From Kiritimatiellia bacterium (lineage in GTDB: Bacteria; Verrucomicrobiota; Kiritimatiellia; CAIKKV01), in the NCBI GenBank assembly GCA_044346855.1, contig JBIIYJ010000002.1, positions 1,089-65,088 on the forward strand: a stretch of 64,000 nt of DNA. Direction: 5' to 3'. The notes beneath the pieces were generated by a model. The model was not told where the DNA came from. It searched no databases and saw nothing but the letters and a program-made list of their open reading frames with translations. Of the stretch, positions 1 to 64,000 are shown piece by piece. The translations under genes and the position numbers were made by a program. The number at the start of each line of letters is the position of its first letter. Position 1 is the first letter of the stretch.

Positions 1-272
1 TTCCACTGCCGGTATTTGTGGATTTCATCCAGCACCACCAGCGGTTTCGAGCCGTCGACCCTGGGAAGGGCCTCGAAAAAGGCGGGATTCTCCAGCAGGC
101 GCCTTTTATCGGCGGGGATGTCCCAGTTGAAATAAAGTCTGTTTGGAAATGACGCTCCGACAAGCTCGGACAGGGTTGTTTTTCCGCACTGACGGGGACC
201 GGCCATGAGCACAAGGCTCTTTTCGGCGGATAACTCTTTCCAAACCCGTTGATAGAGAGTTCGTTCCAGCAT
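1..272 (-). CDS. AAA+ ATPase (AAA_14/DUF4143-type), 5' part only; gene runs off the left edge
   Basis: Edge-open ORF, so absent from the track. Reverse-strand translation from ATG (CAT at 270-272) reads MLERTLYQRVWKELSAEKSLVLMAGPRQCGKTTLSELV...GSKPLVVLDEIHKYRQW. Walker A is GPRQCGKTT and Walker B is VVLDE. Confidence 0.75.
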   Translation of the reverse strand, partial: MLERTLYQRVWKELSAEKSLVLMAGPRQCGKTTLSELVGASFPNRLYFNWDIPADKRRLLENPAFFEALPRVDGSKPLVVLDEIHKYRQW

Positions 273-334
273 GTGACTATTCTTCAACTAACTGAAAAAT
301 AGTCAAGACTGTTTTTCAATTCGATGAAAAATAG

Positions 335-901
335 TCAGCCCCCGCCAGCATGATTCGTCACGGGATCGGCATACCGGATCTGGCCGTCCTTGCCGAATAC
401 CGGCTTCTCCCCGGCCTGGACCACGGACGGCTCGCGGATGAGGCGGTCGCCCGTCATGGGGATGCTGAGCCAGCCGGAGCGGCGGGCCGCCTCCAGGGCA
501 TAGCGCGAGCAGCTCGGCTCCAGGATGCAGCGGTTGCCGATGGCGGGGCCAATGGCGAACCGGTAAAACCCGACCAGCCCGCGGATGGGCCATTCCCCCG
601 CCCGGCGCCAGAATGATTTGGGAACAGGGGCGCGCGCCTCTTCAGCGTGCGCCCGCAAGCCGCGGATTCCGGGCAGACCGGGCCGGGCCGCATCCACCCT
701 CCGGCATTCGACCAGGCAGGCCGCCCAGTCGCCTTCCTCGGACAATTCGCCGGCCAGCCGCAAGTCGGCGGCATTCGCCGCCGCTGACAAGCCGCCTGCA
801 AGCAGCGAAACCAGAAGCCACAGCGCCAGGGTCTTCGCGGGGCGCATGCCGGCGCGAAGCCTGGCCATGGCAGTCAAAAAAATGGCGGAACGATTTTCCA
901 T
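335..901 (-). CDS. YidD-like (membrane protein insertion efficiency factor family) protein with long N-terminal signal-bearing extension
   Basis: 188-aa ORF. The segment GFYRFAIGPAIGNRCILEPSCSRYALEAARRSGWLSIPMTGDRLIRE fits the YidD signature (Y..ISP..G..CRF.PSCS.Y..EA....G). The N-terminus has a hydrophobic signal-like stretch, LALWLLVSLLAGGLSAAANA. The start lies 9 nt after the upstream stop. Confidence 0.7.
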   Translation of the reverse strand: MENRSAIFLTAMARLRAGMRPAKTLALWLLVSLLAGGLSAAANAADLRLAGELSEEGDWAACLVECRRVDAARPGLPGIRGLRAHAEEARAPVPKSFWRRAGEWPIRGLVGFYRFAIGPAIGNRCILEPSCSRYALEAARRSGWLSIPMTGDRLIREPSVVQAGEKPVFGKDGQIRYADPVTNHAGGG

Positions 902-910
902 ACCCCGACG

Positions 911-3718
911 TTATTTTGAATTCTTCTCGATTTCAACCATCAAAGCCTTGGCGCGATGATTCTCCGGGTCTTCCAACAAGGCTTTTTCGGCCTCGATGCT
1001 CGCTTTTGCCCATAGTTTGTCCTTGGCATTTTTATCGGCCTTCGCCACCCAGTAACCCGCCTTAAGCTCCCTGATCGCGATCGGGAAGGACCGGAAAACA
1101 GTCTGCCAGGCCCCCACGCACTCGGCATGCTTCCCTTGTTTCTCGAATTCTTCCGCCTTGACGATGTTCTGGGTCAAGCTCGCCCAGTTCGCCCCGCCAT
1201 ATTGCGAAAGGTTGGTTAACAGGGAGCTCTGGTCGTAAGCGGGAATACCGAACCCGGCCAATTGTCCCGACGCCTCCTTGAAAGCCTGCTTGTACTTCTC
1301 GCCCAGGCAACGCATCTCCACGATGCCATCGGCCTGATCGCGAAGCTGCCTGGCCCGGGCAAGGTCGGGCCGTTCGGCCAGGGCAGCCTGGGCGTAGGCC
1401 AGGACCTTGTCCCAATTGCGCTGCTTCAACTCGTTTTCCGCTTTTTCAAGCGTCACCTCGGCCCGCATGCGGGCAGTGGCGGCCGGCAATAACGCGCAGG
1501 CCTGCTTCCATGCATTGGAGCCCTCCGGGCCGCGCTCCGCCGCCCCGTATTGCTCCGCTTTGGCGATCATCTCCTTGACCGCAGTCCATTCATCACGGCC
1601 ATACCGATCCATGTGGGCATAAAATCCATCCATGGTTCCGGGGCTGATGTGGTTGTCCGCCACCTCCCGCTCAATCGCCCTGCCTAGCAGGAATTGGAAG
1701 CCCCGTTCCGAGGCTTTGGCGTTCAGCACGATTTCGGCCTTGTTCTTCAACTCAAGCGCCGCGGGCTGATTCGGATAGTCCTTGATGACGGAATCGGCCA
1801 GGGTTGAAACCTCGCCCCAATTCTCACGCCGGGCCTCCTGCTCGATTTTGACGATCCGCAAAGCCAGGATAATCCCGGGCAGGCTTCCGGCCACTTTTTT
1901 CCATTCTTCATTGCAGGCTTCCCACTGATTCAGGGTCGCCAGAAGGCCGGCATTTTTCACGCTCTCGTTGACGCGAGCCCACTCCGGCCCCCCATACAGG
2001 TTCAACTTCGCCAGAAGCTCATCCTTGTTCGCGGCATTGACCACGCCAGTCTCAAGCGCCTGGGCTAACCGTTGCTCGTACGCGACCCTATTGCCCGCCA
2101 ATTCGCGCAGCAGCCGGGCGCTGGGAAGGCCCGGAAATTCGGCCAGCGCCTTGGCCGCGCATTGGCCAGCCTCCGGCGCATCGCCTTTCTTGATGGCTTG
2201 CTCCGCTAGAGAAACCCAGGCTGCCGCCCGCATCAGTTGCACGGAAGGCTTCAATTTCATGCTCGCCACCGTCCATTCCGGGCCGGCATTTTCCCATCGG
2301 GCCTGCTCCGCCTCCTGCCTGGCCTTCGCCCGGCTCGACTGGACAACAGCCCAGAACTCATTCGAGACGGGCTGCCGATCCATCAACGCCACAAACTGGC
2401 TCATCAGCCCTTCGACCGCGAATTTATCAGCCAGGGATTCCTCGTAAAAGACCTGCGTCTTCAACGCGTCAAAAGCCCGCTTGGCCGCCGCCACATTCTT
2501 CATTTCGACAACGGCTTCCGGCATGCCCTGATACAAGGCGGTCGCCGCAGCCCAGCGGGCCTTGGCCGCGGTATAGTGCCTGCCGATAAAGGCCGTCTCG
2601 CCCGCGGCCGTTTCCGCTTCGGCGGCGGCAATCATTTTGGGGACCCATTGCCGGATGGACGCGTCTGCCTCCACGGCCTTCCGTGCGACGGCCGTCTCCT
2701 CCCGCACCTTCACCGCCAGATCCTTGTTTGCCGAAACCGCCCGCCATGTCATTTCCCCACAAACGGCGACCCCAAGAAGCAGGACCGCAAACGAGGCCGT
2801 CCGGAGCGCGAACAGCCGATACCCGCGCAACCGTCCCGGCGCCTCGGATGCACTTTCGCCGACAAGGGATGCAGGCCGGCTCCATTTCTCGACGGCGTGA
2901 TCACCCAGGGTCTGAATGTCCGTCACAAGCGCGCCCAATTCCTTGAACAAGAGACCGGCGTCCACCGCCGGCGCCATCCAATCCGCATGGGCCGCGCCGA
3001 TATGGCTGAAGCTCAGGAAGGAATGCCCTTCAACCTTGATCGGGGTCTGCATGCCGCCCTTTGATGAAACGGCGATAGTCAGATATTCCCGCCTGACAAA
3101 CCAGAACAGGCATATCAGCAGATAACAGGTGGCCGCCCCGGATAGAATCGCCAGGCTGGTCAGGTCGGATCCTCCCGCCCCATTCAGCGAAGGCTTGCCT
3201 GTCGAATAATCAATGAGCGGATTGACGAGAATGCCCGCCCCGGCCGTCGCCAGCAAAAGCCGGGCCCCGGCATCCTTCACCCACAGCGAACGCACCAGGA
3301 GACCCGCCGCCACCAGCAACTGCACGAAACCGCCACCCATGACAACCAGCGGATTGTGCGCCTTCAGAAGGAGTTGCCCCCACCAGAACGAGGCGGCCAG
3401 AACCAGAAGCGCAAGAATCGCTTGTACCGCCAACGCCGCCACAAGCCGGAAGAGGCTGAAGCGCGTCCCCCGGCTGAGCGTCATGTTGGCTACGTCGGCT
3501 ACCGGAACCTCGGTGTAGCGCTTGCTGCTTCCCTCCGCCCCGAACAAGGACGATCCCAAGGCCAAATAAACAAGTCGCTTGTTCGTCACGGTCAGGTAAC
3601 CGTTGATCTTCATCCCGATGAACGCGAACAACGGCGACAACCCCGTGCAGTGGTAGGACCGCACGACGACTTCGCCTTCCGCCGGCTTCAGATGCCCCTC
3701 AAACAGCTTGAAACTCAT
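911..3718 (-). CDS. Large membrane protein: N-terminal PH/GRAM-like domain, about 5 TM helices, about 600-aa helical C-terminal region with three ~115-aa repeats
   Basis: 935 aa. A GGGAGGG RBS sits about 9 nt upstream of the ATG at 3718. N-terminal GYLTVTNKRLVYLALG resembles bacterial PH/GRAM-type domains. Hydrophobic helices include LFRLVAALAVQAILALLVLAASFWW, FVQLLVAAGLLVRSLWV, LAILSGAATCYLLICLFWFV and ASFAVLLLGVAVCGEMTW. The repeated motif is LNLYGGPEWARV / HMDRYGRDEWTAV / LSQYGGANWASL. Confidence 0.75.
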   Translation of the reverse strand: MSFKLFEGHLKPAEGEVVVRSYHCTGLSPLFAFIGMKINGYLTVTNKRLVYLALGSSLFGAEGSSKRYTEVPVADVANMTLSRGTRFSLFRLVAALAVQAILALLVLAASFWWGQLLLKAHNPLVVMGGGFVQLLVAAGLLVRSLWVKDAGARLLLATAGAGILVNPLIDYSTGKPSLNGAGGSDLTSLAILSGAATCYLLICLFWFVRREYLTIAVSSKGGMQTPIKVEGHSFLSFSHIGAAHADWMAPAVDAGLLFKELGALVTDIQTLGDHAVEKWSRPASLVGESASEAPGRLRGYRLFALRTASFAVLLLGVAVCGEMTWRAVSANKDLAVKVREETAVARKAVEADASIRQWVPKMIAAAEAETAAGETAFIGRHYTAAKARWAAATALYQGMPEAVVEMKNVAAAKRAFDALKTQVFYEESLADKFAVEGLMSQFVALMDRQPVSNEFWAVVQSSRAKARQEAEQARWENAGPEWTVASMKLKPSVQLMRAAAWVSLAEQAIKKGDAPEAGQCAAKALAEFPGLPSARLLRELAGNRVAYEQRLAQALETGVVNAANKDELLAKLNLYGGPEWARVNESVKNAGLLATLNQWEACNEEWKKVAGSLPGIILALRIVKIEQEARRENWGEVSTLADSVIKDYPNQPAALELKNKAEIVLNAKASERGFQFLLGRAIEREVADNHISPGTMDGFYAHMDRYGRDEWTAVKEMIAKAEQYGAAERGPEGSNAWKQACALLPAATARMRAEVTLEKAENELKQRNWDKVLAYAQAALAERPDLARARQLRDQADGIVEMRCLGEKYKQAFKEASGQLAGFGIPAYDQSSLLTNLSQYGGANWASLTQNIVKAEEFEKQGKHAECVGAWQTVFRSFPIAIRELKAGYWVAKADKNAKDKLWAKASIEAEKALLEDPENHRAKALMVEIEKNSK

Positions 3719-3779
3719 GGTCCCGATCCCTCCCGTTCAGCGCGTTTGCCAAAAGACCCGCGATTGCGCGGTTTTCATT

Positions 3780-5078
3780 TTACGTGTGCCGATCAAAGCG
3801 GAATGTGAACGGCATTTCCCCCGAAATGCCCAGAATGGCCTGTCCGATGCCAAGATTCGAAATGTCCCAGTCCTCCACAACATTGCCATCTCGGACATTT
3901 TCAACGATTCCGCGCGTCTGGACCGAGGCCATGTACGACTCCCTCTTGCGGTTCTTCCCGAAAAGGCCCTTGATGAAATCGTTCGTGCTGGCGTCGTGGA
4001 CGCGGAACGCAACCGTGGTCATGAAGCCGGACAAAATGCTGCGGGCGAGCGACTCCCCGTAACCATGGAAGATCTGCTCGATGCTCTGGGCGCCGACAAT
4101 GAACTTCGCCCCCAGGCTCCGACCGAAATTGACGCCGCTATCGATGTGCTGCAGATTGGGAAGCAGCCGGAATTCGTCGATGACGAACCAGACATTCCCC
4201 TCGCTTTTTTCCCGGCACAACGATTCCTTGATCGCAAGGTCAAGAAGCAGCCGGTAAACAGGAGTCAGCATGTTACCGATGCCCAGGTCGTACTCGACAA
4301 ACAGGCAGCGGCCGCCCTTTTTCCGGATCGTGTCCCGGACGGATAGCGTTCCGGGCTTCCTGAAATGGCCGAGCAGGATTTCCCGCACCATCTGCTGAAG
4401 CTCGGACAGCACGCCCTGCGTCTGCGGCGACCGGTCATCCGCGATATAACTGGTCATCGCCTTCATGTCGGGATGAGCTTGGAGCAGCACCCTCAACTCG
4501 GCTGCCGTGGCCTGGTCCAGAAACGCCCGGAGGCGTTCATTGTCCATCTTTTCGCCGGAGCGGGAAAAATGCGTCAGGATGCCGCAGAACAGATCCTTGG
4601 CGGCGTTGGGGAAAAAGGGCTGGCTTGTCTTCTCCGTCCGCTCGTGAAACAGGGTCTTGGCGATTTCGACGATATCCGCCTCCGCCGACCCGCCGACGCC
4701 GATCTCGTTGAATATATTCCAGTAATCCACTTGGCCGGGGCCGGTCGCTTTCGAGTCGTTGCTGATCACGGTGTCGCCGGGCCGGTAGAACGCCGTGTGG
4801 AAATCGCCCTTGGTGTCAAACACCAGCATGACGTCCTGCTCGGTCATCGCCCCCCGCAACTGGTCCACCAGCTGGAAAATGGCGTTGGTTTTGCCGGTTC
4901 CGATGCCGCCCAGGAACAGGAGATGACGGCTGAGCAGGTCTTCTGAAAGAGGGACAGACAGCGGCAGGCCCGACGCGTCGTGACCCAGGAAGCAGCACCG
5001 CGCCCCCGCCGCCTCGCGGGCGGGCGGCTTCGCCTCAAGCCTGTCGCCCTCGAATACCTGAACCGTGTTCATGTGCAA
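3780..5078 (-). CDS. TM-less VirD4/TraG/TrwB-like P-loop ATPase (FtsK-HerA superfamily)
   Basis: 432 aa. Walker A is LFLGGIGTGKTNAI, a Walker B-like segment is NVWFVIDEFRLLPNL, followed by GAKFIVGAQSIEQIF. There is no hydrophobic N-terminal segment. The track start at 5078 is a TTG; the first ATG is at 5072. Confidence 0.8.
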   Translation of the reverse strand: MHMNTVQVFEGDRLEAKPPAREAAGARCCFLGHDASGLPLSVPLSEDLLSRHLLFLGGIGTGKTNAIFQLVDQLRGAMTEQDVMLVFDTKGDFHTAFYRPGDTVISNDSKATGPGQVDYWNIFNEIGVGGSAEADIVEIAKTLFHERTEKTSQPFFPNAAKDLFCGILTHFSRSGEKMDNERLRAFLDQATAAELRVLLQAHPDMKAMTSYIADDRSPQTQGVLSELQQMVREILLGHFRKPGTLSVRDTIRKKGGRCLFVEYDLGIGNMLTPVYRLLLDLAIKESLCREKSEGNVWFVIDEFRLLPNLQHIDSGVNFGRSLGAKFIVGAQSIEQIFHGYGESLARSILSGFMTTVAFRVHDASTNDFIKGLFGKNRKRESYMASVQTRGIVENVRDGNVVEDWDISNLGIGQAILGISGEMPFTFRFDRHT

Positions 5079-5087
5079 TCGGCTTTG

Positions 5088-5339
5088 CTATTGGCTGATG
5101 CCGGTTGAATAATCGTAACCGTCGTCCTGGCCTTGAGCCTTCGTTTCGCCCTTCTCTTTATCGGCTGAAGGCTTGGTCCGCACATCGTTACCGCTAGTTT
5201 TCTCGGCCGTATTTGCCTCCGCCTTTTCTGTAACTCGAGGTCTCGCGTTAGCCTCCATCTCTGCCTCTAGCTCCGCTATTGCATTTTTCTGTAATCTCCG
5301 ACCGTTTGCGATATCCGCCTCTGTCCGCTCATCTTCCAT
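5088..5339 (-). CDS. Small acidic/lysine-rich hypothetical protein (83 aa), probably disordered
   Basis: A perfect AAGGAGG RBS lies about 5 nt upstream of the ATG at 5339. The ORF sits between the M23 gene (47-nt gap) and the ATPase gene (9-nt gap). Sequence is MEDERTEADIANGRRLQKNAIAELEAEMEA...DDGYDYSTGISQ, with no recognisable domain. Confidence 0.55.
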   Translation of the reverse strand: MEDERTEADIANGRRLQKNAIAELEAEMEANARPRVTEKAEANTAEKTSGNDVRTKPSADKEKGETKAQGQDDGYDYSTGISQ

Positions 5340-5386
5340 ATCGCCTCCTTGCTTTTCACCTCAGCCGACATTGATTTCAAATCGAT

Positions 5387-6979
5387 CTAGTGCTTGGCCA
5401 CCGGCACATTGAAATCCAGCCGCCGCACCACATTCGAGCCGGATTCCCTGACTTCGATCACGCACACGGGGCTGGTCTCGATTTTGGCGCTTAGCGGAAC
5501 CGCGATCGTGATCCGGTTGGTGAACGCCGCGTCAGGAGCCAGCGCCGGAACGGGAAAGGCCAGGTCGCTGAAAGCCCGCAGGGTCTTCTCCGCCGGCAGC
5601 GTCACGGCGCACGTCACGTTTTTTGCCGTCTGGGCTCCGTCGTTTTTAACGACCACAACCAGGTCGAAGGCTTCCCCGTTTTGCGCGATCCCGTCGGCAT
5701 TTCCCGAAATGGCCTCCCCTTTGGCAGGGTCATCTTGAATAGAAGCGAAAATGAAGCAGCGAATTTCCGGCGGGAGAGGCTTGGCGGCAACGGCAACGGG
5801 CTTCTCCTCAACGGGTGGAGCCGGCGGTTTTACGGGCGTGTCCGGTTTCACCACCACAGCGGCTGGTCGCGCGACCGAAGCCTCAACGGCCTGGAAAAGG
5901 GGACCTGCCGGATCAATCCATCCCGTCTCGAGATCGCCGGCCTTACAGGCTTGATACGAACCCGGATCAAGAATGCCCAGAAGCGACTCCCAGTTCTTGA
6001 AAAAACGGCTTTCAAACCGCCTGAGTTCCAGGTGCACATGGGTTTTACCGGGCTCCTCTCCCGAATCACCGACGACACCCAGCATTGTCTCGCCCTTTTC
6101 CACCCGTTCCCCCGGCATGACAAAAGGCTTGGAGCCCATGCTGGAATACAAACTCCACCATTTCCGGTTATTCTTATCGAGATGCTCGAGGATGACCAGG
6201 TATCCCAGAACCCGCCAGTTCTTGTCGTTCGGATTATCGATCAGGTCGATCACGGTTCCATCTTCCACCGGATAGATCTTGTCCCCGGGTTTTGCCAGGA
6301 TATCAATGCCGGCATGCACCATTTTGCGGGTGGAGTCATACTTCGCCTTCGAAACGCGCCCTTCGGGTTGAACGTCGACGATGCGTTGCGACACATAGTA
6401 CCGCAGGACCGGCGTCCCATGCCTGCAATCGTCGGTCATTCCCTTGGGGCAGACGATCTTGAAAGGCCGGGTTTCGCTTTTATCGGCAAACGTTTTCAGG
6501 GCTCCCAGCCGGGAATCCGCATTCTTCGCCATGTCCATGATCTCGGCGAACACGATCAGCGCGTTCAGGTCCGTCAGGATCACGGACCGGGGGATGGAAA
6601 TGTCGATCTTGAAATGCACGCTCCGTCCCGGGTCGGCGGTGATGAAATAGCGCGTTGTCAGCGAACCCAGCGCCGCGGGCTGATCAAAGGTCATCAGCCC
6701 GTTCCGCCTGTCAACTTCGGTTATGATGATTTCGCCCTTGGCCTCCGAATCCTTCAAATCGCCGAGCAGTACCGACCACATTGCGTCGATCGAGTTCGTG
6801 CTGATCATGCAAAAGGAGGACATGGTATTCATGAGCCGATTGCGGGTGTAATTGAGGACCGCCGGATGCGTCGCCCTTTTGCCGGTGCGGGCTTCAAAAG
6901 CCTGGCCCAGCGTCTGCTCTTCAGAAAGCCCGGCGGAACACCCAAGCAAAACGAGAACGAACCAAAGAGTTTTTTTCAT
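5387..6979 (-). CDS. M23-family metallopeptidase lipoprotein with C-terminal beta-sandwich-like domain
   Basis: 530 aa. Lipobox-type signal MKKTLWFVLVLLGCSAG. M23 motifs are HAGIDILAKPGDKIYPVEDGTV and GETMLGVVGDSGEEPGKTHVHLELR. A Pro-rich linker (KPDTPVKPPAPPVEEKP) precedes a C-terminal domain. Confidence 0.85.
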   Translation of the reverse strand: MKKTLWFVLVLLGCSAGLSEEQTLGQAFEARTGKRATHPAVLNYTRNRLMNTMSSFCMISTNSIDAMWSVLLGDLKDSEAKGEIIITEVDRRNGLMTFDQPAALGSLTTRYFITADPGRSVHFKIDISIPRSVILTDLNALIVFAEIMDMAKNADSRLGALKTFADKSETRPFKIVCPKGMTDDCRHGTPVLRYYVSQRIVDVQPEGRVSKAKYDSTRKMVHAGIDILAKPGDKIYPVEDGTVIDLIDNPNDKNWRVLGYLVILEHLDKNNRKWWSLYSSMGSKPFVMPGERVEKGETMLGVVGDSGEEPGKTHVHLELRRFESRFFKNWESLLGILDPGSYQACKAGDLETGWIDPAGPLFQAVEASVARPAAVVVKPDTPVKPPAPPVEEKPVAVAAKPLPPEIRCFIFASIQDDPAKGEAISGNADGIAQNGEAFDLVVVVKNDGAQTAKNVTCAVTLPAEKTLRAFSDLAFPVPALAPDAAFTNRITIAVPLSAKIETSPVCVIEVRESGSNVVRRLDFNVPVAKH

Positions 6980-7075
6980 ACCTTTATTCTTTTCACAGGC
7001 TGACGGCCGTTTAAAAAAAGAAAAGCCAAGGATGGTGACAGTCGATTCACGTCCCCCCCTGAAGATAAAAACCGA

Positions 7076-7104
7076 ACTATAGGCTTGATCCCGGCAAACG
7101 TCAA
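7076..7104 (-). promoter_or_regulatory. Sigma70-like promoter for the 6979->335 cassette
   Basis: The reverse strand reads TTGACG (7104-7099), a 17-nt spacer, then TATAGT (7081-7076). It lies about 95 nt upstream of the M23 start codon and just downstream of the terminator at 7165-7199. Confidence 0.5.
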
Positions 7105-7164
7105 GAAATCAGGAACAATTCGCAACGGGAACGGACCCCGAGTTCCCGCGCGGCGCGATTAGGC

Positions 7165-7199
7165 AAAAAAAAGGACCCCGGCTAAATCAGCCGGGGTCC
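7165..7199 (-). terminator. Rho-independent terminator downstream of the small-protein pair
   Basis: An 11-bp perfect stem GGACCCCGGCT / AGCCGGGGTCC (7173-7183 / 7189-7199) has a 5-nt loop. On the minus strand it is followed by an 8-T run (A run at 7165-7172 on plus). Confidence 0.75.
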
Positions 7200-7224
7200 C
7201 GAGATAACGTCTGGGGTCCTGATC

Positions 7225-7509
7225 CTAGTAGTACATCTGCCCGTACTTGTCGGCAAAGTAGTCGGCCGTCTTGCCGTCGGCGCAATCCACGCCGTCCCAG
7301 ATGGCGAACACAAGGCCGGCGTACGGAATCAACCGGCACCATTCGCGCCAGTGGATTTCCTTGCCGTCGTTATAGGCCGCGCCGGCGCGGAGACCGAAGC
7401 AGCACCCGCCGATGAAGCCCATGAACCCGCCCCGGGCCGCCGTGGCAGCCTGGGCCGAGGTGGAGGACAGCAGAACGGCGACCAGGAGAATCGAAAGCAT
7501 TTTGCGCAT
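7225..7509 (-). CDS. Small secreted/membrane Cys-containing protein, paralogue B (94 aa)
   Basis: This is the internal ATG (CAT at 7507-7509) of the 147-aa track ORF. Sequence is MRKMLSILLVAVLLSSTSAQAATAARGGFMGFIGGCCFGLRAGAAYNDGKEIHWREWCRLIPYAGLVFAIWDGVDCADGK...YGQMYY. It has a signal peptide and is about 70% identical to the neighbour by eye. Confidence 0.7.
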   Translation of the reverse strand: MRKMLSILLVAVLLSSTSAQAATAARGGFMGFIGGCCFGLRAGAAYNDGKEIHWREWCRLIPYAGLVFAIWDGVDCADGKTADYFADKYGQMYY

Positions 7510-7522
7510 GGTCAGTTCCCGT

Positions 7523-7810
7523 TTAGTAATACATTGAGCCATACTGGCTGGCCAGGTCGGACGTGGTCTTGCCGTTGGCGCAGTCGATGCCGTCCCAGAT
7601 GCCCACCACGAGACCCACCACGGGGATGATCCGGACCCATTCCCGCCAGTGGATTTCCTTGCCGGCATTATACGCCGTGCCGGTGCGGAGGCCGAAGCAG
7701 CAGCCGCCGATGAAACCCATGAACCCGCCGCGCCCGGCCGCCGGAGCCGCGGACGCCATTGTCGACGTCAGCATGACGGCGACCAGCATCGCAATAATCA
7801 CTTTCTTCAT
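7523..7810 (-). CDS. Small secreted/membrane Cys-containing protein, paralogue A (95 aa)
   Basis: Sequence is MKKVIIAMLVAVMLTSTMASAAPAAGRGGFMGFIGGCCFGLRTGTAYNAGKEIHWREWVRIIPVVGLVVGIWDGIDCANGK...YGSMYY. An AAGGAGG RBS lies at 7814-7820. Two glycine-rich hydrophobic segments are present. Confidence 0.7.
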   Translation of the reverse strand: MKKVIIAMLVAVMLTSTMASAAPAAGRGGFMGFIGGCCFGLRTGTAYNAGKEIHWREWVRIIPVVGLVVGIWDGIDCANGKTTSDLASQYGSMYY

Positions 7811-7832
7811 AGCGCCTCCTTGTTAGGGCGTG

Positions 7833-7861
7833 TTATAAGACCAAAAGGGGGGCAAATGCAA
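7833..7861 (-). promoter_or_regulatory. Sigma70-like promoter for the small-protein pair
   Basis: The reverse strand reads TTGCAT (7861-7856), a 17-nt spacer, then TTATAA (7838-7833). The RBS and the ATG at 7810 follow. Confidence 0.45.
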
Positions 7862-7862
7862 T

Positions 7863-8660
7863 TTATTTCTTAATTGATTCTTCCGCTTCCAGGGGCGACA
7901 GGAAGCGCACTCCCGGAGCCTGCGCCCCGGCGTCAAAGGTCCCGGGCGCCATCGGCTCGTTCACGATCAGACTGTTAACCCGGAGGGTTTCCCGGACCTG
8001 AGTGCCATCCCGCCCCCGCGCCTCCGTTTTCTGGAGACAGGAAATCCAGATGCCCGGCTTGGCCTCGCGCCAACCTTCATACTGAGTGCATAGCAATCGA
8101 TTGGTTGCAGCCGGAGAGCCAAAAAACTCGAGTCTGGCGAGGCGGCCCGTGGCATCGAGCGATAGAATTGTGTAGGGATGGGGCGGCGGCGGCTCGTAGG
8201 CCCGGCGGACGGGAAAACCGTCGGAGGGCGGCAGCGCCCGTTCCGGGTACTCCCGGATGCGGAAAAGCTGCTCGTCCGCCGTTCCCGGAACGCGCCGAAC
8301 CTGGATCATTTCGCCCGGCGGGGCGTCCTCGATCGGAATCCGAACGCCCCGGTCCTGGCCCTCGATCCACTTGAATATCCCCTTCCCGTCGGCCACGATG
8401 CGCCGCTGCTCGGGCAGCGCCATCTCCACCTTCAGCCGGTCGGGCCGCTCGTACCAGACGCGGCTCAGGAACGACATCGACCCGCCCTCCGCCTCCGTCT
8501 CGCGCCGGATTTCGCACTGGATCGACTTCACCTTGCCGCTTTCAGCCAGCAACCGCTCCACCACGGCGTTGGCCTCCGGCTCCGCCGCCAGGCAGCACCG
8601 GACCAGGAGCCCGACGGTTGCCAGCCGGACCAGAAACACCTTGTAATAGTTCGTTTCCAT
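7863..8660 (-). CDS. LolA-like / outer-membrane lipoprotein-sorting-like periplasmic protein (hypothetical)
   Basis: Start taken at METNYYKVFLV (CAT at 8658-8660), inside the 278-aa track ORF. The N-terminus is hydrophobic. Size and beta-rich pattern (SFLSRVWYERPDRLKVEM..., IVADGKGIFKWIEG) resemble LolA/LolB-fold proteins. The family call is tentative. Confidence 0.55.
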   Translation of the reverse strand: METNYYKVFLVRLATVGLLVRCCLAAEPEANAVVERLLAESGKVKSIQCEIRRETEAEGGSMSFLSRVWYERPDRLKVEMALPEQRRIVADGKGIFKWIEGQDRGVRIPIEDAPPGEMIQVRRVPGTADEQLFRIREYPERALPPSDGFPVRRAYEPPPPHPYTILSLDATGRLARLEFFGSPAATNRLLCTQYEGWREAKPGIWISCLQKTEARGRDGTQVRETLRVNSLIVNEPMAPGTFDAGAQAPGVRFLSPLEAEESIKK

Positions 8661-8782
8661 CCGACCACTATACCAGCCCGCCCGAAGAAGAAAACCCAAA
8701 AGCGCGTCGTCTCTTTGCCTGCTTTGCCATTGACAACCGGCAGGCGTCCGGCCATTCTTTCCTTTCAGTACGGAGAGACGGC

Positions 8783-9211
8783 ATGAACATCCAAATCGCG
8801 TGCCTGTGCGACGCGGCCACCGACTACCAGGGCAAGCTCAACCTGCTCGGGACGTTTGACACCATTTTCGTCCGCGCCCTCCCGGCGGTCCATCCCAGCT
8901 GCGCCATCGTCCTGCGCGTCGTCTTCACCCACGACGAAACCGGCGCCCACCGCATCCGCATCAATTTCGTGGACGAGGACGGCAAGGCCGTCATCCAGGC
9001 GCTCGACCTGCCCTTCGACATCCGCATCCCGCAAGGCGCCCCCAGCCTGAGCCGCAATTTCATCCTCAACCTGCAGCAGCTCAAATTCTCCCGCGCCGGA
9101 GCCCACTCCGTCGACATCGCCATCGACGGCCGCCACGAGGTCTCCATCCCCCTCGCCATCCGCCAGGTTGCGGAGACCCCCGACGGACCCCCGCCCGCGC
9201 CCCCCGCTTGA
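8783..9211 (+). CDS. Conserved hypothetical cytoplasmic protein (142 aa)
   Basis: ATG at 8783, in frame with track ORF 8618..9211. Sequence is MNIQIACLCDAATDYQGKLNLLGTFDTIFVRALPAVHPSCAIVLRVVF... Composition is non-shadow-like. No domain recognised with certainty. Confidence 0.6.
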   Translation: MNIQIACLCDAATDYQGKLNLLGTFDTIFVRALPAVHPSCAIVLRVVFTHDETGAHRIRINFVDEDGKAVIQALDLPFDIRIPQGAPSLSRNFILNLQQLKFSRAGAHSVDIAIDGRHEVSIPLAIRQVAETPDGPPPAPPA

Positions 9212-9280
9212 TACCCGCCGCCGCACCGGGCGGCCGGCGGAAAACCAGTACGAACCACACGATCGGAAAGGACGGCATGT

Positions 9281-10273
9281 ATGGGCAGACCAGTCACCTT
9301 GTTCACGGGCCAGTTCGCGGACATCCCCCTCGAGACCCTCTGCAAGAAGGCCAAGGCCTGGGGCTATGACGGACTCGAGCTCGCCTGCTGGGGCGATCAC
9401 GTGGACGTGTCCCGCGCGGCCAAGGACCTCGCCTACGCCAAGAGCCGCAAGGAAATCCTCGCCGCCCACGGCCTGAAGCTCTTCGCCATCAGCCACCACC
9501 TCGCCGGCCAGCTGGTCTGCGACCCCAACAACGACGAGCGCTCCGACCTGTTCGCCCCCAAGGAGTGCCACGGCAACGCCGAGAAGAAGCGCGCCTGGGC
9601 CGTCCAGACCATGAAGGACGCCGCGGTCGCCGCCAAGAACATCGGCGTCAAGGTCGTCAACGGCTTCACGGGCTCGGGCATCTGGCACATGATCTACAGC
9701 TTCCCGCCCGTCAGCGACGCGATGATCCAGAAGGGGTTCGACGACTTCGCGGCTCTCTGGAACCCCATCCTGGACGTGTTCGACAAGAACGGGGTCCGCT
9801 TCGCCCTCGAAGTGCATCCCACGGAAATCGCCTTCGACATCGTCACCGCCCGCCGCGCCCTGAAAGCCCTGAAGAACCGCAAGGCCTTCGGCTTCAACTT
9901 CGACCCGAGCCATCTGCACTGGCAGATGGTGGACCCGGTCCGCTTCATCAAGGCGTTCCCGGACCGCATCTACCACGTCCACATGAAGGACGCCGCGGTG
10001 ACGCTCGACGGCGAAACCGGGATCCTGGCCTCGCACCTGAACTTCGGGACGCCCGGCCGCGGCTGGGATTTCCGCAGCCTCGGCCGCGGCCAGATCAAGT
10101 TCGAGGAGATCATCCGCACCCTGAACGCGATCAACTACAACGGCCCGCTCTCGGTGGAATGGGAAGACGCCATGATGGACCGCGAGCACGGCGCGCCCGA
10201 GGCCGCCGCCTTCGTCAAGAAGCTCGACTTCCCCAAGTCGGACCGCGTGTTTGACGAGGCGTTCGGAAAATAG
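9281..10273 (+). CDS. Sugar phosphate isomerase/epimerase (xylose isomerase-like TIM barrel)
   Basis: 330 aa. YDGLELACWGDHVDV, GLKLFAISHHLAGQLV, RFALEVHPTEIAFD and IYHVHMKDA are typical of AP_endonuc_2/xylose-isomerase-like TIM-barrel proteins. Confidence 0.85.
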   Translation: MGRPVTLFTGQFADIPLETLCKKAKAWGYDGLELACWGDHVDVSRAAKDLAYAKSRKEILAAHGLKLFAISHHLAGQLVCDPNNDERSDLFAPKECHGNAEKKRAWAVQTMKDAAVAAKNIGVKVVNGFTGSGIWHMIYSFPPVSDAMIQKGFDDFAALWNPILDVFDKNGVRFALEVHPTEIAFDIVTARRALKALKNRKAFGFNFDPSHLHWQMVDPVRFIKAFPDRIYHVHMKDAAVTLDGETGILASHLNFGTPGRGWDFRSLGRGQIKFEEIIRTLNAINYNGPLSVEWEDAMMDREHGAPEAAAFVKKLDFPKSDRVFDEAFGK

Positions 10274-10285
10274 CCCGGCAAAAGA

Positions 10286-10409
10286 GGGTTCGGGGTTCAG
10301 GGTTCAGGGGGGCAGGGTTCAGGAATAGGTCCTATAGGACTTATAGGTCCTATTGCCCAGCCCTTGAAACCCTGAACCGCTGAACCCCCGAACCCCGAAC
10401 CCTGAACCC
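10286..10409. repeat. Heptamer-array palindrome: GGGTTCR repeats facing YGAACCC repeats around a TCCTATAGGA-containing core
   Basis: Left arm (10286-10323) is GGGTTCG GGGTTCA GGGTTCA ... GGGTTCAGG. Right arm (10361-10409) is CCCTGAACC..CCCCGAACCCCGAACCCTGAACCC. The centre (10324-10354) has ATAGGTCCTAT twice plus the palindrome TCCTATAGGA. Confidence 0.75.
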
Positions 10410-10422
10410 TTGCCCCTCTCCC

Positions 10423-12096
10423 ATGCCCCTCTCAAACGCCCTACTCTACCAGGCCGCCTGCTCGTGGCGGAACAAGCTCCGGATGATGGGCCGGGACTCC
10501 CGGTTCAAGCTCATCTTCATCACCCTGATTTTCGCGGGTTTCTTCCTGGGGCTGCGCGGCCTCTTCCTGATCGGCTTCCGGTTCATGGACGGCATGGGCG
10601 GGCTGAGCTCCCTGATCATCGGTCACCTGTTCGCGCTCTTCTTCCTGGGGCTGGGCGGCATGATGGTCGTCTCGGGCGTCGTCACCTCCTACTCCAGCCT
10701 CTATGAATCCCGGGAGGTGCCCTTCCTCCTCTCCCTGCCCGCCACGAACCGCCAGATCGTGATGAGCCAGATCACCGAATCCATCGCGCTTTCCTCCTGG
10801 GCCTTCTTCTTCATCATCATCCCGTTCATCAGCGCCTACCAGGCGCACAAGGACCTTTCGCCGCTCTTCCTGCTCTGGTCGTTCCTGTTCGCGATTCCCT
10901 TCCTGATCCTGACCGCCGGCCTGGGCGCCCTGGTGGTGCTGGCCGCGATCCGCTGGGTCCCCCGGGGCCGCACGCTGCTCCTCGCCGGACTGGGCCTCGG
11001 GGTCCTCGCCGGCCTCGCCGTGCTGGTTGCGCTCATGGGCCGCTACCGCAGCGCCGAGTCGGAAGAGGTGTTCATGCTGACCAACCTGGTGCCCGGCATG
11101 AAGGCCGCCTCACAGCCGTTCTGGCCGAGCTGGTGGATGGCCGAGGGGTTGATGGCCGTCTCCCGCGGCCTCTGGGGGCGGGGCCTGCTCTTTCTCCTGC
11201 TGCTCGGGTCGAACGCCCTGCTTGTGCTGACCGCCGTCGAGATGCTCGGCGCGGCCGTCTTCTACGAATCCTGGCAGCGCGCCGCGGGGGACTCCTCGCC
11301 CGGCCGCCGGGCCCCGATCCTGCTGGCGGGGCTCGAACGGATCGCCGCCCGCCTTCTTCCCCCCGATATCCGGGCCATGGCGTTCAAGGACATCCGGACC
11401 TTCCTGCGGGACCCGGCCCAGTGGGTGCAGAGCATGATCTTCTTCGGCCTGCTCGGCCTCTACTTCTCCAACCTGCGGGCCTTCCGCTACAACCTGATGC
11501 CCGAGGTCTGGCGCAGCTTCGTCTCCTTCCTCAACGTATTCAGCGTCTCCGCCGTGCTCTGCTCCCTGGGCGCCCGCTTCATCTACCCCCAGCTCAGCCT
11601 GGAGGGGCACGGCTTCTGGATCCTCAACCTCGCGCCCACCACCCCCCGCCGCATCCTGTACGCCAAGTTCACCCTCTCCGCCCTGACCATGCTGCTGATC
11701 AGCCTCGGGCTGGTTCTCGTCTCCACCGCCATGCTGGAGGCCAGCACCCCGGTCCGGCTGGTGACGCTGGGGATCGGCGTGGCCGTTCCCCTGGCCGTGG
11801 CCGGCCTCTCCACCGGCCTCGGCGCCGTCTTCATGGACCTGCGCGAGCGCAATCCGGCCGCCATCGTCTCCGGCTTCGGCGGCACGCTCAACCTCGTGCT
11901 CTCCCTGGCCTTCATGCTCACGGCCATCCTCCCCTTCGCCGTCCTGTTCCACCAGGCGCTCCTCGGCCACCTTCCCGGCTCCCTCTTCCGCTGGGGCGTC
12001 ACCCTCGCCTCGGCCTGGTGCCTCCTGATCACCCTCGCCGCCGTCGTCATCCCCCTCACCCTCGCCGTCCGCAGCCTCACCCGCCGGGATTATTGA
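10423..12096 (+). CDS. Polytopic membrane protein (10 or more TM), ABC-2/putative-exporter-permease-like
   Basis: 557 aa and hydrophobic almost throughout (FKLIFITLIFAGFFLGLRGLFLIGF..., WAFFFIIIPFISAY...). No adjacent ATPase gene. The family call is tentative. Confidence 0.65.
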   Translation: MPLSNALLYQAACSWRNKLRMMGRDSRFKLIFITLIFAGFFLGLRGLFLIGFRFMDGMGGLSSLIIGHLFALFFLGLGGMMVVSGVVTSYSSLYESREVPFLLSLPATNRQIVMSQITESIALSSWAFFFIIIPFISAYQAHKDLSPLFLLWSFLFAIPFLILTAGLGALVVLAAIRWVPRGRTLLLAGLGLGVLAGLAVLVALMGRYRSAESEEVFMLTNLVPGMKAASQPFWPSWWMAEGLMAVSRGLWGRGLLFLLLLGSNALLVLTAVEMLGAAVFYESWQRAAGDSSPGRRAPILLAGLERIAARLLPPDIRAMAFKDIRTFLRDPAQWVQSMIFFGLLGLYFSNLRAFRYNLMPEVWRSFVSFLNVFSVSAVLCSLGARFIYPQLSLEGHGFWILNLAPTTPRRILYAKFTLSALTMLLISLGLVLVSTAMLEASTPVRLVTLGIGVAVPLAVAGLSTGLGAVFMDLRERNPAAIVSGFGGTLNLVLSLAFMLTAILPFAVLFHQALLGHLPGSLFRWGVTLASAWCLLITLAAVVIPLTLAVRSLTRRDY

Positions 12097-12097
12097 A

Positions 12098-12125
12098 GAA
12101 TAGCGGATAGCGGATAGCGAATAGC
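12098..12125. repeat. 4 x 7-nt tandem array GAATAGC GGATAGC GGATAGC GAATAGC
   Basis: Read directly from the sequence. It begins 2 nt after the TGA stop (12094-12096) of the membrane protein gene. Confidence 0.8.
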
Positions 12126-12199
12126 CGTATCGCCTTGTAAGACGCCAGGGGTTTTGCCATACTGCCATTTCCTGAAACGAGTCGAAAGGGGTAGCGCTC

Positions 12200-14125
12200 A
12201 TGGCCGGCACACGCATCCTGCTGGTGGAAGACAATCCCGCCATCGCCGCGGAGATTAAATCCTCCCTTGAAAAGCTCGGCTATGAAGTCCACCCCCCCTT
12301 CCGCACGGGCAAGGACGCCGTCAAGGCCGCCTACGCCGCCAAGGCCGACCTCGCCCTCGTCGACACCCGCCTCAAGGGCCGCCCCAACGGCGTCGAAACC
12401 GGCTCCAGCCTCCGCCACACCCGCCAGATTCCCGTCATCTTCATCGCCGAAAAGGCCGACGCCGCCATTCTCGAGGACGTCAAAACCCCGGCCCTCTTCG
12501 GTTACATCCACCCCCCGTTCGAAAAGACCGACCTCAAGATCGCCATCGAGATCGCCCTCTTCCGCCACCGCTCCGAGGCCGTGCTCGAGGAGAACCGCCG
12601 CTGGTTCGCCACCGCCCTCGACTCCATCGGCGACGGCGTCATCGCCGCCGGCCGCGACGGCGTCATCACCTACATGAACCCCACCGCCGAGGCCATCACC
12701 CTCTGGAAAAAAAAGGACGCCATCGGCCGCCGCCTCGAAGAACTGGGCGTCACCCGCCACCTCGAAACCAACGAGCCCATCGAGGTCATCGGCATGCGGA
12801 CGCTGCGCGACGGCGTGAACGAGGGCGACGACTCCAAGGTCTTCGCCTTCTACGACCGCGCCGACCAGCGCAAGGACATCCTCGCCTCCTCCTCCCCCAT
12901 CCTCTCCCCGGGCGGCGGCGTCGAGGGAGTCATCATCGTCATCCACGACGTCACCAGCCGCCGCATCCACGAACGCCACCACCACAGCATCGAGAAGATG
13001 GAGGCCCTCGGCAAGCTCTCCAGCACGGTCGCCCACGAGTTCAGCACCCTCTTCGGCGTCATCACCGGCTACGCCTCCTCCCTCCTCGCCAGCCTGGCCA
13101 GCAACACCCCCGCCTACGAGGACGCCCAGAAGCTGCTCGACGCCGCGCGCCACGGGCAGGACCTGACCCGCCGCATCCTCGTCATCGCCCGCGCCAGCAA
13201 CGCCGAGGGCGACATCCGCCTCCAGGCCGTCTCCCTCCGCCAGACCGTCCGCCGCGCCATCGAGAACGCCCAGCCCGCCCTCGCCCGCGGCCGCGTGGAG
13301 GTCAAGTTCCTGGAAACGGAACACATGCCGTACGTCATGGCCGACCCCGCCCAGATGGTGGACGTACTCACGGACTTTTTCTACAACGCCGCCGAGGCCA
13401 TGCCCGGCGGCGGCGTCATCCGGGTGAACGTCCAGGACCAGATGGTCAAGCGCCCCGACCTGAAGGCCAACCCCAAGGCGGCCAGCGGCCCCTATGCCGT
13501 CATCCGCATCACCGACACAGGCACCGGCATCCCGCCCGACGTCCTGGAGCGCATCTTCGAGCCCTTCTTCTCGACCAAGAAAAACCGCGGCGTGGGGCTG
13601 GGCCTGGCCGTGGCCAACAGCGCCATCCTCGGCTACGGCGGCTGGATCCGGGTGCGCAGCAAAGCCGGCGAAGGCACCACCTTCCACCTGTTCATCCCCA
13701 TCGCCGCCCCCAAGGCCGGCGGCGCCCCCCGGCACGACCAGACGCCCCTGTTCCTCCTCATCGACCACGAGCAGGACCTGCTCAACGAGACGGCCGCCAT
13801 CCTCAAGGCCGAGGGCTTCCGCGTCCAGGCCGCCGACTCGGCCGCCGCCGGCCTCGCCCTTTACCGGAAGAACCCCGACGCCTACGCGCTCTGCATCGTG
13901 GACGCCATCATGACGGATATGGAAACCGACGAGATGGTGCGCAAACTGCTGGAGATCAAGCCCGGCACCCCCCTCATCATCACCTCCGGCTTCTCGCGCG
14001 ACTACATGCGGCGCTTCATGCCGCGCAGCGAATGGGCCTTCGTGCAGAAGCCGGTCGAGCGCGACCCCCTTATCACCGCCATCAACCGCCTGCTGGACGA
14101 AGAGTCCGAGACCCCGGCTTCATGA
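12200..14125 (+). CDS. Hybrid sensor histidine kinase (REC-PAS-HisKA-HATPase-REC)
   Basis: 641 aa. N-terminal receiver: ILLVEDNPAI...LALVD. PAS: FATALDSIGDGVIAAGRDGVITYMNPTAEAI. H-box: LSSTVAHEFSTLF. ATP lid: ITDTGTGIPPDVLERIFEPFFSTK..GVGLGLA. C-terminal receiver: LCIVDAIMTDM...IITSGF...FVQKP. Confidence 0.9.
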   Translation: MAGTRILLVEDNPAIAAEIKSSLEKLGYEVHPPFRTGKDAVKAAYAAKADLALVDTRLKGRPNGVETGSSLRHTRQIPVIFIAEKADAAILEDVKTPALFGYIHPPFEKTDLKIAIEIALFRHRSEAVLEENRRWFATALDSIGDGVIAAGRDGVITYMNPTAEAITLWKKKDAIGRRLEELGVTRHLETNEPIEVIGMRTLRDGVNEGDDSKVFAFYDRADQRKDILASSSPILSPGGGVEGVIIVIHDVTSRRIHERHHHSIEKMEALGKLSSTVAHEFSTLFGVITGYASSLLASLASNTPAYEDAQKLLDAARHGQDLTRRILVIARASNAEGDIRLQAVSLRQTVRRAIENAQPALARGRVEVKFLETEHMPYVMADPAQMVDVLTDFFYNAAEAMPGGGVIRVNVQDQMVKRPDLKANPKAASGPYAVIRITDTGTGIPPDVLERIFEPFFSTKKNRGVGLGLAVANSAILGYGGWIRVRSKAGEGTTFHLFIPIAAPKAGGAPRHDQTPLFLLIDHEQDLLNETAAILKAEGFRVQAADSAAAGLALYRKNPDAYALCIVDAIMTDMETDEMVRKLLEIKPGTPLIITSGFSRDYMRRFMPRSEWAFVQKPVERDPLITAINRLLDEESETPAS

Positions 14126-15285
14126 GCGCCCGCTTCCGCCCGGGCATCGAATCCCTGATCGCCGCCGGCTCGCTCGCGGGCCGCCGCGTGGGGCTGGTTT
14201 CCCACACCGCCGCGCTCACCGCGGACGGCGCCACCGCCGCCGAAGCCCTCCAGGCCGCCCCCGGCGTCACGCTGGCCGCCCTGTTCGCCCCGGAACACGG
14301 CTTCTTCGGAGCCGCCGGCGCGGGCGATCCCGTCCACACCCGCCGCCACCCCGTCTGGGGCATCCCCGTCTATTCGCTCTACGGCCGCCGCCTGGCCCCC
14401 ACCCCCGCCCATTTCCGGAAACTGGACGTGCTGGTCGTCGACCTGCAGGACCTCGGCGCCCGCTGCTACACCTACGTCTCCACCCTCCGCCATGCGCTCG
14501 AAGCCGCCGCCGCCGCCGGCGTTCCCGTCGTGGTGGCCGACCGCCCCGTGCCCCTGCCCGCAACCCCCGACGGCCCCCTGCTCGAACCCGGCTTCGAAAG
14601 CTTTGTCGGCTGCATCCGCACCCCCCTCTGCTACGCCATGACCCCCGGCGAAACGGCCCTCTGGCTCAAGCGCGACCTGGGCCTCGCGCTCGACCTCTCC
14701 GTGGCGCGCCTCGCCGGCTGGCGCCGCGACCCGCTCCGCGCCCCCGGCTGGCCGCCCTGGGCCCCGCCCTCCCCCGGCATCCGCTCCTGGGAAACCGCGG
14801 CCTGCTACCTGGCCACGGTCTTCACCGAGGGCGTGGCCGCCATCAGCTGCGGGCGAACCACCACCCTGCCCTTCCAGGTCTTCGGGGCCCCCTGGCTCAA
14901 GGCCGAAGCGCTGCGCGACAGCCTGTCGGACGAGCGGCTGCCCGGCGTCGTCTTCCACCCCCACCCGTTCATCCCGCCGACCGACCCCTACGCCGGCCGG
15001 CTCATCCCCGGCCTGCGCCTGACCGTCACCGACCCCGCCCGCTTCCGCCCGGCCCTGACCTCCGTCGCGATCCTGGCCGGCCTGCAGCGGCTCCACGGCC
15101 GCCGCCGGATCTGGGGCGCCCCGGGGACCCGTCCCGAATTTTTCGACAAACTCTACGGCACAAACGCGGTCCGCCTCGCGCTGCTCGAGGGCGACACCGC
15201 CGCCGCCATCGCCGCCCGCTGGACGCCGGGCCTGGACGCCTTCGCCGCCTCCCGGGCCAGGGCCCTGCTCTATCCCCCCCGATGA
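14122..15285 (+). CDS. namZ: DUF1343 / NamZ-like exo-beta-N-acetylmuramidase family protein
   Basis: The ATG at 14122 overlaps the kinase stop (ATGA). RVGLVSHTAALTADG and LFAPEHGFFGAAG match DUF1343-family hallmarks (GLITN.TG..., LFSPEHG). Confidence 0.75.
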   Translation: MSARFRPGIESLIAAGSLAGRRVGLVSHTAALTADGATAAEALQAAPGVTLAALFAPEHGFFGAAGAGDPVHTRRHPVWGIPVYSLYGRRLAPTPAHFRKLDVLVVDLQDLGARCYTYVSTLRHALEAAAAAGVPVVVADRPVPLPATPDGPLLEPGFESFVGCIRTPLCYAMTPGETALWLKRDLGLALDLSVARLAGWRRDPLRAPGWPPWAPPSPGIRSWETAACYLATVFTEGVAAISCGRTTTLPFQVFGAPWLKAEALRDSLSDERLPGVVFHPHPFIPPTDPYAGRLIPGLRLTVTDPARFRPALTSVAILAGLQRLHGRRRIWGAPGTRPEFFDKLYGTNAVRLALLEGDTAAAIAARWTPGLDAFAASRARALLYPPR

Positions 15286-17216
15286 GCCGCACCCTTCCCA
15301 CCCAGGCCGTCATCCTCGCCGCGGGCCTCGCCACCCGGCTGCGCCCCCTCACCTGGCGGATGCCCAAGGCCTGCCTCCCGGTCTGGGGCCGCCCCGCCCT
15401 GCACCATGTGCTGAGCCTGCTGGAGTCGTGGGGCGTGCGGGAGGCGCTCATCAACCTGCACCACGAGCCGCTGACCGTCCTGGAAACGGCGCAGGCCTGG
15501 CCGGGGCGCCTCCGGCTGAACTTCTCCTTCGAGCCGCTCCAGCCCCTCGGCACCGGCGGCGCCCTCCGCAACGGCGCCTGGTTCCTGCGCGACCGCCCCT
15601 TCTGGCTGGTCAACGCCGACGTCATGGCCGACCTGGACCCCGCCCCGCTGCTCCGGGCCTTCCACGGCCCCGCCCGCCCCCTGGCGGCCCTCTGGATGGT
15701 GCCGGACGCCGGCCCGCGCACCGTGCTGCTGAAGGACGGGTTTGTTTCTGATTTCGCAACAACGACCCACGGCGCGCCGGGCACGGCCACCTTCAGCGGG
15801 CTGCACCTGGTCCGGCCCGACGTCCTGCGCCACCTGCCCGAGGAGCCCTTTTCAAGCATCATCACGGGCTACCGGCGGGCGCTGGCGGCCGGCTGCAGGA
15901 TCGCCGGCGTGGTCGTGCCGGACTCCTACTGGGAGGACATCGGCACCCTGCCGGAATACCTCGGCGCGCATGCGGCCATCGAGGCGGCCTGGAAATCGGG
16001 CGCCCGGGGCGGGCGGCTGTACGACCCGGCCGCGCCGGCCAAAGCCCGCGCCCTGCGCCGCAGCGGGGTGCATGTCGAGGGCTTCGTCTCGATCGCCGCC
16101 GGCGTCGAGGCGGGGCCAGGCGCCCGGCTGCGCAACTGCGTCCTGTGGCGCGCTGCCAGGATCGCCCCGGACGCCCGGGTCGAAAATGCCGTCGTGGCGG
16201 AAGGCGTGCGGGTCCACGGGGAGGTGACCGGCATGGCGGTCCGGGCGGACGTGCTGCCGGAGGCGGGCCCCTTTCTCGCGGCCCACGGCTGGCCGCCCGC
16301 CGAAACGGCGGCCCTGCCGCTGGGGCCGCGCGGCTCGGACCGCGCCTTTTTCCGCCTGCAGCACGCGGGGAAAAGCGCCATCCTGATCGAATACGGCCGC
16401 GAACGCCATGAGAACACGCTGTACGCGGGCCACACCCGCTTCCTGCTGGAAAACGGCATCCGCGTGCCGCACCTGCTCGGGCAGGATGCGCGCCGCCGCC
16501 TGCTCATCCTTGAGGATGCAGGCCGGCGCGACCTGCTCGCGGTCCTGGAGGGGGCCGACGAAGCGCGGCGGCTGGAGCTGTACCGGCCGGTGCTGGACCT
16601 GGCCGCGCGCCTCCACACGGACGGCACCCGCGCGGCCCGCGAGGCGAAGCTGCGCCTGGTGGCGGGCTTCTCCCCGAAGCTCTACCGCTGGGAGCGGCTC
16701 TACTTCGTCCACCACTTCCTGCAGAACCGGCTCAAGCTGTCGCCGCGGCTGACCACCCCGATCGCCGCCGATCTCCGCCGGCTGGCCGCCCGGCTCGAAC
16801 CCCTGCCGCGGGTGCTGATCCACCGCGACCTGCAGTCGACCAATGTCATCCTGACCCCGGCCGGCCCGCTCCTGATCGACTACCAGGGCATGCGCTACGG
16901 GGCGGCGGCCTACGACCTGGCTTCCCTGCTGGCGGATCCCTACGTGTCGCTGTCGCCCCGCGAACAGGCGCTCCTGCTGGAAGACTACCGGCAAAAGTCC
17001 GGAACCGACCTGCCCGACGAACTCTTCTGGACCGCCGCGGTCCAGCGGCTGGCCCAGGCCTTGGGAGCCTATGCGAAATTAGGGGCCAATCCAGGCACCG
17101 CGTCCTTTGCCCGCCATATCCCCCCCGCGCTCGCCATGATGAAACGGGCAGTCGGGCAGTTGAAGGGTAATCCGGTTCCCCACCTTTCCTCCCTGCTCGA
17201 TTCGCTCGTCAACTGA
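15282..17216 (+). CDS. Fusion protein: N-terminal sugar-1-phosphate nucleotidyltransferase (MurU-like) + C-terminal APH-type sugar kinase (AmgK-like)
   Basis: 644 aa, and its ATG overlaps the NamZ stop (ATGA at 15282-15285). The N-terminus AVILAAGLATRLRPLTWRMPKACLPV is an NTP-transferase G-loop. The C-terminus LIHRDLQSTNVIL...LIDYQGMRYGAAAYDLASLL is the APH/choline-kinase catalytic loop. Confidence 0.8.
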   Translation: MSRTLPTQAVILAAGLATRLRPLTWRMPKACLPVWGRPALHHVLSLLESWGVREALINLHHEPLTVLETAQAWPGRLRLNFSFEPLQPLGTGGALRNGAWFLRDRPFWLVNADVMADLDPAPLLRAFHGPARPLAALWMVPDAGPRTVLLKDGFVSDFATTTHGAPGTATFSGLHLVRPDVLRHLPEEPFSSIITGYRRALAAGCRIAGVVVPDSYWEDIGTLPEYLGAHAAIEAAWKSGARGGRLYDPAAPAKARALRRSGVHVEGFVSIAAGVEAGPGARLRNCVLWRAARIAPDARVENAVVAEGVRVHGEVTGMAVRADVLPEAGPFLAAHGWPPAETAALPLGPRGSDRAFFRLQHAGKSAILIEYGRERHENTLYAGHTRFLLENGIRVPHLLGQDARRRLLILEDAGRRDLLAVLEGADEARRLELYRPVLDLAARLHTDGTRAAREAKLRLVAGFSPKLYRWERLYFVHHFLQNRLKLSPRLTTPIAADLRRLAARLEPLPRVLIHRDLQSTNVILTPAGPLLIDYQGMRYGAAAYDLASLLADPYVSLSPREQALLLEDYRQKSGTDLPDELFWTAAVQRLAQALGAYAKLGANPGTASFARHIPPALAMMKRAVGQLKGNPVPHLSSLLDSLVN

Positions 17217-17228
17217 TGTAGCAACAGT

Positions 17229-17352
17229 CTTGTCGCCGCCCGCAGTCCGGCGCCTGCCCAGCGCGGGCTTCGCAAGCGAAGCCCCTACACAAGACGATTT
17301 TTTAGGCACGCTTAGCGGTTGTCCTGTAGGGGCGGTGCTTGTCGCCGCCCGC
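17229..17352. repeat. 15-nt exact direct repeat CTTGTCGCCGCCCGC (17229-17243 and 17338-17352) flanking a GGGCTTCGC/GCGAAGCCC hairpin
   Basis: Read directly. The hairpin is at 17265-17284. The region is gene-free, between convergent genes ending at 17216 and 17474. Confidence 0.7.
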
Positions 17353-17473
17353 CATGTGTGGCCATGCAGCGCCAACTTCCATCGCAGAGCCCCTTCAACC
17401 CCGGGGGAAAAGCGAGGCCGCCAAGATCTTGTTGCGACAACAAATATGTTCGAAATCGAGTATAAATCCGCGG

Positions 17474-18688
17474 CTACTCCCTGCCAATATTCGGCTCGAC
17501 CTGCAGGCAAACGTTGTAGACCGACGGGTTGGATCGGCTGGTCTCCCGGATTCTTTTTACGATCTCCGCTCTCCGGTGCAAAACGTCGCTGGCCTTGAGC
17601 GCGCACGATAACGCGGAACGCACGTCCACGCCGGTGATTTCAAAACCCCACCCTTCGCATATCCACCGCAGCGAAGCCAAGGCAATCTCCATCGCCGCCC
17701 CAGGATTCTCCGGCAACAGGGCTTCGGCAGCACGATTGAGCGTTCGAGGATCGCAATGGGCTGCCTGAGCCAACTGAACGGCAAGATCCACCAGTCCGAG
17801 CTGCCTTGCGGAAGCGAACCATTTGCCGGCATTATCGGAGCTGGCGGCAATCAGGTCAGACAGAATGGTTTCCGGCCGCTTCTCCGGGTACTTGTCCGCA
17901 ATGGCGTGAAACGTTGCGAGGGCGGTTTGTCTCCGGTTGGCGGAATGGGCAAAACGTCGATACGCCTCTTCTCGTTTCCCTTGGGCAAGCAGCAACGCCT
18001 CGCATTCCACCTCGATGGCCGCCCAGCCGTCGTATGGATTTCGGGACTCTTCGGCGTATGCCAGCGCCTCGTCGTACCGTCCCATGGCCGCCAGCGCCTT
18101 CATGCCGAATTCACGATAATGCCAGAGTTTCGAAGGGGCTTGGTTCACCAGATCGAGCACCTCCTGGTTCCGGCGAAGGCTCAACAGGCAGGAAAAAACC
18201 GCGCTTGTGCCCCTGAAGTATCCCCCCGCACTCCCGCGAGACCAGTTTTCCATCATACACGGCCGCAACTCATCCACCCATTTCCGCCTCTCCTCGTCGG
18301 TCGAGCATAGTTCGCCCCACCGATCCGCGACCTCCACCGTGTAATCCACGCCGTCGTCCTGAAATGCCGTCCATAATCGGGCCAGCCACTTCTTCCGGAT
18401 CTTCGCGTCCACCGAGGCCCGAATGGGATATTCCAGCGCCTCATGGACCGCGTGATTCACGGCCGCCCCCAGTGAACCGGAGGAGGTGTCGATGCTCTGA
18501 AACGCCGGCCAAATCTTTTCGATCAACCCGATTGCGCCTTCCGCGGCCAACGCGGGATCCTTGCGCACGACCTTCCGCATCTCCGACAGCGCTTCCTTCA
18601 GACGCTTCGCCGCAAGCCGGGACCCGCGCCAGCCGAAGGCTTTCGCCCGGAACCGGTTCGAAAACTGCCACTTATACTTTTCCGTCAT
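17474..18688 (-). CDS. Hypothetical all-helical (TPR/HEAT-like) cytoplasmic protein
   Basis: 404 aa with non-shadow composition (K/E/W-rich, lower GC than neighbours). MGRYDEALAYAEES and LLLAQGKREEAYRRF look TPR-like. No family recognised. Confidence 0.65.
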   Translation of the reverse strand: MTEKYKWQFSNRFRAKAFGWRGSRLAAKRLKEALSEMRKVVRKDPALAAEGAIGLIEKIWPAFQSIDTSSGSLGAAVNHAVHEALEYPIRASVDAKIRKKWLARLWTAFQDDGVDYTVEVADRWGELCSTDEERRKWVDELRPCMMENWSRGSAGGYFRGTSAVFSCLLSLRRNQEVLDLVNQAPSKLWHYREFGMKALAAMGRYDEALAYAEESRNPYDGWAAIEVECEALLLAQGKREEAYRRFAHSANRRQTALATFHAIADKYPEKRPETILSDLIAASSDNAGKWFASARQLGLVDLAVQLAQAAHCDPRTLNRAAEALLPENPGAAMEIALASLRWICEGWGFEITGVDVRSALSCALKASDVLHRRAEIVKRIRETSRSNPSVYNVCLQVEPNIGRE

Positions 18689-18815
18689 AACCGCCCCGCC
18701 TTTAGCAATGGGGGCATGATAACGCGCAGAAGAGAAAATGGCAAAGCCGCAAGCAGATCCGTGTTTGGCTTAAATCATCTTGTTTAGTCGTTCCATTCGA
18801 GGTATGCTAATAACC

Positions 18816-19130
18816 ATGAGAATGCTTTCATACATGATGGTGGCAGGCTGCCTTTTGCTGGGGGGGTGCCGCGAGGCGACCCCGCCTTCCCCGGCGGACA
18901 AGCCCATCGAAAAACCGACTGCCGCTCCCGTGAAGCCGGCCGCCTCCCTGAAGCCGGCCACCCCGGTCAAACCAGCCGCCGCGGCCGAGAAGCCGGCCAC
19001 CCTGGGCAGCGCCGTGGCCGATGTCATCACCCAGCGGGACAAGATTGAAGCGGGCAAGCGGGCCAAGGCCGTGATCGAGGCGACCGCCGCCAAGGAAAAC
19101 AAGGACCTGGAAGACGCTCTCCAGCAATAA
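18816..19130 (+). CDS. Small lipoprotein with Pro/Ala/Lys-rich linker
   Basis: MRMLSYMMVAGCLLLGGCREATPP carries a lipobox LLGGC. The start was chosen at 18816, with GAGG 12 nt upstream; the track ORF starts at 18780. Confidence 0.6.
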   Translation: MRMLSYMMVAGCLLLGGCREATPPSPADKPIEKPTAAPVKPAASLKPATPVKPAAAAEKPATLGSAVADVITQRDKIEAGKRAKAVIEATAAKENKDLEDALQQ

Positions 19131-19142
19131 GGCGGCACTGGC

Positions 19143-19835
19143 ATGGCTGACATCACACTATCCTGCGAAGCGTGCGGCGCCACGCTCACGATCTCCGAGT
19201 ATGCCCAGCCGGACAACCTGGCCTGCCCCAAGTGCGCCAAGCCCCTGATCATGCCGGGCGCGAAAACGGAATCGAGCGACCGCCTCCTGCCCGCCTCGGT
19301 GCGAAAAGCGAAGGCCGACGCGCAAGCCATCAAGGAGGCGCGGGGCGAGCAGCCCGAAGTCGTCCTCACCGACATCTCCAAGAACATCCACCGGAATGTG
19401 AAGCGGCGGTCCCGCAGCGAACTGGTCGTGCCGACCATCAAGGCCCTGCTGCTGTTTTTCGTGCTGGCAGGCGCCCTGGCCTACCTCCGGTTTTTCGACG
19501 GCTACCGGCTTTTCCTGCCGGCAGAGCAATTCGACTCGGTCCGCTTCGGCGGATTCCTCGCGATCCTCTTCTTCCACGTCGTCGTGGTCGTCGAGGCGCT
19601 GACCTACGACTTCCTCACCGGCCTGTTCTGCCTGCTGGTCCCGGGTTACTCACTCTATTACCTGTTCACGACCAGCGATTCGTTCTGGCTCCGCTCCATC
19701 ATGCTGTCGCTCGTGATCGTGTTCGGCCGCGATTTCGTCTTCTACAGCCACGATTACGCCATGGGCTTCTACAACTACGTCAACGTCTGGCTCGAAGCCG
19801 GCGCCACCCCGGAACCCACTACCCGGCTGAAGTAG
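19143..19835 (+). CDS. Zinc-ribbon (CxxC...CxxC) membrane protein, hypothetical
   Basis: 230 aa. The N-terminus is LSCEACGATLTISEYAQPDNLACPKCAKPL. The C-terminal half has 4 or more hydrophobic helices (LLLFFVLAGALAYL, FLAILFFHVVVVV, LFCLLVPGYSLYYL, IMLSLVIVFG). Confidence 0.7.
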   Translation: MADITLSCEACGATLTISEYAQPDNLACPKCAKPLIMPGAKTESSDRLLPASVRKAKADAQAIKEARGEQPEVVLTDISKNIHRNVKRRSRSELVVPTIKALLLFFVLAGALAYLRFFDGYRLFLPAEQFDSVRFGGFLAILFFHVVVVVEALTYDFLTGLFCLLVPGYSLYYLFTTSDSFWLRSIMLSLVIVFGRDFVFYSHDYAMGFYNYVNVWLEAGATPEPTTRLK

Positions 19836-19869
19836 AATAGCGAATAGCTAATAGCTGATAGCGAATACG
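19835..19869. repeat. 5 x 7-nt tandem array GAATAGC GAATAGC TAATAGC TGATAGC GAATACG
   Basis: Read directly. The array overlaps the last base of the TAG stop (19833-19835) of the zinc-ribbon membrane protein gene. Confidence 0.8.
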
Positions 19870-19990
19870 GTCCCCCGCCGTGAGCGCATGACGAGCGCAC
19901 GTCCGCGCGAAGCAGGTGGCCCGGGCGCTCCGCGCACGGGAAGCTTTCCGTCGACAATGCGGCACGTTTCCGGCGCGGAAGAGAAGCTTA

Positions 19991-20268
19991 CCACGGTGGA
20001 ACACGGCGAACGGCCGACACGGTGGAACACGGTTCAGAGCCCTGTAGTAGACGAAGCGTCACTCCAGGGTGTTAACCGCACGCCCGGAGGAAGAAAGAAT
20101 CGGGGGTGTGGGGCTTGCCCTGTAGTGACGCCGCGTCTACTACAGGGCTTCCCCACAAAGAACGAACTCTTTTATGCAGCTTTGCATCGCGATTATGCCC
20201 CCAAGGGAACAACTCGCTGATGTTGGAACCGTGTCTTCCGTTCGCCGTGTTCCACCGTGGAAAGTCTT
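19991..20268. repeat. Nested inverted-repeat element (A...B...B'...A')
   Basis: A is CCACGGTGGAACACGGCGAACGG (19991-20013). A' is its reverse complement within 20238-20268. B is CCCTGTAGTAGACGAAGCGTCACTCCAGGG (20040-20069). B' (20118-20147) is a near reverse complement of B. All lie in a 635-bp gene-free gap. Confidence 0.75.
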
Positions 20269-20470
20269 CTCTGGAGGCCGGCAGGGGGCTGCCACGCAAA
20301 GTCGCCTACGGCCGGGGACGGCCGACTCCATGCCGAACTGGAGCCTATCGCAAAAATTGGCGAACGGCTGCCAGGCCGCTCATGAAACAGCTGGTATGAA
20401 ATGCGTGTAAGGAGCAGGGGCCGCCCCTCAAAGAACACTCCGCGCCCTCGGCGTTGGATGTTGGCGGCGG

Positions 20471-21121
20471 TTACGGACGTAATGTCCGGCCGGCCCAGGC
20501 GCGCTCGATCCACTCGACAATCCGCCGGCCGACCTCGAGCTTGCCCATGAGGGGCAGCCGCTCCACGCCTTGTTCCGAAACAAGGGACACCACGTTCGTC
20601 TCCACGTCGAACCCCGCGCCGGGCGCCGTGACGTCGTTCACCACCACCAGGTCGCAATGCTTCTTGCGCCGCTTCCGCGCCGCCTCCGCTTCGAAATCCC
20701 CGCCCGTCTCCGCGGCGAACCCCACGAAAACCCGGCCGCCCTTATGCGCCGAGGCGCCCGCCAGGATGTCGGGCGTCTTCACCAGCCGCAGCACCGGGGT
20801 TGTCCCCATTTTCTTAAGCTTCACCGGGTTCACCGCCGCCGGCCGCCAGTCCGCCACGGCCGCGCACATCACCAGCGCCTCGCACCAGCCCAGGTGCTCC
20901 TGCACCGCGTCCCGCATCTCCGCGGCCGACACCACGGGCGCCAGCCGCACGCCCGCGGGCGCCGGGATCGCCACCGGCCCCGAGACGAGCACCACCTCGT
21001 GCCCCCGCTCCACCGCGGCCGCCGCCACCGCGTAGCCCATGCGGCCCGAGGACCGGTTGCTGATGTAGCGGACCGGATCGATCGCCTCGCGGGTCGGCCC
21101 GGCCGTGACCAGGATTTTCAT
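20471..21121 (-). CDS. coaB: Phosphopantothenate-cysteine ligase (CoaB domain only)
   Basis: 216 aa. MKILVTAGPTREAIDPVRYISNRSSGRMG and CAAVADWRP are hallmarks of the DFP/CoaB domain. No flavoprotein CoaC domain is fused. Confidence 0.85.
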   Translation of the reverse strand: MKILVTAGPTREAIDPVRYISNRSSGRMGYAVAAAAVERGHEVVLVSGPVAIPAPAGVRLAPVVSAAEMRDAVQEHLGWCEALVMCAAVADWRPAAVNPVKLKKMGTTPVLRLVKTPDILAGASAHKGGRVFVGFAAETGGDFEAEAARKRRKKHCDLVVVNDVTAPGAGFDVETNVVSLVSEQGVERLPLMGKLEVGRRIVEWIERAWAGRTLRP

Positions 21122-21133
21122 GCCGCCGCCCTC

Positions 21134-22042
21134 CTAGTGCTTCTGGCGAAGGGTGTATTCCTCGTCGTGCGTCCGGATCTTCTCCAGCACGGCGGGCCCG
21201 GCCTCGCGGTAAATCGCCTGGATCGTCTCGTCGCGGAACTCGTACGTCCGGTCCTCGAAGGCCGTCGTCCCGATCCGGTTGAACAGCCGCTGCCGCGCCT
21301 GCTCCAGGTCCTTGCCGTAGATGTGAAAGGAGTCCGCCTGCCAGTTCAGCCGGCCCATGCGGATGTTCCGGCTGGTCCGCCGCGTGAGCTCGGGAATGAT
21401 GATCTCCCGGTTGAACAGCGTGAACCCGAACATGTTCATGAAATTGGCGCCCCAGGCGTCGTTGCTGCGGAAGCGGATGTTGCAGTTCAGCCACCACTCG
21501 CCCGTCTTCTCGTCCTCCAGGATCCGGTACCAGACCGACTGCAGGCAGGGCGGGTCGTAGCAGTCCAGGTCGATGTTGGGCATCCAGGTGATCATCTGGG
21601 CCTGGCGCGTAAAGGGCTGCTTCGCCAGCTTGGCCAGCACGCCCTCGATCTGGTCGATGGAAAAGGCGCCCGTCTCGACCGAGTGGCCCTCCTTGAGCTC
21701 GCGCCACGCGCCGTAGGCCGCCAGGCGGCCGTGGTAGGTGTATTCCCAGCGCGTGTCCGCCGCGTCGTTCATGTTCTTGACCCAGTGGTCCTTGACCCCC
21801 TGCACCTCCATCACGTATTCGCGCAGGTCCTCGATGCCGCCGGGGAACGCCCGGTGGATCATGGGCTCGGACAGCGGGTCCTCGATCGTCAGGTTCATCG
21901 TGCAGTCGAGGCTCGCGGGATCGCCCGGCTTGTCGTACTGGGTCTTGATCCGGATGCCCTTCTCGTGGAGCGCGACCAGGGCGCGTTCATAGGTTTCGGC
22001 GAGGCCGCGGCCGGTGACGGAGAGCACGGGAATGTTGGGCAT
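21134..22042 (-). CDS. Thymidylate synthase family protein, archaeal/methanogen-like subtype
   Basis: Start taken at MPNIPVLSV (residue 93 of the track ORF; the upstream part is Arg/Gly shadow-like). KTQYDKPGDPASLDCTMNLTIEDPLSEPMIH, DQIEGVLAKLAKQPFTRQA, PPCLQSVWYRI and IRFRSNDAWGANFMNMFGF align with the ThyA-fold catalytic Cys and RSxD motifs. Confidence 0.8.
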   Translation of the reverse strand: MPNIPVLSVTGRGLAETYERALVALHEKGIRIKTQYDKPGDPASLDCTMNLTIEDPLSEPMIHRAFPGGIEDLREYVMEVQGVKDHWVKNMNDAADTRWEYTYHGRLAAYGAWRELKEGHSVETGAFSIDQIEGVLAKLAKQPFTRQAQMITWMPNIDLDCYDPPCLQSVWYRILEDEKTGEWWLNCNIRFRSNDAWGANFMNMFGFTLFNREIIIPELTRRTSRNIRMGRLNWQADSFHIYGKDLEQARQRLFNRIGTTAFEDRTYEFRDETIQAIYREAGPAVLEKIRTHDEEYTLRQKH

Positions 22043-22059
22043 GGTCAGCTCCTTGCGGG

Positions 22060-22800
22060 TCAGGTCATGTAATGGATCCGGTGCGCATTCGCGCGGAGCT
22101 GCTCCGCGTTGTGCGCGTCGCCGCCGTCCACGTTGGCGCTGATGAACACGGGCGGGGTGAAGCCCGCCGCGGCCAGCCGCGCCACCACCTCGGCCGTCAG
22201 CGCGTTGACGATCGCGATGCCGGTCAGGGAACTCAGGGGCCCCACCTTCTGCGGGAACCCGGGGACGGCCACGGCCGCATCGCCGTACGGCGCCCCGTTG
22301 TCGATCACCACGTCGCACAGGTCGGCCAGCTTCTTGCCGGAGGCGTGCCGGCTCTCCACGCCCCGGGTGTAGGCCAGGGCCGTGATCGCGATCGTCCGCA
22401 GCCCCTTCTCCCGGGCCGCCAGCGCCATGTCGATCACCACCGCGTTGCGCCCCGAGGTCGAGGCGATGATCAGCACGTCGCCCGCCTTCGCCGGCGAGCC
22501 GGCCAGCAGCTCCGCCCCCAATCCGGGAACGCGCTCGAACTTCGAGGTCTGCGTCATGGGGCGCACCGAGAAGTTCATGCCGTGGGGGTAGATCGGGTTG
22601 ACCAGCATCAGCCCGCCCGTGCGGTACACCAGCTCCTCCGTGAGGATGAACGAGTGGGTGGCCCCGAAGGAAAACAGGCTCCGGTCGCCGCGGATCGCCT
22701 CGACGAGCAGCGAAGCCGCCCGGGCCAGCGGCTCCTTCTGCGTGGCCGCCACGCGCTCCAGCGCGGCCGCCGCCTCCTTGAAATAGGCATCCGCCGACAT
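22060..22800 (-). CDS. SIS (sugar isomerase) domain protein, paralogue 1
   Basis: 246 aa. FSFGATHSFILTEE and GDVLIIASTSGRNAVVIDMALAAREKGLRTIAITA are typical of single-SIS (UPF0309-like) proteins. Confidence 0.8.
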   Translation of the reverse strand: MSADAYFKEAAAALERVAATQKEPLARAASLLVEAIRGDRSLFSFGATHSFILTEELVYRTGGLMLVNPIYPHGMNFSVRPMTQTSKFERVPGLGAELLAGSPAKAGDVLIIASTSGRNAVVIDMALAAREKGLRTIAITALAYTRGVESRHASGKKLADLCDVVIDNGAPYGDAAVAVPGFPQKVGPLSSLTGIAIVNALTAEVVARLAAAGFTPPVFISANVDGGDAHNAEQLRANAHRIHYMT

Positions 22801-22817
22801 CGCAGCCCCCTTCCCGG

Positions 22818-23561
22818 CTAGTAGCCGAGCTTGTTGTACCGTTCCTTGTTCCGGTCGTAGACGGCCTGGCCGTCCGGCCGGTTGACGCTCATGAAGACGG
22901 AGGCGGGCGTGCCGCGCGCCGCCATCAGCTCAAGCGCCCGCCCCCAGATCAGCCAGCCGCCGACCGTCATCGAAACGCCCGACAGCGGCATCAGCGCGAA
23001 CTCGTACCCGGGGATCATCACCGCGGCGTCCCCGTAGGGCGCGCCGTTGTCCACCACCACGTCCGCCACGTCGGCCAGCTTCTTTCCCGAGGGGTGCGCC
23101 GAGGTCACCTTGGCCGTGTAGGCCAGCGAGGTAAACCCGATGACCTTGATGCCGCGCTCGCGGCAGGCCAGGGCCAGCTCGACCGGCCGGATGTTGCGGC
23201 CGGAAACGGAGCCCACGGCCAGCACGTCCCCCGCGCGCAGGTTGCCCGCCTTCACCGCCAGGCGGATGGTTTCAATCTCGCGGTCGAGCGGCTCGGGCCG
23301 GGGCCGGTTCTTCAGGCAGTCGGGAACCGGGTCCTGGACCGAGAAGGAAAACGTGAACGGCTGCAGGAAGGCCGGCCCGCCCGCCCGGTTGAGGAAGTCG
23401 TGCTCGTTGCTGTGGCCGATGGCGGCGAGATGCACGGTGCCGCCGTTCAGCACGCTGTCGGCCACCAGGGCGGCCGCCCGCTCCACCGCGCCGGATTGGT
23501 TTTTCTCGTAAAAGTCCAGGATGCCCCGGACCGCTTTCAGGTAATCCATCGATGCCGTCAT
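22818..23561 (-). CDS. SIS (sugar isomerase) domain protein, paralogue 2
   Basis: 247 aa. HLAAIGHSNEHDF and GDVLAVGSVSGRNIRPVELALACRERGIKVIGFTS are present. It is clearly paralogous to 22060..22800 (shared ...SGKKLADL/V.DVV.DNGAPYGDAAV...). Confidence 0.8.
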   Translation of the reverse strand: MTASMDYLKAVRGILDFYEKNQSGAVERAAALVADSVLNGGTVHLAAIGHSNEHDFLNRAGGPAFLQPFTFSFSVQDPVPDCLKNRPRPEPLDREIETIRLAVKAGNLRAGDVLAVGSVSGRNIRPVELALACRERGIKVIGFTSLAYTAKVTSAHPSGKKLADVADVVVDNGAPYGDAAVMIPGYEFALMPLSGVSMTVGGWLIWGRALELMAARGTPASVFMSVNRPDGQAVYDRNKERYNKLGY

Positions 23562-24568
23562 GCTTTCCCCTTCGCCGGCTTGCCGTTGGCCATCACGGCC
23601 GGCAGCGTGGCCAGCAGCCGCTCCCGCACCAGTTTCAGATCCGCCCGCACCACGCCGCTCTCCATCGCCTGCCCCAGCCCGGCCAGGGCCAGGCCGACCG
23701 ACTGCGGAAAATCGATCCGCATCGGACGCACGCGGGGCAGGAAGGCGGACACCTTCTCACACAACCGGTTCCAGTACAAGTCGGAGTGCTGGATCACCCC
23801 GCCCATGCCGACCAGCGGAAGCGGCTCGCCTTCCGCCTTGGCCGACAGCACCAGCGACTCCAGCGTTTCCGCCAGCTCGTCGGCCGCCCCCTGCAGGATG
23901 CGCAGGGCCACCGCATCGCCCGCGCGCGCGACCTCATCCACCAGCCCGGCATACCCCGCCACCGCTGTGCGGTCGGGAAAGATGCGGACCCCTTCGTGAA
24001 TGATCAGCCCGTACAGGTCTTGACTCGTCGCCTTAAAGCCCATTTTTTTGATCACCGCCTCGTGAAGAGCCGTCCGGCGCCGCTCGTTCAGGGACGAGCG
24101 CATGGCCGCACGCAGGCCCTCGCGCCCGATCTGGTAGGCGCCGCCCCAGTCGCCCAGCAGCGGGCCGTAGCTGTCGGCATGCCGGCTGCAGTGCGTCATC
24201 GTCAGGTGCCCGAACGCGCCCGTCCCCGCCAGGGCAATAAGCGCCTGGGATTCGCCCGAGGCGGCCAGGGCCGACTCCGATTCCTTTGCATGCCACAGGA
24301 CCACCTGGTGGACCTTGAATTCGCCGAGAAATTGATAGGTGGCCGCGCCATTGCCGCCGATGAAATGCAGCGTGGCCTCGGGGTGGATGTGCTTCATGAC
24401 CGCCCGGATGGCCGCCAGGGCCGCCTGCGCGCTCCGGCCGCGGCCCCAGTCCCCAGCCGCCGAACGGTCGGGATAGATGGCCGCAAAAGCCAGCGCCTCC
24501 CCCTCCAGGCTCATCAGGAGCGCTTCGCATTTTGTCCCGCCGCCGTCGACGGCTAGTATCTGTTCCAT
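23558..24568 (-). CDS. BadF/BadG/BcrA/BcrD-type ATPase (N-acetylglucosamine-kinase-like sugar kinase)
   Basis: Start taken at MEQILAVDGGGTKCEALL (phosphate-1 motif DGGGTK). LIALAGTGAFG and LLGDWGGAYQIG are also present. The 30 upstream codons of the track ORF are translation of a repeat element. Confidence 0.8.
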   Translation of the reverse strand: MEQILAVDGGGTKCEALLMSLEGEALAFAAIYPDRSAAGDWGRGRSAQAALAAIRAVMKHIHPEATLHFIGGNGAATYQFLGEFKVHQVVLWHAKESESALAASGESQALIALAGTGAFGHLTMTHCSRHADSYGPLLGDWGGAYQIGREGLRAAMRSSLNERRRTALHEAVIKKMGFKATSQDLYGLIIHEGVRIFPDRTAVAGYAGLVDEVARAGDAVALRILQGAADELAETLESLVLSAKAEGEPLPLVGMGGVIQHSDLYWNRLCEKVSAFLPRVRPMRIDFPQSVGLALAGLGQAMESGVVRADLKLVRERLLATLPAVMANGKPAKGKA

Positions 24569-24620
24569 ACAACCTTTCAAAATCCAATCTCTCAAAATAG
24601 CCGGAAACACCCTCCCGTTC

Positions 24621-24650
24621 AAGACTTTCCACGGTGGAACACGGCGAACC
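24621..24650. repeat. Third copy of the CCACGGTGGAACACGGCGAAC element
   Basis: AAGACTTTCCACGGTGGAACACGGCGAACC is nearly identical to the reverse complement of 20238-20268. It lies about 55 nt upstream of the kinase start codon. Confidence 0.75.
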
Positions 24651-24801
24651 GGGCGCATCTGCCAGCGTCACAAACAGGTGGCCCGAGCCGTCCCCGGCGC
24701 GGGAAACGGCCCGGCGCATCCCGCAACCCAGGCGCATACCGCGGTCAGCGCCCGCGGCTACAGCAGACGCCTTTCGCAGACGCCAGGCCGGCAGACGCCG
24801 G

Positions 24802-25875
24802 TCAGCGCCTGGCCAGTTCCGCCGAGAGGTCCAGGTAGCGCTTCACCGCCTCGCCCGGGACGTTGTAGGGGATGTGGTTGCCGATGCACATCATGTAGCC
24901 GCCGGACATCCGCCCCGTCTCCACCATGGACTCCACCATCGCCCGGATCTCGGCCGGGTTGTTGCGCATCAGGACGCGGTTGTCGCCCTCTCCGGCGATG
25001 AAACAGTTTTCGTGCTTCCGGGCGATCGCCTTGTAGTTCGTGTACGGCTCGCTGATGATGCCCCGCGCCCCGCAGGCCATGACGTCGTCCGCGAAGGCGT
25101 CCACGCAGCCGTCCACCATGAAGATCACCTCTTTCCCGGCCTTCCGCAGGATGTCCCAGTACTCCTCGTAGCGCGGGAAGATGTGGCGGCGCATCCAGGC
25201 CGGGCTGCAGACCGGCCCGCTGGTCAGCACGATGTCGTCATGGCAGACCACGAAATTCACGGGCAGCCGCGCGAAGGCCCGGAACACCCGGCGGTTGATC
25301 TCCGCGAACTCATCCATGATCCGGTCGAACTCCGGCTCGAGGCAGAGCTCGAGGAAATGCTCGTACCCGAACGTCAGCATCGGCCACATGAACATCGTGT
25401 TGTAGAACCCGGTGGAGGCGGACGAACCGGCCGGCGCCCGGTCCCCCCACTCCGCCGGATAGTGCTTGCGGTAGCGCTGGTAGATGATTTCCTCGCTGGC
25501 GTAATCGCCGTCCTCGACGACCCGCCAGCCCGTGAAGTCCGCCTGGGCCAGGGGGCTGAACCGCAGCATCGCCTCGCGCGACTGGAAGCGGTGCATCGCG
25601 TTTTCCTGCTGCCAGTGATCGCGGTGCGAATCGCCCCACCGCCCCTTGCTCTTGTCCGCCTGGTCGTCGGGCCGGACCTTGGGCTCGTCGGTGGCCGGCA
25701 CGCCCAGGCGCAATTGCGGAAATAGCTCCTTCATCTTCAGCCGGCAGAGCCGGGGATGCTGGTAGTAATCGATGCCGGTCAGGACCGTCTCGGCGTCGGG
25801 ATCGGACCAGTGCTCCCAGTGCACGATCTGCTTCGGCCCGCGCCCCATGTACGTGTCGAAAATCGGATCACTCAT
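24802..25875 (-). CDS. Uroporphyrinogen decarboxylase (URO-D)-like family protein, function unknown
   Basis: 357 aa. The C-terminal half VVCHDDIVLTSGPVCSPAWMRRHIFPRYEEYWDILRKAGKEVIFMVDGCVDAFADDVMACGARGI resembles the URO-D/MtaA-type TIM-barrel fold. The assignment is tentative. Confidence 0.7.
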   Translation of the reverse strand: MSDPIFDTYMGRGPKQIVHWEHWSDPDAETVLTGIDYYQHPRLCRLKMKELFPQLRLGVPATDEPKVRPDDQADKSKGRWGDSHRDHWQQENAMHRFQSREAMLRFSPLAQADFTGWRVVEDGDYASEEIIYQRYRKHYPAEWGDRAPAGSSASTGFYNTMFMWPMLTFGYEHFLELCLEPEFDRIMDEFAEINRRVFRAFARLPVNFVVCHDDIVLTSGPVCSPAWMRRHIFPRYEEYWDILRKAGKEVIFMVDGCVDAFADDVMACGARGIISEPYTNYKAIARKHENCFIAGEGDNRVLMRNNPAEIRAMVESMVETGRMSGGYMMCIGNHIPYNVPGEAVKRYLDLSAELARR

Positions 25876-26092
25876 CCCGTCCCCCCCCTCGCCTCGCTGG
25901 TTTTAACCGGTTTCGCAATAGGGAAAGCCTACCACACTCCGCGGCGGGATGACGAAAAAAATTGCGAGCGGCGGGCGCAACTATGGCGCGTGCGGTCCGG
26001 GTGGCACCGGACCCTCCACCGTTTACAGTCAAAACCCCGTGACGCCTTCGCGCTTTTCCGGTAGGATTCGGCGAGTCAATCAAGGAGCCGCC

Positions 26093-29000
26093 ATGCCTCA
26101 GGATTGGGACAACCCCCTCGTTTTCGAACGCAACCGCGAGACCATGCACGCCCCCCTGGGCGCCTGGGCCGACGCGGACACCGCCCGCACCGGCCGCCGC
26201 CTCGTCTCCCCCTACGTGCAGCTGCTCGACGGCAACTGGAAATTCAAGTGGTTCCCCACGCCCGAAGCGGCGCCCGCCGGGTGCGCGGACCCCGCCCTGC
26301 CCGACGCCGACTGGGGCACGATGCCCGTGCCCGGCAACTGGCAGCTCCACAACACCCCCGACAAGCCGATCTACACGAACGTCGTCTACCCCTTCACCCC
26401 CACCCCGCCCCATCCGCCCGCCGACAACCCCGCCGGCTTCTACCGCCGCACCTTCGTTATCCCACCCCCCTGGCGGGGCCGGCGGATCTACCTGGTGTTC
26501 GAGTCCGTGGACTCCGCCGCGAAAATCTGGGTCAACGGCCGGGAAGCCGGCTACAGCCAGGACAGCCGCCTCTGCGCCGAGTTCGACATCACGGACCTCG
26601 TCGGCGAAGGCGCCAACACCCTGGCCGTCCTCGTCCCCCGCTACTGCGACGGCACCTACCTGGAGGACCAGGACTACTGGCAGATGAGCGGCATCCAGCG
26701 CTCCGTCTACCTCTACGCCAAACCCGCGGCGCACCTGCGCGACTACGCCGTGGCCACCGCCTTCGACGCCGCCTACCGGGATGCCACGCTGACCGCCTAC
26801 GCCCACATGACCCCGCTGGACGACATGTCCGGCTACCGGGCCTCCTTCATGCTCTTCGACCCCGAGGGCCAGCCGCTTCTCGCGAAGCCGGTGCTGGGCG
26901 AATTCGCCGCCCACTCCTTCCGGCATATGGATGCCGACGGCATCCTGCGGGCCGGCAGCCGGGTGACCATCCCCGTCAAGGCCCCGCGCCAGTGGTCCGC
27001 TGAAACCCCGGTTCTCTACACGCTCGTCATCACCCTGCTCGACCCCGATGGGAAGGCCGTCGACTTCGAGCGCGCGACGGTCGGCTTCCGGCAGGTCGAA
27101 ATCCGGGACAGGCAGGTCCTGCTCAACGGCCGCCGGCTCGTCGTCCGCGGCGTGGACCGGCACGAGCACCACCCCGACCGCGGCCGCGCGCTGACCGAGG
27201 ACGACATGGTCCGCGACATCCTCCAGATGAAGCGGCTCAACTTCAACGCCGTCCGCACCTCCCACTACCCGAACGACGTCCGCTGGTACGAGCTCTGCGA
27301 CCGCTACGGGATCTACCTCGTCGACGAGGCGAACCTGGAAACGCACGGCCTGCAGGGCGACCTGTCCAACAACCCCGACTGGGCCTACGCCTACCTCGCC
27401 CGCGCCATCCGCATGGTCCTGCGCGACCGCAACCACCCGTCGATCCTCTTCTGGTCCCTCGGCAACGAATCCAACGTGGGCCCCAACCACGCCGCCATGG
27501 CCGCCTGGATCCGCTACCTCGACCCCACCCGGCCGGTCCAGTACGAAGGCTGCAACCCGGGCCCGGCCGTCTCCGACATCATGGCGCCCATGTACCCGCA
27601 CCTGGACTGGGTGCGCCAGGTGATGGCCGATCCGGCCGAGAAGCGGCCCATGATCCTGTGCGAATACGCCTTCGCCAAGGGCAACTGCTCGGGGAACTTC
27701 TTCAAATTCTGGGACATGGTCCGCGACTACAAGTCGTTCCAGGGCGGCTTCATCTGGGAATGGCACGACAAGGCTCTGAATTTCGACCTGCCCGACGGCC
27801 GGCGCGTGTGGGGCTACGGCGGCGACCTCGGCTGCGGCTTCGACTACACGATCAGCCGGGAACACCCCAGCCAGGTGATCGACGGCCTGATGGCCGCGGA
27901 TCTCACCCCGCACCCGGGCGCCTGGGAAGTCAAGAACGTCCAGGCGCCGATCGCGTTCGCCGCCTCGGAGGCGGACGCCCTGGCCGGCACGGTCCGCGTG
28001 CTGAACCGCCACCAGTTCATCGACCTGAGCCGCTTCACCGTGGCCTGGGAACTCCTCGAGGACGGCCGCATCCTGGCAAGCGGCCAGCTCGGCCTGCCCC
28101 CCGTGGAGCCGGGCGCCGACGTGAAGCTGGCGCTGGGGTTCGCGCGGCCAGAACCGGCGCCCGGCGCCGAATACGCCCTGAACGTCCGCGCCCTCCTCGC
28201 CGCCGACCAGCCGTGGGCCCCCCGCGGCCACGTCATCGCCTGGGCCCAATTCCCCCTGCCCCTCCGGAAGGCCGCGGTGGCGCTTGCCCCGGCCGGCTCC
28301 GTGTCGGTGGCCGCCGCAGGCGATCGCCTCACGGCGTCCGCCGCCGGCGTGACGGTGGAGTTCGACAAGGCCGCGGGCCGCTGCGTGTCGTTCAAGGTCG
28401 AGGGCCGCGAGCGCCTCGTGTCGGGCCCCCTCGAGACCGTGCGCCGGGCGCCGACGGACAACGATTTCATGCTCGGCAACCCGACCTCGTACGCGGCCGA
28501 CTGGAAGCGCCAGGGCCTGGACAAGCCCCTGAACCGCCGGATCCTGGCGGTCGACTCGGCCGCCGCCGGCGGGCTGCTCTGGTTCCGGGTGGAAACGGAA
28601 CTCACGGGCTCGACGCCGGAGGCGCGGATCCTGGGCTCGCTGGAATACCGGTTCCGGGCGGACGGCTCCCTGGAAGTGGCCGAGCGGCTCGACGTGGCCG
28701 CGGCCATCCCCCACGTGGCGCGGATCGGCGTGGAACTGGCCGTGGCTCCGGAGCTGGAGCGGGCGCAGTGGTTCGGCCGGGGGCCCTTCGAGAACTACCC
28801 CGACCGCCAGACGGCGGCCGTGCCCGGGCGGTACGAGTCGAACGTCGCCGACTTTTTCGAAAAAGGGTACATGTGCCCCGGCGAGTGCGGCGGCCGCGGG
28901 GAGGTGCGGTGGCTGGCGCTGCGGGACGGCGCGGGCGCGGGGCTCCTGGTCAGGGGCGCGCCGCTCTTCCGGTTCAGCGCCCTGCATGTCACGGTGGACG

Positions 29001-29212
29001 ACCTGATGGCGGCGGACCACGTCTGGAAGGTGACGCCGCGGCCCGAGATCTGGCTCCACCTGGACCACCGCCACATGGGCGTGGGCGGGGACACGGGCTG
29101 GTCGCGCAACGTGCATCCGGAATACATGGTCGGGCCGGGAACCTACGAGTGGTCGTTCGTCCTCCGCCCCCTGCGGGCAGGCCAGGATCCGGCCGCGGTT
29201 GCGCGGTTGTAG
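26093..29212 (+). CDS. lacZ: Beta-galactosidase, glycoside hydrolase family 2
   Basis: ATG at 26093, with an AAGGAG RBS at 26082-26087. DWDNPLVFERNRE, LDGNWKFKW, GVDRHEHHP, VRTSHYPN, NHPSILFWSLGNES, ILCEYAFAKGN and a C-terminal GH2 small-chain-like region are present. About 1,039 aa. Confidence 0.9.
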   Translation: MPQDWDNPLVFERNRETMHAPLGAWADADTARTGRRLVSPYVQLLDGNWKFKWFPTPEAAPAGCADPALPDADWGTMPVPGNWQLHNTPDKPIYTNVVYPFTPTPPHPPADNPAGFYRRTFVIPPPWRGRRIYLVFESVDSAAKIWVNGREAGYSQDSRLCAEFDITDLVGEGANTLAVLVPRYCDGTYLEDQDYWQMSGIQRSVYLYAKPAAHLRDYAVATAFDAAYRDATLTAYAHMTPLDDMSGYRASFMLFDPEGQPLLAKPVLGEFAAHSFRHMDADGILRAGSRVTIPVKAPRQWSAETPVLYTLVITLLDPDGKAVDFERATVGFRQVEIRDRQVLLNGRRLVVRGVDRHEHHPDRGRALTEDDMVRDILQMKRLNFNAVRTSHYPNDVRWYELCDRYGIYLVDEANLETHGLQGDLSNNPDWAYAYLARAIRMVLRDRNHPSILFWSLGNESNVGPNHAAMAAWIRYLDPTRPVQYEGCNPGPAVSDIMAPMYPHLDWVRQVMADPAEKRPMILCEYAFAKGNCSGNFFKFWDMVRDYKSFQGGFIWEWHDKALNFDLPDGRRVWGYGGDLGCGFDYTISREHPSQVIDGLMAADLTPHPGAWEVKNVQAPIAFAASEADALAGTVRVLNRHQFIDLSRFTVAWELLEDGRILASGQLGLPPVEPGADVKLALGFARPEPAPGAEYALNVRALLAADQPWAPRGHVIAWAQFPLPLRKAAVALAPAGSVSVAAAGDRLTASAAGVTVEFDKAAGRCVSFKVEGRERLVSGPLETVRRAPTDNDFMLGNPTSYAADWKRQGLDKPLNRRILAVDSAAAGGLLWFRVETELTGSTPEARILGSLEYRFRADGSLEVAERLDVAAAIPHVARIGVELAVAPELERAQWFGRGPFENYPDRQTAAVPGRYESNVADFFEKGYMCPGECGGRGEVRWLALRDGAGAGLLVRGAPLFRFSALHVTVDDLMAADHVWKVTPRPEIWLHLDHRHMGVGGDTGWSRNVHPEYMVGPGTYEWSFVLRPLRAGQDPAAVARL

Positions 29213-29333
29213 ACGCGGGCTCTTCATCAAAAGCGCACGTCCTTTGCGCCTTTGAAACGAACGGTTTCAGGCGCCCTCCGATGGCCCCGCCTCCCCTTCG
29301 AAGGTAGGATGGCGGGGTCAAAAGGAGACAACC

Positions 29334-29672
29334 ATGCGCCAGCTCTCCCTCCGCTGCATCGAAGCCTGCAACCGCTGCGCCTCCGAATGCGATCGCTGCG
29401 CCACCTCATGCCTGCAGGAAGAGGACATCAAGATGATGGCGCGCTGCATCGCGCTGGACCAGCAGTGCGCCCTCCTCTGCCGGACAACTGCTGCGTTCAT
29501 GGCGCAGGGCTCGGACTTCGCCCAGGATCTCTGCCGGGTCTGCGAAGACGTATGCCGGGCCTGCGGCGAGGAATGCCGCATGCACGAGGTTGAGGCGTGC
29601 CAGCGCTGCGCCGACGCCTGCGAACGCTGCGCCAGCGAATGCGAAAAGCTGGCCGCCGCCTCGGTCGCCTGA
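29334..29672 (+). CDS. Cys-rich four-helix-bundle copper-binding / copper-storage-like protein (DUF326-type)
   Basis: 112 aa with 19 Cys arranged in repeated CxxC/CxxxC motifs (CIEACNRCASECDRCATSC...CRVCEDVCRACGEEC...CQRCADACERCASEC). An AAAGGAG RBS is present. Confidence 0.85.
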   Translation: MRQLSLRCIEACNRCASECDRCATSCLQEEDIKMMARCIALDQQCALLCRTTAAFMAQGSDFAQDLCRVCEDVCRACGEECRMHEVEACQRCADACERCASECEKLAAASVA

Positions 29673-29753
29673 CCGGGGGATGGCTCCCCTTTCACGCGGA
29701 GACACGGACTTCGGTTCGTTCTCCGCGTCTTTTTTTTGCCGGGAGAGCCCCTC

Positions 29754-30662
29754 TCACCCGACAAACCAGCGGATCTCGTTCCGCATCGGCAGGTCCTCGA
29801 ACGCCAGGGTGTAGGGGTCGCAGCGCCGGTAGACGTTCCGCCCGTCCGTCCGCAGCACCAGCCAGCCGAAATCCCACCCCCGGCTCCGGTAGCGCAGGGG
29901 CGCGCCTGGCGCCACGCGGATCATCGGATGTGTCCCCGCAATGAACAGCTTCTGCTCGCGGTAGTAATAGCAGGACCCGACCTCCACGAACAAGTCATGC
30001 CTCGGGGCGCCCGCCTCGCCGCCCAGCCCGGCGCACACGCCCGCGATGCCGGCCTTGACGGAACAGCCGCCCGCGAACGCCTCGGCCAGCGCCGCCACCG
30101 AGCCGGACAGGACCCCGCCGTCCGCGTCATGGTGCAGGACCGGCTCCCAGCGGTCGCGGAGGAAATACCTGAAGAACCCGAAATCGTAGATGAAATTGTG
30201 GCTGGGCGCGTTCGTCCCCTGGTCCCAGCTGTCCAGCACATGATACTTCGGCATGTTCGCGGGCGGCTGGTCGGGCGAACGGCCGATGGCGCCGGAGGCG
30301 GGCAGCCCGTCCAGGTGGGGCCGGGCAATCGACTGCGAGCCGTCCTGGTTGTAGAGGAAGAACGACAGGGAGGGGCGCGCGCCGAAACCGGTCGGCAGCT
30401 CGACCGGCTGGCGCAGGCTCATGATGCCCGCGGACCAGCGGTCCTCGACCAGGTAGGTCACGCCGAATTCCGCCACCTCGAGAATGGGCTCCGGATTGGA
30501 GGACGCCACGTCGATATGCTCGTTGTGGATGAACTCCGTGCCGATCCTCAGGTCCGCCCCCCGGCGGATCCCGTCCGCCAGCGCGGCCGCGCTCCCTTTG
30601 GCAATGCGGCGGTCGGAGGCCAGCTCAAGAACGCAGGTCCATTGATTCATGACGCGCACCAT
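29754..30662 (-). CDS. Hypothetical protein, abuts the upstream URO-D-like gene with no intergenic gap
   Basis: 302 aa with non-shadow composition (W/Y/F/D-rich). The start abuts the stop of 30663..31691. No family recognised. Confidence 0.6.
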   Translation of the reverse strand: MVRVMNQWTCVLELASDRRIAKGSAAALADGIRRGADLRIGTEFIHNEHIDVASSNPEPILEVAEFGVTYLVEDRWSAGIMSLRQPVELPTGFGARPSLSFFLYNQDGSQSIARPHLDGLPASGAIGRSPDQPPANMPKYHVLDSWDQGTNAPSHNFIYDFGFFRYFLRDRWEPVLHHDADGGVLSGSVAALAEAFAGGCSVKAGIAGVCAGLGGEAGAPRHDLFVEVGSCYYYREQKLFIAGTHPMIRVAPGAPLRYRSRGWDFGWLVLRTDGRNVYRRCDPYTLAFEDLPMRNEIRWFVG

Positions 30663-31691
30663 TCACCTCTCCAGCGCTGCCTGCGCCATGGCCTCCAGGT
30701 TCCGGGGCGGCACATTGGGCAGAAGGGCCTCGTGGCTGGGGCTAACGATCAGCCGCGGTCCCAGCAGCCGCTTCAGCCGCCGGACCTCCGCCCGCACCTC
30801 CTCCGCCGTCCCGTGCACCATCAGTTCCTGGGTGTCTACGCCGCCCATGAAGGAGATCCGACCCTTGAAATCGCGGGCCAGAGTTTCGGCATCCATATCG
30901 GCCGCCCTGGCCTGGAGCGGATGGAGCCCGTCGACCCCGGCGTCGATGAGCCGGCCGATCACCTTGTGAATCGCACCGCAGGAATGAAGAATGGCCTGGT
31001 AGCCGTGCGCGTGAGCCTGTTGCGTGAAACGCTCGAACCAGGGGAGAATAAACTGGTCGAACTGCGCCGGCCCGCAGATCAGGTCGAGCTGCGTCCCGAA
31101 ATCGTTTCCGAAAAAATAGCCGTCCACGAGGCTGCCGGCCTTCTTGAAAAAACGCTCGTTCGCTTCGAAGTAAAAGCCGCACACCCGGTCCGTCACGCCC
31201 TGCACCACCTCCGGATGGGTATACATTTTCACCATGTAATTCTCCATCCCGAACAGGTCCATGACATTGTGGTAAAAGCACGTCCAGAACCCGCTGGCCC
31301 GGTAAAAATCGCCCGCCCGGCCCAGCGCCTCCAGGCACTGGTCGAATTTCAGGCAATCGGGATCCGGCCAGGGAAACCCGTCCAGCTCGCGCACGTCCTC
31401 GCAATCCGCCAGCGGCCCGGACTGGCCGTGGCTTTTCTTCTCCAGCCCGGCGGTGAACATCCCCCGGCCCTGGGGGTCGCGGTAGGCGTCGGAAAAAAAT
31501 TGGGGACAGATCCAGCGGACGTCGTCCTTCAGCTTCAGCCTCAGTTCCTCCTCGGATTTTGTCCCGAAATACGAATGAAGCCCCGGCCAGCTGTCAGGGT
31601 GGGGATTGCCCAGCCACAACCCGCAGCGGTCCGCGGGTTTCCCGGCGATAATGGAACGGATCCGTTCGCGACTGTTCATGCCCTGCATCAT
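30663..31691 (-). CDS. Uroporphyrinogen decarboxylase (URO-D)-like family protein
   Basis: 342 aa. MNSRERIRSIIAGKPADR, GYQAILHSCGAIHKVIGRLIDAGVDGLHPLQ and PRLIVSPSHEALLPNVPPRNLEAM are typical URO-D/MtbA-like features. Confidence 0.8.
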   Translation of the reverse strand: MMQGMNSRERIRSIIAGKPADRCGLWLGNPHPDSWPGLHSYFGTKSEEELRLKLKDDVRWICPQFFSDAYRDPQGRGMFTAGLEKKSHGQSGPLADCEDVRELDGFPWPDPDCLKFDQCLEALGRAGDFYRASGFWTCFYHNVMDLFGMENYMVKMYTHPEVVQGVTDRVCGFYFEANERFFKKAGSLVDGYFFGNDFGTQLDLICGPAQFDQFILPWFERFTQQAHAHGYQAILHSCGAIHKVIGRLIDAGVDGLHPLQARAADMDAETLARDFKGRISFMGGVDTQELMVHGTAEEVRAEVRRLKRLLGPRLIVSPSHEALLPNVPPRNLEAMAQAALER

Positions 31692-31852
31692 ACAGGAAGA
31701 CTGGAACGATGGGAATGGAAGAAAAATGTCCCGTAATCGCAGTCGTGATCGTGATCATGATCGACCACGCACGCGCGTTGACGCTTCGATCGCGATCCCG
31801 ATTACGACCACGACAACGATTGACTCGGTTTGTCCCCAACCTCGATGGACGC

Positions 31853-32338
31853 TTACTTCTCGGCGGACGGGGCAAGCAGATAAATGGGAACATCCCCCGG
31901 CTTGATGCTGTTCGAGCCCCCGCCGGGCGAGGTCCGGATATACGTGGGCGGCTGGCCGGGGGCAATGACGGTGGCGCCGCCCCCCGGGGAGGGCCGCACA
32001 TAAATCGGCAGCTCGCCCGGCCGGGTGATCGTGGAGCCGCCTCCGGGGCTGGGCCGCACATAGGTCGGCAGCTCGCCCGGCCGGGTGATCGTGGAGCCGC
32101 CCCCGGGGCTGGGCCGCACATAGGTCGGCAGCTCGCCGGGCTTGCTGATCGTGGCGCCGCCGCCGGGCGAGGGCCGGACATACGTGGGGGGCTGACCGGG
32201 GGTTGTGATGGTGAGCCCGCCGCCCGGGGAAGGCCGGACATAGGTCGGAAGCTCGCCCGGCTTTTGAACGGTGTACGTTTGGGCCAGCCCCGGCAGCGCC
32301 AGGGCGAGGCCCATGATCAGCATGATGGCGAACCTCAT
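31853..32338 (-). CDS. Secreted tandem-repeat protein (about 6.75 x 20-aa PGELPTYVRPSPGGGSTITR units)
   Basis: 161 aa. Signal peptide MRFAIMLIMGLALALPGLAQT, then in-frame 20-aa repeats. Confidence 0.75.
   Translation of the reverse strand: MRFAIMLIMGLALALPGLAQTYTVQKPGELPTYVRPSPGGGLTITTPGQPPTYVRPSPGGGATISKPGELPTYVRPSPGGGSTITRPGELPTYVRPSPGGGSTITRPGELPIYVRPSPGGGATVIAPGQPPTYIRTSPGGGSNSIKPGDVPIYLLAPSAEK
31880..32270 (-). repeat. 60-bp tandem repeat array (coding)
   Basis: Because the listing has 60 nt per line, lines 31921, 31981, 32041, 32101, 32161 and 32221 align column by column. Lines 32041 and 32101 are nearly identical. Confidence 0.85.
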
Positions 32339-32385
32339 CCCACCATCCCGCCTTTCCGCTTTACGCTAACCCCGGGGCGGAGGCT

Positions 32386-33351
32386 TCATTCCGCCCCGTC
32401 TTCCGCCTCTTCGATTTCCGTTTCGATCGACGGATCCATCCGCATCGTGGCCTTCGCCTGGAGGCTGTTGATGAATTCCATGAAGGCCGCCTGCTTCTTG
32501 CGCTGGCCGAGATGCTCCCGGATCTGGTCCTTCACTTCCTCATACGTCTTGATGGAGCCGTCCTCCCGCTCGGTCACCTCGATCAGGTGGAAGCCGAACG
32601 GCGTCTCCACCACCGGTCCCACGACGTTCAGCGGCTGGGAAAAGGCGGCGTCCTCGAACGGCTTGACCATCTGGCCGCGGCGGAACGACCCCAAAGCCCC
32701 GCCCTCCTGGCCCGACGGGCACTCGGAATGCTTCTTGGCAAGGGTCGCGAAGTCGGCGCCCGCCCGCAGTTCACCGCTCAGGCTCTCGATCTTGGCGCGC
32801 TTCTCCGCCTTGACCTGGGCGCTGTCCTTCTCGTCGCTCATCACCAGGATGTGCCGGGCCGAGACGGTTTCCGGGGCGCTCAGGTCCGCGCTTTCCTTAT
32901 TGTAGAACGCTTCGGTTTCTGCTTCGGTGACGGGCGGCACCTTCGCCAGTTCCCCGTTGACCATATTGCGGACCCGGAGCTCCTTTTCAAGGCGCGCGTT
33001 GAAATCCTTGACCGACATCCCCGCCGAGGCGAGCGCCTCCTCCAGGGACGCCCCGGGCGGAAGATGGCGGGCCATGTCGGCCTTGGCCTTCTCCACCTCT
33101 CCGGCGGGAACCTCGAGCTTGCGGGCGGCCGCTTCGTCTTCCAGCAGCACCTGGGTGATGAAATCGCGGATCGCATGGGCGCGGAAATGGCGGATGGCGT
33201 CCGCCACCTGGTCGGGCTTGAGGGAGGCGCCCTGCTGGGCCATTTGCGCTTCGACCAAGTCGTCCAGCTGGCTGGAGCTCAAGGTCTGCCCGTTGACCTC
33301 CACGAGGACAAGGTTGGCGTCGGGCGATTCATCGGTCTTTTTTGAGGGCAT
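32386..33351 (-). CDS. Parvulin-type peptidyl-prolyl cis-trans isomerase (SurA/PpiD-like)
   Basis: 321 aa. The rotamase core is ARHILV...FATLAKKHSECPSGQEGGALGSFRRGQMVKPFEDAAF...VETPFGFHLIEV. Confidence 0.85.
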   Translation of the reverse strand: MPSKKTDESPDANLVLVEVNGQTLSSSQLDDLVEAQMAQQGASLKPDQVADAIRHFRAHAIRDFITQVLLEDEAAARKLEVPAGEVEKAKADMARHLPPGASLEEALASAGMSVKDFNARLEKELRVRNMVNGELAKVPPVTEAETEAFYNKESADLSAPETVSARHILVMSDEKDSAQVKAEKRAKIESLSGELRAGADFATLAKKHSECPSGQEGGALGSFRRGQMVKPFEDAAFSQPLNVVGPVVETPFGFHLIEVTEREDGSIKTYEEVKDQIREHLGQRKKQAAFMEFINSLQAKATMRMDPSIETEIEEAEDGAE

Positions 33352-33480
33352 AGGTATTCCTTAATTGTCCGGCACCGTAACAGGAATCCGCGGCCCTGTC
33401 CATCAGCAAGGAAGGCGTCCGATTTAAGTGTTCCCCCCTCCATTCATCAGCCTTGGCGCGGAGGCTCGGGCGGAGTATGC

Positions 33481-36036
33481 TTGGCCCCTGTCGAACGCGA
33501 GGGGGTTGGAATGACAACACAGATGATGACAGGCGCGGCATCGATCGCGGGGCTCCTGCTGCTGGCCGGCGCGGGGGGAATGTCCCTCGCCGCCTGCCTC
33601 TCCCCCCGCCGTCTCGCCCCGTTCGAAAAAGCCGTTCTGACACTTGTCTGGGGACCGCTATTCCTCGCCGTGCTGGCCCTGGCCCTGGCGGATGCGGGCC
33701 GTTTCAACCTCCGGTTCCTGGCCCTCGGAACCGGCGCCTGGGCCGCGGCGGGCCTGCTGGCGCTCGGCTGGACGAGCCGGATGCGACGGCCCCCGCCCCC
33801 GCCGGCCGAAACGGAATCCGGGCAAGGCCTGTTCCTGGCCGGCCTGGCCTTGCTGCTGGCCGCCGCCGGCTTCCTGTGCACCCCCGCCCACGCCTATCTC
33901 TTCGGCGGGTGGGATCCGGGCGAATACGTCGGCACGGCGGCGAACGTGGCCCGCACGGGCGCCCTGGAAATCCGCGATCCGTTCCTTCCCTCGCTGACCC
34001 CGAGGGAGCGGCGGGCGCTGATGCACCAGCCCAATCCCCCGCGGCGCACGCTCCAGGCGGGATTCCTGGTGACGGACTCCGAGGCGGGCCGGCTGATGCC
34101 GGACTACTACCACCTCTACCCCGCCTGGCTGGCGGTCTGGGTGGGGCTGTTCGGGCTGGGCGGCGCCTGGGCGGGCCATACGGCGATCGCCCTGTTCGCG
34201 CTCGGCATGGTGGTCGCGGCGGCGGCAAGCCTGTTCGGGAAGCGCACCGCCCTGGCGGCGGGGGCCCTCCTGGCGCTCTGCCCGGCCCAGCTGTACCTGA
34301 TGCGATTCACCACGGCGGAGATGCTGACCCAGTTCTGCCTGTTTTCGGGTTTCTGGGCGCTCGCCCGGTCCTGGCGGGAACCCGCTTCGGCAGGCCTCAC
34401 GCTGACGGCCGGCGCGGCGTTCGGAACCGCGATCCTCGCGCACGGAACCTCGGTGCTGCCAGTGGCGGGCGTGCTGCTGGCCGCCCTCATGCGGGCGCGG
34501 CTGTCCGGCCGGACCTGCGCCTGGGGCGCGTTTTTGGTCATCGCGGCCGCCGCGGCGCTGGCCATGGCCTGGAACATGCAGCGGGCGGATGTGGTGACCC
34601 GCTTCCTGTGGCAACACGTGACCTCCCATCCGGCCTGGTGGCTGCCGGCCGCCGGACTGGGCGCGGCCGCGGTGCTGGGAGGTCCGTTCCTCGCCGGGCG
34701 TTTCACCGGCCGGCTGGCGGGCCGGGGCTGGGACCGGGTATGGCGGTGGACTCCGCTGGCGCTGGCCCTCGTGCTGGCGGCGCTGGGCTATGCGGTCCGG
34801 CCGCACCTGGGCACGGGCCCCGAGCGCCTGAACGCCGTTTACTTCGCGGCCCTCTTCGGCCCGGCCGGCGCCCTGCTGGCCATCGCCTTTTTCGGGCTGC
34901 GCCGCTGGTCGGCCTGGAGCGACAGCCAGCGCGCGTTCCTCGTGGCCGGGCTGGTGACGGCCGGCGTGCTGCTGGTCAACAAGATGGTGCAGCCGGTCTT
35001 CCTCTGGGCCGCGCGGCGCTGGGTGCCGATCGTCTTTCCCTTCGCCGCCATCCTGGCCGCGGCCACGGTGGCGGCGCTCGCGAAACGGGCCGGCGAAAGG
35101 CTCGACGGGCGGGTCGCCCCGGACGCGGCCAGCCCCTTCTGGAAACGGCGCCTCGCGCAGGGGGCCGCCCTGCTGCTGGCCGCCGCGCTCCTGGGCGCCT
35201 GGCATGCCGGCATGCGGCCCCGCACCGCCCTCCTCGCCGGCAGCCGCGAATACGACGGACTGCCGGCCTTCCTGGAGGAGGTGCGGTCCGCCGTCGGGGA
35301 GGCCGACGTCGTCCTGTGCTGGCATCCGGAGGCGGCCACCCCGCTGCGCTATCTCTACAACATCCCCTCCTACACCCTCTCGCACCTGCCCGGGCCAAGG
35401 GGCGTGCGCTCCGCCAAGACGGCGACGGCCCTCATGCGCCGCTGGGTGGCGGAAGGCAAGCGGGTCTGCTGGATCGGCGATCCGTTTTTCGATCCGGCCC
35501 TGAGCGTTGTCGAAATCGCCCGGCCGGCGGCCGCCTTCACCATCCTCGAGCGGCGCACCGACCGGCTGCCGCGCACCCTGATCCCCGAAACCCGGGCCTA
35601 CCGCATCTGCCGCGTCGGGCCGCCCTCCGCGCCGCCCGCCGCCGCGCCGCTCACGCTGGACCTCGGCTATTCCGCCATGGGCCTGGCGGGCGGCTTCTCG
35701 GAGCTGAAGCGGGACCTCGCCGGAAAAACCCGAACGGGGTACAGGCAGACGGCAGGAAAGGGCCGGCTTTACATTCCCGCGCTCGCCGGGGTTTGGACGG
35801 TCCGGCTCAAGGGAGCCGATCCGAAGGAAAAGGAGCTGGCCGTCGGCTTGCGGGCCGAGGGGCGGGAGCTGGCCCTGCTGCGGGTGACGCGGGAATGGGC
35901 GGATTATCCGTTCACGGTCCCGCCCGGCCTGGGCACGAACGGGGTGATGCTGCTTGAAATCGTGTCGCTGTCCGCCGATGGCGCCAGAACCCGCTCAGGC
36001 GTGGGCGTCGACAAGCTTGCCTTCCCGGGCAACTGA
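33481..36036 (+). CDS. Large polytopic membrane protein, GT-C (ArnT/PMT-like) glycosyltransferase candidate
   Basis: 851 aa. The N-terminal about 560 aa have 12 or more hydrophobic helices, and the first loop carries WDPGEYVGTAANVARTG. The C-terminal about 250 aa are soluble. The start is uncertain (33481 or 33511). The family call is tentative. Confidence 0.6.
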   Translation: MAPVEREGVGMTTQMMTGAASIAGLLLLAGAGGMSLAACLSPRRLAPFEKAVLTLVWGPLFLAVLALALADAGRFNLRFLALGTGAWAAAGLLALGWTSRMRRPPPPPAETESGQGLFLAGLALLLAAAGFLCTPAHAYLFGGWDPGEYVGTAANVARTGALEIRDPFLPSLTPRERRALMHQPNPPRRTLQAGFLVTDSEAGRLMPDYYHLYPAWLAVWVGLFGLGGAWAGHTAIALFALGMVVAAAASLFGKRTALAAGALLALCPAQLYLMRFTTAEMLTQFCLFSGFWALARSWREPASAGLTLTAGAAFGTAILAHGTSVLPVAGVLLAALMRARLSGRTCAWGAFLVIAAAAALAMAWNMQRADVVTRFLWQHVTSHPAWWLPAAGLGAAAVLGGPFLAGRFTGRLAGRGWDRVWRWTPLALALVLAALGYAVRPHLGTGPERLNAVYFAALFGPAGALLAIAFFGLRRWSAWSDSQRAFLVAGLVTAGVLLVNKMVQPVFLWAARRWVPIVFPFAAILAAATVAALAKRAGERLDGRVAPDAASPFWKRRLAQGAALLLAAALLGAWHAGMRPRTALLAGSREYDGLPAFLEEVRSAVGEADVVLCWHPEAATPLRYLYNIPSYTLSHLPGPRGVRSAKTATALMRRWVAEGKRVCWIGDPFFDPALSVVEIARPAAAFTILERRTDRLPRTLIPETRAYRICRVGPPSAPPAAAPLTLDLGYSAMGLAGGFSELKRDLAGKTRTGYRQTAGKGRLYIPALAGVWTVRLKGADPKEKELAVGLRAEGRELALLRVTREWADYPFTVPPGLGTNGVMLLEIVSLSADGARTRSGVGVDKLAFPGN

Positions 36037-36045
36037 GTTGCGGTC

Positions 36046-37572
36046 TCAATATTTCCGCCAGCCCATGGAGCCGGGGGAAAAGGGACGCGCCCCGCCTTCC
36101 GCCGCCGGGCTCGCCGCCAGCCGGCCCTCCCGCACCATGGCTGTGTCCCCATTTTCGATACACCAGGCGAGCAGCGTGCCGCGCAGCCCCTCCAGGACCG
36201 GGAAAAAGGCGGGCTCGCCCGCCAGGTTGGCCAGTTCGTAGGACGGCCGGCCGACCTCGTACAGCTCCTCCACCCCGCCCGCCTCGGAATACAGGTATTT
36301 CCAGCCCGGCGTCCGGACCATGTATTTCTGGCCCGGCGCCTCGCCCGTCTGCGCCACGTAATACGGGCGGCCGGGGGCGGCCGGGTCGCGCAAGGCCGGC
36401 GAGAGGTCCAGGCCGTCCACCGGCGCGTCCAGCGGGCAGCCGGTCAGCGCGCACAGCGTGGGCAGGATGTCCTGGAGCCCCGCGAGCTGGTCGCGCCCGG
36501 ACCCGCCCGGGGGAACGACGCCCGGCGCGCGGACCAGGAGGGGGATCTTGACGGCCCCGTCATAGAAACAAGTCTTGAAGAAGCGCCCGAAATCGCCCAG
36601 CAGGTCGCCGTGATCGGCGGTGTAGACGACGAGGGTGTCGTCCGCCAGGCCCGCCTCGTCGAGATAGTCCAGGATGCGCCCGATCATGGCGTCCTGGAAC
36701 GTCACCATGGCGCCGTAGTAGGCGCGGCAGACCTGGACCGCCTCGCGGGAGAGGTGCTGCCAGCCGTAGGCCGTGCGGCGGGACGCCAGCTCGGGGTCGC
36801 GCCCCGCGAGCAGGCTGTCGTCCTCCCAGTCCCCGAGAGGCGGCGGAAGGGCGCGCGGATCGTAGAGCGTGTCCCAGGGCCGGGGCGGATCGTAGGGCGG
36901 ATGCGGCTTGCTGAACGAAGCCCAGAGGAGAAAGGGCTGGGCGGGCCGGTCCCGGCGGTGCGCCCGCAGGTTCGCCAGGGTGCGGTCCGCCACCCAGGCT
37001 TCCTCGTGCAGCGCTTCAGGCAGGGGCGAGGGCGCGGAGCGGACGTCGTTGTTGCCGATGCCATGGGCGCGCGCGTAACCTTTCCATCCGCTGTCGGAGA
37101 CAAAGTCGTGATACGCCTCCACGCCGCGCCGCTCGCCCAGCGGGTCGAATTGGTGGATCATCCGGCCCTCTTCGCACAGCTCGGCGGTCTGGAAGCCATG
37201 CAGGAGCGGCGGCTGGCCGGGCGGGGAATACGGGACGTAGTGGAGCTTGCCCACGGCGAACGTGGCGTAGCCGGCGGCGGCGAAATGGGCGGCCAGGCGG
37301 GGCTGGTCCGGGCGGATGGCGCCGCTGTTGCTCTTGCGCCCCGTGCAGCGGTGCGGGTAGTTGCCGGTCGTGATCGAGGCGCGCGCGGGAACGCAGATGG
37401 GGTTCGGCGTGAAGCTGTTGCGGAAGGTGACCCCGCCCGCGGCCAGCCAGTCCAGGTTGGGCGTGCGGATGGCGTGGCCCAGGCCGTGGGGGGTTTTCGG
37501 GTCGGCGTTGCAGGCCAGGGCGTCGTGGCGCATGTGATCGCCGGTGATCAACAGGATGTTCGGCCGTGACAT
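36046..37572 (-). CDS. Sulfatase (formylglycine-dependent, type I)
   Basis: Start at MSRPNILLITGDHMR (CAT at 37570-37572). The CxPxR maturation motif is PNPICVPARASITTG. ADHGDLLGDFG is also present. Confidence 0.9.
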   Translation of the reverse strand: MSRPNILLITGDHMRHDALACNADPKTPHGLGHAIRTPNLDWLAAGGVTFRNSFTPNPICVPARASITTGNYPHRCTGRKSNSGAIRPDQPRLAAHFAAAGYATFAVGKLHYVPYSPPGQPPLLHGFQTAELCEEGRMIHQFDPLGERRGVEAYHDFVSDSGWKGYARAHGIGNNDVRSAPSPLPEALHEEAWVADRTLANLRAHRRDRPAQPFLLWASFSKPHPPYDPPRPWDTLYDPRALPPPLGDWEDDSLLAGRDPELASRRTAYGWQHLSREAVQVCRAYYGAMVTFQDAMIGRILDYLDEAGLADDTLVVYTADHGDLLGDFGRFFKTCFYDGAVKIPLLVRAPGVVPPGGSGRDQLAGLQDILPTLCALTGCPLDAPVDGLDLSPALRDPAAPGRPYYVAQTGEAPGQKYMVRTPGWKYLYSEAGGVEELYEVGRPSYELANLAGEPAFFPVLEGLRGTLLAWCIENGDTAMVREGRLAASPAAEGGARPFSPGSMGWRKY

Positions 37573-37654
37573 GGACCCTCCAAAATAGAGTGGAACAGCG
37601 CCATCCATTATTATAGGTTACCGTTTTGCGTCACAAGCTTAAAGACCGGGGGGG

Positions 37655-38998
37655 ATGGAAATGGAGAACGCGCTAAACGTCATTTCGGGCTGCGTCTGGG
37701 GCTGGCCCCTGATCATCCTCCTGGTCGGAACCCATCTGTTCCTGACCTTCCGGCTGGGCTTCATCCAGCGGCACATTTTCACGGCCATCAAGATCTCGTT
37801 CACCCGCAGCAAGGAGGGAGACGGCGAAATCAGCCATTTCGGCGCCCTCACCACGGCGCTGGCAGCCACCATCGGCACGGGCAACATCGTGGGCGTGGCC
37901 ACGGCCATCTGCGCGGGCGGGCCCGGGGCCGTGCTCTGGATGTGGCTGACGGGCGTGTTCGGCATCGCCACCAAGTACGGCGAGGCGGTGCTGGCCGTGA
38001 AATACCGGATCAAGCGGCCGGATGGCTCCATGGCCGGCGGGCCGATGTATGCCCTGGAATTCGGCTTGAAAGCCCGCTGGCTGGGGATCGTGTTCGCCAT
38101 TTTCACGGCCATCGCCGCGTTCGGCATCGGCAACATGGTGCAGGCCAACTCCATCGCCACCATGCTGGAGAACTCCTATCACGTGCCGGTCTGGGCGTCG
38201 GGCGTGGTCATGACCCTGTTCACCGGCCTGGTCATCCTGGGCGGCATCCGCTCCATCGCGCGGGTGTGTGAATTCCTGGTTCCCTTCATGGCCGTCTTCT
38301 ACGTGCTGGGCTGCGTGGCCCTGCTGGTCCTCGGCTGGCACACGATTCCCGCCACGATCAAGCTGATCCTGTCCTCCGCCTTCACCGGCCATGCTGCGGT
38401 CGGTGGATTCCTCGGCGCGGGCGTCAAGCAGGCCGTCCAGTACGGCATCGCCCGCGGCCTGTTCTCGAACGAGTCCGGGCTCGGCAGCGCGCCCATCGTG
38501 GCGGCGGCGGCCCAGACGCGCAACCCGGTCCGCCAGGCACTCGTCTCCTCCACCGGCACGTTCTGGGACACGGTGGTCGTCTGCCTCGCCACCGGGATCG
38601 TGCTGGTCAACTCGGGACTCTGGACGCAAGGCCTGGACGGGACGAAGCTCACCCACGCCGCCTTCGGCGCCTTTCCCGGCGTGGGCCCGGCCATCCTCAC
38701 CGTGGGCCTGCTGACGTTCGTCTTTTCCACCATCCTGGGCTGGTCCTACTACGGCGAGAAAGCCATCGAGTACCTGCTGGGATCCCGGATGATCCGCCCG
38801 TACCGGTGGCTCTGGGTGGCGGCCGTCATGGCGGGCTCGGTATTGTCCCTGAAATCGGTCTGGGCGTTCGCCGACATCGCCAACGGCCTGATGGCGGTTC
38901 CCAACCTCATCGCGCTGATCCTGCTGTCGCCCGTGATCGCGGCGGAAACGAAACTGCATTTGCCCGGAGAACTGTCATGCCGAAAGGATCCCTCATGA
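37655..38998 (+). CDS. Alanine/glycine:cation symporter (AGCS family)
   Basis: 447 aa. GEISHFGALTTALAATIGTGNIVGVATAICAGGPGAVLWMW and GLFSNESGLGSAPI are AGCS hallmarks. Confidence 0.9.
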   Translation: MEMENALNVISGCVWGWPLIILLVGTHLFLTFRLGFIQRHIFTAIKISFTRSKEGDGEISHFGALTTALAATIGTGNIVGVATAICAGGPGAVLWMWLTGVFGIATKYGEAVLAVKYRIKRPDGSMAGGPMYALEFGLKARWLGIVFAIFTAIAAFGIGNMVQANSIATMLENSYHVPVWASGVVMTLFTGLVILGGIRSIARVCEFLVPFMAVFYVLGCVALLVLGWHTIPATIKLILSSAFTGHAAVGGFLGAGVKQAVQYGIARGLFSNESGLGSAPIVAAAAQTRNPVRQALVSSTGTFWDTVVVCLATGIVLVNSGLWTQGLDGTKLTHAAFGAFPGVGPAILTVGLLTFVFSTILGWSYYGEKAIEYLLGSRMIRPYRWLWVAAVMAGSVLSLKSVWAFADIANGLMAVPNLIALILLSPVIAAETKLHLPGELSCRKDPS

Positions 38999-39738
38999 GC
39001 CGCCTGGCCTGCTGCCTGACTTTGTCCGCGCCCTGCCTGGCCGCCGGCGACCTCAAGCCGTCCGAAGCCGAAACGGCCGCTCCGGCCCGCTCGCCCGCGC
39101 AGCTCGCCTGGGAGGCGCAGCTGGGGCCGTCGGAAAAAAAGGATCCGGCCTACGCCTTCGTGAAGGACGATCCCGCCCTGCCCCGGGTGCTGCTGATCGG
39201 CGACTCGATCTCGGTCGGCTACACCCCCGTCGTGCGCGAGGCGCTCAAGGGCAAGGCGAACGTGCACCGCATCCCGGAGAACGGGGGCGACACCTGGCGC
39301 GGCCTGGCCAAGCTGAACGCGTGGCTCTCCACCGGGACATGGGACGTCATCCATTTCAACTTCGGACTCCACGACCTCAAGCACATGAAGGACAACAAGC
39401 TGGACCTGGCAGGCGAACAGATTTCAACGCTGGAAGCGTACTCGGTCAACCTGGACAAGCTGGTGGTCGAGCTGAAGAAAACCGGCGCCGCGCTCGTCTG
39501 GGCGACCACCACGCCGGTGCCGGAAGGCGCGAACGGGCGGCTGAAGGGCGACGAGGTGCTCTACAACGCCGCCGCCCTCAGGGTCATGGCCGCGCACGGC
39601 GTGACGGTGAACGACCTGTATGCCGAGGTGTTCCCGGTGCTGGAGCAGAACCAGCGCCCCCGCGACGTCCACTACACGCCCGATGGCTATCGGTTCCTCG
39701 GCCGGAAAGTGGCCGCCGAAATCCTCAAGGCGCTGTGA
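38977..39738 (+). CDS. Secreted SGNH/GDSL-type hydrolase
   Basis: VLLIGDSISVGY is block I (GDS), and WDVIHFNFGLHD and DVHYTPDGY are further blocks. Signal peptide is MSRLACCLTLSAPCLAA. The start is either 38977 or 38995; the latter forms an ATGA overlap with the AGCS stop. Confidence 0.8.
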   Translation: MPKGSLMSRLACCLTLSAPCLAAGDLKPSEAETAAPARSPAQLAWEAQLGPSEKKDPAYAFVKDDPALPRVLLIGDSISVGYTPVVREALKGKANVHRIPENGGDTWRGLAKLNAWLSTGTWDVIHFNFGLHDLKHMKDNKLDLAGEQISTLEAYSVNLDKLVVELKKTGAALVWATTTPVPEGANGRLKGDEVLYNAAALRVMAAHGVTVNDLYAEVFPVLEQNQRPRDVHYTPDGYRFLGRKVAAEILKAL

Positions 39739-41825
39739 GCATCCTCCTCGAACTCGGGGAGCCGTTCGGCGCGGGCTTCCTCGAATGCCCCGGGGCTCCG
39801 CCCCTCCGGCGCTTCGCCCGCGCCTGGCGGCGCTGGCTCGAGGCGGGGCCGCTGCCGGCCTGCGGGGGCGGCCCGCTTTACCCCGCCGGCCCCCGCCCCG
39901 CGGCCGGCGCCGCGGTCATGACCCCCTCCTACTCCTTCACGTTCGCCTGGGACGGCGCCCTCTTCGAGCGAAGAGCCCCCGCCTGGACCCCGGGCCAGCG
40001 CGCCGCCATGGAGGCGCTGCGGGCGGCGGCGGACGAGGAGAACCGGAAAGTGGAAGCACTCCAGTCGCCCCACACCGTGGGAGGCAACGGCTACACGCAC
40101 GGCATCGTCAACTTCGGCCGGGTGCTGGCGGAGGGCCTCGACGGCTACGAAACGCGGATCCGGGTTTGTTTCGCTAATAGGGACGAAGCCGGGCGCGATT
40201 TCGACGCGGCCATGCTCGACCTGCTGGCGGGCATCCGGACCTGGGTGGACCGGCTCCTGGCCGAGCTGCGGGACAGCCCGCCCGCGCCGGGGCGCGACCG
40301 CCTGATCGCCGCGTTCGAGCGCGTTCCCTTCAAGCCCGCCCGGACATTTTACGAGGCCATGGTCGCCTACAATGCGATCTACTATCTGGACGAGTGCGAC
40401 AACCCGGGCCGGCTCGACCAGGTGCTCTGGCCCTATTACCGCGCCGCACCCGACCGGGCGGAGGCGGTCGCGCTGCTCCGCGCATTCGCGGACAATGTCA
40501 GCGCCGTCGGGGGCTGGAGCGCGGCCCTGGGCGGGACGCGGGAGGATGGCTCGCCGGCTTACCAGGAGCTGACCGAGATCGTGCTCGAGGCGACCCGGGG
40601 CCGCTTCAGGCCGTCGCTGGAGCTGCGCGTGCGGCCCGACATGCCCGACCGGCTCTGGGAGGCGGCCCTCGATTCGCTTGCCTCGGGGAACGGGCAGCCC
40701 GCCTTCTATAACGAGACGGAATATCTGGCCGGCCTGGACGATCCCGCCCTGGGCCTGAGCGTCCGGGACCGGATGGAATGGAATGGCGGCGGGTGCACCG
40801 AGACCATGATCCACGGCTGCTCGAACGTGGGCTCGCTCGACGCCGGGTTCAATCTGCCGCTGGTGCTGACCGGATCGCTCAACCGCTCGCTGGCGGATGC
40901 GAACGCGACATTCGATGGGGTGCTGGACGCGTTCCTGGCGGACATGCGCGAAGCGGTCCGGGATGTGCTGGGCCAGCTCAACCGGCATTTCGCCGCCCGC
41001 GCGATTTACCGTCCGCAGCCGATGCGCTCGCTGCTGGTGGACGATTGCGTGGGGCGCGGACGGGATTTCAACGACGGCGGCGCGCGGTACAACTGGTCGG
41101 TGGTCAACGTGGCGGGCGTGGCCAACGCGGCGGACTCGCTGGCCGCGCTGCGGCGGGTGGTGTTCGAGGAGCGGCGGGTCACGCCCCCGCACATGCGGGA
41201 AATCCTGGCCGCGAACTTCGAAGGCCAGGAAACGCTGCGGCTCCAGCTTGCGGCGGCTCCCAAGTTCGGCAACGACGAGCCGGAGGTGGACGCCCTGGCG
41301 GTCAAGGTGGCGGCGTTCGTGTATGGCGAAATCAGGGCCTTCCCCTGCGCCCGCGGCGGGCGGTTCCTGCCGTCGCACATCATGTTCGAGCGGTATGCGG
41401 CGGCGGGCCGGGCGGTGGGCGCCACGCCGGACGGCCGGCGGGCGGGCGAGGCGCTGGCGGATTCGGCGGGGCCGGTGCAGGGCTGCGACCGCAACGGGCC
41501 CACGGCGATGCTGAGGAGCGTGGCGCGGCTGCCGCAGCGGCTGGCCGTGGGAACGCCGGTGCTAAATTTGCGGATTCAGAAGGCCAGCCTGGCCGGCGCC
41601 GTGTCGCGCCGGGCGTTGCGCTCCCTGATCGAGACGTATTTCAAAATGGGCGGCCTGCAGGTGCAGATCACGGCGCTGGACCGGGCCGAGCTCGAGGACG
41701 CCCTGCTCCACCCCGAAAAACATGCGGGGCTCATCGTCCGCATCGGCGGCTACTCGGCCTACTTCAACACGCTGTCCCTGGACTTGAAAAAGGAAGTCCT
41801 CAAGCGGACCGAATACGCGGTGTGA
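39735..41825 (+). CDS. Glycyl radical enzyme, PFL2/dehydratase-like, unusually short (about 696 aa)
   Basis: C-terminal glycyl-radical motif is LIVRIGGYSAYFNTLS, and the Cys loop is EWNGGGCTETMIHG. The start is proposed at GTG 39735 (GTGA overlap with the SGNH stop); the alternative ATG is at 39918. The upstream part of the track ORF is a shadow of the SGNH gene. Confidence 0.85.
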   Translation: MSILLELGEPFGAGFLECPGAPPLRRFARAWRRWLEAGPLPACGGGPLYPAGPRPAAGAAVMTPSYSFTFAWDGALFERRAPAWTPGQRAAMEALRAAADEENRKVEALQSPHTVGGNGYTHGIVNFGRVLAEGLDGYETRIRVCFANRDEAGRDFDAAMLDLLAGIRTWVDRLLAELRDSPPAPGRDRLIAAFERVPFKPARTFYEAMVAYNAIYYLDECDNPGRLDQVLWPYYRAAPDRAEAVALLRAFADNVSAVGGWSAALGGTREDGSPAYQELTEIVLEATRGRFRPSLELRVRPDMPDRLWEAALDSLASGNGQPAFYNETEYLAGLDDPALGLSVRDRMEWNGGGCTETMIHGCSNVGSLDAGFNLPLVLTGSLNRSLADANATFDGVLDAFLADMREAVRDVLGQLNRHFAARAIYRPQPMRSLLVDDCVGRGRDFNDGGARYNWSVVNVAGVANAADSLAALRRVVFEERRVTPPHMREILAANFEGQETLRLQLAAAPKFGNDEPEVDALAVKVAAFVYGEIRAFPCARGGRFLPSHIMFERYAAAGRAVGATPDGRRAGEALADSAGPVQGCDRNGPTAMLRSVARLPQRLAVGTPVLNLRIQKASLAGAVSRRALRSLIETYFKMGGLQVQITALDRAELEDALLHPEKHAGLIVRIGGYSAYFNTLSLDLKKEVLKRTEYAV

Positions 41826-41864
41826 GTGCGCGTCAGCGGCGGCAGACCGGGCGTGTGAGTCGCT

Positions 41865-42605
41865 TTACAGCGGCGGCATATAATGCGTTAGAACGAAGTT
41901 GTCGAAATACATGTCGTCGTCGAACTGAAGCCAGAATCCTTCCGATTCGGCCAGTAGGGCGGACTTGATCGAGACTGAGTTGAACGGGACGCTCCAGAGC
42001 GTGTTCAGCCTGATGTTGAAAGGCAGCCGGGTCCAGACGGTATCCCGCGGCCGCCGCCAAAAGAAAGTCGTTTTGTCTGTCAGGCAACTATACCGGAGCT
42101 TCAGGTAGAGGTTGCGAGTGCCCGCCGGAAAGGTGAATCGCCGAACGCCGCCGCTGCCGCCCGACCCGCCATAGCTGACGAACAGGGTCCTGAGAAGGGG
42201 CGTCATTTCGACGGCAAAGTTGACGGAGTTCACCGCATTCGCGGGGTCGGTCCATAACAAGCCAAGGCGGATCACGGCGCCCGGCTCGGAAGACGGGTAA
42301 ACCGGCAGGCTGATCAAGGCGGTGGTTTCCAATACATCGGCATCGACCAGGACACGGGCGGCTTTCAAGCGCCACAGGGCAAATGTGCTGTCAAGCAGAT
42401 CCTCATCGCCGGTCGAGAAATAGAGACGCTGATTGACCTCCAGGAGCTGGGTCGATGGGTCGAAGGCGCTTTTCTGCCAAAGCAATCTGTTCCGGATTCC
42501 ATCGTTGAAGTCATCGGACACCACCGTGGCGGGAGCCCCGCCTTTTTCCTGGGCGAATCCGGAAAACGCTACAAGTACCGCCAGACAGGCAATCCACCAT
42601 TTCAT
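41865..42605 (-). CDS. Secreted hypothetical protein (possible jelly-roll/LamG-like), lower GC
   Basis: Start at MKWWIACLAVLVAFSGFAQE (signal peptide). Beta-rich and W/F/Y/D-rich. No family recognised. Confidence 0.6.
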   Translation of the reverse strand: MKWWIACLAVLVAFSGFAQEKGGAPATVVSDDFNDGIRNRLLWQKSAFDPSTQLLEVNQRLYFSTGDEDLLDSTFALWRLKAARVLVDADVLETTALISLPVYPSSEPGAVIRLGLLWTDPANAVNSVNFAVEMTPLLRTLFVSYGGSGGSGGVRRFTFPAGTRNLYLKLRYSCLTDKTTFFWRRPRDTVWTRLPFNIRLNTLWSVPFNSVSIKSALLAESEGFWLQFDDDMYFDNFVLTHYMPPL

Positions 42606-42772
42606 TGAAACACCTTTCTTTAAAAAACATATTATAATACAGTCATAATCTTGTGGCAATCAGGAAGAAAGCGAACCTGCGATTTTAATAGCCAACGCGT
42701 GTGGCCCGTGTCACTTATTGACGATTGCGTCGCCGGCGGCCTGCCTGCTATAATGATGACACTTTTCAGCGT

Positions 42773-42849
42773 GCCCCCGTAGCTCAGCTGGACAGAGCAT
42801 CGGATTTCTAATCCGACGGTCGCGTGTTCGAGCCACGCCGGGGGTGCCA
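42773..42849 (+). tRNA. tRNA-Arg (anticodon TCT), CCA encoded
   Basis: Manual cloverleaf: acceptor GCCCCCG/CGGGGGT; D arm GCTC-AGCTGGACA-GAGC; anticodon arm TCGGA-TTTCTAA-TCCGA (TCT); variable CGGTC; T arm GCGTG-TTCGAGC-CACGC; discriminator G plus CCA. A TATAAT box sits at 42749-42754, 18 nt upstream. Confidence 0.9.
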
Positions 42850-43039
42850 TGCAGCAGAGTTTCGCCTCAGACGCCCTTCACCCGCAAATCATGATCCTTG
42901 CTGTCGAGGCGAAACACGCTGCATGGCTACCGGGCACCGTGGTTTGACGAGTCTTCGAGGCAAAGCTCTGGTGCCCGGTGCCAGCTGCAACTGCGGAGAA
43001 AATGCTCATGCACATTTCCCCCTTGCTTCTCATCACCAC

Positions 43040-43282
43040 TCCATCACGACCACAACACCGTGATCCGGACAACAAAGGAGGACGGCTCTCTAGTGCCCCG
43101 GCCGAAACACCTCCACTGCCCCGCGCCGTCCTTTTGTTCTCTTGCACTGCGAATTTTATCTCGCCCAGGAGGATGCCGAACGGCGGGAAACCTACCTCAA
43201 AACGGCCAAAGGCCGGCGCACATTGCGGCTGATGTTGGAAGAATCCCTGATGGCTTGCCGGTCACCGGGCACCCGTGCGTAG
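43040..43282 (+). pseudogene. Decayed small GIY-YIG nuclease-family gene
   Basis: The frame ending at TAG 43280-43282 reads ...GRNTSTAPRRPFVLLHCEFYLAQEDAERRETYLKTAKGRRTLRLMLEESL. This matches the C-terminal half of the about 90-aa GIY-YIG proteins (...STAHRRP..L.YYEAY....A..RE.YLK...G.R.L...L). An in-frame TAG lies at 43091 and TGA at 43061. The N-terminal-like VIRTTKEDGSL is in another frame. Confidence 0.5.
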
Positions 43283-43416
43283 CACGGTGCCCGGCGCAGC
43301 CGTGATCCGAGCTTCGAGGATCTCGGGTACCCGGTGCCAGTCACCGTGATTGGCCCGAGTCTTCAAGGGACAGTCTCCGCTACAGAAGTATCCGTCACGC
43401 AGGCGTGCGGGGCCCG

Positions 43417-44232
43417 TTAAAGAATGGACCAAGGCGTCGGTTCCTCGAAAAAGCGAACCGGCAGTTCCGGAAACTGCGCACGGATCCGGTCTGCCAGCCG
43501 GCGCAAGCCGGGCTGCTCGGTCGAGTGGTGAAAAGCGTCGAGCACAGCCATTCCGCACTCGGTCGCCATCTTGGCGCATGCGTGGATCATGTCGCCCACA
43601 AGGACGGTGTCGCAGCCGAGGTTCCCGTACTGCGCAACCTTCCCCCACCCTTGGCCGCTGCCGCCGGGCGCGATCCCAATGCGGCGCGCCAGGTGGTCGG
43701 GTCCCGGCGATGCGACACGCACGAACGGGATCTCCAGCCGAGCCTTCAGGCGCCCGGCCAGGGCCTCCACCGGCACAGGATCGATCTCGACGATCCGCAG
43801 GCAGCGTTCCGCCAACACCACCCGATCCGCCCACCCCATCTCCTCGATGAAAGCCGCCGGAATCCCCCACGGGGCCAGATCGATGTTCCAGTGATGCCGG
43901 TGAATGACCAGGTTATGCATGACCGCCAGGCGCATCCGCTCGCGGTTGGCCGGCACGAGCATCGTTTCTGGAAACGGCGACCGGTGCGGAAGCAGGGGAA
44001 GTTTGGTTATCTCCAGGATCGGGTCCTCATGGCTGACAATAAAATTCAATCCCTCGCCGGCCGCGCGCCTGAAAATGTCGGGGCCGGGCCACCAGGCGAC
44101 GGCCACGCCGGTACAGGGCGTTTGGGGATCGCCCCAGGCATACACGTTTTCCGTGTCATGGTAGGCCTTGGGATCCGGCGCGATGGAGAAAATGAACCGG
44201 TTGACATCATCGCAGGTGATCGTGGAATACAT
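43417..44232 (-). CDS. NIF3-family (dinuclear metal centre) protein
   Basis: Start at MYSTITCDDV (residue 101 of the track ORF). GLNFIVSHEDPIL and DTVLVGDMIHACAKMATECGMAVLDAFHHSTEQPGL resemble NIF3 motifs (..HHP.., DAGHY.TE). Confidence 0.65.
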   Translation of the reverse strand: MYSTITCDDVNRFIFSIAPDPKAYHDTENVYAWGDPQTPCTGVAVAWWPGPDIFRRAAGEGLNFIVSHEDPILEITKLPLLPHRSPFPETMLVPANRERMRLAVMHNLVIHRHHWNIDLAPWGIPAAFIEEMGWADRVVLAERCLRIVEIDPVPVEALAGRLKARLEIPFVRVASPGPDHLARRIGIAPGGSGQGWGKVAQYGNLGCDTVLVGDMIHACAKMATECGMAVLDAFHHSTEQPGLRRLADRIRAQFPELPVRFFEEPTPWSIL

Positions 44233-44246
44233 GAAGGGCTTTTCCT

Positions 44247-47200
44247 TTAATCGGCCGGCAGAGCAGGCGGATTCGTGGGCGCCAGCCCCGCCGCATCCGC
44301 CGCCGCCCCCGCGTAGCACCAGGCGCGAAGGCCCGCCAAGGCGGACTGTGTCAATCCGACCGCCGCTGGCCGGGCACCCGGGACGGCTTTTTCCACGGCC
44401 TCGGCATATTTCGTCTCGCCCGTTTCCAGGTAAAGCGCCGCGAGCGCATCCACCCCGCCCAAACGGGGATGGTTTGAATACACATCCTTCTTCTGCGGGT
44501 TGAGCGACCAGGCTTTCCACAACTCCTTGCATTGCGGATTAAGCTGGGAATACCACAGCACCATACGGTCCCCATGGTTTCCGAGCCACCAGTCATTTTT
44601 CTCCGGGAAACAAAGCGTGTTCCATATCCGGTCGGCCTGCTCCTTGTAGAAGGGGTTCTGCGTCTCCAGATACATGCGCGAGAGGCCCGCGCACGGATTG
44701 GAAATGTAGCGCCACTGGCCGCTGGTCACCTTCGCCATGGCACCGGCCATGCGTTCGGCGGCCTCCCAGGCGGGCCGGTAGCCGGTGGCGTGATAGAAAT
44801 CCACGAACGGATCGAGCATGGAGTGGCCGTAATCCCCGCCGCTGAGCCAGATGCATTCATGGTGCCGGCGGCTGAGCCCCACGTAGCGCGGCCAGACGGG
44901 GTTCCATCGGATCGTTCCAACCTCCATCAGGTGGCGCGTGTTGCTCTCGGCGAATTTCAGGTACTTGCGGTCGCCGCTGCGCAGGAAGCAGAGCCAGGGG
45001 GCGTCCGCGATGTCTTCCTCGTTGAGAATCCAGCCATAACGCCCGAATTCCGCCCAGCGGTATTCCGCCGCGCGCCAAAGGTTCGGGATTCCGCCATATT
45101 CCCATTCGCCATACCAGCCGAAGAGTTCGCGTTGCGCCTGAAAGAAATCGACCGTGTCAGAGATGACCCGCTCGAGTTTCGGCCGGCTGCCCGGATCATA
45201 CGGCGCCAGGTGAAGCATGGCCCGCGTGGAGGTCAGGTAGCGGGGTGGCGTGACCGCCACCACCGGCTCCCCGTGCAGCCGCTCGAAGTCGGTGACGGCC
45301 GAGGTGGCGGACAGGTCGACCACGATCTCATGCGCACGGCTCAGGCCCACGGCAATCGCCTCGGCCGAGGAACTGGAGGGGATCCAGCCGTCTTCGCGGG
45401 GCAGGAAACTCATCGCGCCCGCCTCGTCCGGCCAATAGGAGAACGTCACCGTTCCGGCGGCGGCGTCCGCCTCCAACTTCTTCGGCGCCATCCTCCAGAA
45501 ATCGCGGAGATAGACCGCCTGGGCCGGCCGGCCCTTGCCGGCCAACGCCACAGCGCCGATGGCCCGGCCGCCTGTCGAAGCGGCACCGTCAACCGTCAAT
45601 GAGACGCCATCCGAGTTGCGCTGGAACAGGCTGATCTGCCTGCCCGAAATCGGGCGGCCGTCCAGTTCCACAGAGGCCGTTTCGAACCTGTTCGTCGGCA
45701 GCCGCACGCGCAGCCCGTAGCTGCCCAGCGATTCCTTCCACGGATCGCCGGCATAGGTGACGGTGTGCAGGATCTTGACGAAGGACTGGCCTCGGTAGCA
45801 CTCCAGCCGCAACTCGCCCATACAAACCGGCCTGCCCGCCGCATTCACGTACCAGCCCGTGGCCTTGAGAGCCGCGCGCAGCGGCCCGTTTTCCGCCAGT
45901 TCATACCCGGCCCCTTCCCCCGACAGGCGGAAGTGGTAGCGGACTCCCGCACTGTCCGCCCACCACAGGTCCTCCGGCCCGAACAGGCCGAACAGCTTCG
46001 CGTCGTCCGCCCCGTAGGAAACGCCGTTTATCAGGAACGCGCCGTCCTTGGGCGTGGCCAGCGGGGGCTCCACAATCACGGAGCCCGCGTCGGCTCCGCC
46101 CCTGAGCGTGAAAAAGCTGAAGCCGTTGGAAGGCGCCGTCGCCGGAAAATCCACGAGGAGCCACTTCAGGCTGCCGTCGAGCCAGGTGGCCATGGGCGCC
46201 GTCTGGATCGGCACGCCCTTGCCGTCCGGTCCGGCCAGCCTGAACACGGCGTTCGTCCGGACCGCGCCCGGCGCAAACGGCACGCCGCACCGAGCCGGCC
46301 AGCCCGCGCGGGCCAGACCGCCGCCCTCCTCCACGCCGATCAGCGCGGCCACGCCTCCCTTCTCCGCAACCGGCAGTTCCACCGTTCGCAGGGCGGTCAC
46401 GAACGGACGTTCCACCAGAGGCGCGGCCGCCTTGTCGGCCGCCTGCTTCTCGAATGCCGGCCGGGCTTTCCCGACCAGTCGGCGGCTTTCGGAGTAGACG
46501 TGGATCGGATCCCGCTCCCCGTCCACGTATCCCTCCAGGACGAACCGGTGCCAGCCATCCGCGAGATCGCCGATCGCCACATCGTCCCGCACGTCCACTT
46601 CGCGGGCCCTGGCGGGATCGAGCGTATAGCGTTGTTCCCACTCGCGCACGGGCCGGTCAAGGGCATCAAAGATCCGCAGCCTGAAGACGACCTTCATCGG
46701 TTTCTTCATGCCGTCGAACAGCCGGGCGTAATAGCGGCAACGGATCGCCTGGGCCTGGTCGCCCGCGACGGCCATCATGGCGTCCAGAAACCCCCAGTCG
46801 CGCAGCGCGAACCGGTCGCGCCGGCGATGGCTGAAGTCGAACCGGTTCTCGCCGGGCTTCTTATTGAGGCCGCTCGGGGGATCGCCCGGGGTCATCGTAT
46901 AGGGCCCGATCGACTCCAGGTTCGGCTTGACCGCCGCCAGGAACCGCCGCGCGCGATCCTTCTCGGCGGCGTCGCTCAGGACGCCTAGCGGCAGGGATTC
47001 AGGCGCGTCCGCGGCCGTGAAGGGGGTGACGGTGGACTCATATTCCACCGACGCTCCCGGCTGGGCCAGGATCGGCTGGGGATACGGTTCCGCCACGAAG
47101 GCGCCGCGCGCCGCCGTTTTGCCGTTTGGCTTATAATCGGTCCAGGTCATGTGCAGGCTGGACTGTTCCTTCTTGAAGGTCATCCACAGCCCCACGCCGC

Positions 47201-47846
47201 TCTTGTAATTGGCTGCCATCCAGTAGCCGTCGGCGGTGATCATCTGGTGATCCCAGCCGGACCCGATGAATACCTTCCTCGCCTCCCCGCCGGGGCCGGC
47301 CGAAACGACACAGGAATTCGAGGCCAGCCTATCGTCGAGGGTCGAGTAGGTGTGCCAACGGATCTGCAGCCGCCGTGGCGTGTCGCCGATATTGGTGATT
47401 TTCACCCGGGTCGCCAGTTCGGGGCTTCCGTCCGCCAGGCGCATCTCCCGTTCGAACCGCTGGCCTTCCGCCTCGCAACTGACGACGATGGACTTCCCTT
47501 CAGGACGGTCCCGGAACTCGCCCTTATACGGCAGGCCGTAGACCCCTTTCCCGAACTGGTCCAGAGCCTCCAGCGCGTAATAGTCCTTCCACCCCCCGCC
47601 CAGTTTCCCGGCCAGCACATTGCTGCCCCCGTAGACGAACTCCGTGCCGCTCGCCTTGTGGACGAACGACACCACCGTACCGCCGGGATCGGGCGCGACT
47701 GCCAGGCGGACCTGGTCGTTTTCAAGAACCATGAGTCGTCGGACGCCGGCGGTTTCTTCGCGGGCCGTGACGGCCGCCCTGGAGGCCGGCGCCAGCAGGC
47801 AGACGGCGGTCAGGCTCATCATGGACAGGATGGTGCGGACAGTCAT
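44247..47846 (-). CDS. Very large secreted protein (1,199 aa), putative glycan-degrading enzyme, paralogue of 51270..54716
   Basis: Signal peptide MTVRTILSMMSLTAVCLLAPASRAA. Blocks shared with the other giant include CGVPFAPGAV...VPIQ...WLDGSLKWLLVDF, LRAALKATGWYV, YLRDFWRMAPKKLE and TVTFSYWPDE. The family was not determinable by eye. Confidence 0.8.
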   Translation of the reverse strand: MTVRTILSMMSLTAVCLLAPASRAAVTAREETAGVRRLMVLENDQVRLAVAPDPGGTVVSFVHKASGTEFVYGGSNVLAGKLGGGWKDYYALEALDQFGKGVYGLPYKGEFRDRPEGKSIVVSCEAEGQRFEREMRLADGSPELATRVKITNIGDTPRRLQIRWHTYSTLDDRLASNSCVVSAGPGGEARKVFIGSGWDHQMITADGYWMAANYKSGVGLWMTFKKEQSSLHMTWTDYKPNGKTAARGAFVAEPYPQPILAQPGASVEYESTVTPFTAADAPESLPLGVLSDAAEKDRARRFLAAVKPNLESIGPYTMTPGDPPSGLNKKPGENRFDFSHRRRDRFALRDWGFLDAMMAVAGDQAQAIRCRYYARLFDGMKKPMKVVFRLRIFDALDRPVREWEQRYTLDPARAREVDVRDDVAIGDLADGWHRFVLEGYVDGERDPIHVYSESRRLVGKARPAFEKQAADKAAAPLVERPFVTALRTVELPVAEKGGVAALIGVEEGGGLARAGWPARCGVPFAPGAVRTNAVFRLAGPDGKGVPIQTAPMATWLDGSLKWLLVDFPATAPSNGFSFFTLRGGADAGSVIVEPPLATPKDGAFLINGVSYGADDAKLFGLFGPEDLWWADSAGVRYHFRLSGEGAGYELAENGPLRAALKATGWYVNAAGRPVCMGELRLECYRGQSFVKILHTVTYAGDPWKESLGSYGLRVRLPTNRFETASVELDGRPISGRQISLFQRNSDGVSLTVDGAASTGGRAIGAVALAGKGRPAQAVYLRDFWRMAPKKLEADAAAGTVTFSYWPDEAGAMSFLPREDGWIPSSSSAEAIAVGLSRAHEIVVDLSATSAVTDFERLHGEPVVAVTPPRYLTSTRAMLHLAPYDPGSRPKLERVISDTVDFFQAQRELFGWYGEWEYGGIPNLWRAAEYRWAEFGRYGWILNEEDIADAPWLCFLRSGDRKYLKFAESNTRHLMEVGTIRWNPVWPRYVGLSRRHHECIWLSGGDYGHSMLDPFVDFYHATGYRPAWEAAERMAGAMAKVTSGQWRYISNPCAGLSRMYLETQNPFYKEQADRIWNTLCFPEKNDWWLGNHGDRMVLWYSQLNPQCKELWKAWSLNPQKKDVYSNHPRLGGVDALAALYLETGETKYAEAVEKAVPGARPAAVGLTQSALAGLRAWCYAGAAADAAGLAPTNPPALPAD

Positions 47847-47879
47847 ACCGGTCTTCCTACCACGGCAGGGTCCGCGCGT

Positions 47880-49631
47880 TTATCGCACCATGAGGAGGGT
47901 GCCCCTGGATCGAACCTCGGACGAGACGCGAAACGCCGTTCGCCCCCCGGCTAGTGTCACCACGGCCGCGGACCACTTGACTCCGTCCGCGGCCGGGGGC
48001 AGCGTGATTGTGGCGCCGTTGGTGGAGATGCTGCTGCCCGTCACCACGTCGTAGGTGCTGACACCCGACGAGGGCTTGAACCCGGAGAGCGCGGCGATCT
48101 TGATCGCGCCGCCCGAAATCACCACTCTGTTCGTCACCGACAACACGTCATAACCGCTGCCGGGCGTGGTCCCGCCAATGTCGAGTTCAAGAACCCCCAG
48201 GCTTTGCGTATAGCTGCCGCCGATGCCAAGAACCCCCGCCGCCAAGGCATTGCCCGGACGATTTGTGGCAGTCGCATAGTTCATATCCACGCTGTTGACG
48301 ATCGTGCCCGAACCCAGAAGCAAGCCTTGAACGACAACCGTCGCCCCGTTACTAACCGTGCCCAAATCCAGAATTAGAGTGCCCGTAGTCAGCACCGCCA
48401 GATCGTTTGCGGAATTTCCCCTTTGAACCAGCAGGCCCCCGTCGGCCACTCTCATCACCGCCGATTTTTTTCCTGTCATACTCGAAAAACCGCCGCCCAC
48501 GCGAATCCGCGCAATCGACAGTCTGGAATTGGGGCCGGTAATCTCGATCCGGGCCTTTGCCGTCTGATTATTGGGAAATGAAACTGTGGGGGTCGTTTTC
48601 GTCAACGAAAGAACCCCTCCGTTGGTAATGATCAGCGTGGCCGTGCCGGCATCGCCCACGGTGAAGTTGCCGGAGGCTGTAACCACCGACGCGTCCACGG
48701 TGCAGGAACAGGGGGACGCTCCATATAAATCGATGATCAAGTCCCCGGTGCAGGTTATCGTGCTGTTCTTGAACTGGGCTGCAACTGTTTTGAGCGACAA
48801 CGCTTTCACGCTAAACGATGCATCGTCCACCCTGAGTTGGGTTCCGGCCCCCCCTTCGCAATAAAGCGAGTCGAACGTCGCCGTCGCCTTATCAAGCACG
48901 TAAAACCGGGCATTCCGCCCCCTGAAATAGGTTGTTGCATTCGTCAGCGTCACGGAAGAATTGGTCCCCGTGACGACCAGCACGCCGCCGATTTGCGTAT
49001 CGGAGGAGTCGCCCATGCTGATCGCGTGACAGTCGTAGGGGGTGCTGGGATACCGCAGGTTATACCCGCCGTTGCTGGCGCTGGCGGTCAGTCTGGCGCC
49101 ATTAGACACGGTCAGGTAACACTCGCCGCGATTTCCATTCAGCATAAAATAATCCTTCACGGTCCATGTCGTGTTTGTGCCCGTCAGCGCGATTCGAGCC
49201 AGGGTGCCGTAGCCGTCTCCTCCATAAACCTGGCCGCAAACGAACGCGCCGCGGGAGATCAGCAGATCGCCGTAATCGTCGTTATCATTGGTTGCGTAAA
49301 GGAAATTACCGGCGTCGTAACTGGCGACGCCACCGGAATCGCCGATATCGAACTCGACTTTATCGTTCCTGAATTGCAGCCTTTTTGTCTTGTTCGTGAC
49401 CGAACTGTCGCCGCTGAATGTGACCGTGTAACGCGCCGGTCGATTGTTCAGGAACAGCGCAAAATCATTGGTCCCCGGCGGTCCGGCAGGATTCCAGTTG
49501 CCGGCCCCGTCGAACCGTCCGCCGGCGATATTGGTCCAACTATACGTGGATGCGTCCAAAGCCGCAGGCGCGAAAAGCACCGCCAGCAAGCCGATCCCGA
49601 AAAGAAGGCGCCACTTGCTTCCCGTTTTCAT
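47880..49631 (-). CDS. Secreted beta-helix / autotransporter-passenger-like repeat surface protein
   Basis: Start at MKTGSKWRLLFGIGLLAVLFAPAALDA. Composition is G/T/S/N-rich and beta-strand periodic. N-terminal module is TYSWTNIAGGRFDGAGNWNPAGPPGTNDFALF. Lower GC than neighbours. It ends ...RSRGTLLMVR. Confidence 0.75.
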   Translation of the reverse strand: MKTGSKWRLLFGIGLLAVLFAPAALDASTYSWTNIAGGRFDGAGNWNPAGPPGTNDFALFLNNRPARYTVTFSGDSSVTNKTKRLQFRNDKVEFDIGDSGGVASYDAGNFLYATNDNDDYGDLLISRGAFVCGQVYGGDGYGTLARIALTGTNTTWTVKDYFMLNGNRGECYLTVSNGARLTASASNGGYNLRYPSTPYDCHAISMGDSSDTQIGGVLVVTGTNSSVTLTNATTYFRGRNARFYVLDKATATFDSLYCEGGAGTQLRVDDASFSVKALSLKTVAAQFKNSTITCTGDLIIDLYGASPCSCTVDASVVTASGNFTVGDAGTATLIITNGGVLSLTKTTPTVSFPNNQTAKARIEITGPNSRLSIARIRVGGGFSSMTGKKSAVMRVADGGLLVQRGNSANDLAVLTTGTLILDLGTVSNGATVVVQGLLLGSGTIVNSVDMNYATATNRPGNALAAGVLGIGGSYTQSLGVLELDIGGTTPGSGYDVLSVTNRVVISGGAIKIAALSGFKPSSGVSTYDVVTGSSISTNGATITLPPAADGVKWSAAVVTLAGGRTAFRVSSEVRSRGTLLMVR

Positions 49632-49744
49632 TCTCCCCTCCGCCATGCGTATCGTGATGGACAAAAAGGCGATAGTCGTGTATTTTGTTAATCGTTTAAG
49701 TGCTTTTTATCAATTTTCCGGAGAATTGTCAAGAGAGACGGAAC

Positions 49745-50773
49745 ATGGCCATTACACTAGCCGATGTGGCCCGCAAGGCCTGTGTTTCCACGGCGGCGGT
49801 TTCCAACGCACTCCGCAAAAATGCCCGGGACGCCTGCGTGCGCGAGTCCACCCACGCCCGCATTCTTGCCGCCGCGAAAGAGCTTCGCTACCAGCCCAAC
49901 CCTTTCGCCGCCTCCCTCCGCACCCGCCGCACTCGCACCCTCGCCCTCTTCCTGCCGGGCGATATCCGCGCCTTTTTCTACCACCCAAACAACGCCCTTC
50001 GCTTCGGCAGCCTCGTGGCCCACATCGCCTCCCTCGGCTACCGGATCACCCTGCTCGACCAGAAGTGGGCCTTCCCGCCCGACCCCCGTTTGGTGGACGG
50101 GTGCCTCTTCCTGGGGTGGATTGCCGAAAACCACCTGGCCGAAGTGGAGCGGCTCGCGGCGCAGATACCCGTTCTCTGCGCCTTGCAACCCGTCTCCCGC
50201 GCCATCCGGTTGAACCAGGACGAAAGCAATTCGCGCCGCGTAGGCGCCCGGTTGGCCGCCGTTTACCTCTACGGCCTCGGCCACCGCCGAATCGCCATCG
50301 TCGACATCCGCCAGCACGACGGGTCGGTCAGCCGTACCCGCCTCTCCGTCTTTGAGTCCCTTGCCCGCCAGCGCCGCCTCGTCGTTCGCCTTTCCCACTT
50401 CGGCGAGCGCTGGGAGGAACGGCTCTACCCGTCTTGCGAGGCCATCCTGGCTCTCAAACCCCTCCCCACCGCCGTCGTGGCTCTCGACGACGACCATGCG
50501 CGCGTCCTCATCGATCACCTGACCCTCACCGGACAGCGTGTCCCGCGCCACGTGTCCGTGTTCAGCGGCGACAGCACGCCGGGCGGCTTCCAGAGTGTCC
50601 CGCCCCTGACGGGGATCCAATATGGCCGCGACGCCGCCCATCGCCTGCTGGTCGAGCAATTCATCGAGATCGTGGAAGCGCGCTCGTCCGCCGACAAAAT
50701 CGTGTTGCCTCCTCCCGCCGTGCAGTTGGTGGAGGGCCAGTCCTGCCGCGCATGGAAAGGAAAACTGCCGTGA
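49745..50773 (+). CDS. LacI-family transcriptional regulator
   Basis: The ATG at 49745 gives MAITLADVARKACVSTAAVSNALRKN...RILAAAKELRYQPN (HTH_LacI), followed by a periplasmic-binding-fold-like sensor domain. Confidence 0.9.
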   Translation: MAITLADVARKACVSTAAVSNALRKNARDACVRESTHARILAAAKELRYQPNPFAASLRTRRTRTLALFLPGDIRAFFYHPNNALRFGSLVAHIASLGYRITLLDQKWAFPPDPRLVDGCLFLGWIAENHLAEVERLAAQIPVLCALQPVSRAIRLNQDESNSRRVGARLAAVYLYGLGHRRIAIVDIRQHDGSVSRTRLSVFESLARQRRLVVRLSHFGERWEERLYPSCEAILALKPLPTAVVALDDDHARVLIDHLTLTGQRVPRHVSVFSGDSTPGGFQSVPPLTGIQYGRDAAHRLLVEQFIEIVEARSSADKIVLPPPAVQLVEGQSCRAWKGKLP

Positions 50774-51273
50774 AAATCCCGCTCTTTTTCGCCGCCGTCC
50801 TGCTGGCCGCAGCCTCCTCGGCCGGGCAGGCCGTTCCGCCCGCGCCGCGCAACCCGCCCAAGCCTGTGGCCTTCGATCTCTACGTCCGCGAACCGGCCGA
50901 CCAGGCCTGGCATCTCTACTTTGTCGGCAAGGTGCCGGTCCACGCCTGGGCCGGCGCCGCCATGATCGTCCACGACGCCTCCGGCCGCATCCTCCGCCGC
51001 GAAGTCATTCCCCGCGGTGAATACGCGGAGGACAACCCGCGGGTCATCACGATTCCCGCCGACTCCCGCACCGGCGACTACCGGATTGTCATGGTCGGCC
51101 ACCAGATCCAGTTCATCGGCGTCTGCGGCCGGGTCTGGTCAGACCTCCCCTTCGAAACCGTCCGCGTCTCCACCAACGACGCCGACCACGCCTACGTCTC
51201 CGATCACCCGGAACGGTGGTTCCGGCCGGACCCCAAGCTGCCCGCCGCACCGTTCTGGAAGGAGGCGCCATGA
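50752..51273 (+). CDS. Small secreted protein homologous to the C-terminal domain of the downstream giant
   Basis: Start at ATG 50752 or GTG 50770, overlapping the LacI stop. Signal peptide KIPLFFAAVLLAAASSAGQA. ITIPADSRTGDYRIVMVG and VSDHPERWFRPDPK parallel IRVPPDGLTGDYTITVPR and VSPEKWFVPDRLK of the giant. Confidence 0.6.
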   Translation: MERKTAVKIPLFFAAVLLAAASSAGQAVPPAPRNPPKPVAFDLYVREPADQAWHLYFVGKVPVHAWAGAAMIVHDASGRILRREVIPRGEYAEDNPRVITIPADSRTGDYRIVMVGHQIQFIGVCGRVWSDLPFETVRVSTNDADHAYVSDHPERWFRPDPKLPAAPFWKEAP

Positions 51274-54200
51274 AAGGGGTATTCCTGCCGCTCCTCCTCC
51301 TGGCCGCCCTGCCGGGGTTCGCTTTCGAGGTGACGGTGAGCAATGTCCCGTGGCAGCAGGTGTCGGCGTCGAACGCCTTCACCGTCTGCATGGAACGCGA
51401 GGAACTGACTTCCCTCGATCCCGTCAGCCGCATGGTCTTCGCCGTCCAGACCGGCCGGGCCGGGGTTCCGCTCGAGGCGCTTTCCGTCGGCTGGCATATC
51501 CGGCGCGATCAGACGATCATCCATGATGGCCAAGCTCCTATTCCTTCCGGCATGCTGGACGCGGTATTCCTCACCAAGGGCCTGGAGCCCGGCCGCTATG
51601 ACGTGTCGGCCGAATTGCAGCAGGGCGGAAAAACGCTGGCGCGGGCTTCAGCCTTCTTCCGCCTGGTGGAAGCCGCCAGGCCGCCGCAAGCCGGCCAAAT
51701 CCCCCTGAACCTGCCGCGTGGCGTACCTTTGAAAGCTGGCACCTTCCCCGTTTCCGCCGGCGTGCCCTTCCCGAAGGGCGCACTCTGGACGACGGACCGT
51801 CTCCGCGTGGTCGACTCCGAAGGCACGCCTGTCCCCGCCCAGTTCGCCGTCCGCTCCCGTTGGGGGCTGGACGACTCCGCCAGCATCCGCTGGCTGGGTG
51901 TGGATTTCCAGGCTGGCCCGGCCCCGGCCTGGTGGCCGGCCCGTTCGGATACGCGCTACAGGCTCGAGTTCGGACCGAACGTCCAGCCGGTCTCGGCCCA
52001 GGCTGGCGTGTCCGTCACGGAAACGCCCGACGGCCTCCGGGTCGACACGGGGCCGCTCCAGTTCCGGGTGCGGCGCGCAGGCTTCAACCTGCTCGACCAG
52101 GTCCGCCTCCAGGGGGAGCAAGCGCTCCCCGACCGGCCGGGCTCGGGCCTCTACCTGGTCGATCACGAGGGCGCGATCTACCGCGCCGCCAACGATACGA
52201 ACGTCCGGCTTTCGGTGGAGGAGCGGGGCCCGCTGCGGACGGTCATCCGGGCCGAGGGTTGGTATGTGAAGGACGGAACAGCCGGCCGGACCCTTGATTG
52301 GAAACTGCCGACCGACCGGCTTTGCCGGCACGTAACCCGGATCGAGGCGTATGCCGGAAAGCCTTATGTCCGCGTCCTGACCACCTGGATCCTGACGTTC
52401 GACTCGTTGTCGGTGCGGCTGAAGGATGTGGGGCTCAGCCTGCCGGTCACATCCTGCACCGGGGCGACGTTCGGTGTGGAGTCAACCGGGCCCGTGAGCA
52501 CACCTGTGCCGCCGGGGGGAGTCCGCCTCGTCCAGCACCTGCCTCATGCCTTTGCGGTCGAAGATGACGCCGGCCGAACCGTGGCAACCGGCAAACACAG
52601 CGCGGGCTGGGTGTTCGCCGAAACGGAAGGCGGGCTGGTGGGGATCGGGCACCGGGACACGTGGCAGCGCTTCCCGAAGGAGTTCGAGGTCCGGCCGGAC
52701 ACGCTAACAATCCACGTTTGGCCGGCGCATGGACGCCTGCACCCGGAGATCGACGAACTGGCAGAGGACCAGATCCACAAGCTCTGGTTCGCGCACCAGG
52801 GGCCGGAACTGAACATGGCCGAACCGTGGAAATACTACTGGGCGGTCTGCGACATCCGCAACGAGTTCCGTGCGGGCATCTACAGCGGCGCGGGGCAGAC
52901 GCTCGCAGGCGTGCATGCCAGCGCCATGGGCGCGGCCCAGACCAGTGACCTGCTGATCCAGTTCGCGCCCCGGCAGGAGGCCGCCGGGGCGCGGGACACC
53001 GCGGCCTGTTTCCAGGCCGCCCCGCACATGCTGCCCGACACGCGCTGGCTCTGCGACAGCCTGGCGCTGGGCTGGATCCAGCCGTATGATCCGGAGCGGA
53101 TGCCGGGCGCGGAGGAGGTGATCGAGAACCTCGGCAAGGCCGCGTGGGAGACGCAAAACGGCACGGGCGATTACGGGATGTGGATCTACCGCGCCTGGCA
53201 CAACGGCCCGCTCAAGGCGCCGGGAAAGTGGGATTTATACCGGCTCTACAACGGCACCCATCATTACGAGGCCTACGTGCCATGGATGCTCTACGCGCGC
53301 TCCGGCGACCCGGGCTACCTGACCATCGGCCAGGCCAACATCCGCATGCTCACCGATGCGCAGACGATCCATTACGACAATCCCGCGTATCCGCATCGCG
53401 AAATGTGGGCCCAGGGGCGGCTCGTGGGCTCCACCCGCCACACTAACGGCTTCGTCCCGTGGGGCGGCGACCATGCCGTCCTCGGGCATCTCACGTGCTA
53501 CAACGGCATGCTGCTGGCCTATTACCTGACCGGTGATCTCCGCCTGCGCGAGGTGGTGGTGGACGAGTGGCAGCATACGCTCCTGACCGACCGCGCCAAT
53601 CCACAGTTTGCGCTGGCCAATCGCTCCGCAGGCGCAGGCCGCGACGCCAACAACAGCCTTGGCGAACTCCTCGACCTTTACCAACTCACCCACGCCCCCG
53701 CCATCCTGGGGTACCTGCCGAATATGATCGGCCTCTACCTGGGCCGGATGAATACGTGGGGACTCCCCAGCCAGAACATGGTGCTGCACTACGGAAGCGA
53801 ACAGGCGAAAAAACAGATTCTGGAGGGGGTGGCCGACTTCCGCCAAACAAACGGAAAACCGCTCGATCCCCGCGGCCTCTGGTACGGCCCCAGGCCAGGC
53901 ATTTTCGCCCTCGCGTGGATCATCGACCCGAGCACAAGAGCCTATGTGGATGCCTGGTCAACGGCCGGACTAAGCACAAGGCGTCCCGCCGCCCGCCGGT
54001 TCCGGGCCCAGGATCCCGGCCCCAGCATGTTTAGCGCCGCCGATGCCCTCGTCTACCTCCCCCGTGTCCTGTATGCGGTGGTCCGGTCTGGCGGGGACCT
54101 TTCGCCCGGCGCGCTCAAATTGCCGCAACCCCTGGTCTCCCGGCAGGCCATCGTGAAGAAAGAGCGCGACCAGGAGTTCGAAATCAACCTGGACGGCACG

Positions 54201-54716
54201 GTCGGCGAAGGCGGCCTCGTCGTCACCGTGACCCGGCCGGACGGCCGGACGGCGCTGTCAGCCGTCGTTCCCGCCGGCGTCCACAAGCCGTGGACCATCC
54301 GCGTTCCCCCGGACGGACTGACCGGCGACTATACGATCACCGTGCCCCGGCGAGAACCGAAAGACCGGCTCACGGCGCCGCTGACCGCGCTACCCGAAGT
54401 GTACCTGCCCAACAACGAGAAAGGCAAGCCCGGCTGGTGGTGGCAACACGCCGCCACGACCTACTTCGTCCGCTCACGAGGCGAGCAGCGGGAGCCCCTG
54501 GCCATCGGGTCGCACGGCGCCAACTTGTCTGTCATCATCAGCCGCGACGGCATGGAGACGCTCACCGCCTCGAAAAGCGGCTCGCTCCTGCACGCGGAGA
54601 TCGGCCCCGAAGGGGTTTGGGTGGTGTTGCATTCCACTTACGCGGCGGCGAGCAACTGCCCCATCATGTCCGTGTCCCCCGAAAAATGGTTCGTTCCGGA
54701 CCGCCTTAAACCTTGA
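51270..54716 (+). CDS. Very large secreted protein (1,148 aa), putative glycan-degrading enzyme, paralogue of 44247..47846
   Basis: The ATG at 51270 forms an ATGA overlap with the upstream stop, and a GGAAGGAGG RBS is present. Signal peptide MKGVFLPLLLLAALPGFA. It shares blocks with 44247..47846 (AGVPFPKGAL...VPAQ...IRWLGVDF, LRTVIRAEGWYV, HRDTWQRFPKEFE, TLTIHVWPAH). Confidence 0.8.
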   Translation: MKGVFLPLLLLAALPGFAFEVTVSNVPWQQVSASNAFTVCMEREELTSLDPVSRMVFAVQTGRAGVPLEALSVGWHIRRDQTIIHDGQAPIPSGMLDAVFLTKGLEPGRYDVSAELQQGGKTLARASAFFRLVEAARPPQAGQIPLNLPRGVPLKAGTFPVSAGVPFPKGALWTTDRLRVVDSEGTPVPAQFAVRSRWGLDDSASIRWLGVDFQAGPAPAWWPARSDTRYRLEFGPNVQPVSAQAGVSVTETPDGLRVDTGPLQFRVRRAGFNLLDQVRLQGEQALPDRPGSGLYLVDHEGAIYRAANDTNVRLSVEERGPLRTVIRAEGWYVKDGTAGRTLDWKLPTDRLCRHVTRIEAYAGKPYVRVLTTWILTFDSLSVRLKDVGLSLPVTSCTGATFGVESTGPVSTPVPPGGVRLVQHLPHAFAVEDDAGRTVATGKHSAGWVFAETEGGLVGIGHRDTWQRFPKEFEVRPDTLTIHVWPAHGRLHPEIDELAEDQIHKLWFAHQGPELNMAEPWKYYWAVCDIRNEFRAGIYSGAGQTLAGVHASAMGAAQTSDLLIQFAPRQEAAGARDTAACFQAAPHMLPDTRWLCDSLALGWIQPYDPERMPGAEEVIENLGKAAWETQNGTGDYGMWIYRAWHNGPLKAPGKWDLYRLYNGTHHYEAYVPWMLYARSGDPGYLTIGQANIRMLTDAQTIHYDNPAYPHREMWAQGRLVGSTRHTNGFVPWGGDHAVLGHLTCYNGMLLAYYLTGDLRLREVVVDEWQHTLLTDRANPQFALANRSAGAGRDANNSLGELLDLYQLTHAPAILGYLPNMIGLYLGRMNTWGLPSQNMVLHYGSEQAKKQILEGVADFRQTNGKPLDPRGLWYGPRPGIFALAWIIDPSTRAYVDAWSTAGLSTRRPAARRFRAQDPGPSMFSAADALVYLPRVLYAVVRSGGDLSPGALKLPQPLVSRQAIVKKERDQEFEINLDGTVGEGGLVVTVTRPDGRTALSAVVPAGVHKPWTIRVPPDGLTGDYTITVPRREPKDRLTAPLTALPEVYLPNNEKGKPGWWWQHAATTYFVRSRGEQREPLAIGSHGANLSVIISRDGMETLTASKSGSLLHAEIGPEGVWVVLHSTYAAASNCPIMSVSPEKWFVPDRLKP

Positions 54717-54747
54717 ACGATCCCGCCAGGAAAAGGAACTCATTGCC

Positions 54748-55497
54748 ATGCCTACCGAGCCCCATCCGCCGAACACGCCCGTCAGCGATATCTACCACTA
54801 CCCCCACGTCGCGCCCCAGAAAAAGACCCGCCTGCTGACGGAAACCTACGACTACGAAATGCCGTTTAAATACGCGAACATCCGCGTGGTCCGCTGGTTC
54901 ACGCCCGGCCGCGAGGGGCATGGCGTGGAACTGGGCGTCATCAACGCCGTCCCGCAGCCCGGCCTGCGAGACCCGGTCGCCCATGAGGCGGACCACCTCG
55001 TCATCGAGGAGCCCGATCCCGTTATCCGGGTCGCCGTCATCGGCAGCGCCTGCACGCCGCCGGGCTATGTCCAGTTGGAATGCGAGCCCGTCCCCGAATG
55101 GCGGAACGACTGGGAATCCCCCTCTGCCCTGCCGGTGCGCTTCCGCGCGGAGAACTTGTGGGGCATGCACCTGCGCGTGGATGCGCTGATGGCGAAATCG
55201 GCCGTTGACCCCAAAATCGGCCCGCCCCCCGGCCTGGGCTACGAGGCGATGCCCGAGGCGATCAAGGAGCTCTACCCCAGCACGCGCGAGAATCCCTGGC
55301 ATGCCAAATCGCACTACAGCGAGAACCCCCTCGCCGGCATGAGCTGCGCGGTGTTTGAAATCCCCCCCTCGCGGCGCGTCCGCGTTTCCGGGGGTAGCGT
55401 TTCCACCGGCTGGACCAGCGACAACTTTCCCACCGACAACCACTACTCCTTCCGCACAATCCGCACGACCGTGCTGGTTCGGCGCGAGGACGTTTAA
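54748..55497 (+). CDS. Hypothetical protein (249 aa), no signal peptide
   Basis: Non-shadow composition (Y/W/E/H-rich). It starts 31 nt after the giant's stop. No family recognised. Confidence 0.55.
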   Translation: MPTEPHPPNTPVSDIYHYPHVAPQKKTRLLTETYDYEMPFKYANIRVVRWFTPGREGHGVELGVINAVPQPGLRDPVAHEADHLVIEEPDPVIRVAVIGSACTPPGYVQLECEPVPEWRNDWESPSALPVRFRAENLWGMHLRVDALMAKSAVDPKIGPPPGLGYEAMPEAIKELYPSTRENPWHAKSHYSENPLAGMSCAVFEIPPSRRVRVSGGSVSTGWTSDNFPTDNHYSFRTIRTTVLVRREDV

Positions 55498-57455
55498 GAC
55501 CGGATGGCCCGGAAGTCCTTCTCAAGGGCCACCCGGTAGGCCTTGATTTTGCCGGCCAGATTCGCCCAGTCCGGCGCGCTTCGTTCGAAGTCGGCCACCC
55601 ACTCGTTGAAAAGGCCAAGTGCGCGATCGTGCAACTCAAGCGCGCGCGCTTCCAGCGCGGCCTTTTCCCCTGCAGCCGCTGAAACCGCCAAATCGCGGCA
55701 GCCGAAGGCCGCCAGGACATGGCAGCCAAACAGGGCGAAAGCCTTCTGCATGACCAGATTGACCCGGATCCCCGCCACGCGCTCCCGCATTTCCTGGCAA
55801 TCCGCCGCCGCCAGGGCGGAGTCGAGCAGCGCCAGCACGCCGCCCATCCGCTCAGCCACCTGCCGCAGCACCGCCTCATGCAGATCGGGATTGTACCCCG
55901 AAAGCTGGTAGGTTGACGGAATTCCCCTTATAAGATCCGCCAGCCTGAATCCGTTGAAAAGCGGTTGATTGTGCAGAGCATCCAAGCTCGTATAAAATGT
56001 CCGCATGGCGGGTCCGGCGGACCCGAACAGCGCCGTCAGTAAAGAGGCATCCCGCCCTGCCCAATCGACCTCGGGATCCCACAGGCAGGCGGCCAGAGCG
56101 TGCAGGTCGCGGAAGAACCAGGGGAATTGCGGATCCATGCAATAGCAGGTCACGCTGCCCTGCAAGCCCAGCGCCTTGTAATAACGCAGATCGGCCTGTA
56201 TGACGCGAGGCGTGTCGAACACATTCTGCCCGCTGAGATTGTGGTCCACGTAATAGGTGAACACCACCGCCGGCCCGAGCCGCACCCACCCCGCAAGATC
56301 CCGGCAGCACTCGGCATGCGTGCGCATGGGATGGAAACCGCGCCGGGCCTTTTCCTTTGCCTCTTCGGAAGCCCAGCGGCCGCGACCATACCAGGCATCG
56401 CAGATCGGCTGCGTGAAAGACTGATCCCAGTAGTGGCACACGCTGGTCATGACCTGCGGATGGGGCCGCGTCTCTTTCGGGGGGGCCGCATAGCCGATGT
56501 AGGCCAGATGATCGATGACCAGGTCCGCCCGAGCAGCCGCAATCTTCTCCGTCACGGCGTTGACGTAGCGGAGCACCAGGCCGCCCATGTCGCCGGCGGC
56601 GATCTCGTCGGGGTCGAAGCCGGTCCCGTCCAGCGGCCACAGGCCGAGGCATTTCACGGACGGGAACCGCTCCAGCAGCCGCTTCACGTTTTCCACCACC
56701 ACCGGCACGCTCGCCAGGTTGGAGAAGCGGAGCTGCCGGCCGAACCGGTTGGCGACGGAGGCATACCAGTCCGGATGCTGTTCCGCATGCGCTTCGGCAG
56801 GCACGAAATAGTTCAGGCTGTGGATGCCCAGGTCCAGATCCAGGTCGCGCTCCTCCATGAGCGGGCCCAGCTCCTTGCCCGCGAGCTCCCACGCCCGGAC
56901 ATCGATCTGAATGCGGTTGAACTTGAGCTTGGCCGCCCAATCGATCAGCCGGGCCAGCCCCTTGGGGTCATCCCCGGTCGCGCCATGAAGGCCGAAGCCC
57001 CGGACCGGAAAGGCCGGCTGCGACAGTCTCCGCAAGCCGGGCAGGTCGCGTTCCGGGTTGACCGGAAAGGACTCGATCCCCGCGGCGGAAATGGCGAATT
57101 CGATGCCGCACGCGTCCCGCAGAAAGTCGTAGACCGCGTATAGGACCGCGCGCGGTCGGGCGCCATACAGGCCCACGCGCCCGTCCCCGATCAGGGTCAC
57201 GCCCGCTTCCGGCCCCGCGCGCCTGATCGCCTCACGGTCAAAGCCGTTCTTGAGAAGATCGGCCTGTACGTCCGCCTCATCGAAGAGGCCCAGGTGGAAA
57301 GCGATCGATCCTCCCGGCCGGCCTTGGCTGCTGGAGTCCGCAGGGAAGAGCCGGGCCCGATAACGTTGGAGTTCGGTCGCCGCGAACTGCAAAGCCGGAT
57401 GATCGCCGTTGAGGCGAATCGAATCGGCTGTCAGGACGTTATGATGACGTTGCAT
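55494..57455 (-). CDS. Putative glycoside-hydrolase-like TIM-barrel protein (DUF4838-like?), 653 aa
   Basis: Coherent ORF with non-shadow composition. The N-terminal pattern (GVTLIGDGRVGLYGARPRAVLYAVYDFLRDACGIEF) resembles the N-domain of GH20/GH67-like DUF4838 proteins. The family call is from memory and tentative. Confidence 0.65.
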   Translation of the reverse strand: MQRHHNVLTADSIRLNGDHPALQFAATELQRYRARLFPADSSSQGRPGGSIAFHLGLFDEADVQADLLKNGFDREAIRRAGPEAGVTLIGDGRVGLYGARPRAVLYAVYDFLRDACGIEFAISAAGIESFPVNPERDLPGLRRLSQPAFPVRGFGLHGATGDDPKGLARLIDWAAKLKFNRIQIDVRAWELAGKELGPLMEERDLDLDLGIHSLNYFVPAEAHAEQHPDWYASVANRFGRQLRFSNLASVPVVVENVKRLLERFPSVKCLGLWPLDGTGFDPDEIAAGDMGGLVLRYVNAVTEKIAAARADLVIDHLAYIGYAAPPKETRPHPQVMTSVCHYWDQSFTQPICDAWYGRGRWASEEAKEKARRGFHPMRTHAECCRDLAGWVRLGPAVVFTYYVDHNLSGQNVFDTPRVIQADLRYYKALGLQGSVTCYCMDPQFPWFFRDLHALAACLWDPEVDWAGRDASLLTALFGSAGPAMRTFYTSLDALHNQPLFNGFRLADLIRGIPSTYQLSGYNPDLHEAVLRQVAERMGGVLALLDSALAAADCQEMRERVAGIRVNLVMQKAFALFGCHVLAAFGCRDLAVSAAAGEKAALEARALELHDRALGLFNEWVADFERSAPDWANLAGKIKAYRVALEKDFRAIRS

Positions 57456-57989
57456 GTACGTGCCCCTTCATTCCGTGAACCTGCTTCCGGAAGGTAGAGA
57501 AGAAGCGGGCCAAGGTCAAGCCGGACCCGCCACAACGGGCAACAGCGGGCGCATCTGCGAGTTATAACAGGCGCGGGGAAGGTGCGGGTTGGCAAGAAAG
57601 CAATCCTTGCGATAGAGGCGCGATTCTGCGCGACGCTGCCTTCTCTTCCGGAGGGCGGAGCTCCGCGACGCCGCATGCGCATGACTGGTGGACGGCATAG
57701 CCCTTGTGGACAGGACGGGCGGAGATCAGGAAGACGGCGTCGCGGGAGCTCGGCCCTTCTAAGAGGAACCGCTGTCAACCACGGAAACGCCTCTTTCCTC
57801 TTCTCCTTCTTCGAAGTCCGCTCAAGGATGGACCGGCTTTGTCGATCACCGCCCCGTGTTCGGAGCGGGCAACCTTCTATCCGTATCGGCCAGGCCGAGA
57901 ACAAGATGCTGCATGCGACAGACGCCGACAGCCGGAATAAACAGGAAGAACCATCTCCGAAAACGGTGTGATTAGCACCCGGGGCCAAG

Positions 57990-59260
57990 CCGTTCTCCTG
58001 AACACCCTTCGCAGCACTTCAAAGTTTCTTTCCGTTTAGTTGTATGTTGTCCGGGCTTGGTTAAGCCTTCAAGATGGCGCCTTCAGGCACCAGGTCCTGC
58101 TCCACGAACTTCCATAGCGCGATGAGCAGCTTCCTGGCCAACGCGACGATTCCCTTGCGTTTGGATCGGCTGGTGCCGTCCCGGACGAAACGATCCAAGA
58201 ACCAGTTCGTTAACGCGCTTTTCGGTTGCCACCGGACCCAGCCCCAGGCCAACTCGATCATGGTGGCACGTACACGCACGCTGCCGGCCTTGCTGATCCC
58301 CTGCTCGCGAAGCGTATCGCCGCTATCGTAGGGCGTCCCCGTCAGACCGGCAAACGACCCGAGTTGCTTGCGATTGCCGAACACGCGCCAGCCAAAACAT
58401 TCATGGCTCAGGATCCATCCGCTTTGGACGCCAACCGCCTTTAACCGGCACAACTTTGCCGCCTTCGCGGCGGCCGCGGTCACCGGTTTTCCCAGGGCTG
58501 CGGCCTGTTGCGTCTCCACCTCCTTCATTTGCTCTTCCACAAGAACCAAGCGCTCTTGCTCCCGATTCAACTCGTTGACCAAGAGCGCCGGCAAGGGCTT
58601 GCCTTCCCAGTCGCGCACCTGGTCCATTCTTGTTCTGGCGGGATTTCCGATCACCACGCCATGAAGAATGCAGAGCGATTTGATCCGGGCGTAGTGCCCC
58701 GTGCGCTCCTTCACCAGCCGTTGCCGTACACGATGCCGACGCGTCTCGGCCTCCTGCGTTTCGCTGGGCACGCGCACGACCGCATAGGCATCCGCTTGCC
58801 CCCACAGCACCTTGCGCAACAACAGCTGTAATAACTTCCGCGCATCCAACCGATCGGTTTTCCGCTGTCGGGCCCGACGGGGCACTTCAATGCTGGCCGG
58901 GTCCATCACGTGACAATCGCAGCCGTGATTCTGGAGCATCCGCGAGATCCAGAACCCATCCCGCCCCGCCTCATACCCAAACAGCGCCTTCGCATTGGGG
59001 GGCAGTCCCAGCTTCTCTTTCGCAACGGCCAACTCATGAATCAATTGCGCCTCATTGCGGGCGAGGATCGTCCGCTCCCGCTCCCGGCTCCCGTCGCCAA
59101 ACACCAGCTTCCATTTCTTGTTGCTCAGTTCCATCGCACGAATACAGTCTTCTCTTGCAGGGTCATGGCTCAGCCTCCAGGTTGGTGTTTCAGTCACAAC
59201 AACTATAGTGGCTGATCATGGCCCTGCATAGTATCTCCGTAGAAAAGGCGAAATGCATCC
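57990..59260 (-). mobile_element. IS110-family insertion sequence (ends not determined)
   Basis: A single transposase ORF sits in a locally lower-GC segment. IS110-family elements lack classical terminal inverted repeats, so the boundaries given are approximate. Confidence 0.5.
58061..59197 (-). CDS. IS110-family transposase/recombinase (DEDD RuvC-like N-domain + Transposase_20 C-domain)
   Basis: 378 aa. N-terminal AMELSNKKWKLVF...FGYEAGRDGFWISRML...KTDRLDARKLL. C-terminal LGSFAGLTGTPYDSGDTLREQGISKAGSVRVRATMIELAW. Confidence 0.9.
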   Translation of the reverse strand: MTETPTWRLSHDPAREDCIRAMELSNKKWKLVFGDGSRERERTILARNEAQLIHELAVAKEKLGLPPNAKALFGYEAGRDGFWISRMLQNHGCDCHVMDPASIEVPRRARQRKTDRLDARKLLQLLLRKVLWGQADAYAVVRVPSETQEAETRRHRVRQRLVKERTGHYARIKSLCILHGVVIGNPARTRMDQVRDWEGKPLPALLVNELNREQERLVLVEEQMKEVETQQAAALGKPVTAAAAKAAKLCRLKAVGVQSGWILSHECFGWRVFGNRKQLGSFAGLTGTPYDSGDTLREQGISKAGSVRVRATMIELAWGWVRWQPKSALTNWFLDRFVRDGTSRSKRKGIVALARKLLIALWKFVEQDLVPEGAILKA

Positions 59261-59339
59261 GGAGGGACGATCTCCCGCGAGTCCTCATGCGCAAGCCTGG
59301 CGCATGCGGCTCACCCGGAGGGTTCGCCGGCTTTTGAAC

Positions 59340-61445
59340 TTATTTCACCTGGAAATTCAAGTTCGCCTTGCCCCACTTGATCCGGGCTATGTAAATCCGG
59401 TTGTTGCCGCCGCGCCGCTCGGTCAGCTCCAGATTGAGGGTATTCTTGGCATCCCCCTGCATGCACTCGGACGTGACGATCCAGCTCTCGTCCACCGAGG
59501 CGTTGACCGTCCCGAAATTGCCCAGCTGGGCGCCTAGCTTCGGCACCACCACCCGCTCCGTCGACCGGACCACGCACAGCCGCTCCGGATCCACCTGCGC
59601 CAGGAACAGCGGGGCCCGGTGCCGCACGATCTCGTCGTTGTCCGCCCCCCGCCGCGTATAGCTCAGGAACAGCCCGTCGCTGTGCGTCACCCAGTGCTGC
59701 TGGGTGTTGTAGCTGCCCAGCTCCGCCCCGTCGTCAAACGCCCACGCCACCGGCTTGCCGAAGTGCAGCCCGTCATCCCCCACCGCCACATAACCCCGCT
59801 GGTCGTTGCGCATGGTCAGGTAATAGCGGCCCTTGAACAGGGTCAGGGACGACTCGTACAGCCCCCGCGGCTCCGGCACGGACAGGAAGTCCCCGTGGCC
59901 AAGATAGCGCATCGTCTCGCCGTCGAACGACACCCGCAGCACCGTGGTCGCGAAGCAGGCCTTCCAGAAATTCGACCCCACCGCCGCCTTCGACATCACC
60001 GACACCGGGATCAGGCTCTCGCCGTTCGGCAGGTCCACGCGCTGCGTGCACCCCGCGCCGGCCCAGAAAAAGGCGTCCGGATCGGGATACTCCAGGATCT
60101 TCCACTCCGACCATGTCCCCTTTTTGGGATCATAGGCGGCGTAGCACAGCTCCCGCCGGTGCAGGTTGTCCACCGCCACATGCCCCTTGGGGCCGGGCGA
60201 ATAGATGGCGGTGTGGCCCGTGGCCAGCAGGCGGCCGGAGGCGGCGTGCCAGGCCGGCGTCATGTCGCACGGGCAGATGTCGAACCCGTCGGGCAGCGTG
60301 TGCCGGTCCAGCCGCGGCTGCGGCTCCGGGTCGCTCCACGTCCGCCCCAGGTCGCCCGAATACATGACGTTGACCGCCGAAAAAATGTCACTCCCCCACA
60401 GCTGGTTCCGCGTCAGCGTCAGGACCGCCCGCCCCCCCGGCATGATGCCGATGCGCGGCTGGAACCAGCCCGTCTTTCGGTCATACCCCTCCCGCACCGT
60501 CTGAAGCTCGAGATCCCATTTCAAAGTTTCCGTGAACAATCCTTTGTTATTCACTCTTTCAGCATTGAACTTGTCGCCGTACACGACGGCGCCATCCCCG
60601 ACCGTGAAGAACCCCACGCCTTTGGAGTAAAGAGCGTATTCGCTTACCGCTACCCGGCCGCTGTACGAAGACCCGGAACCCGCCACATAAACCCGGCCCG
60701 TGCCGTTGACGATATCGCCCCCGATGTACATGCCGCCTCCCACGATCTTATAGGAGCTTCCGTTCGTGATCACCAGGCTCGCATCGTGACCGCCCTGGGA
60801 GCCCATGTATGAATTGTTGGCGATCTGACTCCACGTCGAAGCGCCCTCTAGCAGGATCAGTCCCTCATGACGAATATCGGCGGCCTGGCTCACGAGCGTG
60901 GACTTGTTGATCACACGGAGATGTCCATAGGCACCCGCTGACGATACGGTTAAACTCTGGAAAAATCCAATGCCTCCGTCCAGAACCAGCGTGCCGTACT
61001 TGGATGCGGCGTCCCCAATGAGAGCCCCCCCGCTGTTGGTGAAGGTCCCCCCCACCACATGCAGCACCGAACCGGGCTTGCCCGGTACCGGGTTGGCGGG
61101 ATGGTACAACGCCGAGCCCCTCAGGTACACGCCCCCTGAGCCCAGCGTGTAGGTCTGCCCTGCCGCAATGGTCAGGGTGACATAGGCGCCATCGTCCACC
61201 CGAATGCCCCCGGCGTTCGTGCTGACGTCCAGGGTGACGTTGTAGGAATTCGTCCCGGTGCCGAAGTAGGCTGTTGCAGAAGGACTCGGCACCACCCCGC
61301 CGGTCCAGTTGTTCGTGTCGGAATAGGAACCCGACTTGACGGTTGTTTTCCAGAAGACGTTTTGCGCTGTCCCCGCCAGGGGCAACAGGGTCGTTAGAAC
61401 AAAAAGCGACATGGCCCACACAAAACTTGCTCGAAACCGGGGCAT
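59340..61445 (-). CDS. Secreted chimera: N-terminal beta-helix/autotransporter-like repeat region + C-terminal sialidase-like beta-propeller
   Basis: 701 aa. Signal peptide MPRFRASFVWAMSLFVLTTLLPLAGTAQN. N-terminal module is FWKTTVKSGSYSDTNNWTGGVVPSPSATAYF. The C-terminal half has one BNR-like motif SGDLGRTWS and is W/Y/D-rich and propeller-like. Confidence 0.75.
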   Translation of the reverse strand: MPRFRASFVWAMSLFVLTTLLPLAGTAQNVFWKTTVKSGSYSDTNNWTGGVVPSPSATAYFGTGTNSYNVTLDVSTNAGGIRVDDGAYVTLTIAAGQTYTLGSGGVYLRGSALYHPANPVPGKPGSVLHVVGGTFTNSGGALIGDAASKYGTLVLDGGIGFFQSLTVSSAGAYGHLRVINKSTLVSQAADIRHEGLILLEGASTWSQIANNSYMGSQGGHDASLVITNGSSYKIVGGGMYIGGDIVNGTGRVYVAGSGSSYSGRVAVSEYALYSKGVGFFTVGDGAVVYGDKFNAERVNNKGLFTETLKWDLELQTVREGYDRKTGWFQPRIGIMPGGRAVLTLTRNQLWGSDIFSAVNVMYSGDLGRTWSDPEPQPRLDRHTLPDGFDICPCDMTPAWHAASGRLLATGHTAIYSPGPKGHVAVDNLHRRELCYAAYDPKKGTWSEWKILEYPDPDAFFWAGAGCTQRVDLPNGESLIPVSVMSKAAVGSNFWKACFATTVLRVSFDGETMRYLGHGDFLSVPEPRGLYESSLTLFKGRYYLTMRNDQRGYVAVGDDGLHFGKPVAWAFDDGAELGSYNTQQHWVTHSDGLFLSYTRRGADNDEIVRHRAPLFLAQVDPERLCVVRSTERVVVPKLGAQLGNFGTVNASVDESWIVTSECMQGDAKNTLNLELTERRGGNNRIYIARIKWGKANLNFQVK

Positions 61446-61697
61446 ACAGCCCTCCCGCTTTGTTTCAACAGCCCATCACTCAACCTGTTTTATCTTACCC
61501 CATCGCACGGCATCGGAGAAACAGGAAATGAAGTTTGTTTTATAATAAACTCCGATTCCGGTCAAACCGCCGCGCGATCTCATTTCGTCTCCGCCTCGCC
61601 GAACGGGGGGCGAAGCCCCCCTTTCCAATGCGGCTCGAAGAATTCCTCCGCTGCGGCCGCGCGCAACGGCCCCGTCCCGCCCGTTCGCCGGATTCTA

Positions 61698-62822
61698 TTA
61701 AACGGACCAGATCGTGAATGCGATGTGGCGCACGCCGCCATCCTGCTGGATGGAATCGGACTTGCCGTTGAAGTAATAGACCGTGACCAGCTTCCCGTCC
61801 GGCCGCAGCATGGTGCGGGGGTAGCCCAGGTCCCAGCTTCCGCCGTCGTCGCGCAGCACGATCTCATCGCCCCACGTGCGGCCGCCGTCCCGGCTCACGG
61901 TCGCGCGCACGCCGTAGGGCGGCTGGCGGTACCCGTACACGCACACGAGCCGGCCATCCGGCAATTCCACCAGGTTGGCCGGCGCGCCCCAGTCGTTCGG
62001 CCGTGAGAGGAACCGCCACGACCGGCCGCCGTCGTCCGACTCGTAGACCTGCGTATGCGCGTTGTAGGCCGCGCCGTATTGCCGGCGCACGGCGGCCAGG
62101 ATGCGGCCGTCCCGCAGCAGGATCGGATACGGCATGATGGCCATGGGCTGGGTCGGGCTCGGCGTGATCTCGCCGATCAGGCCCCACGTATAACCGCCGT
62201 TGCGACTGCCGAACACCAGCGGAATGGCCTCCTTCTCGGCGGGCGTGAAGCCGGCGGTCTCGCCGGCGGGCACGTTCAGCCGGCTGCCGTGCGCGAACAG
62301 GAGCAGCATGCCGTCGGGCCGCACGATCGCGCTTGGCCGGCCATACAGCGCGAAGAAGCCGCACGGCGGCACCCGGACCATCGGCGCCCACGTGTGACCG
62401 CGGTCCGTGGAGACCAGCACGTAAAGCCGGTCGCGCAGGCTCTCGGGCGGGATGCCGTAGCCGGCGACGAGGCAGAAGCCGTCGGCGGACGGATTGCGGT
62501 TATTCAGCGCGGGAAGCCCCGGAACCCAAGAGGTGGCGGCCACCTGGTCATCCAACACGGCCCTTTGGAAAACCGTTTCGACTGTTTCGACCGGCCAAGT
62601 CGCCCCGCCATCGAAGGAGCGGATGATGATCTGCTGGCACATATTCTGGTCTATGGCATTATGCCCCACACTCCCGGGCGTGGCATACGTGCAGGGGGCG
62701 CGCATGAAACTGACGGCCAGTTCCCCGTCCGCAAACTGCCAGAAACCCCCGTTGAACGGCCAGGCGCAGAACTCCCCGTCATTCCGATACACGACCCCGT
62801 GTTCCATTCCATGCGCATTCAT
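61698..62822 (-). CDS. BNR-repeat sialidase-like glycoside hydrolase (six-bladed propeller)
   Basis: 374 aa with four BNR/Asp-box motifs: SFDGGATW, STDRGHTW, SDDGGRSW and SRDGGRTW. Confidence 0.85.
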   Translation of the reverse strand: MNAHGMEHGVVYRNDGEFCAWPFNGGFWQFADGELAVSFMRAPCTYATPGSVGHNAIDQNMCQQIIIRSFDGGATWPVETVETVFQRAVLDDQVAATSWVPGLPALNNRNPSADGFCLVAGYGIPPESLRDRLYVLVSTDRGHTWAPMVRVPPCGFFALYGRPSAIVRPDGMLLLFAHGSRLNVPAGETAGFTPAEKEAIPLVFGSRNGGYTWGLIGEITPSPTQPMAIMPYPILLRDGRILAAVRRQYGAAYNAHTQVYESDDGGRSWRFLSRPNDWGAPANLVELPDGRLVCVYGYRQPPYGVRATVSRDGGRTWGDEIVLRDDGGSWDLGYPRTMLRPDGKLVTVYYFNGKSDSIQQDGGVRHIAFTIWSV

Positions 62823-63549
62823 CGGCTGCTGCTCCCCGGGGTCAAAGTTGTAAATCGATTTATTAATATCGTAAGAATGGTCCGCCTCTGCAAGATCATA
62901 TTTTACCCCATATTTACCCCGAACTCAACCGGACGAGAAGAATGATATGGTTGATCCCTCGGCCCGCCACAATGGTGCCGTCCCGAATCATGGAGGCCCG
63001 CGGGAAGAAGTGGGCATCGCCGCCGGCTCCCGGGGGCAGCACCCGCAGGTGCGGAAACGGGCCGTACGACGCCAGGCTTCCGGCGGCCTCGTCCACGGGC
63101 CACAGGCCCAGCCCGGGTTCGTCAAGCAGGCCTTCTCGCACGACGGCCGGGTTGATCGTGATCATATACCTGTATTGCCATTGTGTCCTCGGTCAGGCTG
63201 CCTGGATGATCTCCTTGAGCCTGGCGGCGGACACCAGCCACTCCCGGATTTCGTTCCACTTGGGTCCCGGTGGGCGTGCCAGTCACCAACTCGTTTTGCC
63301 TGTTGGGAAATGCATGTCATTGGCTGCCGCCCTTCGGCAGTTCCGAAGCTTGGCTCTGGTCGTGCCGGGTATCGCGAGCCGGCTGAGCTTGACGAACAAG
63401 TTGAGCCGAGCTTCGCTTCGGCAGCACGGTGACTGACTTCACCCCTACAAAATTGGTTCATAATAAGATTGCATGTATTAAATCAGTTCGGGAAAATGCC
63501 ATTACATTTTGGGACAATTGCCCCAACGAGAAGACAAGGGGGTGAGGCC

Positions 63550-64000
63550 ATGAATAGACCAAAAGCTATCGGTCTCGTTGTTGTTGCCTCAGTCTTGTTG
63601 TCAAATCTGGCCCAAGCGGTGGCTGAACCCAGTCAAAAACCTGGCATTCCGATAACGGACATAGGAGCCGTGGCGGGCATGCAATACACAGGCGACGGGC
63701 TTTCCGTGTCTGCCAAAGGCGATGGCGCTTTGCTAAGCTGCCTTTCCCAGCGGTTGGAAGGAGAAGCGACACCGGAAGGACTCTGGCTAAATTCAACCGT
63801 GGAGAGTCAGCAGGTGGCGCGCTTTTCGGTGAAGGCAGTCGGACTGGGGCGACAGGATCCACTCGCCTATTTGCCAGATCGCGGACCCGTTTCCATTGCG
63901 GATCCCGTGGTCCGTTGGACGCGGCCGGGCTTGATCGAGGAATACTCGGCCAGCCTGGATGGCTTGCGGCAGGATTTCGTTGTCCTCGAAAAGCCGGCCG
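63550..64000 (+). CDS. Secreted protein, N-terminal part only (runs off the right edge)
   Basis: Edge-open ORF, so absent from the track. The ATG at 63550 follows AAGGGGGTGAGG. Sequence is MNRPKAIGLVVVASVLLSNLAQAVAEPSQKPGIPITDIGAVAGMQYTGDGLSV...RWTRPGLIEEYSASLDGLRQDFVVLEKPA, with a signal peptide. GC is lower than the window average. Confidence 0.6.
   Translation, partial: MNRPKAIGLVVVASVLLSNLAQAVAEPSQKPGIPITDIGAVAGMQYTGDGLSVSAKGDGALLSCLSQRLEGEATPEGLWLNSTVESQQVARFSVKAVGLGRQDPLAYLPDRGPVSIADPVVRWTRPGLIEEYSASLDGLRQDFVVLEKPA

Follow-up and report, generated by a model that had tools for sequence, protein, structure and literature searches.

A soluble TrwB/TraD-type ATPase, related to the coupling proteins (T4CPs) of T4SSs, is encoded in the window, as we call the whole 64-kb stretch of Kiritimatiellia DNA analyzed here, and no T4SS or relaxase domain is present in the 20 largest other ORFs, just as the original prediction had stated. 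This raises the question of what such an ATPase might move and with which partner. Five minus-strand ORFs had been described as one self-contained envelope cassette. They lie exactly at the coordinates given for them, with gaps of 47, 9, 61 and 9 nt, and the proposed promoter sequence is indeed found behind a terminator. The features can be described as follows:

335-901, minus strand: protein with a YidD domain and an N-terminal signal/TM segment, a native flanking gene outside the module
905-7165 (approximate bounds), no strand: low-GC inserted island with the genes for the M23 protein, the 83-aa cargo, the ATPase and the 935-aa membrane protein
911-2758, minus strand: helical-repeat (TPR-like) extension of ~615 residues, peculiar to the PVC-clade fusion and predicted to lie in the periplasm
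2759-2815, minus strand: fifth TM helix, residues 302-320 of the 935-aa protein (hydropathy 2.13 over 19 residues), predicted inner-membrane crossing of the C-terminal extension
2852-3718, minus strand: conserved C1 module of the 935-aa protein (residues 1-289), a PH/GRAM-like beta-sandwich split by a four-helix TM bundle, with the end helix FKELGALVTDIQTLGDHAVEKW
3780-5078, minus strand: soluble TrwB/TraD-type (T4CP-like) P-loop ATPase (TrwB_AAD_bind 3.9e-48), predicted hexameric motor and tail receptor
5088-5339, minus strand: 83-aa acidic low-complexity protein without enzymatic domain in the slot directly upstream of the ATPase, putative minimal tail-bearing cargo/substrate
5091-5126, minus strand: C-terminal tail DDGYDYSTGISQ of this protein, predicted recognition signal
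5387-6979, minus strand: lipoprotein with an M23 (LytM-type) peptidoglycan endopeptidase domain and a NEW3/CARDB-like beta-sandwich at the C-terminus, encoded on the island
7076-7104, minus strand: sigma-70-like promoter candidate TTGACG-17-TATAGT (10/12 consensus matches), predicted for the island operon
7172-7200, minus strand: intrinsic terminator (13-bp stem and T-run) belonging to the native small-protein gene upstream, right island boundary

A four-gene island beside a native yidD gene

As one cassette the five genes do not hold together. YidD (Pfam match 1.2e-8) is native to the chromosome. Its homologs with 56-65% identity occupy syntenic loci without the island, and relatives whose YidD is 58-65% identical have the same flanking genes and lack all four other genes. 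In the alignment with the relative L085, window positions 8280-7226 and 865-341 are matched, and a spacer of ~440 bp stands opposite ~6.3 kb here. This segment carries the M23, 83-aa, ATPase and 935-aa protein genes, and its GC content is 0.590 compared with 0.661 in the remainder, and none of 102 equal-size windows was as low; GC3 of the island genes is 0.71-0.79 versus a median of 0.84. The four-gene island is horizontally acquired, and a search for flanking direct repeats found none. Since the hairpin at 7172-7200 is also kept at the L085 empty site, the terminator belongs to the native upstream gene. The promoter candidate follows directly inside the inserted segment; promoter-like sites in general are not enriched over shuffled sequences (three found, 2.0 expected). 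The yidD gene is possibly reached by read-through from the island operon.

The outermost island gene codes for the M23 protein, whose predicted nature as a wall-cutting lipoprotein was confirmed by Pfam matches to Peptidase_M23 (2.7e-12, residues 221-322) and NPCBM_assoc (6.2e-6, residues 433-498) and by the lipobox LLGC at the N-terminus and the retained HxxxD/HxH residues, both read from the translation. What did not stand is its role as a dedicated part, because it is not conserved across loci, and we therefore regard it as a lineage-specific accessory at most. Envelope accessories vary by lineage, with M23 and the NEW3-like domain in the window and PEGA proteins in close relatives, and three unrelated peptidoglycan hydrolase families occur at such loci, namely M23 in the window, Amidase_3 in four to five Lachnospiraceae loci and NlpC/P60 in Curtobacterium.

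The ATPase, its membrane partner and the putative tail-bearing cargoes

The description of the ATPase as a coupling-protein homolog without membrane anchor is supported by domains and fold. It also matches T4SS-DNA_transf and TraG-D_C in Pfam and has no hydrophobic or TM segment, and its best PDB sequence match is TrwB (2.4e-15, Walker A/B aligned). The AF2 model shows an all-alpha insert at residues 120-238, and Foldseek aligns it with TrwBdeltaN70 (E about 5e-14, TM 0.64-0.68) with this all-alpha domain retained. Translation may start at ATG 5072, giving 430 aa like the database entry P0012, instead of at TTG 5078. ATPases with 50-83% identity are present in 80 genomes of Verrucomicrobia, Victivallales, Chloroflexi, Clostridia, Leptospirales, Bdellovibrionota and Cloacimonadota, with a mean column identity of 74% across phyla, and relatives of ~41% identity are found on Paenibacillus and Curtobacterium megaplasmids together with the same partners. 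Related loci number more than 140 and span at least seven phyla, and only the ATPase (50-84% identity across phyla), C1 and a tail-bearing upstream ORF recur among them.

The 935-aa protein has the PH-like/5TM/helical-repeat architecture predicted for it, with TM segments at 92-110, 124-142, 190-208 and 302-320 and a further helix that the AF2 model adds, and belongs to no Pfam family. The conserved partner module comprises only its first ~280 residues, which had been missed originally. This C1 module contains two to four TM helices, an invariant GYLTVTNKR motif and a helix ELGALxxDxQxxGDxxxxKW, and its family counts 475 cluster representatives. Pfam assigns no family to C1 itself, with a faint match to bPH_3 and a GRAM annotation on the relative P0010. 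In the AF2 model (pLDDT 71.8) the top fold match is the bacterial PH domain 3dcx (probability 0.98); no match to the whole fold and no likeness to a known protein-conducting channel was found. Of 43 loci with full flanks, 41 encode C1 and the ATPase close together on one strand, and in the remaining two C1 is divergent or farther away. A reciprocal C1-seeded metagenome scan found the ATPase adjacent in all 11 assessable long-C1 loci, which supports the proposal that the polytopic protein is the dedicated partner of the ATPase. Three gut locus types have orphan C1 paralogs without an ATPase within 8 kb, and no tail-bearing ORFs were found there. Long C1 fusions (552-1104 aa) are confined to the clade of the window. 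Their C-terminal extension, which has a sub-threshold TPR_2 match here and no Pfam family when taken in isolation, is probably periplasmic, given the four preceding TM helices and the cytoplasmic PH domain.

Upstream of the ATPase, 5 nt behind the AAGGAGG ribosome-binding site noted originally, starts the 83-aa protein with a net charge of -6, for which no Pfam family was found and which can be aligned with the small proteins of the PVC clade solely at its tail. This tail fits the clade consensus ...DNDY(Y/x)xG(M/L/I)(S/G)Q of L001, L002, L003, L082 and seven metagenome loci, and no other acidic tail-bearing ORF is present in the window. Across the loci an aromatic/glycine tail was found in 35 of the 62 ORFs immediately upstream of the ATPase compared with 5 of 947 others (p=2e-42), and four of these five are the next gene of the same operon. 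The other 27 upstream ORFs miss the strict pattern, many of them ending more loosely in G-hydrophobic and some without a tail. The tail type tracks the ATPase clades. No N-terminal hydrophobic segment is present in 57 of 59 cargoes, and the last 100 residues have a median net charge of -12 (controls: -1), with a minimum of -55 per 100 residues. Judged by its family tail and its position in the cargo slot, the 83-aa protein can be regarded as the cargo of the module. Tail and slot had been overlooked before, and we treat the protein as key.

In Clostridia and Chloroflexi the cargoes carry N-terminal toxin domains (ART, nucleases, metallopeptidase-like), with matches to ADPrib_exo_Tox (4.6e-25), Endonuclea_NS_2 (1.8e-14), PDDEXK_1 and GNAT and further domains of the DUF6782 metallopeptidase (four loci) and ADP-ribosyl-cyclase-like types. 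Of the 48 cargo N-termini, however, only about 10 match a known enzyme family. Small ORFs upstream of the cargo co-vary with the cargo family, and for two immunity-like families, SUKH-1 (9.1e-11) and IFS-like (4.6e-6), and just these two, there is Pfam support. The 83-aa cargo has no toxin domain, and the locus in the window has no immunity gene.

Probable export of polymorphic toxins and competing explanations

The module is probably a new export pathway in which an ATPase drives polymorphic toxins across the membrane under the guidance of their tails. In agreement with the original prediction, the set is best read as a translocation machine and matches no described system; no description of an ATPase-C1-tail module was found in the searchable literature. 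The ATPase, presumably hexameric, would dock at the cytoplasmic face of an oligomeric C1 and bind the C-terminal tail of the cargo, by analogy with T4CPs and the T7SS ATPase EccC with their C-terminal signals. The cargo, without a Sec signal and with an acidic disordered linker that ends in a short aromatic/glycine tail, would then be threaded across the membrane at the expense of ATP, C-terminus first, so that the polyanionic linker precedes the N-terminal domain, and would finally reach the outside of the cell. The PVC version would combine a minimal cargo with a periplasmic extension on C1 and a lineage-specific M23 accessory, and the small disordered tail-bearing protein may be an exported peptide or, by analogy with EsxB, a pilot or activator substrate. 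No outer-membrane component was identified for this diderm version. This counts against export, as do the few TM helices of C1 and its lack of likeness to a known channel, the missing toxin domain and immunity gene in the window, the upstream ORFs that miss the strict tail pattern, the low share of cargo N-termini with a known enzyme family, Pfam support for just two immunity families, the orphan C1 paralogs and the one close relative beside defense-like genes. In Clostridia, Chloroflexi and other phyla the cargoes are N-terminal-domain toxins with a cognate immunity gene just upstream, and on this reading the family would be an interbacterial toxin-export pathway. According to a 2026 paper, most toxin-positive gut Bacillota are without a secretion system dedicated to the purpose, and an "unknown secretion mechanism" may be at work in them (PMC13556189).

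The same parts could also form an anti-phage defense or abortive infection system. Here the TrwB/HerA-like ATPase would detect or move invading DNA at the membrane and would set free or switch on a tail-tethered toxin within the producer, with the small upstream protein as antitoxin. The original expectation that defense predictors would return nothing was right for the other four proteins, which have no PADLOC match, but not for the ATPase, which weakly matches mad8 (8.7e-16) and HerA and has HerA-SIR2 and HerA-DUF4297 complexes as next-best structural matches (~1e-7). The patchy cross-phylum spread, the low-GC island and the integrase-associated loci resemble defense islands, and one close relative adjoins PD-(D/E)XK, WYL, AAA and RNase_T genes. 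Nevertheless, defense is unlikely, since the fold is that of TrwB and not of HerA (5e-14 versus 1e-7), ART exoenzyme, Endonuclea_NS_2, SUKH and IFS-like domains are typical of exported polymorphic toxins, the obligate polytopic partner, periplasmic extension and wall-hydrolase neighbors suit export better, and a phage-collection search gave no matches. Far less credible is an envelope machine to which all five products (M23, 83-aa, ATPase, 935-aa and YidD) are dedicated, despite the common strand, the tight spacing, the one promoter-like site ahead, the place of M23 within the island and the recurrence of the M23 C-terminal domain beside the PVC-type modules L003 and L093 (35% identity, 4e-19). 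For YidD this is refuted by the empty-site synteny, neither M23 nor YidD nor the 83-aa sequence adjoins any of the 80 ATPase homologs, M23 and YidD are also missing from the closest relatives (78-84% identity), and no close relative of M23 was found in metagenomes.

The all-alpha domain binds substrates in VirD4 and TrwB, and C-terminal signals are the rule among T4SS effectors. Sequence and fold of a T4CP cytoplasmic domain, including this all-alpha domain, and the C-terminal tails would thus also suit an orphan or "split" T4CP that recruits protein cargo to a conjugative or effector T4SS encoded elsewhere in the genome, with C1 as the missing membrane anchor. Integrases are present in some Clostridia loci, and in MAGs of toxin-positive gut Bacillota an enrichment of T4SS components was seen with TXSScan (PMC13556189). 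Yet the 10 kb on either side of 80 loci contain no recurrent T4SS family, be it VirB4, a relaxase or another, plasmid relatives are typed as non-mobilizable, the ATPase is far under every curated T4CP equivalog cut-off, and its clade is far more conserved than matching to diverse T4SSs would predict, which makes this explanation improbable, slightly more so than defense. TrwB-type ATPases translocate DNA, and together with the extreme acidity of the cargo linkers this would be compatible with a motor for DNA uptake, export or segregation, with the polyanionic tail-bearing protein as a regulator that mimics DNA and not as a substrate. We consider this very improbable, as relaxase, nuclease/primase and competence genes are not conserved at the loci, and a regulator would leave the hypervariable N-terminal toxin domains and co-varying immunity-like genes unexplained.

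Relation to known systems

With the T4CPs TrwB of R388, TraD of F and VirD4, the window ATPase shares fold, Walker A/B and the inserted all-alpha domain. It differs from them in lacking an N-terminal TM anchor and a VirB4/VirB channel, pilus or relaxase nearby and in scoring far below the curated cut-offs (TraD_Ftype 96 versus 521 bits), and T4SSs have no PH/TM partner like C1. The VirD4-dependent antibacterial effectors of Xanthomonas and Stenotrophomonas (X-Tfe) follow the same concept, as a cytoplasmic receptor-ATPase reads a C-terminal signal of proteins with an N-terminal toxin domain and cognate immunity proteins. However, their signal is the XVIPCD domain of ~120 residues, whereas that of the module would be a short tail of the aromatic/Gly type that follows a polyacidic linker, and most occurrences of the module are in monoderm Clostridia and Chloroflexi.

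Type VII secretion (EccC/EssC, EsxB tail, LXG toxins, reverse-oriented TslA) likewise uses a membrane ATPase of the FtsK-HerA superfamily, small substrates, disordered or helical, that contact the ATPase through their C-terminal tail, and polymorphic toxins with immunity genes. Small substrates are encoded together with large toxins there as well as in the module (e.g., L015, L016, L018), and T7SS loci carry PH-like accessory proteins such as EsaC (PMC3113570). In contrast, the module ATPase has one nucleotide-binding domain instead of three and falls into the TrwB clade and not FtsK/YueA (EccCb 12.4 versus 346 bits), the cargo is toxin-first, and WXG100/LXG domains, EssA/EssB/EsaA and EccB/D/E are missing. 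The HerA defense complexes (SIR2-HerA, DUF4297-HerA) and mad8 of MADS belong to a related P-loop superfamily, with the weak PADLOC and second-tier structural matches and the mobile, patchy spread described above, but the fold matches TrwB with an E-value about six orders of magnitude better, the module lacks the partner genes of these complexes, and they in turn have neither tail-bearing cargo nor an obligate membrane partner. Finally, the cytoplasmic domain of C1 resembles those of bacterial PH-domain membrane proteins (bPH/YdbT-type, GRAM, DUF1696), from which C1 is distinguished by a TM bundle within the PH-like domain, a capping C-terminal helix with a nearly invariant family-specific motif, a family that no Pfam model detects, and its linkage to the ATPase.

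Island boundaries and native flanks

The locus had originally been predicted to be a self-contained five-gene envelope cassette. All five minus-strand ORFs are present with the predicted gaps of 47, 9, 61 and 9 nt, as are the AAGGAGG ribosome-binding site of the 83-aa gene and the promoter-like sequence TTGACG-17-TATAGT at 7104-7076. Promoter-like sites in the window show no enrichment compared to shuffled sequences. The genes of the locus and its surroundings are the following:

58061-59197, minus strand, IS110-family transposase (DEDD_Tnp_IS110 and Transposase_20)
7225-7810, minus strand, tandem pair of small paralogous genes for ~95-aa signal-peptide proteins with the motif GGFMGFIGGCCFGLR(A/T)G...EIHWREW
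6979-5387, minus strand, M23 peptidase
5339-5088, minus strand, 83-aa protein
5078-3780, minus strand, ATPase
3718-911, minus strand, 935-aa protein
901-335, minus strand, YidD protein
3-287, minus strand, running off the left edge, AAA_14 (DUF4143-type) ATPase gene, which also follows yidD in the relative locus L085

The unit is a four-gene island rather than the predicted cassette, with YidD lying outside, at the same position in relatives that lack the island genes. Homologs of the YidD protein, 56-65% identical and some of them labelled Kiritimatiellia, are encoded at loci syntenic with the window flanks. The gene order there is hybrid kinase (641 aa), ABC_tran_2 (557 aa), AP_endonuc_2 (330 aa), small ~95-aa proteins, YidD and the AAA_14 gene, and none of the genes for M23, the 83-aa protein, the ATPase and the 935-aa protein is found between them. 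At the nucleotide level L085 matches 8280-7226 and 865-341 of the window, and its ~440-bp spacer corresponds to ~6.3 kb in the window. Since these relatives and the empty site of L085 lack the four genes, YidD is a native flank. The M23 gene has come with or into the island. The strong terminator at 7200-7172 is kept at the empty site as well and is thus a property of the native upstream gene. The inserted segment (~905-7165) has a GC content of 59.0% vs 66.1% in the rest of the window; 102 windows of equal size elsewhere all have a higher GC content, and the GC3 of the island is also lower. A search for direct or inverted repeats flanking the island gave nothing convincing. As the AAA_14 gene follows yidD also in L085, the island operon ends before it; this gene carries a promoter-like site of its own (TTGACT-16-AAGAAT, 279-306).

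Pfam agreed with the YidD assignment (1.2e-8; 35.1 vs 27 bits), whereas the NCBIfam score lies just under its cut-off (37.4 vs 40). The protein is unusual, with 188 aa and an extra N-terminal signal/TM segment. The tandem pair of ~95-aa genes (7225-7668 and 7523-7810), whose products match no Pfam family, is conserved in L085 (474-761, 784-1071). A GC-rich perfect palindrome, CCGCGATTGCGCGG (3758-3771), lies in the 61-nt gap between the genes for the ATPase and the 935-aa protein; it scores like a terminator on either strand and might act as an attenuator or a site of processing. Of the remaining ORFs of the window, the 20 largest code for ordinary metabolic or regulatory functions (GH2, sulfatase, PcRGLX-like, BNR, glycyl-radical enzyme, hybrid histidine kinase) and for the IS110 transposase, which is ~51 kb from the island and has no obvious link to it. 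None of them has a T4SS or relaxase domain, in line with the predicted lack of further T4SS genes.

The ATPase and its membrane partner

The coupling-protein-like nature of the ATPase was borne out by Pfam matches to TrwB_AAD_bind (3.9e-48), T4SS-DNA_transf and TraG-D_C, and the proposed lack of a membrane anchor by the absence of any hydrophobic 19-residue segment across its 432 aa. All homologs are about 430-440 aa long. TrwB is the best sequence match in the PDB (2.4e-15), with the P-loop and DE aligned and Walker A (GGIGTGKT) and Walker B (VWFVIDEF) at corresponding positions. The AF2 model (pLDDT 75) shows a confident all-alpha insertion (helices 120-238) between Walker A and B, and in Foldseek the ATPase superposes on TrwBdeltaN70 over the full length (E about 5e-14, TM 0.64-0.68), which ranks well above HerA, Cag-beta and VirB4. 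Conservation of the protein is unusually high (mean column identity of 74% across phyla). In one metagenome contig (L093, 125-1570) the gene is split into two ORFs by a frameshift (as a pseudogene) or by an assembly error.

Relatives of the ATPase with 50-83% identity are present in 80 species-representative genomes of Verrucomicrobia, Victivallales, Chloroflexi, many Clostridia, Leptospirales, Bdellovibrionota and Cloacimonadota. Furthermore, >2,800 clusters at 90% identity match it with E<1e-30, all of which bear generic T4SS names; a search of a phage collection gave no match. Cultivable carriers of the module include Clostridium grantii DSM 8605 (L072, ART cargo), Faecalibacterium sp. An122, Pseudoflavonifractor intestinihominis CLA-AP-H29 and, on a plasmid, Paenibacillus amylolyticus Y5S-7. 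The five predicted genes are not conserved together, as tblastn at the 80 ATPase loci came up empty for M23, YidD and the 83-aa sequence. What does recur there are the first ~280 residues of the 935-aa protein, a module that we named C1. De novo clustering combined with an HMM placed C1 close to the ATPase and in the same orientation in 41 of the 43 loci with adequate flanks; in the other two it is divergent or farther off. In a reciprocal metagenome scan seeded with C1, the ATPase is immediately upstream in all 11 assessable loci with long C1, i.e., C1 fused to a C-terminal extension. Typically, one or two copies of C1 come first, then a small ORF and a highly variable one, and finally the ATPase. 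In Clostridia zinc-ribbon/TM proteins are frequent neighbors of this set, and integrases or YARHG, Amidase_3, C-type lectin and SH3_3 proteins occur beside it in some loci. The core of the island is part of a widespread and apparently undescribed module.

C1 belongs to no Pfam family, nor do the 83-aa protein, the whole 935-aa protein and its isolated 646-residue C-terminal extension. It has 475 cluster representatives. Its motif GYLTVTNKR is invariant and a C-terminal helix, ELGALxxDxQxxGDxxxxKW, nearly so. The AF2 model of C1 (pLDDT 71.8) has five beta-strands, four TM helices, two further strands and a terminal helix, and short forms have two TM helices instead of four. As modelled, C1 would be a PH-like domain with a TM bundle inserted into it. 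Its closest fold match is the bacterial PH domain 3dcx, with a probability of 0.98 but an E of 0.057 over 72 columns only; the fold search matched this PH-like sub-domain and not the whole fold. PH-type sequence signals in the family are a weak bPH_3 match in a relative (E 0.019) and a GRAM annotation on the database entry P0010. In the clade of the window C1 is fused to a fifth TM helix, which gives the 935-aa protein five, and to a ~600-residue helical-repeat region that by topology should be periplasmic.

Truncation explains the loci with C1 and without ATPase in L141-L144 only; three gut locus types are genuine orphan C1 paralogs over the +/-8 kb covered. In L121, L123, L127 and similar human-gut metagenome loci short C1 paralogs are paired with zinc-ribbon/TM proteins, and in L142, on a contig shared with L117, one stands beside arrays of Ser/Thr-kinase-like genes. 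None of these short-paralog loci has an ATPase within +/-8 kb or a tail-bearing ORF (see below). C1 may work also in trans or have another role.

Tailed cargoes, putative toxins and accessories

The ORF immediately upstream of the ATPase, here called the cargo, ranges from 83 to 1,112 aa, and its N-termini are not alignable. At its C-terminus an acidic stretch of low complexity typically leads into a tail of the type ...EDYxYGYGY, ...GMGM or ...GIGY. A strict pattern for this tail is found in 35 of the 62 immediately upstream ORFs vs 5 of 947 other ORFs (Fisher p=2e-42), and four of these five lie one gene further upstream within the same operon; 27 of the 62 ORFs in the cargo slot fail the pattern. 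Of 59 cargoes, 57 have no N-terminal hydrophobic segment, and the median net charge of the last 100 residues is -12 vs -1 in controls. Moreover, the tail type tracks the ATPase clades. Together with the lack of any tail-bearing ORF at the orphan C1 loci, these features tie the tail to the ATPase.

Most cargo N-termini contain no known domain. Others have ADP-ribosyltransferase exoenzyme (4.6e-25), Endonuclea_NS_2 (1.8e-14), PD-(D/E)XK, GNAT, DUF6782 metallopeptidase-like (four loci) or ADP-ribosyl-cyclase-like domains. The cargo family and the small ORF directly preceding it vary together, and a SUKH-1 (9.1e-11) and an IFS-like (4.6e-6) protein are among these ORFs. Judged by these domains, such pairs in the relatives are putative toxin-immunity pairs with a reversed layout, toxin first and conserved element last. 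Not all small ORFs between C1 and the cargo are immunity genes, since the neighbor cluster C23 (L015, L016, L018) is itself a small tail-bearing protein. Some loci carry a small tail protein and a tailed toxin together.

The 83-aa protein of the window occupies the cargo slot and ends with ...QDDGYDYSTGISQ. Its clade (L001-L003, L081, L082 and seven metagenome loci) consists of small (55-250 aa), charged, non-alignable proteins that have only the tail ...DNDY(Y/x)xG(M/L)(S/G)Q in common. No other ORF of the 64-kb window has such a tail, and the window locus has neither a toxin domain in the cargo nor an immunity gene.

A ~160-200-aa family (C28/C41) recurs beside the ATPase in L020, L028, L034, L038, L043, L057 and L014, in two copies in L083 (8255-9402) and in L084 (4524-5156). 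Since it accompanies unrelated cargo types, a role as adaptor or chaperone is more probable than one in immunity. Pfam gave no match for it; our impression is that it presumably resembles a PqqD/RRE-like winged-helix adaptor. In L084, the plasmid pS16 of Curtobacterium sp. MCSS17_016, a 584-aa acidic ORF with PEPEPE repeats (5125-6879, plus strand) that ends with ...EEGQSWGGGWA lies directly upstream of the ATPase. The PGAP CDS on the opposite strand (5437-6711, minus), a W/L-rich "hypothetical protein", is probably a wrong-strand call of this cargo gene. Acidic-repeat cargo genes can be mis-annotated in this way.

In close relatives (78-84% ATPase identity) the small tail protein, the ATPase and long C1 are usually followed by PEGA-domain (CarboxypepD_reg-like) envelope proteins. 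In Verrucomicrobia-type loci these have 490-885 aa and are encoded immediately downstream of long C1; they are absent from the window:

L002, 13819-15969, PEGA-domain protein
L040, 3400-5508, PEGA-domain protein
L081, 12021-16520, PEGA-domain proteins
Contigs of the database entries P0027 and P0016, PEGA-domain proteins

Instead of PEGA, L003 and L093 have a neighbor with the same NEW3-like beta-sandwich as the C-terminus of the window M23 protein. The peptidase itself was correctly recognized (Peptidase_M23 2.7e-12; PF01551 47.2 bits vs cut-off 28.7), and its metal ligands HxxxD and HxH read HAGID and HVH in the translation. A metagenome scan seeded with it found nothing. The idea of a wall-cutting enzyme as part of the machine finds some support, though for M23 as an interchangeable wall-remodelling accessory and not as a core component: across three phyla, loci of this kind contain peptidoglycan hydrolases of different families (M23 here, Amidase_3 in Lachnospiraceae, NlpC/P60 in Curtobacterium).

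Proposed function and comparison with known systems

Most likely the module is a new tail-guided export pathway. The soluble, presumably hexameric ATPase would dock onto oligomeric C1, recognize the cargo by its C-terminal tail and thread it through the membrane, the polyanionic linker ahead of the N-terminal domain. The linker may imitate DNA as the track of a motor that has evolved from a DNA translocase. In monoderms, threading through the membrane would suffice for release, and the PVC version may pass the cargo on by means of its periplasmic extension and envelope accessories. The small tail proteins may play the part of EsxB towards EccC, as a pilot or activator substrate, or else they may be exported peptides. 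More tentatively, though we regard it as a serious possibility, the module would represent a new, so far unrecognized secretion "type", in which a T4CP-derived motor and a split-PH membrane protein export polymorphic toxins C-terminus-first via a short aromatic/Gly tail and a DNA-mimicking polyacidic linker, which is widespread in gut Clostridia, Chloroflexi and PVC and which would account for toxin delivery in Bacillota without T7SS.

Among the other explanations, a role in defence or abortive infection is unlikely. In its favor, defence-like genes (PDDEXK_13/REase-ARP, WYL-WCX, AAA, Metallophos and RNase_T) immediately precede the module in one close relative with an ATPase identity of 78% (contig of P0027, ENA ERZ1426829). 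PADLOC found no system-level match, as anticipated, with weak matches of the ATPase to mad8 (8.7e-16) and HerA models (4e-7 or weaker) and none for the other four window proteins. Less probable still is a split T4CP that serves a distant T4SS: no T4SS component or relaxase recurs among the neighbors of the 80 ATPase loci, and the ATPase stays far under every curated T4CP cut-off (TraD_Ftype 96.1 vs 521 bits; VirD4 17.5 vs 681; TraG-Ti 33.7 vs 686). A DNA motor with a DNA-mimic regulator is very improbable, and so is a literal five-gene machine, already refuted for YidD.

If the module exports tail-tagged cargo, a conjugative coupling ATPase would have been exapted for protein export without the other parts of the T4SS. 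This would define a new minimal secretion route of one ATPase and one membrane protein, available for interbacterial toxins in many uncultured and gut bacteria, and a new portable C-terminal export tag. According to a 2026 mBio paper, dedicated secretion systems are lacking in most toxin-positive gut Bacillota, and a mechanism not yet known may be at work; the same study reports an enrichment of T4SS components and an effector with a Gly-rich, mobile C-terminus (PMC13556189). The module is a concrete candidate for this mechanism in those without T7SS. It also provides a rule for the discovery of new toxins and immunity proteins, namely any tail-ending ORF directly upstream of this ATPase. Furthermore, thousands of labels [quoted passage not shown] are no evidence of conjugation. 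We found no description of the module in the literature, with subscription journals mostly outside the search, so an earlier description is possible. The 2012 survey of polymorphic toxins does not mention VirD4, TraG or TrwB (Zhang et al., 2012), and the related papers of the Aravind lab refer to YueA/T7SS pumps only.

Among known systems, the module would be most similar in its working to VirD4 effector recruitment (X-Tfe/XVIPCD) and to T7SS, but it lacks features that define them. Like a T4CP, the ATPase has a RecA-like NBD, Walker A/B, an inserted all-alpha domain and a TrwB-like fold. However, T4CPs are anchored by an N-terminal TM in the same polypeptide, which the module ATPase does not have, and they are accompanied by VirB4-type ATPase/channel genes and/or a relaxase, which do not recur at the 80 module loci and are absent from the 20 ORFs of the window that are largest after the five of the locus. 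EccC/EssC of T7SS are multi-domain FtsK/SpoIIIE-type ATPases, whereas the module ATPase has a single TrwB-type NBD (T7SS_EccC_b 12.4 vs 346 bits), and neither the 83-aa protein nor 48 cargo N-termini match the WXG or LXG families of Pfam, to which T7SS substrates (WXG100/LXG) belong. Of catalogued anti-phage systems (PADLOC: MADS, HerA-SIR2 and others) the window locus weakly matches the ATPase alone and no full gene set. With polymorphic toxin systems the relatives of the module, although not the window locus, share a hypervariable toxin domain and an adjacent co-varying immunity gene. The architecture is reversed, as polymorphic toxins have N-terminal trafficking and C-terminal toxin domains and leave by known routes (Zhang et al., 2012), whereas the module cargo carries the toxin domain N-terminally and its conserved element at the extreme C-terminus.

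Follow-up and report, generated by a model that had tools for sequence, protein, structure and literature searches.

A gene in the window, which is the whole 64-kb stretch of DNA analysed here, encodes an intact glycyl radical enzyme (GRE), as its domains, motifs, fold, clade membership and purifying selection show. We consider it likely that this GRE is a functional, compact and trans-activated CXE-type enzyme from a large, uncharacterised PFL2-like clade, that its substrate is probably derived from glycans, and that the gene order around it is species-specific. The GRE, an oxygen-sensitive enzyme, belongs to a branch of its superfamily that is large, unusually compact and unstudied. Coordinates are collected in Table 1.

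Table 1. Positions of the GRE gene, its predicted catalytic features and the neighbouring genes in the window.
Feature	Position	Strand	Basis
Divergent Cys-type S1 sulfatase, 520 aa, CVPAR formylglycine motif	36046..37608	-	PF00884
Na+/alanine(glycine) symporter, AGCS family, 447 aa	37655..38998	+	TIGR00835; AgcS 6CSE
SGNH/GDSL hydrolase, 247 aa, probable signal peptide	38995..39738	+	PF13472; GDSIS motif
Glycyl radical enzyme (GRE), 696 aa, uncharacterised compact clade (GGGCTETM / RIGGY type)	39735..41825	+	PF02901, PF01228
GRE His122, counterpart of glycerol dehydratase His164	40098..40100	+	HMMER alignment to 1R8W; clade-invariant
Cys loop W349-G371, WNGGGC354-T-E356-TMxHGCSNVGSLDAG; thiyl-radical Cys354, CXE Glu356	40779..40847	+	Invariant in 66/66 relatives; aligns with glycerol dehydratase C433/E435
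Glycine loop R669-I-G-G672-Y-S-A-Y-F677; G672 = predicted radical site	41739..41765	+	PF01228

The preliminary description had proposed a genuine short GRE with RIGGYSAYF and GGGCTE loops, and a domain profile search bears this out: the open reading frame matches both PF02901 (E = 3e-69) and PF01228 (E = 7e-23, covering residues 575-678), and both motifs are present. In an alignment of 66 relatives, the Cys loop with C354 and E356 is invariant (66/66), as are R669, G671, G672 and F677 of the glycine loop. C354, E356 and H122 line up with C433, E435 and H164 of glycerol dehydratase, whose roles we take from PMC13450708; there, His164 is the proton donor to the leaving hydroxyl. The proposed GTG start at 39735 agrees with a public gene call of an identical 696-aa protein (P0004) and with the family's N-termini, which align from GRE residue 1-4; the reading frame stays open upstream to 39321, with no alternative start codon near the family N-terminus.

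We then placed the GRE among its relatives. From 8000 scored candidates, 671 clusters (90% identity) match it at E <= 0.001, and the best 120 of these 671 are mostly full-length proteins of 694-757 aa scoring at least 737 bits. About 45-50 representatives (50% identity) match from residue ~3 to 695, relatives at 100% coverage are 694-726 aa long, and more than 150 uncharacterised representatives outscore the best solved enzyme. Because hundreds of relatives between 660 and 750 aa share the GRE's N-terminus, its length, which had been given as about 696 aa even from the earliest plausible start and which holds, is a clade trait and not a mis-called start. The N-terminal 110 residues are homologous solely within the clade. 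On a tree, the clade has 100% support, its stem measures 1.6 changes per site, and it lies apart from both the Escherichia coli enzymes YbiW, PflD and PflB and the four other GREs of this genome; its hosts are Kiritimatiellia, Lentisphaerota, Planctomycetota, Chloroflexota, Clostridia and other uncultured anaerobes.

Structure modeling argues for the same reading of the GRE's length. The AF2 model (pLDDT 92.6) has a complete fold, and Foldseek aligns it with glycerol dehydratase 1R8W and propanediol dehydratase 5I2G at a TMq of 0.88, at no more than 27% identity to any solved structure. Compared with 1R8W, the GRE is 91 residues shorter, with ~39 residues missing ahead of the barrel and ~52 cut from loops. 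The GRE is short because the whole clade has a complete but compacted barrel; the anticipated loss of N-terminal helices in this one protein is not the cause. The earlier suggestion that the GRE lies outside the choline, glycerol, propanediol, hydroxyproline and isethionate systems is upheld, as every characterised NCBIfam equivalog model fails on it by a wide margin (bits versus cut-off: HypD 222/1100, CutC 187/1050, HpsG 197/1000, PFL 89/994, PFL2-3 269/678).

The GRE had been described as activase-less, which is true of its surroundings and not of its genome. A tblastn search with two activases finds none in the 64-kb window, and a profile search finds no TIGR02494 or PF04055 match on the 67-kb contig (C39); the genome, however, holds two intact TIGR02494 activases, on contigs C53 and C521, for a total of five GREs. 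Across the clade, activases are as a rule distant or shared. An activase lies within 10 kb at 11 of 80 related loci, and each of the 20 other tested genomes with a clade member has an activase that matches TIGR02494, in many cases at a distance of more than 200 kb. At three loci (L015, L033 and L034), a single activase serves two to three tandem GREs, orthologs of this GRE included; to these activases, the C53 activase is 50% identical and the C521 activase 37-39%. The GREs adjoining the C53 and C521 activases carry other glycine loops (RVSGFSQYF and RVAGFSAFF, respectively, versus RIGGYSAYF here). Since the glycine loop probably accounts for part of an activase's specificity (PMC13450708), the true partner could lie in the ~11% of the genome outside the assembly. 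Another GRE of this genome, on contig C84, adjoins an internally deleted activase remnant.

The neighbouring genes are largely as first described. The symporter scores 491.8 bits against TIGR00835 (cut-off 273) and matches AgcS 6CSE at E = 4.7e-127. The hydrolase belongs to the SGNH family, barely above the PF13472 cut-off (34.7 versus 32.9 bits), with a GDSIS motif and a match to 4H08 (E = 1.6e-11); its secretion is probable, from a signal peptide read by eye alone in the N-terminus MSR-LACCLTLSAPCLA|AG. The divergent upstream sulfatase is confirmed by PF00884 and its CVPAR motif; it has no signal peptide, indicating a cytoplasmic protein, and the solved chains closest to it bear the name choline-sulfatase (7OZ8, E = 3.5e-55), although it remains under the choline-sulfatase equivalog cut-off (192 versus 433 bits). 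The overlaps reported to join transporter, esterase and GRE are reproduced, with ATGA at 38995-38998 (AGCS stop, SGNH start) and GTGA at 39735-39738 (SGNH stop, GRE start), and a sequence scan across the three genes finds no internal promoter or terminator. Both junctions lie within unitigs from four lake metagenomes. The stretches 38731-42850, 39153-42830 and 39289-42831 are each contained in one unitig, these unitigs coming from independent lake-water metagenomes, which rules out an assembly artefact. As the four-base overlaps are real, the three genes are probably co-transcribed.

The gene order is nonetheless a species-specific rearrangement and not a conserved pathway. In a congeneric sister species (G003), the sulfatase (81% identity), AGCS (95%) and SGNH (82%) genes are syntenic and followed by unrelated genes, while the GRE ortholog lies on a different contig, behind hydE. 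Among 80 related loci, an SGNH homolog near the clade GRE occurs at none and an AGCS gene within 10 kb at one, a Clostridia locus (L092) where it is two genes from the clade member; both families are absent from the 25 most frequent neighbour families listed per batch. Within two genes, the neighbours at 79 loci include AraC (16), Radical_SAM (13) and URO-D (7). The recurrent ones are AraC sugar-type regulators, URO-D-like proteins, sulfatases, DapA-like aldolases, aldehyde:ferredoxin oxidoreductases and glycoside hydrolases, and in the Anaerolineae loci the genes follow one common order (AOR, DapA-like, sulfatase, beta-helix, URO-D-like, GRE). Neither microcompartment genes nor aldehyde or alcohol dehydrogenase partners recur among the clade's neighbours.

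We infer that the GRE is most likely a trans-activated CXE-type eliminase. One of the two radical-SAM activases present elsewhere in the genome (C53 as the best candidate, C521 as the alternative) would install a radical on Gly672, from where it would move to Cys354. The Cys354 thiyl radical would take a hydrogen atom from a hydroxyl-bearing substrate carbon, Glu356 would deprotonate that hydroxyl, and the invariant His122 would protonate the neighbouring leaving group, leading to either a 1,2-elimination (dehydratase-type) or a ring-opening isomerisation. As for the substrate, a diol, polyol or sugar originating from glycans fits better than an amino acid, given that the clade lives in anaerobic degraders of glycans and given its recurrent neighbours; this indication is statistical and weak because the neighbourhoods are very variable.

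Characterised GREs offer partial precedents. YbiW and PflD (8ID7, 8ID0, 8YJO), also CXE-type, are isomerases of 1,5-anhydroglucitol-6-P and 1,5-anhydromannitol-6-P; they work on the sugar-derived ring itself and so set a precedent for breaking C-O bonds by radicals when carbohydrates are catabolised (PMC13450708). The GRE scores similarly against their structures (~195-226 bits, TMq 0.85-0.86), but both E. coli enzymes fall outside its clade, it reaches 237 bits on NF007437 (cut-off 1109), and E. coli ybiW and pflD adjoin their own activases (ybiY, pflC) and are accompanied by PTS, phosphatase and aldolase partners, none of which is present at the GRE locus. Choline TMA-lyase CutC, hydroxyproline dehydratase HypD and the isethionate and DHPS sulfo-lyases IslA, IseG and HpsG share the superfamily and the CXE eliminase logic, but the GRE's bit scores fall short of their equivalog models 4-5-fold and their gene contexts differ. 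In a non-rigorous look at the clade's invariant residues, we did not notice the sulfonate anchor (two Arg, one Gln) known from C-S lyases.

An unlikely alternative is that the clade is a compact, isofunctional dehydratase of small diols (1,2-propanediol, glycerol or ethylene glycol), passing aldehydes to aldehyde oxidoreductases during fucose or rhamnose fermentation from sulfated glycans. The closest solved enzymes, by sequence and by fold, are indeed the glycerol dehydratase of Clostridium butyricum (1R8W/1R9D, E = 4e-70) and the propanediol dehydratase of Roseburia inulinivorans (5I2A/5I2G, E = 2e-66), with the same ten-stranded barrel (TMq 0.87-0.88). The GRE keeps their CXE Cys loop, His164 counterpart and C-terminal glycine loop, a PflA-type activase is likewise expected, D/E369 adjoins the D447 position, and the Anaerolineae loci combine a DapA-like aldolase, a sulfatase and an aldehyde:ferredoxin oxidoreductase. 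However, identity to 1R8W is only 26%, H281 and Y339 are deleted, S282 is replaced by C221 (followed by D222-N223) and Y640 by Ile; consequently, diol-dehydratase chemistry is not assured. The GRE is also far under the PFL2-3 cut-off, falls below that of TIGR01774 and lacks the adjoining activase and microcompartment context of these dehydratases, and the several divergent short GREs found side by side in genomes suggest different substrates.

It is rather improbable that the locus encodes a dedicated pathway, close to the amino-acid-like or esterified substrate first proposed, in which the secreted esterase frees a small amino-acid-like compound for import by AgcS and for cleavage by the GRE in a radical elimination (C-N or C-O), with the cytoplasmic sulfatase possibly working on a sulfated precursor. 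The start/stop overlaps, a junction fixed in a natural population across many lake metagenomes, the Clostridia AGCS gene and the sulfatase's choline-sulfatase relatives agree with such a pathway, and the invariant acidic D219 and D222 in the pocket region could bind an amine. Against it stand the sister species' gene order, the scarcity of SGNH and AGCS genes at related loci, the sugar-type regulators, URO-D-like proteins and activases that are the clade's commonest neighbours, and the failing CutC and HypD models. CutC Asp216 binds the choline trimethylammonium group; by our alignment reading, its position matches that of glycerol dehydratase His164 and is an invariant His in the clade. The three products could nevertheless work together in this species, with the precise GTGA overlap selected for that reason. 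Most improbable is that the gene is a displaced, non-functional relic stranded without an activase. It has relocated relative to the sister species, no activase adjoins it, the C84 GRE has its activase remnant, and essentially no RNA from the locus appears in three small metatranscriptomes of the same samples. But its frame is intact; positions invariant in the 66-sequence alignment, catalytic ones included, are by definition retained; dN/dS is 0.25 against the 74%-identical sister-species ortholog; the sequence is near-identical across ~20 metagenomes; and an orphan placement is normal for the clade.

Glycyl radical enzymes (GREs) carry out chemically hard, oxygen-free reactions, and, to our knowledge, each GRE clade newly assigned so far has given a new anaerobic pathway, as for choline, hydroxyproline, isethionate and anhydro-sugars. 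Entire GRE clades are still without experimental validation, according to a 2026 review (PMC13450708). Our analysis makes it probable that the GRE of the window is a CXE-type eliminase, activated in trans, from an uncharacterised clade associated with organisms that degrade glycans. The observation in the preliminary description is borne out, and its interpretation survives in part: the compact GRE stands, the label 'activase-less' fails at genome level, and a pathway encoded by the gene block is not supported.

Both domains of the GRE score above the gathering thresholds (PF02901, E = 3.1e-69; PF01228, E = 7e-23). Its glycine loop, R669-I-G-G672-Y, lies near the C-terminus and fits the pattern R-[VI]-x-G-[FWY], with R669, G671, G672 and F677 invariant across 66 relatives. 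The short length described earlier is real, and the enzyme is indeed compact and locally an orphan; the public gene call is likewise 696 aa. The reading frame is open back to 39321, and its upstream stretch is an out-of-frame shadow of the SGNH hydrolase gene. We rejected the longer start at GTG 39321 (834 aa), as it overlaps the SGNH frame, finds no homology in relatives, and the N-termini of the family align at 39735. In an alignment of 66 relatives, conservation of the N-terminus starts at residue 4 (L4, E9, F11, G14, E17, A30, R33, E36), and the ortholog in a congeneric sister species, genome G003, starts merely three residues earlier.

The same compactness is found in other members of the clade. 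A search of 5.8 billion proteins, with 8000 candidates scored, gave 671 clusters among those candidates that match the GRE at E ≤ 0.001; the best 120 of the 671 are mostly full-length proteins of 694-757 aa, with a few fragments and one of 786 aa, at 48-76% identity. From 1.84 billion representatives clustered at 50% identity, scanned in full, ~45-50 match from residue ~3 to ~695, with lengths of 660-750 aa. Weaker matches in this set begin only at residue ~100-120, which marks the first 110 residues as clade-specific. Shortness is a property of the clade and not a peculiarity of one gene. The AlphaFold prediction made from the family alignment is confident (pLDDT 92.6, pTM 0.92) and superposes on whole GRE barrels, with a TMq of 0.88 to the B12-independent glycerol dehydratase (GD, 1R8W) and of 0.87-0.88 to the GRE propanediol dehydratase (PD), at 26% identity. 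Relative to 1R8W, 91 residues are missing; a HMMER alignment of GRE residues 114-695 with 1R8W residues 153-786 divides this deficit into ~39 residues before the barrel and ~52 spread over many short loop deletions. No discrete structural element appears to have been lost.

All curated GRE models that we tested reject the window GRE by a wide margin. The PFL2-3/glycerol dehydratase model TIGR01774 gives 269.3 bits against a cut-off of 678.2, covering residues 261-694 only. The others are the PflD-type model NF007437 (237 against 1109), the equivalogs for HypD (222 against 1100), HpsG and HpfG (197 and 195 against 1000), CutC (187 against 1050), indoleacetate decarboxylase (181 against 1100) and HPA decarboxylase (138 against 1150), and the PFL equivalog TIGR01255 (89 against 994). 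Scores against solved chains are nearly flat (GD 240 bits, PD 228, PflD 226, HplG 200, YbiW 195, HypD 188, CutC 183), Foldseek identities to solved GREs are 18-27%, and more than 150 uncharacterised 50%-identity representatives outscore the best solved enzyme. We constructed a maximum-likelihood tree of 91 sequences, comprising clade members, neighbouring paralogs, the five GREs of the window's own genome, and YbiW, PflD and PflB of E. coli; these E. coli enzymes are the characterised GREs in the tree, and the distances to GD, PD, CutC, HypD and IslA come from HMM scores, a PDB phmmer search and Foldseek. The GGGCTE-type sequences group together (SH-aLRT support 100%, stem length 1.6 changes per site), leaving all E. 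coli enzymes and the other four GREs of the genome outside. Among those excluded are the anhydro-sugar-phosphate isomerases YbiW and PflD; PflB is the most distant tip, and PflB/TdcE carry an adjacent Cys-Cys pair in contrast to the single Cys of GGGCTE. Sequence comparison places the window GRE outside all characterised clades. With its start checked, the enzyme neither gains a normal length nor joins a characterised clade, the outcome against which the preliminary description had set its reading. One Chloroflexia and two Bacillota sequences nest among Kiritimatiellia within the clade, an intermixing that indicates horizontal exchange among anaerobes. Our literature search on GREs in Kiritimatiellae and other degraders of sulfated glycans found nothing on the clade.

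The active site suggests the type of chemistry. The Cys loop, the finger at the barrel centre that bears the catalytic cysteine of GREs, carries a C-x-E motif (C354-T355-E356), and C354, E356 and H122, which align with C433, E435 and H164 of GD, are invariant in 66 of 66 sequences. The CXE motif is kept by all GRE eliminases and isomerases, where the Glu is hydrogen-bonded to a substrate hydroxyl, and His164 of GD protonates the leaving hydroxyl (PMC13450708). We infer that the window GRE is a CXE-type eliminase or isomerase acting on a hydroxylated carbon. Its pocket, as read from the sequence alignment and not from model coordinates, departs from that of GD. The substrate-binding set of GD, which beyond H164 we take to be H281, S282, Y339, D447 and Y640 (1R8W numbering), is kept only at H164 (as H122), and four of its contacts, H281, S282, Y339 and Y640, are not: the tripeptide NGH281 is missing, C221-D222-N223 stands in place of S282-I-S, Y339 falls within a deleted loop and Y640 becomes I549. 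D447 aligns with L368, which is adjacent to D/E369. The clade has an invariant set of its own (H113, T121, N213, D219, D222, N223, R226 and R431, with W261 near-invariant in 65 of 66 sequences) and a conserved Cys loop of unusual length, WNGGGCTETMxHGCSNVGSL(D/E)AG. The replaced contacts and the clade's own invariant set together suggest a substrate that differs from that of any solved enzyme.

A GRE depends on its radical-SAM activase, and the preliminary description called the locus activase-less. This is correct for the window and for its contig of 67 kb, C39, which has no TIGR02494 or PF04055 match; we found no hidden activase in the window using tblastn with two activases, both models and a CxxxCxxC scan. 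The one ORF with that motif encodes a Cys-rich DUF326 protein, not a radical-SAM enzyme. Genome-wide the claim fails. The assembly of the window's genome (5.7 Mb, 542 contigs, 89% complete) holds five GRE genes, on C39, C53, C521, C269 and C84, with a mutual identity of merely 26-33%; the open frames of four of the five are below ~780 aa in length (~700-780 aa for the three besides the window's). It also holds two intact TIGR02494 activases, on C53 (335 bits) and C521 (309 bits), the former directly 3' of its GRE. Among the four further GREs, only these two have an intact activase nearby; C84 retains a remnant of an activase with an internal deletion, which aligns with the model only at positions 1-33 and 204-285.

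Two sources of activation may be weighed, an activase shared with another GRE of the genome or a cognate activase that might lie in unassembled sequence. The glycine loop of the window GRE, RIGGYSAYF, differs from the loops of the C53 and C521 GREs. This loop is believed to play a part in determining which activase acts on a GRE (PMC13450708). Sharing is normal for the clade: an activase lies within 10 kb in merely 11 of 80 clade loci, and all 20 tested genomes with a clade member hold at least one activase above the cut-off, the nearest being more than 200 kb from the GRE in several of them, including one with a complete 3.4-Mb contig. At one locus (L015), a single activase lies within a tandem of three short GREs that ends in a 64%-identical ortholog of the window GRE, and two other loci have the orders GRE-activase-ortholog (L033) and GRE-ortholog-activase (L034). 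If the window GRE shares an activase, the C53 enzyme would be the better candidate, being closer in sequence to the activases adjoining orthologs (50% identity) than the C521 enzyme (37-39%). Since one activase probably serves several GREs, heterologous activation should be easier. A radical-SAM gene directly upstream of the sister-species ortholog was considered as a non-canonical activase and rejected; it encodes HydE (TIGR03956, 301.6 bits against 254.6).

Members of the clade often share a module, and its single activase, with GREs of a second short-GRE clade. This second clade, with the glycine loop RIGGYTDYF, recurs in tandem with the window's clade in Kiritimatiellota, Planctomycetota and Bacillota, and the arrangement looks like a module of two GREs and one activase that moves horizontally. 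Orthology of the C53 GRE with the companion GRE that flanks the shared activase at L033, L034 and L015 is not supported (identity ~31-33%, weak grouping).

Coordinates of the features discussed (window positions unless a contig or locus is named)
Feature	Location	Strand	Remarks
DUF326 protein	29334-29672	+	112 aa
302-aa gene	29754-30662
URO-D/MtaA-like gene	30663-31691	-	8 kb upstream of GRE
PMT_2-like protein	33481-36036	+	851 aa; weak match, glycosyltransferase family 39-like
S1 sulfatase	36046-37608	-	520 aa; PF00884, E 5e-39; CVPAR formylglycine motif
AGCS symporter	37655-38998	+	447 aa; TIGR00835/PF01235; AgcS 6CSE match
ATGA overlap	38995-38998
SGNH/GDSL hydrolase	38995-39738	+	247 aa; PF13472; GDSIS motif
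GTGA overlap	39735-39738
GRE	39735-41825	+	696 aa; PFL-like and Gly_radical domains
Orphan ORF and tRNA gene	41865-42849		directly 3' of GRE
tRNA-Arg(TCT)	42773-42849		downstream of GRE
PcRGLX-like protein	44247-47846	-	~1200 aa
LacI-family regulator	49700-50773
PcRGLX-like protein	51216-54716	+	~1200 aa
GRE region	C53 2412-5478		activase at 4483-5478
GRE region	C521 6940-11627		activase at 10329-11627
GRE region	C269 1193-3418
GRE region	C84 5160-7865
RIGGYTDYF tandem	L033:6926-12097
RIGGYTDYF tandem	L034:1553-6798
RIGGYTDYF tandem	L039:7776-13006
RIGGYTDYF tandem	L015:2799-10118
RIGGYTDYF tandem	L085
AGCS gene compared with window's	L122:3899-5239

The gene block itself is soundly assembled. 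The window is rich in GC (60-74%). The symporter scores 491.8 bits against TIGR00835 (cut-off 272.65) and aligns with Methanococcus AgcS over residues 3-434 (E = 4.7e-127). The hydrolase narrowly clears its Pfam model (34.7 bits, cut-off 32.9); besides GDSIS it has FNFGLHD, its block V reads D-V-H (DxH) and not the DxxH usual in SGNH/GDSL enzymes, and its N-terminus looks like a signal peptide. The divergent sulfatase, with its formylglycine motif at C72-V-P-A-R, has no signal peptide and falls below the threshold of the choline-sulfatase equivalog (192 bits, cut-off 433). Both start/stop overlaps claimed earlier are present, and a simple scan of the + strand found no promoter-like or terminator-like site within the block of three genes from symporter to GRE. 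An assembly chimera at the SGNH/GRE junction is ruled out by independent sequencing runs: single unitigs from four independent lake-water metagenomes cross both junctions (for example 38731-42850), and the arrangement is therefore not an artefact. Three metatranscriptomes of the same samples gave a single fragment on the 3' end of the AGCS gene and otherwise tRNA matches.

The arrangement was taken earlier as a hint of a transporter-esterase-GRE pathway, and comparison with other genomes speaks against it. On contig C31 of the sister species, several genes of the window have orthologs whose order is kept up to the SGNH gene (302-aa gene 72% identical, URO-D-like 87%, PPIase 75%, sulfatase 81%, AGCS 95%, SGNH 82%); there follow a VTT/DedA-domain gene and a serine recombinase, with no GRE. 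The GRE ortholog (74% identical) is on C199, immediately 3' of hydE; the hydE ortholog of the window's genome is on C158, with unrelated DNA downstream. Among 80 loci from other genomes, none has an SGNH homolog near the GRE and one (L092) has an AGCS gene. The transporter-esterase-GRE order is a recent, species-specific juxtaposition. Its breakpoint can be placed at the GTGA, as the SGNH protein of the window (...KAL*) ends three residues before that of the sister species (...KALPRR*), and the lower-GC ORF and tRNA-Arg 3' of the GRE, together with the serine recombinase 3' of the sister-species SGNH gene, fit a site prone to recombination. Purifying selection acts on the GRE, with a dN/dS of 0.25 at a dS of 0.75 between the window and the sister species, and the SGNH ratio is the same. 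Synonymous divergence is 0.48 for SGNH and 0.11 for AGCS; the low AGCS value may stem from a recent exchange or from a very strong constraint on this transporter. The lower-GC orphan ORF encodes 264 aa without a Pfam or NCBIfam match. In the sister species, the syntenic position lacks an equivalent of the PMT_2-like protein, whose gene stands between those for the PPIase and the sulfatase.

Across the clade, neighbourhoods are highly variable. We tallied Pfam families for the genes lying up to two positions from the GRE, 249 genes at 79 loci, and counted 16 AraC-type regulators, almost all in Clostridia, 13 Radical_SAM activases and 7 URO-D-like proteins; SDRs, GT4 glycosyltransferases and beta-helix proteins also recur. 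The sole clearly conserved neighbourhood that we found is shared by five Anaerolineae/Thermoflexales loci (L042, L048, L053, L070, L107), with the order aldehyde:ferredoxin oxidoreductase, DapA-like aldolase, (sulfatase), beta-helix protein, URO-D-like protein and GRE, and a divergent GT4 glycosyltransferase. A sulfatase lies within 10 kb of the GRE at six loci, the window included, and one GRE homolog stands among GH38, GH65, AXE1 and LacI genes. These neighbourhoods fit a part in the anaerobic breakdown of glycans, though as a weak signal that does not pinpoint a substrate. Neighbourhood is a poor functional guide for this clade, and substrate screens are needed.

As a tentative and rather unlikely proposal, the clade could catalyse a GRE reaction so far undescribed, in which a monosaccharide or sugar alcohol derived from glycans would itself undergo radical 1,2-elimination or ring opening; water, methanol or sulfate, for example, would be lost from a deoxy-, O-methyl- or O-sulfo-sugar. 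If so, anaerobic glycan degraders of many phyla would carry a horizontally exchanged set of compact 'radical carbohydrate enzymes' that depend on a small number of activases. The clade is found widely among uncultured organisms that degrade sulfated and other complex glycans in lakes, sediments, digesters and guts; its members are compact (~700 aa), exchanged across phyla and usually without an activase of their own. A small, well-predicted GRE is attractive for structure determination and engineering. The biology of the window is ordinary and the locus mainly shows that gene context can mislead; the clade merits biochemistry.

Two further features of the window were observed. It has LacI regulators, one of which sits between two PcRGLX-like proteins of the exo-rhamnogalacturonan-lyase type. 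URO-D/MtaA-like genes, beside which we noticed no corrinoid partner at the loci concerned, exist as many paralogs per genome; like the window's, they occur close to members of the clade, across several phyla and at no fewer than 9 of the 80 loci (L042, L053, L070, L107, L105, L062, L064, L067, L069).
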